Source: Nemertoderma westbladi
Lineage: Eukaryota; Animalia; Xenacoelomorpha
Assembly (NCBI GenBank): GCA_032718475.1
Contig: JAUCBJ010004647.1
Span: forward strand, 1 to 45,791
DNA: 45,791 bases
Direction: 5' to 3'
Shown here piece after piece: positions 1 through 45,791 of the stretch. The notes below the pieces were generated by a model that saw nothing but the letters and a program-made list of their open reading frames with translations, searched no databases and was not told where the DNA came from. A program made the translations under genes and the position numbers. Each line of letters opens with the position of its first letter. Position 1 is the first letter of the stretch.

Positions 1-666
1 GGGGGCAGCAATTGCCCCACAGGTGTCGGCTGGTGGGGGGCGTGGCGATATAAATTAACCGGGACCCCCCCAACGATGGAAGTGGATAGAAGATTAGCGA
101 ATATCAACAATGCCATACATCCGGTTAGGGGACGATAAAGGGTCAGGCAGAGATCGGCAAAACGAAGGAACGTTGAACCTGGAGGACATGGATATGACGC
201 CAAAAAGTGGTCAATGTGAGGAAAGCGAGAGGATTAGTCAAGGAACTGTTGCCACAAACAACAAGAGGAGTCGAGATAGGATGGACAGCAATCCGTCGAT
301 AATCGAAGTAGAGGAGACAAACTGGTGGGGTTGAACTTTGGGAGATTGCAATCGCCCTGAAGAAACGTGGCCTGGGGATTTGTACTACACACCGGGGGAG
401 GGGTTTAGGATCGAGAAGAACAAAACGAGATGATGAGAGGGGATCGAAGAAAAACTTCCCGTGAGAACGTAGCTGCCAATTGACAGTTCGGAATATTCGA
501 GAAGAGCAAACTTCGGTCCACAGGACCACATACAGACTGCTAAACATAGGCCATGTTGTAAATGCTAGTGTAGATAACACGCCGTATCCGCCGCAATACA
601 CCACAACAAATAGAATAAGAATAACAACCCCCTCAGATCCTATAATGAAACATGTGACACAGAGGT

Positions 667-1100
667 ATGGGAATGACCATTACCCCCGATGCTATATTCG
701 ACGCACTGGACAGCAGAACAGCGTCAGCATATAAGGAACCAACATCTGCGCCATTGACTGCGATACAGATCCAAGCGATGAAGATGGCACCCCCCATCGA
801 CGCGCTAAAAACGAGAATAGAGCAACCATCACTAAAATGGAGCCTTTCAAGTTTGATGGTTGCAAACCAGAGGAATATCTGCAGTTCCGGAGGATTTATA
901 ACAATGAAATACTTTAGAAAAAACTGACAAGGGTGGAGTGCCTAAAATACTTATAAGTTTATACAGGGGGGCCAGCCTATGACATCGTAAGGCAATATCA
1001 GGAAATAGAAGGAGGCTTTATGGCTGCCTGGAAAGTGCTGGGCAGAGAGTTCGTCCATCCTGCTAAAATTATCCGACAAACCTTAAGGGGAATAACATGT
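667..1100 (+). pseudogene. gag: Decayed BEL/Pao gag fragment (DUF1759-like capsid region)
   Basis: From about 837 one frame reads MEPFKFDGCKPEEYLQFRRIYNNEIL*KKLTRVECLKYL*VYTGGPAYDIVRQYQEIEGGFMAAWKVLGREF, matching the F.G....F / EKL.YL...G / AW..L...F pattern of the two gag ORFs later in the window; contains stops and frameshifts. Confidence 0.7.
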
Positions 1101-1286
1101 TATGCTGTAATAATTGGCTTTTAATGGTTGTAGGCAGACCCAAGTGTAAAGCAAAGCAACACCCCATGACAATTTACATCAACAACAAATATTATTAACC
1201 AGCTAAGAATAAGAATGTATAGTCAGTCTATTGGAGATAGAAATAAAATAAAATATTGAGGGTCTTTAGCTGGTTATATTATATTA

Positions 1287-2247
1287 AACTAGAAAGCCAG
1301 CAAGCTGGCTGGAAGGAGCCCGGGGGAAGGACCCTATGTACAAGACTATTACAAATAAACCTTGTCGGTCAGCAGTAAGTAAACTAAACAATTGTCTAAA
1401 CTATAAGGCGTGGGGCTAGCTGACTTTGTGGCTCGTCCCACATAGTAAAAAATGAAACTTTGCTATGACAACACACCCGGTTCTTCTAAATTTGCGTGAT
1501 TTGCGTTTTATGCTCGCACCACTATTTGTAAGAAATATTAAAACTTATCTTACAGTATGCCAATGTAGTAATGGTATTAAAATATAATTAAATTAATTTA
1601 CACTATTAATGCTTCAGCTAAAAAATGATGCTAATCCTATGTAATAAAAAAAATAAGAGAAATATTTTTAAGAACTTTCTACATATTATATCCTATGCAA
1701 AATAATCAGCCCAATGATTCGTGGAATAATAATAATATAATCCTACTACAGTTGAATATTTTATTTTATTATTGACAACTCAACTATTTTCTGTCTATCC
1801 CTGAGAGCTGATAAAGGATGTGTAGACTCAGCCAGCAGCCAGCAGCAGGAGGGGTGTAGTCAAGAAATTCTGCCTTGATGGAATTTTTTCTATCTCAGGC
1901 AGCCCTAAACTCAACCATTCATACACAGCTAGCTGCTGCAGCAGCTCAGGCAGGAGTTGTTACTTTACCATTGCTTTTAATTTCGCGAAAAAATAATTTC
2001 AAAAAAACGAAATATATCGAATACCACACATTGAATTGATCTGATATTTTGTAACGCGATTATGAACCAGCAAAGCAATTTACTTGTAAAATTTCAACAA
2101 AATCGCCAGGCAGGAAGTGCCTGAACCTACAGTAGATAATTATCAGTCAGTCAGTCAGTCAGTCAGTGTATATATCCTGAGATTTTTACAGTAATGTATC
2201 CCTGAGATTCTTACAGTAAGTATCCCGCCTGTCGAGCGGGCTCCTAA
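1287..2247 (-). mobile_element. Non-autonomous Helentron-associated (HINE/DINE-1-like) element
   Basis: Sub-terminal inverted repeats AGGAGCCCG (1314-1322) / CGGGCTCCT (2237-2245); terminal stem-loop AGCCAGC-AA-GCTGGCT (1295-1310); hairpin overlapping the other subTIR (2224-2240); (CAGT)n microsatellite about 2144-2167. Confidence 0.7.
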
Positions 2248-3029
2248 CTAGAAAGCCAGCAAGCTGGCTATAAGAAGACCGTCTATAAGACAACAAAACC
2301 GAAAAACTAAATGATAATCTAATCCCCAATCAAATATCAATCACAATCAATATGTAAACCTCTCCCTCCCTCCATGCAGCCTTGGAGAAAGCAGAATTAT
2401 TGTCATGACCAGTTCGCAACAGACAACCCACCTGGCACGTTTTTCTAACCAAAGTAATACACGAATGTCAATAGAATAGGGTACAGTTTAATTTTTGGGA
2501 TAAATGAAAGACTGGAACAATTTACCAAATTAAGAAAAAGGAGCAGATAGCAGTGGCACTTTATTCTAACCAAAACAATAAACGAAACTCCATGTAATAT
2601 AGCTTCAAGTTAAATGTTTCGGATAAATGAAAAACTGAAACGTTTTAACAAATTATTATTATTATCTTTAATCCACGCCATTAAGGCACATAGTAAAAAT
2701 AAATACATAATTAAATTGGTTTAATTAAATTGTTAAAACGTTTCAGTCTTTCATTTATCCGAAACATTTAACTTTTTTAACCGAAACAATTTAAGTTGAA
2801 AGAGCAGTATAATTGGCAATAATGTACAGTACACAGAGTACACTGTGTTTAATTTAATAGAATAACGAAGTAACAAGTAATTATGTTTAATGGTTAAAGA
2901 AAAACGTTAGAAAAATATATTACACATAACCTATTTCAAATAACATCTAACTCCCACATGTCATTCAGGTCTATACTTTCTCTATATACTGTATAAAAAA
3001 AGTCTGACCTCATGTCACATTTCCTACTG

Positions 3030-4135
3030 AGAGTAACTTGCAAGTGGTGCGCTGGTCCGATTACATATATAATATACAGCAGGCCTACATATACAATATT
3101 CAATACGGCATGGTATGGAGAGTCGCAAAAAGTCACAAAACTTTATATGTAGACTATAGGTGGAGCCGACTTTGCCGACCAATTCGACTCTTCCGACCAC
3201 CTCTTGGGCCGTGTATAAAGGCGAATTCGACCCTGTGAACTGAGGGTAAGTCGCAAGTGGTAGGCAGTTTCGGCTTACAAATATCATCATAGGCCTACAA
3301 TAGACTATATGGAGGGTCGCTAAAAATCGCAAAACTTTAGACTATAGGTGGAGCCGACTTTGCCGACCAAATCGACTTTCCGACCACCTCTTGGGCCGTA
3401 TAAAGGCGACTATTCGACCCAGTGAACTGAGGTTAAGTCGCAAGTGGTCGGCAGTTCGGCTTACATATATCATCATAGGTCTACAATGGACTATATGGAG
3501 GGTCGCTAAAAGTCGCAAAACTTTATATGTAGACTATAGGTGGAGCCGACTTTGCCAACCAATTCGACTCTTCCGACCACCTCTTGGGCCGTATAAAGGC
3601 GACTATTCGACCCAGTGAACTGAGGGTAAGTCGCAAGTGGTCGGCAGTTCGGCTTACATATATCATCATAGGCCTACAATAGACTATATGGAGGGTCACT
3701 AAAAGTCGCAAAACTTTATACAGTATGTAGACTGGAGCCGACTTTGCCGACAAATTCGACTCTTCCGACCACCCCTGTATATAATATATCTAACCCGACT
3801 AGCCGACCACTTGCGACTTACCCTCACTTCACTGGGTCGTATAGTCGCCTATTGTAGACCTATGATGATATATTTAATCCGAACTGCCGACCCCTTGCGA
3901 CTTACCCTCAGTTCACTGGGTCGAATAGTCCCCTTTATAGACGGCCCAAGAGGTGGTCGGAAGAGTCGATTTGGTCGGCAAAGTCGGCTCCACCTATAGT
4001 CTACAGATAAAGTTTTGCGAATTTTAGCGACCCTCCATATAGTATATTGTTGGCCTATGATGATATATGTAAGCCGAACTGCCGACCACTTGCGACTTAC
4101 CCTCAGTTCACTGGGTCGGATAGTCTCCTTTATAC
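3030..4135. repeat. About 190-bp tandem array: about 4 copies forward (3030-3772), then about 1.8 inverted copies (3795-4135)
   Basis: Recurring GGTGGAGCCGACTTTGCCGACCAATTCGACTCTTCCGACCACCTCTTGGGCCG on +, with its reverse complement after about 3795. Confidence 0.9.
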
Positions 4136-4326
4136 CTGCATATTGCATAACATATATAAGAATAATATAATTATCATATAAATAGTATTACTGAACAGTA
4201 GACAAAGTACATTTAGTACTTTATTAATTAATGCCGTATTATATGCTTAATTATTGAGTATTCGATACTTTAACTTGACTGATATACTGCAGTACTGCTG
4301 TACTGTCGTGACTGTCTGACTGTGAT

Positions 4327-5742
4327 ATGCACGCCAATGATGACACCGGTATACCGGTAGCAATAATTAATAATGTTCTTTGTTATGCCTGGCACCGACA
4401 TTACCGTGGTGTCCCTCATGGCAATATCGTGAAAACAATGAACTGCTGGCCTGAATTTACGCTCAATGACATCATATCTGCACGTTCTGTACTCACTGAT
4501 CTTTTGGTCAATGATTGGGGAGAATTTATGAAGAAAGTTACTAACTGACTAAGCGTCATAATGGTGACTCAAAATGCAAATCCTATCTTAAAGATATTTT
4601 CGACATCTTTGAATTCTCTGGGTTCATTCAGTTAGACCATAAACATGCCTTCGTCATCGAAGACTTTACCGTTGGAAGGAACGGTTCCACCGGTCCTTCC
4701 AGAAAGTATCAAACTTGCAACTACGATCAACGAGGTTGATGATGTTAAGGCAAGGTTACGAGCGTTGGAAGCCGTGATTTTCACACACAGTTCAAGCGAA
4801 ATTATTATCGGGACCGGTGGTCGAATGCCTACCGAGTCTGCTCGGCCTCTACTACAGTCTGAATCGACGAACCGAGTTTCGCTTACTGCATCTAACAGCC
4901 ATCCAGACTGGGAAACTAAAGTAATAGAAGAGGAGATATCACAATAATTGTCGCGCGTTGATGCCAATATCAACCTGCCCGAGGTGCCGACTAATCGAAC
5001 CTATGCATCTATTGCAAATGATGTCAATAATGCCGGGTATACGGAGGTACAAAGACGACGCCCACAACTCGGCGCTGGGCAACCCAATAGATTATCCTCA
5101 GAGCCTGCAGATTTGAGGCAGGGCACCACTAGGGGTCCTCGCTACAACTCTGCCAGCGGGACTCGCAACAATACTGCCAGCGGGCCATCAGCCCGTCGCA
5201 AATTAAACACTGCAGTCGGAACCGGCACTGGCATTCGATCTGGCGGTGCTGGTGGTGCATTATGGGGAGTGCAACCCAGCTGCCAAGTCTTTGTTTCCAG
5301 AATTGATCCTGAATTCGGAGCACAAGACCTGCAACATTTCGTTTCATCTACTTTTAAAGTCTCAGTGAACAAATGTGTACAGATATATACTCGATCACAG
5401 CTGTATAGATCCTTTGTTATCAATTGTTCCCAGGATGGAGCTGAGAAAATACTGAGTCCCGATACATCAAGCCTATGGCCTAAAGCAGTCATTGCTCACT
5501 ATTGGGTCGGTCCAAGATCACCTAGACTCGCTGACAACATACAACAACTCAACTCTGAGGATGTTGGAAGAGAGGACATCGGTGTGGACGTCGCAGCTGA
5601 CAAGGTCAGCGACAGTGCTGGTGAGGCGGCTGCAGGAGCTATGGAAATAGGGGTCAGCACTGCTGGTACCAACTCCGGTAGTGGCAGACCCCAAACCTCC
5701 AACCACTTCAACCCCCTACTACAGGTTCATGATGCAACTTGA
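4327..5742 (+). pseudogene. LINE ORF1 (disrupted)
   Basis: ORF pieces 4327-4548, 4645-4947 and 4948-5742; C-terminal VFVSRI...YRSFVI...LWP RRM-like block also present in ORF 12549-13754. Confidence 0.75.
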
Positions 5743-5762
5743 TACAAAAACAAAATGTAACC

Positions 5763-8461
5763 ATGGTAACGGTATCAACATATAATGCAAACTCAATCCG
5801 AACTGCTTCCAGTAGGTTAACAGTACAAAACCTACTCGATTCCTGTGACATATTATTTCTGCAGGAGCAACTTCTGCCTCAACAAGATTTATCTTACCTA
5901 CAGTCAATCCACCCAGACTTCACAGCATTTGGGACCTACCCCGTTGATCTCTGGTCTGCACTGCTCACAGGGCGTCCATATGGTGGGCTGGCCATACTCT
6001 GGAGAAAAACGCTTGGTGCCAGCATAAAAATAACAGATAGCAGTGACCCCAGACTGCTTTCGGCTTCACTTAGCCTGTCTACAGGAGAATCGCTTCTACT
6101 CATAAATGTTTATATGCCCCACGAGTGCCTAGATAATGTTTACCTATACACGGAGAATATTGGAAAAATTCAAGCCTATTGCAAACCTCTACTTATAATC
6201 ATCTTTTAATATTGGGAGATTTTAATGCAGACCCTAATAGGAATTTTTACAAATTGCTGTCAGAAATGTGCGATGAGGAGGGGCTGTCTGTACTTGATTC
6301 TGATATATTGCCTAACTCTACCTTCACATATATGAGTCCGACATATAACAGTGAGTCGTGGCTTGATCATTGTATATCTCCGTCTCTTACAACCTTTCAA
6401 TTTTTGACCATATGCCGCTATCTGTTACTATAAATAATGGTATTGAGAGTGAATCTACCAGCTGCAATAACATTCCACCGGGAGTGACAAAGGTAAATAA
6501 CAACCTCTTCAGGACAGATTGGTCGGTACTATCACCTTTGCAAAGAGAAACCTACTCGGCAAAATGCGATTCGTTACTGTCGGGGATCCAGGTACCCTGG
6601 GATTCTATTGCATGTAATAATGCAAAATGTAAAATTCACAACCTTGAGATAGATAAATTCTACAATGATATAGTTTCATCACTGAAATCTGCGGAGCCTG
6701 AGACAGTTGCAAAGAAAACTTCCAATGCGGACTCTACCAGTTCATCACACATCCCGGGCTGGAATGACGTTGCTAAAGAAAAATACAAGCACTTGCGAGA
6801 CCTCTTTCTCATATGGCGAGATATGGGTAGCCCGCGTAATGGGAGCCTACATGAACAGCTCTTACAGGCGAAGGCACAATTCAAGTTGGCTCTTCGAAAT
6901 TGCAAAAACTCTGAAGATCAACTACGCTCTGATAAACTGGCGCAGTCCCTACTCGATAACAAATCCAATGATTTCTGGAAAGATGTGAAAAAGAAAACCA
7001 AAGCAAAAATATAATCTCCACTCTCGATGGATAATACAGTCGGTACGCCCTCAATATGTCACAAATGGGCAGAGACCTACAAGTGTTTATTTAACTCTCA
7101 ACCCAGATCCCCTTCCCATCCAACATCTATCCAAAGCGGCGGCCCAGCTACTTTTCTGCAACGAAATGATAGTCTCTCCAGCTGAAACTGCTGACGCTAT
7201 TCGCGAACTCTCGACCAACAAGGTCGAGACCCTGCCGGTCCTGACCACATTTTGGCAGAACATATTTTATATGCACCGCCCCGTCTACAAATTTACCTAA
7301 GTATACTTTTACCTGCTTTTTTACTCATGGTTTTTTACCCAGTGCTTTGGTGCAATCAACAATTTTACCCGTTCTAAAAGATAGAAATGGGTAAGTTACA
7401 GATTCCACTAACTATAGGCCTGTTGCCTTATCTACAATTATTGGCAAACTTTTTGAAGTCATTATTCTAAAACGTATAAGCGACTCTCTGTTTACAACGC
7501 ACATTAAATTTGGTTATAAAAAGAAAAAGTTTTTTAGATGCCTCCAAGGCATTCGATACCGTCTCACATTCTATTTGATAAACTTTTAGATAGAGGAATA
7601 CCTATTTATATTTTGCGTATCATTGACTATTGGTACAGTAACCAATCAGCTAGTGTCGTTTGGGATTGATTTTTGTCTGACTCCTTCCAGGGCACTAATG
7701 GTGTCAGGCAAGGAAGTATTTTAAGCCATTACTTCTTTAACATATATACCAATGACCTAAGTGTGCAACTATCTACTACAGGTATAGGTGCAAGACTTAA
7801 CCATTTATGTACAAATCATTTTATTTATGCGGATGACATCTGTCTCATATCCACCTCGCCTATAGCTCTACAATCTCTATTAAATATTTGTGCTGATTTT
7901 GCTTCACATAATAACCTGAAATTTAATGTCAAAAAATCTAAATGTTTGTTTTTACATAGCCGTTTAAGAAACTTTATATCCAACGTTCAAATTACATTAC
8001 TTGGTGCTATTCTAGAACAAGTAGATAAATACAAGTACTTAGGTCACTACATTTCAAACGATTTTTCGGACGACATTGATATTCGTAATCAAACCCGGTG
8101 CTTCTACGCCCGAGGCAATTTAATTATTAGGAACTTCAGTAAGAGCAATAATGCAGTAAAACATAACCTGTTCATCGCATTTTGTAGTAATGTTTATTGC
8201 AATTCATTATGGGCAGACGCTTATATTACTAAATATACTTTAGAACGTATACGGGTTGGTTACAATACGTGTTTACGCAAACTTTTCGGGATTGTCCATA
8301 ATTAAGATTATAGTGCTTCTGCAATGCTCGTGAACTTAAACCTCAAGTCTTTCATACATGTAAGACGGTTTTCCCTCATAAGTCAATATAAAACAGTAAA
8401 TGATTCCACGAATTGGGAAATTTCAGAAAATAATTCAACTTTTAAGCGACTGCGCAGATAG
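5763..8461 (+). pseudogene. LINE ORF2: AP endonuclease plus reverse transcriptase, multiply frameshifted
   Basis: TYNANS, LFLQE, GRPYGGLAILW, NVYMP, GDFNA, SWLDH, IPGWND; RT motifs GVRQGSILS and YADD in ORF 7673-8305. Confidence 0.92.
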
Positions 8462-9041
8462 TGTTCGCACCGCGCCACATACCGTCAATCTATATTGTGC
8501 TATTGTCATTGCATGTTATGTATGTAAAATATTGTATTTACTATTTACTGTTTAGTGTATTTATCTATAATTATATGTAATTAATTTTAATATGGGTTGA
8601 TCCTGGAATAAATATAATAATAATAATAATTAATAAATTATTATTTAGCCGTACAATAAGCCTTACACCAACCATATTGCCTAAAATGTGATGAGTTATA
8701 GTTAATTAGACAAGAAGGCTTGTGATAGGCCGCGACCTGCCGACTGGGTGCGACCATTAGTCGCCAAAAACGGGTCGATTGGGATTTGCGTCGAGTTTCC
8801 CCCCCTGTCTCCGAAGTAGAGCACTTCTTACCCTTCCAAGCCAATATCAATGTGCCCAAACAAACATACATACATACAAACAAACACACACACACACACA
8901 TACGTTTTTTTTATGACAGCAAGAAGCCCTGGCGGTCTTCTAATAAAGATATCACCAGGTTAAGACCCTCAATATTTTATTTTATTTTTATTCTCATTGG
9001 GACATGTGTTAATGGCTATTAATTCTGAACCAGAGGGAAAT

Positions 9042-9093
9042 TATGTATGTATGTATGTTTGTATAGCGTGCGAAACGCGCCTGGCTTGCTAGT
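9042..9093 (+). mobile_element. Helitron-like 3' terminus (fragment)
   Basis: (TATG)n, GC hairpin GCGTG-CGAAA-CGCGC (9066-9080), then CTAG|T at 9089-9093. Confidence 0.45.
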
Positions 9094-10610
9094 ATTTATT
9101 ATAAGGCCAGTATCCGTAATAGTAGGCCGATATTATTAATTAAGTTTCACCACCAAAGTTGATGTAAAAGTCAATAAAAGTGTATATTGCTTTGATCCTT
9201 AATTATATTGCAATGTAATTAACAGTGGAAAAATACCTTATATAAATGACTGAACGGGATAATCAAATCTCGATTCATTGACTCTTATACCATCCAGTAA
9301 TATGACCTTTAATTAGATTATACAACGTAGTGCAGCTGTTAGTAGAAAATAATATTTATTATTCGGTTAGTTCAATTTAGAAATATACTACTTAGTCAGA
9401 TAAAAGTTTACAATTTATTTTCATTCATATCGGACACTAACAGTTAAATCTGTTTCTAAAAGAACCCATTGAATGTAACCAGCACTAAAACAATCCGAAT
9501 CACCGGAGTAGCCATCACACCTGAACTGATCTCAGCTGTTGTGGTTACTTCATGCACACTGCTAGTTGTTGTAGCTTGATTACCTTCCCAGATTGGAGTC
9601 GGGCACTCACCAGGGCAACAAAATATTTGGCACGAATTGTACTTGACAGTGAACCCATGGAGCAAAAAGTCCCTAGTAATAATCAAAACCCGAACGAGAT
9701 CATCCAGGTATGTTTCCACATCCTTGTGGCTCTGGTGATCAATTTTAAACCCTTCTTCTACCTGTTGCATAAGCAAAGGACATCTGTATGTATACCCTAG
9801 GGCTAAATATGGCGAGAAATATCCACGACGCCGAACTTACTAGCATATATTGAGTGCGGAGTAGAAGATGTAATAACAACTACTATTCGACATCGCCAGC
9901 TCAAGTTTATTGAAAATTTATGTTCTATAACAAATTTTAATAACAGTTATCACCCGCTATTTAATAAGTAATACAATTAAATAAAGTAAAAGTAATACAA
10001 TTAATTAATTTAAAATTAAATACAAATAAATAAATAACAATAAATAAAAGGGTAGAGGTGTCACTTATGACACCCGTTTGGCCCTCTAGGCGATGGTTGG
10101 ACATCACTCATGACCCATTGGGTGTTAGGGCGCTAATCGGTCCGATCAATTAACCACAATTAACCACATTAATCAACATAATTACCATGCAAACCACCAA
10201 CGTTAATCTAACGTTGGGAATATCAGACATTCGTTAAAAATTGACAGTTAGAATTGAACCATAAACCTGCGTTAAAATACATTAGATTTATGCAATTTTT
10301 TAACGTTAATTTTTTACAGTAATTATACAATATAATATAGACAAATGTCAGACAATGACACATTTTTTAATGTTAATTTAACGTTAATTATTAACATTAA
10401 TTTAGCATTAATATCCACTATCCACCTATGCCTAGCTGACCAGTTACCATTCGGTAACTATTGTTCATTTGTTATTTTGTTAAATTTTTATGAGACGTGT
10501 AATTGTTTTAATATTATTTTTAGATATTTACCTTACTAGTCAGCATCAGTGTACCAGTATTAAGCGTACAGTATAACCAGAGCTTCAATTCGATTGACAA
10601 TTCGGATTTA

Positions 10611-10745
10611 GGACACTTCCCCCCCGGACAGTTCCCTCCGGACACTCCCCCCCCCGGACACTTTCCCCCCGGTCACTTCCTCCCCGGACACTTCCCCCCC
10701 GGACACTTTCCCCCCGGTAACTTCGTCCCCGGACACTTCCCCCCC
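10611..10745. repeat. About 16-18-bp C-rich minisatellite (GGACACTTCCCCCCCC)n, about 8 copies
   Basis: Direct reading; resembles sub-terminal arrays of DNA transposons, but no partner end was found. Confidence 0.85.
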
Positions 10746-12548
10746 AGTTAAAGTGTTAAAATTAATCTGGGTGCACCAAAGCAATAAACAAAAGTTTAAG
10801 ATGGTTACAGGACAAGTTGTATCTAGTCAAGTTTTTTAAAAATTATAAAAGAAACATTTTTATAGTCAAATTTTGTTTGTTTTTCTTTTAATTTTTAAAC
10901 TCCCGCTTCTTTTCTTGGGGGCTGCAGTCCCGAAACCCCGGCATTCCCTGTGTGCCCGTGGTGAAAGACTTTGAGACCATTTTTAAATAATTAATTCATG
11001 TTTGGTTTGTATCATCAGATAATAAATTGACTAAGCCTAAAGTAGGAGCTGTATTGAATGTTAACCAAATTAATATATAAATTACTACAATATTATATAA
11101 TTCAACAAAATCCTATTAAAAATATTGCAAGTAACCAGGAAATTTAATTAGTTTATCCATATGTAATGCTGAACACAGAATACAGGTCGACGCATGTCGA
11201 TTTTACCCTGGAGAGGTATAATTTTGATCGCAACAATAATATAGCAACCAATACAATGGGTACTATTCAGGACACATTACTGCATATTTTTTGAATGGCA
11301 TATGACAGTATGGTATTACAGTACAGCAGTATACCGGTATTGCTGTAGCAATACCGGTATAGCTGTAGGATGGGCTGCAATGCTGTGCTGTATTGTTTAT
11401 TGTATTTTCCGGTAGTTTTCAAAGGTTTTCAAATTGTAACACAATATGAGATATACAGTCGGTGTCTCAAAGTGCATCTGTTCTTTGAGATTTTCTCAAA
11501 GTTTTTCTAAAAGTGTCTAAAAGTCATTACATTACTCCCAACGGCCGCTTTGAATTCTTGTAGACACTTTTACGTGGGAATCTCAAAGTGATTTCCTGCT
11601 TTCAGGCACTTTGAATTCTTTGAGAAATGTCACTTTGAGGTAGTTTGCGGCACTTTTAATTCTTTGAGAAAATAAACTCCAAGGTATTCCTGATTGACAG
11701 CTCGTGGTAAGTTAACAGATTCAGAGGCATTCTCGGGGAACAATATTATGCGGGCAACAAAGTGATACTTGTGTGCTGGCCAGTTGTTGCATAGAAGCTA
11801 TATTCCCATTAATTTATCAAATTGAGGTTCCTGAGGTCATTACGGGATGGGTTTTCGGTCGCAAGTACAAATTGAATTTACGGCACCCTAAAGTCTTTCT
11901 AAAAAATATTCATTCAAATAATACATGAAACATAATTAGGGAAACAAGATTAATGCTTGACAAGATTGATTATTTTAATAACATAAACAATATCAGATTA
12001 ACAATTAATATAAGAGAAACTGCACTGTAGTATATCTCTGTGTATACGCAGTTTCATTATAATGACCTAAAGAAACCCTGTTGGGAGAAAGCTTGTAATA
12101 ACTTTTGTTATTCATTTCATTAGTCACCTCAGGTCAAACCGTACTACCTTAACTGTTTAATTAATATGATAACTATGTTGACGAGAGCCGCGCGAATTCC
12201 TTCTTAAAAACTAAGAAAGGCTTTCGACTTTCAAGTACAATAGAACGGCTATACAATCTTGTGTTGTTTTAGCTTAATAGAGATATTAAAATATCCCCTG
12301 CCGCTGGCGTTTATATTTGAGCATATTTTAAATGTTTGCCTCATATTCATACTCTGCTATTCTGCTATTCCTATTGACTCTGAGACGTACTGCCTGACTT
12401 CTGCAAATAACACTGTTGTACCGGTACTGGGTTATGATGACAGTGGCTACCATAACTGCGGCCTTACCTGTGGACCTCGCATGTAAAAGGTTATACACGG
12501 GACTCTATTGTATCCATAGTTCAATCATGGCATCGTTTCACAGATGCA

Positions 12549-13754
12549 ATGTTTAAAGAAGCGAAAAATATATTGCTGTCATTGATTCCTGGTAGCGAAA
12601 GGGAGAAGAGTAAGCAATCCTTTGCAAAGTCGCGCCAATTAGGTGAGTCGTTTCGCAAGAATACCGTATGCAACATTCTGGATATTTTTGATTATGATGG
12701 GTTCATAAATCGAACTGGTAGACTTCCTCGATTTGTACCCAGTGATTTGGCTATAATTCCGCCTTTCGCTCTCAGTCACGCCGATACTGCTGTGATGCTT
12801 CGTCAATTGAGTGTCATGCAGGACCGTCTACCAGTAGTAGAGGCGGTTTGTCTGTCTCCGGGTGGATATTCCCCTTCTACAGCTTCTTCGCAACACGGTG
12901 CGATAGCTGTGGTTCCGGTACGGGTACCGGTAACTTCTTGTACCGGCAGCTGTAGTCAACAGTCACCCTACATCTGCAAACCTGATGGCAAGCCAGTTAT
13001 TTCAGTTCCTCGTAATAACACCCTTGCTAGCGGAGCTAATCGTACCGGTGAACCTAATTCGAACCTAAACTTCAGTGCTGCCCTAGGTCATAACCCTCTG
13101 GCACCCGTATTCGTCGCTGCATCACGATCTCTTTCTCCGTTATCTCAAGCGTCGTCGGGGCCTGCTACTACCGGTAGTGGCACTGGCAGGTCTAGCTTGG
13201 TAGCCAACAGCATGTATCCGAATGTTCCACAACAGTGTGATGAAGAATTCGCAGTTCCATATTCTCAGCGTAAGCGTGCTAAGCGGCAGTTGCGCAACCA
13301 GCAGCCGTCGACGGATAACTGGGCATCCAGCAGCGGCAGGCCATCATTTGTAAAAGGGTCCTCAACATCTACTAGTTTTCGCACAGTTCAACCTTCACGG
13401 AAGCTATTCTTAACAGGATGTCATCCTGACGTTGAAACTGCTACAATTACTGGATTTGTTAAAGATAAGCTCGGGTTTGATGTAATTTGCAAGAAAATTT
13501 CGTCAGACGCGGCTTCTGTTCGTTCGTTCCTGATTATTTGTTCTGACTCCGAGCGGACATTGCTTTTGAACCCTACTATCTGGCCTCTATATGCAAGAAT
13601 TAGGGACTTTGAACAGCGCAATCGTATCAATCCGAAATCGGCAACAAATTCCGGGTTTTCTGCTAGACCTAACAGCAGCAGCAGAGAAGTTTTGGATCCA
13701 CAGGTTCCTCAGGGTACCTCTATAGTACTAGTAGTCTATGGTACCTCAGGGTAA
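12549..13754 (+). CDS. LINE ORF1 protein (true start probably near 12434, behind a frameshift)
   Basis: 401-aa ORF with LPRFV..DL..IPP and a C-terminal LFLTG...VRSFLI...IWP block homologous to ORF1 at 4327-5742; sits directly before an endonuclease ORF. Confidence 0.8.
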   Translation: MFKEAKNILLSLIPGSEREKSKQSFAKSRQLGESFRKNTVCNILDIFDYDGFINRTGRLPRFVPSDLAIIPPFALSHADTAVMLRQLSVMQDRLPVVEAVCLSPGGYSPSTASSQHGAIAVVPVRVPVTSCTGSCSQQSPYICKPDGKPVISVPRNNTLASGANRTGEPNSNLNFSAALGHNPLAPVFVAASRSLSPLSQASSGPATTGSGTGRSSLVANSMYPNVPQQCDEEFAVPYSQRKRAKRQLRNQQPSTDNWASSSGRPSFVKGSSTSTSFRTVQPSRKLFLTGCHPDVETATITGFVKDKLGFDVICKKISSDAASVRSFLIICSDSERTLLLNPTIWPLYARIRDFEQRNRINPKSATNSGFSARPNSSSREVLDPQVPQGTSIVLVVYGTSG

Positions 13755-13756
13755 CT

Positions 13757-14038
13757 ATGGCATCTCTAAATAATATAAAAATTGTATCATGGAATTGCAA
13801 TTCCATAAAACATCCAACATCGCAGAGAGTCATACAAGACTATTGCAATGTTGGTTGTGATATTATATTGCTGCAAGAACTTTGTATTCCTAAGCAGGAA
13901 TTATCTTTGCTGTCCCAATTACACCCACAATACTTAGGTAGTGGGGTGTCACCAGTATGCAATTCTGCCGGTATACTGTCTGGGCGTCCCTATGGTGGTG
14001 TAGCCATCCTGTATAACAATAAAATTTATCATGCTGTA
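13757..14038 (+). pseudogene. LINE ORF2 endonuclease, N-terminal part, interrupted by LTR element insertion
   Basis: SWNCNS, ILLQE, GRPYGGVAILY; joins 40821 in frame (KIYHAV|EILSSHNERF...) when the insert and one CTGTA copy are removed. Confidence 0.92.
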
Positions 14039-14164
14039 TATAGAATTATATTCCCTAAATGCCGTGGATTTTCAAAATTTTATTTTATTCGAATTAACTT
14101 TGTAAAGATTGCTTTGAGTTCTCATTCGTATTGGTTCTATCATTTGTACACCTATTGGTCAAGT

Positions 14165-14251
14165 GGTTCAGTAGCTCAGTCGGTAGAGCGTTGGAAATTA
14201 TATGTGTAGTAGGTATTGAGTTCGAATCCTAGTAAGTGCGAATTATTTTTT
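14165..14251 (+). ncRNA. tRNA-derived Pol III-type cassette inside the LTR
   Basis: A box TAGCTCAGTCGG (14172-14183) with intact D-stem GCTC/GAGC, B box GAGTTCGAATCC (14218-14229), T6 run (14246-14251); acceptor and anticodon stems do not fold, so not a true tRNA. Confidence 0.6.
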
Positions 14252-14304
14252 GTACAGAATTTCAACTCATTTAAATTAACCGCTACAAATTAATTGCATT
14301 TGTC

Positions 14305-14480
14305 TGTACCAATGAGACTGTAGTTATTTGATTGTAACCAATGTCGTGCAAGTTATATATTAGCTGGACCAATAGCTATCTTTAAAACCCCGTTAGAACC
14401 TATAGAACAATCGAGAATTTTCTCGATTGATTGCGGCACAAATTTAGTATATAAAGGTGCGATTTGTTCATTAGTTACCA
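14305..14480 (+). promoter_or_regulatory. Candidate LTR Pol II promoter
   Basis: Cluster of CCAAT boxes (about 14309, 14338, 14369), palindrome CAATCGAGAA-TT-TTCTCGATTG (14408-14429, HSE-like), TATATAAAG 14448-14456, Inr-like TCATTAGTT 14468-14476. Confidence 0.55.
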
Positions 14481-15941
14481 ATCTTATACTTTACAGATTA
14501 TATCTCACACACATCACTTCAATTCTGTCGTGCTTAGTTTATTTCAGATTACATTGTATTATAATTATATCTTCTGTAATAAAGTCAGAATTATCGCTAA
14601 TCTGCTTTTCTATCTGTTTTACCATGATTCACTACGGTGAACAAAGTTAAGGGACAGGATGGCCGGCTAGAGATCGGGCCGCAGCAATGAACGGGAACAT
14701 CACAGGAATGTAGACGAGAGACAACCCGCAATACCATCTTGAGTTATTCGCCCATCGCCTGAAAGGTTAGACAGCGTTCGACGCCTTGCTACCTAAGTAT
14801 AAGACCAAAAGATCAAAAGGTAGAAGTAGTGACACGCTGTGAGCCTAAAATTACACCTTAGGGACTGTACTGTCTTGATTCAGGAAAAACCACAGTAGAC
14901 CTTCACATTCCTATGGGGGGGGGGGGGGGGAGAGCAGGCAGATACTAGTACGCAGATAGGACGTAGGCACACCGGTACGAAGCATACAAATTGGTAGGGT
15001 GCAGCAAACTGTACGCCTAACTCTTGCTAAGTACAGGTGTGTGTGCGACTATTTGTAGTACGACAGTGTCCATTGCATTAGAACTTGTAGGCTAGGGGTG
15101 TTGCTGTGTTTTCACCTGAATTGGGATTGTACCGTTCAGGCGGTAGGGCAGTTTACAGCTAGGCGCAAATAAATTGAGGCTATTAGGGATATACTAACAT
15201 CTACCGTGTCCCCGCCAACGCCCTAATAGGAAGTTACCCGGACTACCTGGGTGACTAAAATTCTAGATAGGAGCCAGGATAGCTATTAGTAACTGTACGC
15301 CTACAGTAGTAAACTAACACATCTCTTCTTAGTATCAGGGACCTGGTACCTAAAATTGCCGAATTCTGGGCGTAGCATTAACCCTATGCCTGAATTTGAG
15401 TCCTGGAAATACGCAAGAGGGGAAGGAACCTTATCATTCGTGAGTATTGGACCTACAAGTTACAAAATTAGAATATTCGTAAAATGCACACCGTACCCAG
15501 TAATTATATATGTGAAGGAGCAAAACTGCTTTGACCGTTCAGAATTAACACACGCGCGTTAGAAATTATTTACACCTCAAAATATATAAAATTAACTTTG
15601 TCCGTACTGTGCTTTGCCCGCTAGTTAGACATCTCCAAATCTCTGCCTGTACCTAGCTAGCGTCTCTTCGCCCAACCATATAAATCACACCGCGGCAAAG
15701 TGTACGAGCCCCTTAGTCCGTCAGTGAGTCAGCCTGATTTTAGGATTCGCTGCGCGGGATTTGTTTTATCGAAGTTTGTCTGCTCGTAGACTGTTTTCTG
15801 CCTCACCGGTTATAAGAGATCGATACTGCAATATATTCGCTTACTTAGAGTTTACTGTTTTGGTGAGAAGGTCGGATTTATGATTTGATTCACAAACTTT
15901 ACAGTAGGATATTGCAGGTATTGTTACCGTCTCTTCCAATA

Positions 15942-15952
15942 GTAGGAATGTG
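15942..15952 (+). promoter_or_regulatory. Non-tRNA primer-binding site of element A
   Basis: GTAGGAATGTG abuts the 5' LTR; reverse complement CACATTCCTAC at 39786-39796 (CACATTCCTAT at 14904-14914). Confidence 0.7.
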
Positions 15953-16756
15953 TTTTACTGAACTACGGTTCGGTAGGACTAAAGTTATTTGAAAATTTTG
16001 TATTTTGAGGTAAAAGTTTGTATTTGATTAGCTAAGTGCTAATTTTTTGAAATAAAAATTTGATTTGAACCGCGTGTAAAATATTTTTGGAATTGAATAC
16101 CGGTGTTTAAAAAGGGGTTTAAATACCATATTGTACCGGTACAAAATTTTTCGTAAAAGTAAAACCTAACTCTTTTGTTTTTTCAGGATTCAGAACTCAT
16201 TTCTAGACTGTAACGGGTGCAAGACCGTGTTTAGCAAGTTTGGGAGATAGATAACTCAACAACTTTGGTTGGGAAAATCGCGTTTCGTCCGCAACGCTGA
16301 AAACGGAAAGGTTCACGTCCGGTTTGTATCTGGGAATCTGTTTTTCTGGAGAATTATTGGAGTGGGTGAGTTCGAAAAGTTGCATAAATAAGTTAGGCAT
16401 TACCGTATTAGTTAAAATTATTGTGGGTTCCACTGTCTCAAGTATTTATGCATTCCGTATGATTTCTTTGTTCATTGCTGAATTAGTCCGTATTATTGTA
16501 TTTAATTTACCTTTTGATAACGCATATCGTTATCCGATTTATTTGTTATAAAATTGGCCGCTAGGCTAATTTTATTATATACTTATTCCGTGACATTTAT
16601 TTGCTGTAAAATTGGCCGTTTTAGGCTAATTTTATCCATCTGCTATAAAATCGGCCGGTAGGCTAATTTTATATGACTGTAATTAGTACCGTTTAGATAT
16701 AAAAACGGTAAGTTTGATACTTTGACACTCACTTTACTTGACTTACAACTACCGAA

Positions 16757-19700
16757 ATGAGTGACAAACAAGACTATACGAAGAACACACCTACCAACTA
16801 TGACTCGTGTGACGCGGATAAGTCAGCAGCGGAGGAACAACAGGGGAAGACTCGCGAGCCTACCGAACCTACACCGTGTGCGTCACCAGTACATCCAACG
16901 GGAGTACCGGATGCCGTAGTACGAGGCGACGGCAGGACCGAGGACTTTCTAACTGTTCCGCAACCTAGATACAGGGAAACGGACATGGTAAGTTCAGCAG
17001 GAAGTCAGGAGAGCGTGGTTAGAAGCGTCGGTGGATACATGGCGCATATTACCAGGAGTATTGGAGAAGGCCAACGCATATTAGACGGGTTGACCGCTCC
17101 GATGTCTCGATTCGAGTTCTACACCCTCCAGGTTAGAGTACAGAGTAAAGTATATAAGTCCGTAGATAATGTAGTTGGCCTACAAGATCTAGCTAGACAG
17201 AGACAGGACATGGATACTCAACTTAGAATCCTCGGGAAACTAATGATCGCTAGAGAGAAACTGATTCAGTTTAAGTCGACGATTAGACAGATACAACAGG
17301 AACAAGCGGACCAGTTGTTAGGTGAGTCAGTTTCGGACGAATTATTACAGCCCGAGGAAGAACAGGAACTGTACCGACTGGATGGACAATTGAAACATCT
17401 GACGGACCACTTACGTATGTGCGGCGAAGACGTCGGCGATTTGGAAACCGTGCCGGAATATACGAGGGAAACTTCACCCGTACGAATCGAATCGGCACCG
17501 GGAATACTGGACCAATCGTTAGTGAGTATTCGCAGCGAAATTGGCGAGATAAGTATCGTGACGTCAGAAATTTCCAGACAGCAACAACAACATGATAGAC
17601 AACAACGGGAAGCGGAGGAACAAGCTCAATTGTTGATGGCACAAGCGGCGGTAGAAGAAGAAAAACTACGTGTTGCGAATGTTGCAAGAATCTCTCATCT
17701 GCAAGAACAAGCCGAGTTGGAAGCGGCCGAGATGGAAAGGTTGGAGTTGGACATCACCCAACAAGCGGCAGCGGCCGAGTTAGCGCAACGAACGGCAGCA
17801 GCCAAGTTAGAGCGACAAACGGCAGCAGCAGCGGCTGAGTTAGAGCGACAGAGGTTAGTATCAGAAGCGAGAGCCGAGATGAAAAAACGGCAAATAAAGG
17901 CTCAATCAGCTATATGACAAGCGGAGTTTGAGGCGCAACAACAACAGACGGAACAACGCGAGAAGGAAGTTAAACTTCATTTCGAACTCGGGAAGAAGGC
18001 GAGAGAATTAGCCAACGCGAAGGAAAATCTGGATCTACAAGCCCGCGATCGATCGATGAGATCTCGAGACGGACATGACTTGGACCAGATAGAGGTAAGA
18101 CATCGCCAAATTCAGGAACGGAAGAAGGAAGGAAGCGTAGGAGCACCCGGACGGGAACGACAATTAGTAAAGGACTTGTGTCAACGATTCCCACAGGTAA
18201 CTCATATGTTTGCACCGGTTACGACTAAGGAACCTGTTTCGATTGCGGGTAGTAGTAACATTTCTCCTATCCATGGTGCGACGGAACACAGGTTTGTTAT
18301 TCCGGACGAGTTTACACCGCCAAGAGCAACGTCGTCGCCTATTCCGAAAGTCAAGGTAAGTAACCCACCGATTACAGATCGTAGTAGTTTGTTGACTGGA
18401 CCTGCACTACTGACGACAAAACAGGTGAGTCCACCGTCGACACCTAAACCTGTTACACACTACGCTTACCCAATGACGTTTAGGCCAACAAGGCCTTTGG
18501 ATTCAAACGCTGTCATTCGCCCACCGGTTCAGTTCACATCGCAATCTACGACTTCGAGGAAGACTTGTGAGCCTACCGAACAACGGAGATCAGTGGACGG
18601 TGTTCCGAAACGAAACGTGAGAATTCGTACGACGCAACGGACGCGAGCACGTCGACCACCATATCCAGATGATAGTAGTACTTCGAGCGAATCGGATTAC
18701 CCGAAACGCGAGGTATTTAGAACAGGGGCGGCCGATGAATATAAACGCGAGCGTTCAGACAACTCCTTTGCAGACAATCCTCCACAGAATACACCAACAC
18801 AGAAGGCGTTACAACCAACGGACGCAATAAGTACACAACAGTTCGCCGACATCCTGCGACCAGTTGTTAACAAGTTGGCTCAGATCGAGGAACGTCTGGA
18901 GGAAGGTTACACCGACAGTTCGAGAAATTCTGAATTCGAACACAACAGACACCCGAAGGAACCACAAAGACCGGTACCTTCAAACCCCACATCGTATCAG
19001 GGAAAAGCGCCAAGAAGGGATATCAACATTACCAACCAAGGACGCGAAACTCTGAACGTTGCCGAGGAGATAGCGTAATTCGCAGCCAGACAAGGATTGC
19101 CGGTGCAACAACCACCGAAGTTTTCCGGTAGCTAAAAACACTGGCATACTTTCGTAGACTATATCGAATCCCAGATCGCCGTGTGCGCCTTTACATCACG
19201 GGAGAAGTTCAATTACCTGCTCCAAACGTTGTCAGGAGAACCTAAACGTTTGGCAGAGACCTTCGTTGGTGTACCAGACGCCTTCGAATTAGCGTACGAT
19301 CGTTTAACTTCGATATACGGAGGTACAGTCAGTATGGCCAGGTCAGTAATAGAGGAACTCTGTAAGGGAGGGGCTATTACTAAACCCGTCGACTTATTAA
19401 AACTGGCCGACGAGATAAAGAACGCTATCACTACTTTAAGATCCATTGGACAACTTGACTACGGGAATACCCCTACAGTCCTATTAAAGATCATAGGACG
19501 ACTCCACCATCGACTTCGTCGGGAGTGGAGAAAGGTCGAATACCAGCGAGAAGAGCGGGGTGGATTCTTAAAATTAGAAGATGTGTACCTTTTAATATCC
19601 AGGGAGGCAGTAGTAGAAACTCGATCTAACTACACTGACCAGCACATCGTGGCAGAAGGAATCACATTGCCATCCTCCAACCGACAAAAACCCCAGACAA

Positions 19701-22700
19701 CATCCACCAAGACGGCCACTTACGCCACATCGACGGAAACCCGACAATTCTCGGACGGTAGTAGAGTATCTGCGCCCATTGGGACAAAACAGACGAGACA
19801 GCAACTTGGTACCGACTTCAGTGGCTGCCAATACTGCGAGCATTTAGGCAAGCGGTATATCGGTCACAAGTTACGAGGTTGTCGACAATTTCGCGAGTTG
19901 AACTCGGAAGAACGACGGCTGCAAATACGGCCATTGGACTCTTGTTGGCGGTGTACGCGACACGGACACGTCCGTAAAGATTGCCCAAATACCGACACTT
20001 GTCCATCCTGTGGACGCAACCACGACGGTCTGCTCCACACAGACAGCCACACGCCGACAAAACGCTTCGCCAGGGAACACCCGGAAGCAGCAGCGAGATG
20101 TGATGCGGCCTACAGAAAACGAGAATCGAAAACGACTCCAACCTTCGTGACCCATATTGAGGATTGCTTCTCAGAACAATCCGGATCGTCGGACGAAGAG
20201 TTAGAAGACGACGACGAATATTCCAATGGAGACGAACAACCGTCGATCGCGCTTCTGACTACTGACCAACTGAAGGGATTCAGTGTAATTCCGATTAAGA
20301 TTACTGGCACAAAGGGGAGTAAGAGAATCTACGCGATTCTAGATTCAGCCTCATCTCACAGTTACGTGGATGAAAAGATAGCTGACGTCGTGACGGATCT
20401 CAGACAAGGTAAGCGCGTCAGTTATACCGTAAGTAGTATGCACGGACAGCGTGCAATACCAGTGACACGAGTCAAGTTAAACTTAGACTCTCTTCTTCCG
20501 AAATCGCAACACAGCGAGAGGGAGAGGTCTTTGTTACCCTTTAAAGATCTAACCTTTGCGGCCACGAAGGACTTTAGTAACCTACTAGGTCCAGTGCCGG
20601 AACAATCTCTAGAGGACCGTAAGTATTTCAGACACCTTGGTGTACCCGAATGTCCTGTCAATTATAGATCGGTAGCCATGCTGATCGGGACAGACCAATT
20701 CAACCTACATCAGGTGTGGGAAACCAGACCATCGGCAGTCGTAGCGGGAAACGCATACGCCTGCAGAACGCCGATAGGGTGGTATACTCGAGCGCCTGTG
20801 CGCACACTAGACGTAAGTGACGAGGAAGATGATGTACAAAGTACATGTAGTTTATTAACTACAAATTCAATTCATTCCTTCTCACACGACGTGAACCATA
20901 CTACACTACAGTCGACAAAACGTGACAGACGTGTGACTAGTATGATAAGTCACAAGGAGCAGCTAACCCACCAGGTGAGTTTAGAACTTGGGGAGAAGAC
21001 GAGTCAGCTAGAGATTCCATCGACGACAGATGATAACGCCGGAAGGCTTGCGAGTCTACCTACCCCAACGACCTCAACAATGCCCGTCGATACAAAGAAA
21101 AAGACGACGGCGGCGAAACTCAAGAAAAAACCGAAGGCGAAATGGAAAGATATAACTTCAAAGGTCAAGAGAGGAAGACTTGCGAGCCTTTCTACAACAG
21201 ACATATCGCCAGACGGTCAACCAGACACGTTACTAGACAGCCAACCAGACATTTTACCAGACATATCACAAAATGTTCTACCAGACATTAGTAACGCACT
21301 GACAAACAGTAAAGCCGCAGTTTCTCTATTGGAGCGGCCTTCTATTGACAAACAACCAGATACGTTACCAGACGTATCGCCAGACACATTACTAGACAGT
21401 CGACTAGACACTAGTAACGTACTGACAAATAGTGAAGCCGCAGTTTCCCTATTGGAGCGGCCTTGTATTGACAAACTACCAATTTTGACACACTTGAGCA
21501 ACCATAAGCACGGTGAAACCTCATGTATTACAGATGTGGGTAGTACCTACGCTAATGTAAATACAGGTGTTACTTTGCGCTCATGAGACATACCGAACTT
21601 GCAACCTATGGTGAAACCTGGGATTAATATCGGCAGAAAAATAAGCTTACCGAAACCCACTGACCCCATAGAGTTCAAACCACCATTAACGATCGACTTA
21701 CAAAGTACTGACAATCAAGGTAAGAAGACAAAGAAGGACAAATTACTTGTAGACCCGGACGGATCAACAGTCAACAAGGGAATACTTACTGGCGGACCCG
21801 TGGGCCCTTCTAGTAAATCAAAACCTTCCAAAATCTCCATTGACTTACCTGATGACGTCACAAATACTTACGTCGACCGTATTGTAAACCTAACAGATTC
21901 TTGGACAAACGCTTGCCGAAAATTAGCGTGGATTGTACGTTTTGTACAATACGTTAAAGGCAAACGTGACTTTACACGTCGACTTACATTGGCTGAGATT
22001 GACAGGTGTGAGATTAAATTAATTCGTCATTACCAACTGCGATATTTCGCGCGCGAATTCACATCTATAAATCAAGGTCAACCAATCAAGTCGTCACCAA
22101 TACTGAGTTGGAGTCCGATTATTTATAATGGCTTAATTTGTCATAAATCTCGGCTTCAAAACATTGACTTTAACACGAACTTTAGGTACCCAATAATAAT
22201 ACCGCAACACCACGAACTACAACGTGCAATGATACTGGACGCACATTTACATCTGAAACACGCTGGAAGACACCACTGTCTTTCCTACTTACGTACTAGA
22301 TTTGTATTAATTAGACCCAGTAAAGCGTTAAGTTCAGTGACACGTACGTGTATTATTTGTAAAAAGGTACATTCTAGAATAGGTACCCAAGAAATGAGTG
22401 AACTACCACAAGCACGACTTCAAGCATTCAGACCACCTTTTACAGAGACTGGAATTGATTGCTTTGGTCCCATACATACGAAACGTGGACGCATACTAGT
22501 AAAACGCTGGGGACTGATTTTCACATGTATGTCCAGTAGGGCAGTTCACATTGAACGTGTGATGGATCTTTCCACCAACGCGTTTATACTAGCACTGCGG
22601 CGATTTATCGCTAGACGCGGACTAGTGAAATGCTTGTACTCAGACCAAGGGACAAACTTTGTTGGTGCTCGGAATGAGATCGCTAGAGCCTTTAAGAAAT

Positions 22701-23380
22701 TAGATCATGATCAAATCTCGAACGAACTACAACCTCACAAGATTGTTTGGAAGTTTAATCCTCCAGATAGTCCATGGAGAGGCGGAGTCTGGGAGAGATT
22801 GATTAGATCTATCAAGACAGCCATGGCAAAGGTCATTCCAGTAAACCACATACTGACAGACGACCAACTGACAACATTGTTTGTTGAAATCGAGGCAATA
22901 CTAAATACTAGACCAATAGTATTAGTACCCGATGACAAACAATCTCAGTTTGCTTTGACACCGGCACACCTGCTTATGCAGGCACCGACTACTTTGACGC
23001 CGATTTCTATTCCAATAGAAAGCGACAGCTACGGTAGAAAAGCGTGGAAAATCACGCAACTACTAGCTAACAAATTCTAGGAAATATGGCAAAACCATTA
23101 TTTGCCCTCTATTTCTGCCAGAACAACTTGGTACAATAACACCCGCGCATTAAAGCCGGGAGATCACGTGCTGTTAGCGGAAGTGAATCTAAAAAGACGC
23201 TTCTGGATAACAGGTGTAATTTTAGCCACACATCCATCTATGGATGGAGTGACAAGAACTGTGACGGTACGGACAATTGACGGTCGTACAGTAGACAGAC
23301 CGACTCAACGTCTCGTACTTCTTGAAGAGACTCGTAATGAGTCTGGAGACTACAAATCTCCAACTAGTATTAGTAAATAA
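16757..23380 (+). pseudogene. gag-pol: Element A Gag-protease-linker-integrase polyprotein; one frame with 5 premature stops; no RT/RNase H
   Basis: ORFs 16757, 18056, 19181, 21599 and 23102 share a frame; EKFNYLLQTLSGEP, three BEL-type Cys/His knuckles (CQYC..H..C, CWRCTRHGHVRKDC, CPSCGRNHDGLLH), protease ILDSAS, integrase HHCC and GIDCFGP / SDQGTNF / GGVWERL, DUF5641-like tail. Confidence 0.93.
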
Positions 23381-24041
23381 TTAGGAGTTTACAAATAGAT
23401 TTCCACGTACCTGTACACCGTAGTAAGGACAGCGGTAGAATTCCATTGTCTTTATATGTGAACATTGAGGGTAGTACCCTTATGTATCACATAGGAGCGG
23501 GATTTGTAGGTATAAGAAATGGAATTCTACTTGGAACTCACAATATTGAGACATTTTCGAAATTTTAGACAATCCATTTGGATTTGAAAATTTTAAAATT
23601 TTCTCCAGTGAATAGATTTCAGGGTACAGTCGGGTGGAACTTAAAATTAGAGAAACAAGAGAGGAAGACTTGCGAGCCTTTCTTAAAATTTTAATTAAAT
23701 TTTACACGGTCTTGTTTCAATAAGTTACGTCAATAAATAGACTCCCCTATATTTATTACTAATTCTTGATTGCTTATTTTCTGATAATAGTTTGGGATCA
23801 AAAAGTGAGTATTTTAGACTCACGGCCAGTTTAGCCCAAATTCGTTTTTATTTCGGCAAAAAATTTTAGATAAGAAGCAGCGTGTCATTAAAGAAACCCT
23901 AGATCTTAGGCTATGGGTAGGAGGTTAGAGCGTTGTCGAGCCAAAAGGGCAGACGAAAACTCTCACGTCTCCTCACAACTAACTACAAACTCTGTTGTAT
24001 TCCCTCTAGTAGCAATGATTATGTAACCATTACTTCCAATA

Positions 24042-25394
24042 ATGGAGAAGGGGATACATGGAGAGCCGAGATGGGGATATGATATCCAAGAGGAAGCAGC
24101 AGCGCCATTCGAAAGATTTGGAGCCAAGGACTATACTATATTCGGTATAAAGGAATTATCGGAAAGTACAGCGAAACTCGCGAGAACTAAATATGACTCA
24201 AACGTATTAAAGAGAAGACAAAACGCATTAAACGAAAGAATCGAAAGTTTGCGTCAAACCTTCAATGAACTTTACCCGTACGACGCTTTGTGTGATACGG
24301 GAGACATTAGCGAAGACCCCGATACTGAAATTAGTCGTTTGTATCATACCATGCAATACCTAAAGGCGCACGAACCTATGCCCGCGGTACGCGATGAATT
24401 CGATGGAATGCATCTTTACAGACGAACTCGAAGGGACGATAGAGAAACCAAGGAAGCATTTTCAGTTTATAAACTTTATTATCAATGCGGTTCTTGTATG
24501 CGCGAACAACGAAATGCGATTCCGATGCGTTTGAATAAGGAAAATCCCGAACCGATATTGGCGAGGTGTTCGAACCATCAACAACTATGTTACCCTATGA
24601 AGGAGAACGTATCGTGGAGATTACGGAAGAATCACGGCAGACGCGCGCACCTATCGGTCACCTTGGTGATGATTTCGAAGTAACTACTACGATCACTGAC
24701 GATCCTTTAGAGGAACTTCTTGAGATAGAAAGGAACCTCCCGAAGAAATCTCAGACGGAGATTCGACAACTTGAAGCAACAGATGCTATAGTTTGTATAC
24801 AACCTTCAGAAACCTACCAACCCATAGACCCAGATGATTACGATTATAGTGTGGGAGGAAGCGCTCGACCGATTGGAGATCTTATATACGAACGAGTGTG
24901 GTACCCTGCCAATACGATGTGTAGTAAATGTGGCGTCGCTGGACATCATATGACAAAGTGTAGTGGAAAGCACATTACTACGACTCAGCTAATCTGTGGA
25001 TGGTGTGGGGATCAAGGGTCTCATACCTTTTATACTTGCTGGAGATTTATGGCTCAATGTACTTACTGCAATATAAAGGGACATCGAGCATCTGAATGCC
25101 AACTAAGAGACATACCTTATGAACACGAATCTGTAAAACTCGTGAGGAAATTATTTGATGAGTGGGAAGATTTAGCCGACGAACATGTATCAGCACAAAG
25201 AAGACGGTTTCCGATGAGAGCGCATCTTGGATTTTGGGCGGTAAATCCTCAAACGATGATGTCGGAAGGATATATCTCCGCTATGCCCCAATATGACGAA
25301 CTTATCGAGGTTGTCGATATTTTGCCCCACGACAGCGGATTCCGAGTGGTGCGCGAGTATCTATTACAAATTCACCCGGATAACAAAACACGTG
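24042..25394 (+). pseudogene. Extra ORF3 of element A, N-terminal part: zinc-knuckle protein
   Basis: Overlapping ORFs 24042-24683 and 24566-25399; CGSC..CSNH plus CSKCGVAGHHMTKC, CGWCGDQGSHTFYTC, CTYCNIKGHRASEC; upstream branch point CTAAC 23979 and acceptor AG 24008-24009. Confidence 0.75.
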
Positions 25395-26602
25395 TGTAAA
25401 AGCCTTTCCTGAATTGCCCCGTTATTTTTATTATCTTTTACATTAAAATACTCTGTAGTTGATTTAATAAGTGTAAGAGACCGTATTATTGCTGTATCGG
25501 TGTTTTTAGAGGATCTAAGACCTATTTCCTCCGTATGTGTACTGTGAAAGGCATATTTTGTGATTCTATGGCAATTCGTGACGCAAAGGGGTGATAGCTA
25601 CTCTTGAACAGTAGTTACTATGACTACGGTTAACAGCTGACATTCATACGTGTTGATTTCCTTTGTTCTACGGCGTCTCTCAGTTCAGTCAGCCAATGAG
25701 AGCGTTTTTGTGGCTCCTTGTACAGAAAATTTCCGAGAAATGACGCAATGCCTATGTGCAGTGTTTACATTCAGTCTTGAGCCAAAGAAAGAACGGCTTG
25801 GAAGTATTTTGTGCTGTACTGCTTTTTAGTCGTACACTAGTAGGTTTAATTATAAAGGGCATATATCCTTTAACGGACGGACTACATGCCTATATCTCAT
25901 TGCTGACATACCGGTACTGACTTGTTGTTTTATACTGCTATTTGCTGTCAGTTCTTCATAATATGGTTGATGAATAATTATATTTGGAATAACGATAAAT
26001 AACCCCGCAACCCAATATTCTTGATATACCTAAGGTAAGAGAGAAAGGTTACCAATAACGATTGTGACTTATGTTAAAGTGGTTTGAAGTGAATCTAATG
26101 TTATTTGATAGACCCTACATGAGTCAGCCTGTGTTCCTTTTATATGTGACTAAAATCAGTGAAGATTGGCAGATTAGTGTGCAGTATTGTGCAGCATTGT
26201 GTATGAGTGAGTCTGTTAAAGAAGCAATTCCTAAAGAATGCGCCATATATGTGAATTATAATTAAGCCATATCGTTGTGAGTAGTTTAAGTCATAACTCT
26301 GTTTATATAGATAAAGCGCCACGTCCTAAAGGAACTGTTAATATTACCGAAGGTGAATAATATTGTCAGAGATTATATAATACTGTCAGTCGAATAATAC
26401 ATTAGGCTTACATAGCAATAAAAATTAAACCGTCGAACCCAATCTCCCTCCCGGGAATATCCAGCGGGTGAATGGTCGCGCACGGATTGGTTTCGACTAG
26501 TGTAGTGAATCAAATACTTGTCATAGACTAAAAAGCGATTTATTATCTAGAAGACATTCTAATTTGGCGGGTTAAACTGCCAAAGGTCTGAAAGCGCGAA
26601 CA
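25395..26602 (+). repeat. 5' LTR of element B (1208 bp)
   Basis: By eye differs from the 3' copy by 2 substitutions and a 4-bp indel. Confidence 0.97.
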
Positions 26603-26614
26603 TTAAAGGATATA
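26603..26614 (+). promoter_or_regulatory. Non-tRNA primer-binding site of element B
   Basis: TTAAAGGATATA abuts the 5' LTR; exact reverse complement TATATCCTTTAA at 25862-25873 and 36677-36688. Confidence 0.7.
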
Positions 26615-26649
26615 GCTTCTTTGTTGCAGTAAGCAATAAAGTTGAAAGT

Positions 26650-26785
26650 ACCGGTCAACCGGTACATCTGTAGGTCAGTAGGCCCAACCGCTAGAATCGG
26701 TACATCTGTAGGTCAGTAGGCCCAACCGCTAGAACCGGTACTTCTGTAGGTCAGTAGGCCTAACTGTTCTAACCGGTACTTCAGT
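26650..26785. repeat. 38-bp tandem repeat, about 3.5 copies, in element B leader
   Basis: ACCGGTACATCTGTAGGTCAGTAGGCCCAACCGCTAGA repeated. Confidence 0.9.
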
Positions 26786-26960
26786 ATAAGTACACTAGTA
26801 TTATTCGATTTGATTATTGCATACCGGTAGGCTGTTTAAGGGATTAGGGATTGATCACCCCTTATACCTTTATATGGTTTACTTATTTCTGTCAAGTTTT
26901 ATTTATTTGTAGGCCAGTATTGAACAGAAGGCGTGTAAGCCTGATCAGATAGTACAGACG

Positions 26961-27530
26961 ATTTGTAGGCTGAGCTGTTGTCTGATTGCTGTTAAGTCCG
27001 AACGAATTGCAGTGTGTGTAGATCACCTGTCCGATTAAGTACGATTAGGCAGTAGGGGCAGCGAACGCTGTAAGGTAATCCCCCAACTAAAGAATAAGTC
27101 GCACTACTGGGTTAGAGCGCATACTCCCTAATCATTTCGGAGTCTGCATGTCCTGTGGTTTATTTAGGCTTGAGAGTGGTCTGCCATCGTTTAGTCTGTA
27201 CTTTGTTTGTGTAAGTCTGTACGGGTAGCGTATAATTTTATTTAGATAATTTGTAGGCTGGATAGTTGTCTGGCTGTTATTAGGTCTGAACGGATTGCCG
27301 CGTGTGTAGATCATCTGTCCGATTAAGTACGATTAGGCAGTAGGGGCAGCGAACGCTGTAAGGTAAACCCCCAACTAAAGAATAAGTCGCACTACTGGGT
27401 TAGAGCGCATACTCCCTAATCATTTCGGAGTCTGCATATACCGTAGTTTGTTTAGGCTTGATAGTAGTCTGTCAGTGTTCGGTCTGTATTTTGTTTGAGT
27501 AGTTTGTACGCGTAGCGTAATATTTATTAT
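26961..27530. repeat. About 288-bp tandem duplication with a near-invariant core of about 130 bp
   Basis: Core 27018-27148 matches 27306-27436; flanks more diverged. Confidence 0.9.
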
Positions 27531-28837
27531 TCAGAGTTTATGCGATTATCCGCAACATTCATTCCCCAAGTTTGTTCCTACAGTAATTGTGTTTGTTATA
27601 CATACCGCTATAGTTAAATTAACCCCGGTACTACACGGGCTGCTCGGCGTAGGTAAAGACTGGTGATTTTGTGCATCGGTCACTCCAGCAGATGCCGTGG
27701 TTCTTTTAGCTGTTCAAGTATATTTAACTACTGATTGTCTGTTATATAAGTACTCGTACCTAATTTAGGGTTTAGTGTACAGTACTTTCCGAAGTAATTA
27801 TTGTAGACATTATATTTGTGTTGTAAAGTGGTTGATAGGCACATTCGATTAGCTCTATTAACTTCTAGGTAGGAACACTCCGTGATACATAACGTAGAAC
27901 CTATAGCGATACGGCTATAGGTCGTCAGGCGGTGGTATTTTCCTATCTAGACAACGCAGTGTATTTACTACTACTTATTATTTCAAATACCGTAGTACTC
28001 TGTCCGTTGTAATAACCAGATTTCTAACCCTTTGTTAGACTGGTTTGTAGACTTCTTGTAAAATTACCCTAAAAATTCGTATTTGTGTTTTTGTAAAATT
28101 TTGTGTTTATTTAGAGATTGTAATCTCAACCCGAATTGTACGTAATTCGTAGTATTAAGTAACTTAGGTAAATTAGAATTATTTGTTTTAGTGTCCTATA
28201 CATAACACTTCACTGAAAGCGCACCGCTTTGTGTAGTGATTACTCCCCAGAAATAATAACATTTATTTCAAACATTGACAAAACCCATTAAAACGGGTAT
28301 ATATATATTATAAATCAAATCTAACGATTTATAAATAGTAGGCCTACCATACAACCATTAGGTCCCAATATCAGTTGGATTACTGCTCAAATAACGGTAA
28401 TAAAGTAAGTAAAGTAACAAAGTAACCCTAAAGTAACAGAAATTCAATTATTTGAAATAATTGATATACCGGTATTTACGATAGGCCTATTATCTTTATT
28501 TCTATAAATCTAGGCTGAAATTATACCGGTACTTGTAATTAATTCTATTTCAGAATTATATATCCTACAAACTGTAAGCTGTATACCGGTATTCCGATAG
28601 GCCTATTATATATTTATATATATTTGTGCTAAAATTACACCGGTATTCTGTGATAAACCTAGTCTGTAATAATAGTTATATATACTATAAGCATACCGGT
28701 ATTCTAATATATTATATATATCACGCTACACTGAGTAGCAGTATCGGTAATTAATTACTAGGCTAGCAGTTAATACTGAATTACTAGACTTGCTTAGACT
28801 GTAATATAGCAGTAGGCATTCAACTGTACACACAAAC

Positions 28838-31800
28838 ATGTCTGACGCAAAGCAGAACCTGTCAGACAGTCTACTAGATACAACGGAGAGTGAAGCGACA
28901 GCAGAGAAACCGCATAAGAGGGATGCCATTGACATCTATCTGTCAGACTATCAGCGTTTTTTGGGAGATGAAGAGTTGAGGAGAAGGCTAGAGGGACTTA
29001 GCCCTAATAGCGAAGGAGCCAAACTTGTGTTAGATGCGATTGATGTGGATAGGTTAGCGGCGAACCAAGCTAAATTCGATGAACAACTCCGCATCGTTAG
29101 AGAACAAGAAGAACAAGTAAAGAAAAAACGTATAGAAGACAGAAAGGCCGCAGCAAAAGCAGAGGCAGAGGCAAAAGCGGCAGCAGCAGAAGCAGCGGCA
29201 GAGGTAAAAGCGGCAGCAGCAGAGGCAAAAGCGGCAGCAGCAGAAGCAGAACGGAAAGCGGCTGAAGAGATCGCCCAACTGGAGTTGGAAACGCTTCAAG
29301 AGAAGCAAGACGACTTCAGTAAACAGTTAACAGCTAGTAATATGCGGATGATGAATCGATCTACTCCCAAAAGACAGGGATATACATCATCTGAAGAAGG
29401 CGATACCACCGATACTGAAGGCAAAGGAAATAGATCTCGTCTAAGCAGACACAAAAGAACATTCCACCGGCAGAAATTGCCTGATTTGCCTCCAGCTGTT
29501 AGAAGGCAACTAAATAACACCAAAGTAGGTAGTACAGAGCCCGCAGACCAAATAATTAAAATAGAAAGACTCCCTACGATAGTAGATGAGCCTGAAATAA
29601 TTAGGCCTGTTCTTGAAATCACCCCTTCGGTGATAGACACACATGTGCTCCCTGAAACTACCTCTAAATTCCCTCTGCATAGCACTAAGCTACCTGTGCC
29701 CCGCAGAACTGCCCAAGAGACAGTTCAGGTCCTGGACCCCGAGCGAAATATTCACAATTTGTCGCCCGTTGTCCCTCGTCCGCCCGCTACAACGTTGGCG
29801 ACTCCCGCTTCGGCGGTCGAATGGGTGGACGAGAGACGGCGGGGGATGGATATCCTGCTCGGGCAGATGCAGGAGACTGTCCAGCAATTCAAGGGCACAG
29901 TAAGGGAAAGTAGACTAGAGTTGCAAGAAGTGCAGCAAAGTATCGCGCTAGAGCGCGATAAATTAGTAAATACTCAAAGAGGTATACCACCACCCTCTGT
30001 AACAATGTGTCAACCCGTTAGGTCTGAAGTATTGCATGCGCAAGGTGTGGAGCCTACACGCATATATACTGCTAGCGAAGTAGAAACTCCTATAGTGAAC
30101 CCTATTAAGGGTAATTATAGACCTGTTGATAATGATATTCCCTATAGAACTGATCATAATCCGAGAAATTTATATACCGATAACTCGATATTAAATAACA
30201 CGATGGCCCAAGAAAGTTTTACGCGTCAAATGGCTAGAACCGAAGCCCGACAAGCGGTAAAGGTTGGAGAGATCGTCAAGTTTAATGGAGATGAGATGAA
30301 ATGGTTACCTTTTAATGAATATTACAAAGATAACATACAGAACTCTGTACTATCTAATGGAGAAAAACTTAGATACCTCATCGAGTGCTTGGAAGGATCT
30401 CCCAAGTTAATGGCATTAAAGTTTATTGGACATCCAGACGGATTAAGACAAGTTTGGGATACACTAAACATCAGGTATGGTAATAGGAATAATATCGCTG
30501 GGTACTTGTATGCAAAGTTAGTAGCGCCCCGAAAGTTTATTAGTAGCGGAATTATCGAGTTTTCCGATGAGATCCAGGAGATCTGCAGACAATTAGATTG
30601 GCTAGGTAAGTCTCACGAGTATCAGAACACTATGGTTATTAGAGCAGTGGCTTCTACTTTACCTAAAGGTGGAGTAGGTACACGCTGGGATAAGAAAGTG
30701 TTATATATGATGGAACAACAACGGCGAGACCCTACCATGGCTGATCTCATGTCATTCTTAGATGGAGAAGTGAAATTACAGCTCCTAAGGCAGTCCAGAG
30801 AGAGGACATTGGAAAACAAGGTAAGTGAGAAACCCGTTTCTAGGAGAAGGGTAATACCAGTATGTTATACCGACGACGGTGAAAGCCAAACTTCTCAAGG
30901 AGAGGACAGCGGGAAAGACACTGACAGATCTTATGTCAATAAAATGCCTAAAGATCAGGTAAGTAAATCCAAGTCTCGACCCAATGACAGAAGGGAACCG
31001 GTACAAAAAACCCCTCCTACGTCTCCTAAAAGAATTCAGGTGAGAAAGCCCGAGGAAAGAACAAGTGTGCACCACACAGCACATGTTAAAGTAAGTAACA
31101 TCAAGCCCAAATGTGTGCTGTGCGACGGGCCCCACCGTTTAAATGCGTGTGATAAATTCCTGAGGAAATCACTAAAGGATAGACGTGAAGTCATGTGGGA
31201 TAAGCGGTTGTGTTATAATTGCCTCAGACGAGGACACCAACGGCGAACCTGTAACTCCGACGCAAGGTGTGCAAAGTGCGGCGCAAAACATCATATCTTG
31301 TTGCACACGGAATTCGAACGAAACAGCCCGAGTCAGGTAAGTGAGTCCGAACTACATGTCCAATTCAGTGATGTGAACGACACTGATCAATCTGAGATGG
31401 AAGGATTCTATACGGACGAGTTCTCCGACCAAAACGAATCCTGTTACCTAATAAACACCACCGCAGTGTATCGAGCACTCGTACATGAGAAAGACACAGA
31501 CAGCGACCTTACCTTAACTACTTCCGATCAACAACCATCTTGGAAAGCGCCAACTTCCAATATAGGAATCCGAGAGTTTCCTGTGGTGCAGGTAAGGGTG
31601 CACGGACCTAAACGGAGTTATGTAGTGAACGCCCTCCTGGACTCCGGCAGCACAGGAACATTCATCGATAAAGAGCTAGCCGAAGATATATTTGCTGGAC
31701 AACCCAAGTTCCAAACTAAGCTCAACATGTCAGGCATTATGCAAGTTTGGAAATCTACAATAACAGCTGATTATTATGTAGGCGCGTTGTCCACCCCACA

Positions 31801-32407
31801 AGACGAACTAGGAGAACATAGCATCAGGTCAGTGAAAATGGTGGCTATAAAGAACTTCGCTACTACTCAAGCAGACCTTTATAATTGGGACGAGGATGAG
31901 AGCATCCAACATCTTAACATACCTCGATTCCAGACTGATTATCCTGGAGTGCAAATACTCATCGGCCAAAACGCGCATGAGGCGCTGGAGACATTAGAGA
32001 AACGACCTGCTCAACCGCAACCACTTCAGCCCTATGCGGTAAGAACTAGAGTAGGTTGGTACCTTACTGGACCTTCCCGTAGAACGCTCAGAGAAAGACT
32101 GCTTCAAGATCGCGTCTGCCAGCGGAGTAAATGGGAAGATGATACTAGTGAGGGAGACGACCCAACTGAGGGAACACCACACTCCTCAGATAATGACAAT
32201 CTTAGCTCCAATGTAGATCAATGGAGATATTGCCCCAAGAAGTTTAATCCAACGGACATCGCTTCCAGAGGAGCAACTCCTCAAGAACTGACAGATACTA
32301 CAGACCGATTAGGTGAACCCGACTTCCTGAGTAAGGAGAATGAATGTCCTCCCCATCTTACTCCGACTGAGATTATACCAGCCAAGGGAGGACCTTCGAA
32401 TACGTAA
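28838..32407 (+). CDS. gag: Element B Gag-protease polyprotein with RNase H C-terminal remnant (ran to 33433 before the RTE insertion)
   Basis: KFNGD..W..F, EKLRYLIECLEG, knuckles CVLCDGPHRLNAC / CYNCLRRGHQRRTC / CAKCGAKHHILLH, protease ALLDSGS, RTRVGWYLTG, then WRYCPKKFNPTDIASRG. Confidence 0.93.
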   Translation: MSDAKQNLSDSLLDTTESEATAEKPHKRDAIDIYLSDYQRFLGDEELRRRLEGLSPNSEGAKLVLDAIDVDRLAANQAKFDEQLRIVREQEEQVKKKRIEDRKAAAKAEAEAKAAAAEAAAEVKAAAAEAKAAAAEAERKAAEEIAQLELETLQEKQDDFSKQLTASNMRMMNRSTPKRQGYTSSEEGDTTDTEGKGNRSRLSRHKRTFHRQKLPDLPPAVRRQLNNTKVGSTEPADQIIKIERLPTIVDEPEIIRPVLEITPSVIDTHVLPETTSKFPLHSTKLPVPRRTAQETVQVLDPERNIHNLSPVVPRPPATTLATPASAVEWVDERRRGMDILLGQMQETVQQFKGTVRESRLELQEVQQSIALERDKLVNTQRGIPPPSVTMCQPVRSEVLHAQGVEPTRIYTASEVETPIVNPIKGNYRPVDNDIPYRTDHNPRNLYTDNSILNNTMAQESFTRQMARTEARQAVKVGEIVKFNGDEMKWLPFNEYYKDNIQNSVLSNGEKLRYLIECLEGSPKLMALKFIGHPDGLRQVWDTLNIRYGNRNNIAGYLYAKLVAPRKFISSGIIEFSDEIQEICRQLDWLGKSHEYQNTMVIRAVASTLPKGGVGTRWDKKVLYMMEQQRRDPTMADLMSFLDGEVKLQLLRQSRERTLENKVSEKPVSRRRVIPVCYTDDGESQTSQGEDSGKDTDRSYVNKMPKDQVSKSKSRPNDRREPVQKTPPTSPKRIQVRKPEERTSVHHTAHVKVSNIKPKCVLCDGPHRLNACDKFLRKSLKDRREVMWDKRLCYNCLRRGHQRRTCNSDARCAKCGAKHHILLHTEFERNSPSQVSESELHVQFSDVNDTDQSEMEGFYTDEFSDQNESCYLINTTAVYRALVHEKDTDSDLTLTTSDQQPSWKAPTSNIGIREFPVVQVRVHGPKRSYVVNALLDSGSTGTFIDKELAEDIFAGQPKFQTKLNMSGIMQVWKSTITADYYVGALSTPQDELGEHSIRSVKMVAIKNFATTQADLYNWDEDESIQHLNIPRFQTDYPGVQILIGQNAHEALETLEKRPAQPQPLQPYAVRTRVGWYLTGPSRRTLRERLLQDRVCQRSKWEDDTSEGDDPTEGTPHSSDNDNLSSNVDQWRYCPKKFNPTDIASRGATPQELTDTTDRLGEPDFLSKENECPPHLTPTEIIPAKGGPSNT

Positions 32408-32961
32408 GGGAAAGGCATGGGCAGCCTTGAATAGGCTTTCCAGGATTTGGAAGTCACCGAGAATTAATCGGAAACTTAAGGTCCGATTATTTAGAGCAGC
32501 AGTAGTTCCAGTACTCCTCTATGGGAGTCCATGCTGGGCTCTAACTGCTGAGGACACCAAATCTCTGGATGGCACATTCACAAGAATGCTACGCCGGGTT
32601 CATTGTGTCAAGTACAATGCACACATCTCCAACCAGACACTATATAACATTGGAGGTGTCTCATTGGTTCCCCCAAGCTTGACACTAGAACAAAATCGCC
32701 TCCGCTTTGCAGGACATTGCTTTCGCCGTGAGGACCAGCCAGTGCATAATCTTGTACTTTGGCAGCCTCATGGAGTGAATAAGCATGGTGGACAGCCCAT
32801 GACTTTCTTGAGACGCATCTTAAAGGACACTGGCCTTAAAGATGCGGATGATCTAGCAAATGTCATGGGTGATAGGGAGTTGTGGCGGTGCAATTTTGTT
32901 GACAAGCCGGCACAGCATTCTTAAAAATGCAGCTGCAATGCAGCATGCCGATCCTAGTACT
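32391..32961 (+). mobile_element. 5'-truncated RTE-clade LINE insertion
   Basis: Encodes RKGKAWAALNRLSRIWKS...VLLYGS..W...RLRFAGHC.R (RTE C-terminus); TSD AGCCAAGGGAG at 32380-32390 and 32962-32972. Confidence 0.9.
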
Positions 32962-32972
32962 AGCCAAGGGAG

Positions 32973-33433
32973 CGGAGAAAGTCGAACCTGAAACCCGGAC
33001 GTGTGGATCGGAGTTATTTGAACCCGGGATAGATCTGTCGGTATTACATGTTGCCAGGGACGACGCCGTGGATCTGGGCCTCCCCTCCGCGAGTGGATCC
33101 TTCATGAAGATCAGAGAGAGCGATTGGAGCTCTGGAACATCAGACGTCTCGCAGGGACTCTCACCTCTCCTGCAGAGAGCGACGGACCACTATAGCTCCT
33201 GGAATCGGCTTTGTGACGCCGTCATATACTTTGAGCGATGTTTCTATCGTCACTATTCCAGGACGAAGAGGAAACCTGGAATTGTATTCAGGATGCAGCG
33301 ACTCAATCACCCAGTCAGTCGTTTGTGTTTATCGGAAGGGAATGGAGGACTCTCCGGAAACTGTGGAAGGCAAGATTCTCTTCCCACGACCACCTCCCTA
33401 ATCCTTCAAACATCTAGGGACTCCATAACGTAA
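32973..33433 (+). pseudogene. Distal part of element B polyprotein
   Basis: Removing 582 bp (insert plus one TSD) fuses ...EIIPAKG|AEKVEPE... in frame; contains the BEL motif HYSSWNRL. Confidence 0.8.
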
Positions 33434-36201
33434 CAACATATGGAGTGGGTGTGTGACTCTATTATTTTATATTATTTTATTATTTTTATATTTATGTATG
33501 TATTACTATGTAATTTTATTATAATCTTTTTATTTAATTTAGTAGAATGTTATTTTAGCGATTATTTAGTAGATTAGTGCAATATATTCGTGTTTATTAC
33601 GTACGTAATTACTTATATTATATTTAGTGCGACGGCGAAGAAATAATTACTTTTTTCTCTTTCCTTACTGTCCGTATTATATTATAAATACGTAACTACA
33701 GTAAGATGAAATGTCCGTACTTATTAAAGTACAATAAAGCCACTACTATATTTAAGTATTATTGGTTGGCAGAGTATTAGGAATGCAAAGTTCAGATCCT
33801 CGTGTCTCGGCTAAACCAAGCTCTGGGTAGACCTTGGAAACGACTTGCCTCTTCACACTGACATTGCTTCGTGCGATATTGCTCTCATACCGTATATTAA
33901 ATAATACATATAGTAGCGTGATGTCCCTTTAACAGTAGCGTATAACGCAAAATAAATCTGTTAAACCCTTTGACCATCTGTAATTCTAGTCGATTAAGAT
34001 ATCGCGGCACCCACCGATATACTTGAAAGACAAATTCTAGAATCAGTGGTTAACGTCCCCAGACAAGTTCTGGAATAAATCGGTGCCCATCTCAAATATT
34101 AATTAATTAATATTTGCAAAATCTAATAAATCAAAATCTGTAAAATTCAGATCCTTCAATAATTCTAGTCAATTAAGATATCGTAGTATTTACCGATATT
34201 CTTAAAAAGACAATTGTCATAGAATTAAGGATCTTGTGTCCCCAGACATGTTCTGGAATCCAAATATGTCCATTTAATTATCAAATAATAAAATTTCAGG
34301 GAATCAATTTAAATTCATGCCTTTTAATGAATTTAATAAATTGCCATTTTACGCAATTTATAAAGTTCCCAAAATTCCATTAATTAATAGATCAAGGGAG
34401 CGGAGATTTATCTTAGCATGCGTATGAGTGTGTGAAAGTCTCCCAAACATAGTCAATAGCCGATAAAATTCATAAAGTCATGTATAAAACAGAACATTGA
34501 CTATTAAAGAATTACTATTAAATAACATCCCAGATCTGTATGCATTGGAATCACCCTAATTCTACCGCTAGCTTTGCATAATGTCACCATAGCAACAACC
34601 ACGCTAGAATTAGAATTGAGTTAAAAGAACAATAGAAAGCTTGTCCCATTGAATAGCATAGGGAATAAATAGTGCACTGATAGTATCCAAGGATACATAA
34701 TAATACAGTGGCATTCTGGAAGGCATTGACTAACGGACAAGTGACCCGAGTGTGTGTAATTTGTGACAAGTTGTGTGTGTGGTATTTGTGAGTTTATAGG
34801 TGAATGTTACTGCTAAGGTGTGTTTACAGTAGCTAGTCGCAATCGTAAAAGTAACCTAACTCTCCAAGGAAACCTGAAGTACATCTAAGCCTTTGGGACG
34901 GACAGTTGAGTGACTTGTGCCGGTTGTCGTTGTCGTTGTGCGGCTACGTCGTTGGCGAAAGTACAGCGGCGACGACACATCGGCGCTGAGGATCTCGTAC
35001 TGTCCGGGGGTTGATTGGGTAGGCAGCGACGCCCGCTCGCCTAAATATAAACTCATTATAATATGGATAAACTCATATATAGCAGATATGACGGAGTTGA
35101 TAGAAGATGGTCTTGGTATCGGGGAACGATATATTCTACTTTCAAACGTTTGTTGATAGCTTGATATGCGGTGATACTAGTCCAACTACTACGAAGGATG
35201 ATGGTCGTTATATCGAACCGCCAATGTCCCAAGAGCAGCTCACGCGTGAGTTGGACTATAAGAAATTCACAACAAACAAATATCACCCGCGTTTACCCTA
35301 CCAGACGTGCGTCTTTGGTATTATTACGATAAACGCTCTAGACCCAACTAATAAACAGAAAGACATAAACATCCACGTAAACCGAAACTTGTTGACGTAT
35401 CACCTATGCTCACTCGGCTCGAACGATCCTGGAGTAAACCTACGATCAGAGTCCCGGAATACTCGGTCAAACCTCCTCATTCCTTAGTTGGACCTCAGAC
35501 CTGCGATCCTGGTGGTGTCGCGGATCCTCGCGGACTGTATTCACTGTTCAAAGATCTAGTGCTACCCTAACAATTAATCGGAAACACTCCGACAGTGATT
35601 TCTAGCTAGCCGCCCATCTTACCTAGCCGGATTGTGACGCGGACACCTAATATCACTATCCAACCGTATGGTCGTCCACGTTTAACGCGATACAACCCCT
35701 CATCAAGGTGAAGGAGAGCGTTGTACGAAACGAGTTAAACGCTATTTTATAAAGATCAAAAAGGAAACCTGCGTTTGTTCAGATAAACGTAAGTTATAAC
35801 AGTGAGTCCAATCGATAAACGAATTGGCCTTATCTCAATTCGATTGGGAAATCCAGAATCTCTAAGAAGTTGTCGAACTTGGACGATCCTATTCTCTGCG
35901 AGAGTTTTTGGATGAACGTATCCAGCTACGAGCGGAGGAAAATCAGCTCGAGGAGAAGCATATCGAAACGGCAGATACCTCGACCACAATCCTACACCTT
36001 CTGATGCAATCATATTGCACCCTTCACCCAGGAGTTATGGCCCTCCTAGTAAAGTGGCTCCCCCCAAAGAGAAAAAGACTCTTGCTAGCCTCAAAAAACT
36101 GCGTAAACGCCGTCTGCGTAAGAAAGACTAACTGTTTAGAGTATCTTTATGTTTTAGAAACTGTGATTTTTATATTTTATAGACTGAAAATCCCATTTTC
36201 T

Positions 36202-36209
36202 GGGAGCGG
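36202..36209 (+). promoter_or_regulatory. PPT of element B (GGGAGCGG)
   Basis: Abuts the 3' LTR; same GGAGCGG as element A. Confidence 0.7.
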
Positions 36210-37413
36210 TGTAAAAGCCTTTGCTGAATTGCCCCGTTATTTTTATTATCTTTTACATTAAAATACTCTGTAGTTGATTTAATAAGTGTAAGAGACCGTA
36301 TTATTGCTGTATCGGTGTTTTTAGAGGATCTAAAACCTATTTCCTCCGTATGTGTACTGTGAAAGGCATATTTTGTGATTCTATGGCAATTCGTGACGCA
36401 AAGGGGTGATAGCTACTCTTGAACAGTAGTTACTATGACTACGGTTAACAGCTGACATTCATACGTGTTGATTTCCTTTGTTCTACGGCGTCTCTCAGTT
36501 CAGTCAGCCAATGAGAGCGTTTTTGTGGCTCCTTGTACAGAAAATTTCCGAGAAATGACGCAATGCCTATGTGCAGTGTTTACATTCAGTCTTGAGCCAA
36601 AGAAAGAACGGCTTGGAAGTATTTTGTGCTGTACTGCTTTTTAGTCGTACACTAGTAGGTTTAATTATAAAGGGCATATATCCTTTAACGGACGGACTAC
36701 ATGCCTATATCTCATTGCTGACATACCGGTACTGACTTGTTGTTTTATACTGCTATTTGCTGTCAGTTCTTCATAATATGGTTGATGAATAATTATATTT
36801 GGAATAACGATAAATAACCCCGCAACCCAATATTCTTGATATACCTAAGGTAAGAGAGAAAGGTTACCAATAACGATTGTGACTTATGTTAAAGTGGTTT
36901 GAAGTGAATCTAATGTTATTTGATAGACCCTACATGAGTCAGCCTGTGTTCCTTTTATATGTGACTAAAATCAGTGAAGATTGGCAGATTAGTGTGCAGT
37001 ATTGTGCAGCATTGTGTATGAGTGAGTCTGTTAAAGAAGCAATTCCTAAAGAATGCGCCATATATGTGAATTATAATTAAGCCATATCGTTGTGAGTAGT
37101 TTAAGTCATAACTCTGTTTATATAGATAAAGCGCCACGTCCTAAAGGAACTGTTAATATTACCGAAGGTGAATAATATTGTCAGAGATTATATAATACTG
37201 TCAGTCGAATAATACATTAGGCTTACATAGCAATAAAAATTAAACCGTCGAACCCAATCTCCCGGGAATATCCAGCGGGTGAATGGTCGCGCACGGATTG
37301 GTTTCGACTAGTGTAGTGAATCAAATACTTGTCATAGACTAAAAAGCGATTTATTATCTAGAAGACATTCTAATTTGGCGGGTTAAACTGCCAAAGGTCT
37401 GAAAGCGCGAACA
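36210..37413 (+). repeat. 3' LTR of element B (1204 bp)
   Basis: Direct repeat of 25395-26602. Confidence 0.97.
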
Positions 37414-38073
37414 ACGTGGAATTTTCAGAAAGTCGTTAATTGGATTACGTATGGTGAATTCGATCGTTTCCGAACTGAAAAACGGAATAAAGGAGCTTGG
37501 TTAACCGTCGCATGGGCGTACCGAGCCGCGTTTTACCATAAACGTATACGAGCGAGCGTATTCGAGGAAGAAGAGGTCCTAGAGGCGACAAATATACCAG
37601 CCACTCCGGTTGCGCCGTCTGCACGTCACCCTCGGGAGGACGGACAGGGTAGGATCATACGGGTCCAGAAAGTGGGCCAACAATTAAAGAAAATTATTAA
37701 TGTAGAAGAACGCAAGGGAGTTGAGCCGACCATTCGAGTTACTCGGGATACGGTATCACTTCCAAGAGAACCAGTAGGAGGATCGGGACATACACCAGCT
37801 GATCAACAGGGGGCGCAAGCTACTCTTGGGTCTGCGTCGTCCGCTTCTCGCGCGTTCCCAGACGTTCTACCAACTGTAGTGACGACTGATCGGTCACGAG
37901 GAATCGGTCGAGGTTTTGGGATGCCAAATAGACGAATTTGCGAGGAAATAGTCGCACCGTCTCTCAACGTCCCAAGTAAACCAGTGACTCGCCCCATTAG
38001 TCCCATATCGCGAGCAAAGTCACCTGTGCGCAGTTTTCGAGGACGCGGCAGGGCTCGATCCACTAAGCGATAA
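37414..38073 (+). pseudogene. Extra ORF3 of element A, C-terminal part with basic RG-rich tail
   Basis: Open frame from the TSD (TWNFQKVVNWITYG...) into ORF 37672-38073, ending RGRGRARSTKR; one frameshift is needed at the junction. Confidence 0.65.
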
Positions 38074-38099
38074 AAGGGAGGGCAAGGGTGGACGGAAGA

Positions 38100-38700
38100 C
38101 TCGTGAGCATTTATTATGATTTTGTGATTTATTTGAATTTATATTTATATTTGTGTTTATTCCGAACTTATGCAATTTGTATTGTTCCGAATTTATGAAA
38201 TTTAGAAATAAGAACTTATATTTAGTAAAACTTATATTTAGTAAGACTTATATTTGTAAGAATTTATATTTTATATTTGTGATTATTCCGAACTTATGCA
38301 ATTTATATTATTCCGAACTTATGCAATTTATATTGTTCCGAATATTATGCAATTTATATCTTATAAGCAGTATTTGTATTTACAGTGAAATAGAAAGTAA
38401 GAGTAGATGGAAGACTCGTGGGCCTTTCTTATAGTTTCATTTGTAAAAGTGTTATTTTGTATTTAGAAAGTTTTATAGTTAGAAAGTTTTGTGCTTAGAA
38501 AGACTCATATTTGTAATTATTCCGAACTTATGCAATCTACATTTAGGTACGAAAGTATTTGTAATTACTTGAATTTATGCAATATTTGAGATGCAATAGT
38601 AGATGGAAGACTCGCGAGCCTTTCTTATTGTTTTCATTTATTTGTATTTGTAATTGTTTGAATTTATGCAATATTGAGATGCAATAGATTTATATTGGTG
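38100..38700. repeat. AT-rich degenerate repeats in element A 3' UTR
   Basis: TCCGAACTTATGCAATTT recurs at about 38161, 38287, 38312 and 38521, with variants. Confidence 0.75.
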
Positions 38701-38913
38701 AATTTAATTTAGATTTATATTGTACTTACTTAGTAAAGCCTTAAATACGTAAAGTTTGAATTTGTAATTATTTTTGTATCGAATCATTACGTGGAAAGGA
38801 AGTATTGTTTGAAATTTAATTGTAAATATGTAAGTACGCCCTAAGTATTCTATAGTTTGATTGATTATTGGTGAAAACCGTATATTTTATGCACGATAAT
38901 ATCCTGTTTTCAT

Positions 38914-38920
38914 GGAGCGG
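38914..38920 (+). promoter_or_regulatory. PPT of element A (GGAGCGG)
   Basis: Abuts the 3' LTR start. Confidence 0.65.
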
Positions 38921-40815
38921 TATAGAATTATATTCCCTAAATGCCGTGGATTTTCAAAATTTTATTTTATTCGAATTAACTTTGTAAAGATTGCTTTGAG
39001 TTCTCATTCGTATTGGTTCTATCATTTGTACACCTATCGGTCAAGTGGTTCAGTAGCTCAGTCGGTAGAGCGTTGGAAATTATATGTGTAGTAGGTATTG
39101 AGTTCGAATCCTAGTAAGTGCGAATTATTTTTTGTACAGAATTTCAACTCATTTAAATTAACCGCTACAAATTAATTGCATTTGTCTGTACCAATGAGAC
39201 TGTAGTTATTTGATTGTAACCAATGTCGTGCAAGTTATATATTAGCTGGACCAATAGCTATCTTTAAAACCCCGTTAGAACCTATAGAACAATCGAGAAT
39301 TTTCTCGATTGATTGCGGCACAAATTTAGTATATAAAGGTGCGATTTGTTCATTAGTTACCAATCTTATACTTTACAGATTATATCTCACACACATCACT
39401 TCAATTCTGTCGTGCTTAGTTTATTTCAGATTACATTGTATTATAATTATATCTTCTGTAATAAAGTCAGAATTATCGCTAATCTGCTTTTCTATCTGTT
39501 TTACCATGATTCACTACGGTGAACAAAGTTAAGGGACAGGATGGCCGGCTAGAGATCGGGCCGCAGCAATGAACGGGAACATCACAGGAATGTAGACGAG
39601 AGACAACCCGCAATACCATCTTGAGTTATTCGCCCATCGCCTGAAAGGTTAGACAGCGTTCGACGCCTTGCTACCTAAGTATAAGACCAAAAGATCAAAA
39701 GGTAGAAGTAGTGACACGCTGTGAGCCTAAAATTACACCTTAGGGACTGTACTGTCTTGATTCAGGAAAAACCACAGTAGACCTTCACATTCCTACGGGG
39801 GGGGAGAGCAGGCAGATACTAGTACGCAGATAGGACGTAGGCACACCGGTACGAAGCATACAAATTGGTAGGGTGCAGCAAACTGTACGCCTAACTCTTG
39901 CTAAGTACAGGTGTGTGTGCGACTATTTGTAGTACGACAGTGTCCATTGCATTAGAACTTGTAGGCTAGGGGGGTTGCTGTGTTTTCACCTGAATTGGGA
40001 TTGTACCGTTCAGGCGGTAGGGCAGTTTACAGCTAGGCGCAAATAAATTGAGGCTATTAGGGATATACTAACATCTACCGTGTCCCCGCCAACGCCCTAA
40101 TAGGAAGTTACCCGGACTACCTGGGTGACTAAAATTCTAGATAGGAGCCAGGATAGCTATTAGTAACTGTACGCCTACAGTAGTAAACTAACACATCTCT
40201 TCTTAGTATCAGGGACCTGGTACCTAAAATTGCCGAATTCTGGGCGTAGCATTAACCCTATGCCTGAATTTGAGTCCTGGAAATACGCAAGAGGGGAAGG
40301 AACCTTATCATTCGTGAGTATTGGACCTACAAGTTACAAAATTAGAATATTCGTAAAATGCACACCGTACCCAGTAATTATATATGTGAAGGAGCAAAAC
40401 TGCTTTGACCGTTCAGAATTAACACACGCGCGTTAGAAATTATTTACACCTCAAAATATATAAAATTAACTTTGTCCGTACTGTGCTTTGCCCGCTAGTT
40501 AGACATCTCCAAATCTCTGCCTGTACCTAGCTAGCGTCTCTTCGCCCAACCATATAAATCACACCGCGGCAAAGTGTACGAGCCCCTTAGTCCGTCAGTG
40601 AGTCAGCCTGATTTTAGGATTCGCTGCGCGGGATTTGTTTTATCGAAGTTTGTCTGCTCGTAGACTGTTTTCTGCCTCACCGGTTATAAGAGATCGATAC
40701 TGCAATATATTCGCTTACTTAGAGTTTACTGTTTTGGTGAGAAGGTCGGATTTATGATTTGATTCACAAACTTTACAGTAGGATATTGCAGGTATTGTTA
40801 CCGTCTCTTCCAATA
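38921..40815 (+). repeat. 3' LTR of element A (1895 bp)
   Basis: Direct repeat of 14039-15941. Confidence 0.97.
39047..39133 (+). ncRNA. Second copy of the tRNA-derived Pol III cassette (3' LTR)
   Basis: Matches 14165-14251. Confidence 0.6.
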
Positions 40816-40820
40816 CTGTA

Positions 40821-41738
40821 GAAATTTTATCATCTCATAATGAGCGCTTCATTGGTGCGGTTGTTACACTTAGTAATATGGAAAAACTATTAGTAATTAA
40901 TGTGTACATGCCATATCAGTGTGAAGATAACGAAACATCGTATATAAGTTGTCTCTGTGATATTAAAGCTATATTTGAGGATGTAGCATTTACTTACTTG
41001 TGTGTAATAGGTGACTTCAATGCTCACCCTGACCCTAGCCGGTCATTTCACTTGTTTTTAACAGAATGGTGCAATAATGAAGGTCTACAAATATTTGATA
41101 TCGTTAATTTTCCATCCGACACATTTACGTATATAAGTGATGCTCACTTGACCACCTCATGGCTTGACCATGTTGTTTGCACTCCCTCTACAGGTAGTTT
41201 AATTGAATCTCTTTCAGTGGACTATGTATCTTCCATAAGGGATCACATGCCTATAATTCTTAATTTTTCTGTAACTGTGTGCGTCAGCCCCATTACACAG
41301 CCTGGCCCTGGTCGGCCCAACCCACACCAGCCCACTAAATTGGACTGGGCAGCCACCTCTCCAGAGTCCATTGATACTTTCAAGTATCGTGTGAAAACTA
41401 GTCTTGATATGTATATAATTAACAACAATTTATTAAACTGTATGGACACTAAATGTTCGGTTCATAATGACGATATTGATATCTTGTACAATAGTGTTGT
41501 ATCAATTTTAACTACTTGTGCTGTAGAATGTATTAAATCGAATCCCACTGTAAATTGTAACTCCACCCGGCGCCACATTCCAGGCTGGAATGACCTTGTG
41601 GAGGAGAAACACAGTGAGGCTCGATTAAAATTCCTGTGTTGGAGATCTTCTGGGTCTCCAAGGCAGGGGCAAATATTTTCTGATTACTTAAGTGCTAAGG
41701 CTAATTTTAAGCGTTCCCTTAGGCATGACCTACTATAG
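40821..41738 (+). pseudogene. LINE ORF2 continuation (endonuclease C-half), truncated before RT at about 41724
   Basis: INVYMP, GDFNA, SWLDHV, DHMP, IPGWND; colinear with 6100-6900 up to FKRSLR. Confidence 0.92.
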
Positions 41739-42170
41739 ATACGACCCGCTAAGCTGCTGCAAAGCCCCTAAATTTAGTGGGCCAGTTATATCTCTTAGTT
41801 ATAATCCCTGAAACAATAGGTCTAACGTGTCGAAAGTACTTGTCCCTAACTAAAATTATGTCCTCTTTCAGGTGAGACAAATAAAAATTTAATAGCTCCA
41901 GTAGTTTTCGAGATATGAGGAGTTCCTGGCACCCATGCCATATCAGCACCTTTCAGAATTGAAAAAATACTCAAAATACACCACCCTTCAAAGACTTTGG
42001 TATAACCATACTATGCTTTTTTGGTTTGTTAAATTCATTATTAGTAATCGAAAGCAAGATTAGAAGCAAAAAAGCTTTTATTTTTAATAGACACTAAAAC
42101 AGCACCAAAAATGCAAGTAGCTCAAAATTTTAAAATATCCAAACGTGGTAAATTGGCCACACAATAATAA

Positions 42171-42360
42171 GGATGTATATCTCAGCAATAGAGCAAAAGA
42201 TTTACTGTAATTGTGTTTGACATCCTACCTTGTATGCACTATAGGATGTATATCTCAGCAATAGAGCAAAAGATTTACTGTAATCGTGTTTGACATCCTA
42301 CCTTGTATGCACTATAGGATGTATATCTCAGCAATAGAGAAAAGATTTACTGTAATCGTG
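42171..42360. repeat. 73-bp tandem repeat, about 2.6 copies
   Basis: GGATGTATATCTCAGCAATAGAG starts at 42171, 42244 and 42317. Confidence 0.92.
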
Positions 42361-42374
42361 TGTGGATGGATTTT

Positions 42375-42847
42375 ATAACGCTAATGGAACACTAAACATG
42401 TAGGCCCACGTATGGAGGAATAACGATATGGAACACTAAACATGTAGGCCCACGTATGGAGGAATAACGTTAAAAAGGGACACTAAACAAGTAGGCCCAC
42501 GTATGGAGGAATAACGATATGGAACACTAAACATGTAGGCCCACGTATGGAGGAATAACGCTAAAGGGACACTAAACAAGTAGGCCCACGTATGGAGGAA
42601 TAACGATATGGAACACTAAACATGTAGGCCCACGTATGGAGGAATAACGCTAATGGAACACTAAACATGTAGGCCCACGTATGGAGGAATAACGATATGG
42701 AACACTAAACATGTAGGCCCACGTATGGAGGAATAACGCTAATGGAACACTAAACATGTAGGCCCACGTATGGAGGAATAACGCTAAAGGGACACTAAAC
42801 AAGTAGGCCCACGTATGGAGGAATAACGCTAAAGGGACACTAAACAA
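42375..42847. repeat. 44-45-bp minisatellite, about 10.5 copies
   Basis: ACACTAAACATGTAGGCCCACGTATGGAGGAATAACG repeated with two or three alternating variants and no unique spacers. Confidence 0.95.
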
Positions 42848-43009
42848 TGTGCACAATACGAGTTACACATAGTATATACCGGAATATAGTACTTTTTGTT
42901 TCATAATGGGCTGGCCGGAAATGGGCCAACCAACCCCTCCTATGACTGTATGACGTCACCAAATATATAACTATTATGCAATTTTTAAATAATTTGGAAC
43001 TGAACTAAC

Positions 43010-43636
43010 CTTAACCAAGATGGTTAGGGTATTGGTGTGCCTCCAATCAGCCAATTGATAATTTGACATGTAGATCTGCGTCAACAGTTATACATTCTTG
43101 TAAAGCTGGTGTGTCACTAAAATCCATTTTGTAAACAGACAGCCGTTTACCAGAACTGGTATTATGTAGACGAACCTCGTAATCGGAAAATTCTTTATTA
43201 TCTTCTACATAATCCTCTACATCAGCTAAAGAACTAATTTTAGTCTTCTTTGAGAAGTCTTGAATTTCATCCGGACGGTATATTCGTTTTAATGGCGGTT
43301 TTCTAGGAGTTTGGGGCATTTTGCGCAGCGAAGTTGGAACAGAATCCGGGTGAATCGTGGGAACAGCATCTTTGGATAAAGATGGCCGCTGTTGGTTGCT
43401 ATGAATATATCGCCCGTCGAAATGCAAACTGCAAATCTTAGCGGAAGCCCCTGGAGTCCATAACTGTTCTGTGGAAGACCCTTGCCTAGTCGAACTAATA
43501 AATTCAACCCATTTACAATGGAATGGCGAATCTGGTGGAGGAAATCCGAACATTGAAATGGGTGTCGATTGCGGCAATGTCAAAATGTGCCGCTATAGCC
43601 CGAGCGGCATCCGTAAACACAGGATTTTCCCACCAT
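43010..43636 (-). pseudogene. THAP-domain N-terminus of a P-element/THAP9-like transposase (relic)
   Basis: MVGKSCVYGC (ATG at 43636, frameshift about 43584) ... FGFP..W..ICSLHF..LSKDAVPTI, then ITVDADLHVKL..GTPIP*PSW. Confidence 0.8.
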
Positions 43637-43775
43637 AACTGCTGTGACCACATACAAATACAGTAGTATCATGACTATGTTCAGACCTATAGGCCGGCAC
43701 GGGAGCCCGGGTGGGTGGGCCTTCACCCTAGGTGAGTTCGTAGAGGTGATAATAAATATAGGTTATATCAGTATA

Positions 43776-44162
43776 GGGGCCGTCCAAGTATGACGTCTGC
43801 ATTTTTCCCCAAAATGTTGACCCCCTCCCTCCCCTAAATCAGATGTAATCAGATAGGGGTTGACCCCCCCCCCCCACCCTCCCCTAAATCAGATTAAAAA
43901 AAAATTTCGCGTCCTAATCACTGAAACATGGATGGTGACTGGTAACTGAAACAGAAGGTCGTGCTACGCGCTTTCGGGGGCTTCGAACAATTAAAATAGG
44001 CAAGCTATTTACTCTTCTGCTATATCTCTTCTAGCACCTATAAATGAACATGCTGACGTCAGATTTTGGCTGACCCCCTCCCCTCCCCTCATCAGCACGT
44101 CATCAGATTTTCCCAACCCCCCTCCCCCCCATAAAGTGCTGACATCATACTTGGACGGCCCC
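43776..44162. mobile_element. MITE with 3-bp TSD (PIF/Harbinger- or Zator-type)
   Basis: TIRs GGGGCCGTCCAAGTATGACGTC / GACATCATACTTGGACGGCCCC; ATA on both sides. Confidence 0.88.
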
Positions 44163-44240
44163 ATATTGCTATAAACACATATAGACACCTACCGAAGTAA
44201 TTCAATAATGGAAACGCCTAATCCAGTCAGACTGGTATTG

Positions 44241-45428
44241 GGGTAAATCTTTTCGACCTACGCGTAGGCCTACGCGTAGCTACGCGTAGCTACGCGTAGC
44301 TACGCGTAGTTTGTAACTTCCATTCCTGTCATTTACCGGTAGGGCCAGACTTACTGCCTTTTTAACAACTACGCGTAGGTGTTTTAAAACTACGCGTAGT
44401 TATTTTGGAACTACGCGTAGGTATTTTGAAACTACGCGTAGGTGCTACGCGTAGCTACGCGTAGGTGCTACGCGTAGCAGTCCTGATAACAATGATTTTT
44501 CATTTCAGGTCCGGTAGGGTTGAGTTGTTAGGCAAGTATCGGTATATGTCAGGTATCTGATTATCAGACAAATGTAATAACAGAATCGGAAACTCATATC
44601 TCTACATACAGCACTGGCAGACTGGTAATAAATAATATTCGGCTCTTTCACATACAAACACAGAGGATGAATAAAAAGTAAACTTGAAATTCACGTCTCA
44701 TGATTCAAGTATCTTTGTTTCCATTGGATTATTTAAATATTGAACAGTAGTAAATAAAGCGACCAGTCTACCGGTGAAGAGGTTAAGCGAAAGCTGATAA
44801 ATACTGCATATAATCAAATTGTTTGGTCAAATGACAAGTGCAACCAATCATGGTAGACAATTTAGTCTCCCCTTCCCTTGTCAAGGGGTTAACATATTAA
44901 ATACAGTATATCCTTGCCCTATCGTGAACAAAGGCAATAAAAAGCATAGAGAATCGATAAGAACCATCGGCCTATTTCCTTTGTAACTATTTTTGAACTC
45001 TAAACATTAATTATTAACACATTTTACCGCCCGCAACGCATGAAGTGAAGAATATGTAGTTTTCGCGTATTCCTCTATATAGAGTATACAGGTATAGGAT
45101 ACATTACTGTTGAAAGCATTTGATGGTTGTGGGTTGTTTATTGAACATACCGTATTGTGTCTTATTTTAGTACGACTCGCTTGGAATACGTAAGCCTACT
45201 AATGATAAACGACGTACTGACGTATAGGCATAGTTATGGGTAGCACCTATGCGTAGGTCGCGTAGGACCTACGCGTAGCTACGCGTAGCTACGCGTAGCA
45301 CCTACGCGTAGTTATTGTTAAAACTCTGAAACTGGTGATATATGACCCAATGTTGCGAACTACGCGTAGCTACGCGTAGCTACGCGTAGCTACGCGTAGG
45401 CCTACGCGTAGGTCGAAAAGATTTACCC
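44241..45428. mobile_element. Non-autonomous TIR element with 8-bp TSD (Mutator/Merlin-like; superfamily uncertain)
   Basis: About 70-bp TIRs starting GGGTAAATCTTTTCGACCTACGCGTAGG; TSD TGGTATTG (44233-44240, 45429-45436); arrays of the palindrome CTACGCGTAG. Confidence 0.9.
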
Positions 45429-45791
45429 TGGTATTGACATGCCTATCATCAGATCATCCATGTACCACCACAGTCGCACACGCACAGTAGTGGCACAATG
45501 CAGTGCTGATACTGACATACCACATACGGCAGTACGGAATAATACACTGTATATAGTTGTATAGTAGTATATCCATTTATACAGCAGTACAGAAGAATTA
45601 ATACAGTAGTAATACAATAATACAGTGCGACTGTTATACTATGCAGCCATGGCCATACCAATCCGTAGACCGGTAGGCCTACCAAGGAAGTTGCAGTACT
45701 GTAAAATAGTACCGGTACGTATCGTAAGTACTGGACCAGCTCACTGCAGTAGGTACTGAAATAAAGTACTGTACAAGTTCACTGGCACTTC

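Follow-up and report, generated by a model that had tools for sequence, protein, structure and literature searches.

Two BEL/Pao elements lacking reverse transcriptase are probably primed by their own LTR sequence, and related families may assemble such a primer by splicing

The BEL/Pao retrotransposons are formally described as primed by host tRNAs, the ICTV profile of the Belpaoviridae giving them an 18-nt site that is the complement of tRNA-Arg or tRNA-Gly (PMC8742986), and a sequence-only reading of the present locus had described them in the same way. The question raised by the locus is how reverse transcription starts in two such elements whose LTRs are not followed by a TGG-type site. 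Both elements lie in the window, by which we mean the whole 45,791-nt stretch of Nemertoderma westbladi DNA analysed here. We conclude that A and B, as we name them, are BEL/Pao elements without reverse transcriptase (RT) in which the site after the 5' LTR pairs with a segment of the element's own LTR, and that this segment probably serves as the primer in place of a tRNA.

Comparison of the window with itself revealed two long direct-repeat pairs, corresponding to the LTRs of A and B (Table 1). Element A spans positions 14039-40815, and its LTRs are 99.4% identical to each other with TA...TA ends in place of TG...CA; the relative L009 also has TA...TA LTR termini (6399-6951). Element B spans positions 25395-37413, nested inside the extra ORF of A, with LTRs that are 99.5% identical. 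The two elements resemble the Belpaoviridae in their LTRs, 5-bp target-site duplications, polypurine tracts, DUF1759 gag and protease, and A additionally in its BEL-type integrase. They differ in the missing TGG-type site and the lack of an intact RT/RNase H, RT and most of RNase H being absent from both, and the 1.9-kb LTR of A is above the ICTV range of 0.2-1.2 kb (PMC8742986). The polyproteins of eight relatives match the window in the gag-protease, the RNase H tail (in B) and the integrase (in A), with no match in RT, and the domain order of A and B agrees with the gag-PR-RT-RH-IN order of these relatives. Since RT is absent, both are non-autonomous derivatives, and from their near-identical LTRs we infer recent insertion using the RT of a helper. 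The integrase of A shares 33-47% identity with 120 proteins among the matches listed. Its matches carry PF18701 and many also PF05380, and those named among the matches listed are from molluscs, fish, a sea anemone and a hemichordate. The extra ORF of A (a 286-aa frame) showed no homologue among proteins of 157-501 residues.

Table 1. Positions of the features of elements A and B in the window
Feature	Positions	Strand	Remarks
Left target-site duplication of A	14034-14038	+	CTGTA; right copy 40816-40820
5' LTR of A	14039-15941	+	1903 bp; TA...TA termini
Putative self-primer of A	14893-14914	+	Core 14904-14914 and 7-bp upstream helix 14893-14899
Candidate poly(A) signal of A	15168-15173	+	Sole AATAAA from primer segment to LTR end
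Putative primer-binding site of A	15942-15960	+	No TGG; core 15942-15952
Coding region of A	16742-23377	+	Broken gag-protease (DUF1759), RNase H tether remnant, integrase; RT absent
Extra ORF region of A	24027-25399	+	Past integrase; weak CCHC knuckle; split by B, resumes 37387-38073
Left target-site duplication of B	25390-25394	+	ACGTG; right copy 37414-37418
5' LTR of B	25395-26602	+	1208 bp; TGT...ACA
Putative self-primer core of B	25862-25873	+	Upstream extension of pairing includes G.U pairs and bulges
Candidate poly(A) signal of B	26417-26429	+	AATAAA/ATTAAA
Putative primer-binding site of B	26603-26624	+	No TGG; core 26603-26614
Coding region of B	28805-32407	+	Gag-protease ORF with RNase H C-terminal remnant; without RT and without integrase match
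Polypurine tract of B	36202-36209	+	Ends GGAGCGG like that of A
3' LTR of B	36210-37413	+	Segment copy 36677-36688
Polypurine tract of A	38914-38920	+	GGAGCGG
3' LTR of A	38921-40815	+	Segment copy 39786-39796, exact 11-nt complement

The complementarity described in the sequence-only reading was reproduced in full. In A, 15942-15952 and the 3' LTR segment 39786-39796 are exact reverse complements, and the 5' LTR copy at 14904-14914 provides 10 Watson-Crick pairs and a terminal G.U pair; in B, 26603-26614 is exactly complementary to both 25862-25873 and 36677-36688. The coordinates given in that reading are right. Both matches stand directly at the LTR end (offset 0), TGG is missing from the first nine bases after either LTR, and the pairing of B runs on upstream with G.U pairs and bulges. 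The complementary segments occupy LTR positions 866-876 in A and 468-479 in B. The G.U pair of A sits in the 5' LTR, the copy that would act as primer, which counts against self-priming. Matches of this kind might also be ascribed to chance complementarity in AT-rich LTRs, and the 10-nt match of the A 5' LTR copy alone was equalled by 7 of 200 decoy 30-mers when offsets of 0-5 were allowed; the corresponding figures are 2 of 200 for the A 3' LTR and 0 of 200 for B. An equally long complement exists at 37 of 39,523 (A) and 3 of 39,518 (B) non-LTR positions of the window, the real site counted. Chance sits badly, however, with dinucleotide shuffles of the LTR, which reproduced the match in only 5 (A) and 1 (B) of 10,000 cases, and with the distance between the two elements, whose gag-proteases are merely 22% identical.

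The query for relatives was an alignment of the integrase of A and 42 homologues out of the 120 listed; it led to 103 loci, comprising 79 metagenome loci (drawn from the best 80 of 561 confirmed in a part of the collection) and 24 loci on genome contigs; scans of viral contigs found no relatives. L080-L102 are BEL/Pao DNA on contigs filed as bacterial genomes, and the genome-contig loci probably represent DNA of host animals that ended up in bacterial bins. The LTR end was fixed by a second LTR copy in 11 of the 103 loci, the end of L009 being set by eye. Seven of these 11, which represent six families, show TGG at a distance of 0-5 nt, and their LTR complement does not exceed 5 nt. In the remaining four (L009, L051, L062 and L089), TGG is missing and the contiguous complement is only 6-9 nt long. 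Once a predicted GT-AG intron within the LTR, 76-338 nt in length, is taken out, the complement grows to 11, 11, 15 and 11 nt, respectively, and none of 200 decoys equalled the spliced complement at any of the four loci. A self-complement and a TGG site are thus mutually exclusive in 11 of 11 fixed-end loci, and a strong donor followed by an acceptor was found in none of six TGG-type LTRs.

A blind scan that made no use of the LTR end was applied to 67 loci with upstream gag homology. Among the 21 targets of at least 11 nt, seven begin with a GT that immediately follows WCA, one family accounting for two of them; each of six slid-junction controls contained 0 such targets, and cross-locus pairs gave an expectation of 0.14 per set, nearly all from close relatives. 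The remaining 14 targets, at 11 nt and without the WCA-GT context, are chance matches off the LTR ends together with some real sites that have a 1-4 nt spacer. More were added by scanning another 32 loci under relaxed conditions and by visual inspection. The final tally of the 67 loci is 23 of the spliced type (including L052, a duplicate of L051, as well as L059 and L084 with only 8 Watson-Crick pairs), one with a contiguous segment (L069), 12 of the TGG type and 31 in no class; many of the last are contigs that stop inside the LTR. About 18 loci beyond the four fixed-end ones fit the spliced pattern; about twenty related families show it. A pattern that recurs in relatives and fails in the slid-junction controls speaks against chance, and the blind scan and the fixed-end test together already effectively refute it.

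The covariation across related families that the sequence-only reading had proposed as a check is present: in 22 rows (19 spliced loci, L069, A and B), the own segment forms a mean of 11.4 Watson-Crick pairs with the own site, compared with 1.9 between elements, and the four non-TGG fixed-end loci point the same way with their 0 of 200 decoys each. The own site is energetically the best in 17 of the 22 rows. Because 16 of the 22 rows were picked by the match itself, this matrix describes the pattern, which is tested by the blind scan and the fixed-end comparison; the unbiased subset consists of A, B and the four fixed-end loci, set against seven TGG-type controls. The donors of all 19 spliced rows read GTAAG, GTGAG, GTATG, GTACG or GTAGG, and exon 2 supplies 4-9 nt of the primer. 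The duplexes of the relatives measure 8-15 bp, usually 11, start at the LTR end or at most 4 nt from it, and mostly have AC at the primer end opposite GT; 18 of the 22 sites, that of A included, start with GT. Together with the split between TGG sites and self-complements, the covariation supports the earlier suggestion that the element RNA would supply its own primer.

These comparisons also bear on two other accounts of the site. A host tRNA fragment or another small RNA could be the primer and the LTR complement incidental, and half-tRNA primers do occur in Ty1/copia lineages (PMC6317226). We regard this as very improbable, as the 22 rows contain 19 different site 10-mers, each tracking its own LTR junction, and neither A nor B has a TGG. 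Alternatively, the pairing could be real but regulatory or structural, serving packaging, dimerisation or a translation or splicing switch, with something else as the primer; the GT that follows CA at several sites, like a weak splice donor, is compatible with such a role. This account is also improbable, given that the duplex starts no more than 4 nt from the LTR end, the very position at which a primer has to terminate, that it excludes a TGG site in the fixed-end loci, and that many site sequences, including that of B, are not donor-like.

Both duplexes of the window continue beyond an internal loop into a second short helix, with energies of -21.8 (A) and -19.6 (B) kcal/mol; in A, this helix adds seven pairs between 14893-14899 and 15954-15960. 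When the whole leader is folded, the A duplex is predicted with a mean pair probability of 0.91-0.92 (leader of 1.1-1.2 kb), and the B duplex is absent from the predicted structures (P at most 0.09). The U5 of B contains a local hairpin. The primer segment is separated from the LTR end by 1027 nt in A and 729 nt in B, compared with 45-280 nt in the spliced relatives folded, and the next AATAAA follows the segment at 254 nt (A) and 544 nt (B). A search for a spliced form of the primer in the two elements gave at best 8 nt in A and none in B; A, B and L069 carry the primer segment unbroken. Folding of the spliced leaders of 12 relatives predicts the duplex in six (P at least 0.76), weakly in two (about 0.2) and not in four, and the unspliced leaders predict it in one of the 12. 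A U5-IR-like stem beside the primer-binding site is a feature of Tf1. In the BEL/Pao rows, U5-leader pairing exceeded shuffles in only one of 21 rows (mean z -0.34), which does not support a general U5-leader stem.

In 11 of the 12 relatives, a poly(A) hexamer lies 1-97 nt past the primer end, which places the segment in R. This position would also suit an element-derived primer acting in trans, that is, a short LTR-only transcript, polyadenylated nearby and spliced if it contains an intron, which would pair with a different genomic RNA after trimming or cleavage. The missing prediction of a cis duplex for B and four of the 12 relatives, and the loops of 0.7-1 kb in A and B, would be accommodated as well. 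We nevertheless consider priming in trans unlikely. A cis duplex is predicted for A and six of the 12 spliced relatives, Tf1 offers a precedent for cleavage in cis (PMC7175516, in the part available), and a primer in trans needs a trimming step that is otherwise without explanation.

For self-priming in cis, the following course can be proposed. Transcription would start upstream in the LTR, and the R copy at the 5' end would fold onto the site, after splicing in most relatives and ready-made in A, B and L069. By analogy with Tf1, the RNase H of RT may cut just 3' of the duplex, so that the LTR end would be the starting point of minus-strand synthesis; A and B would depend on the RT of a helper element. 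The sequence upstream of the cut would be recovered from the 3' LTR copy, which would explain the survival of an intron in R, and occasional splicing of that 3' copy would give rise to intron-less primers like those of A and B. Inheritance of the intron requires an unspliced 3' LTR copy, and the probable source of the primer is therefore the 5' copy or a separate short RNA. The sequence-only reading had offered two models, a cleaved 5' fragment as in Tf1 and the trimmed 3' end of the transcript. The first is retained in the form of a 5' copy or a separate short RNA and is not simply Tf1-like, as the primer probably lies further inside the RNA than its first 11 nt; the second, in which the genomic RNA would prime from its trimmed 3' end, was set aside because it would clash with intron inheritance. 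The available part of PMC7175516 describes plus-strand strong-stop DNA as terminating in the site sequence, so a match between site and primer could be maintained when the attached primer is copied. Taking these points together, we lean towards the view that a large animal branch of BEL/Pao builds its primer by means of the host spliceosome: an LTR intron would split the primer, only the spliced 5' copy would prime, and the unspliced 3' copy would transmit the intron, with A and B as processed, intron-less derivatives, so that the window and its relatives would present both states of one system.

Priming type is strongly clustered on the trees. In an integrase tree of 32 labelled rows (L052, L063 and the unlabelled rows left out), 18 of the 19 spliced rows and the intron-less L069 share one branch (100/99), on which L069 is the sister of the spliced L050 (100/100). 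A falls among the TGG-type rows (93/88), and the AU test does not reject grouping all self-complementary rows into one clade (p = 0.108); a quick tree of 102 integrase rows is similar. In the gag-protease tree (34 rows), A and B occupy long branches of unsettled placement outside the TGG group, and the spliced L075 joins the TGG-type L012/L020 (100/99), possibly through recombination or a second origin. Given the integrase placement of A, the long branches of A and B, and L075, a single origin is not established. We hypothesise that A and B lost an intron, the alternative being an independent gain of self-complementarity.

Self-primed reverse transcription is described for the Tf1/Tf2/Tj1, Tf1/sushi and Tcn1 groups of Ty3/gypsy in the accessible parts of PMC7175516, PMC4600332 and PMC5341516; in Tf1, the RNA's first 11 bases pair with the site and are cut off between bases 11 and 12 (PMC7175516, as far as available). 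Going by these partial sources, A and B resemble the Tf1/sushi group in lacking a tRNA site, in the pairing of about 11 nt just past the 5' LTR with a segment of the LTR (R), and in a primer end that adjoins the LTR end. They differ in their proteins, which are of the BEL/Pao type and not of the Ty3/gypsy chromovirus type in pol, and in RNase H cleavage, which is shown for Tf1 and only presumed here. The pairing continues upstream of the core in A and B, so the RNA probably starts earlier than in Tf1; this extension and the contribution of exon 1 in the relatives argue against a primer made of the first 11 nt, and in most relatives, unlike Tf1, the primer spans a predicted splice junction. To judge from their sequences, A and B may thus work in the manner of Tf1/sushi self-priming, Tf1-like in outcome, without belonging to that group. 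In the TAR lineage of plant Ty1/copia (Houba and Osr-1), self-priming was predicted from a complement of at least 10 nt between the post-LTR sequence and the LTR, a length that A and B also reach; these are plant copia elements, and a split primer is unmentioned for them in the portion of PMC6317226 available. Term counts for PMC3118150 gave no occurrence of PBS, primer or tRNA, and our literature search, with subscription journals, Repbase Reports, GyDB pages and supplements outside its scope, retrieved no report of self-priming or of a splice-built primer in BEL/Pao.

If this account holds, a sizeable part of BEL/Pao primes with its own RNA, contrary to the formal definition of these elements as tRNA-primed, and most such families couple reverse transcription to host splicing, a step absent from the literature searched. 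It would account for the persistence of introns inside LTRs and for the many BEL elements without a recognisable primer site, and such elements would be predicted to escape control by tRNA-derived small RNAs. Annotation tools that need a TGG site would miss or mis-trim them.

Several further features of the window were observed. ARAGORN and Rfam, run over the elements, found no tRNA or other RNA family. A tRNA-like stretch in the 5' LTR of A (14165-14250, with a copy near 39047-39132) has A-box/B-box-like motifs and a T run, received no ARAGORN call and scored 12.2 bits (E = 7) with the Rfam tRNA model; it excludes the primer segment and is possibly a captured SINE or tRNA remnant. A G run abuts the primer segment of A, with G17 at 14915-14931 and G9 at 39797-39805, and this difference in length may be a mutation or a sequencing artefact. 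Donor-like and strong acceptor-like sites at 16010-16186 in the 5' untranslated region of A suggest a further intron downstream of its primer-binding site. The pol remnant of B includes a LINE-type 3' fragment at 32331-32924 (DUF6451, below cutoff). A itself is seemingly inserted in a LINE (12456-14209 and 40782-41738), with an endonuclease-type domain past the right junction, and another broken LINE occupies 4948-8305. At 44241-45428 and 3114-4135 there are two elements whose long terminal inverted repeats consist of short tandem units, possible MITEs or foldback elements.
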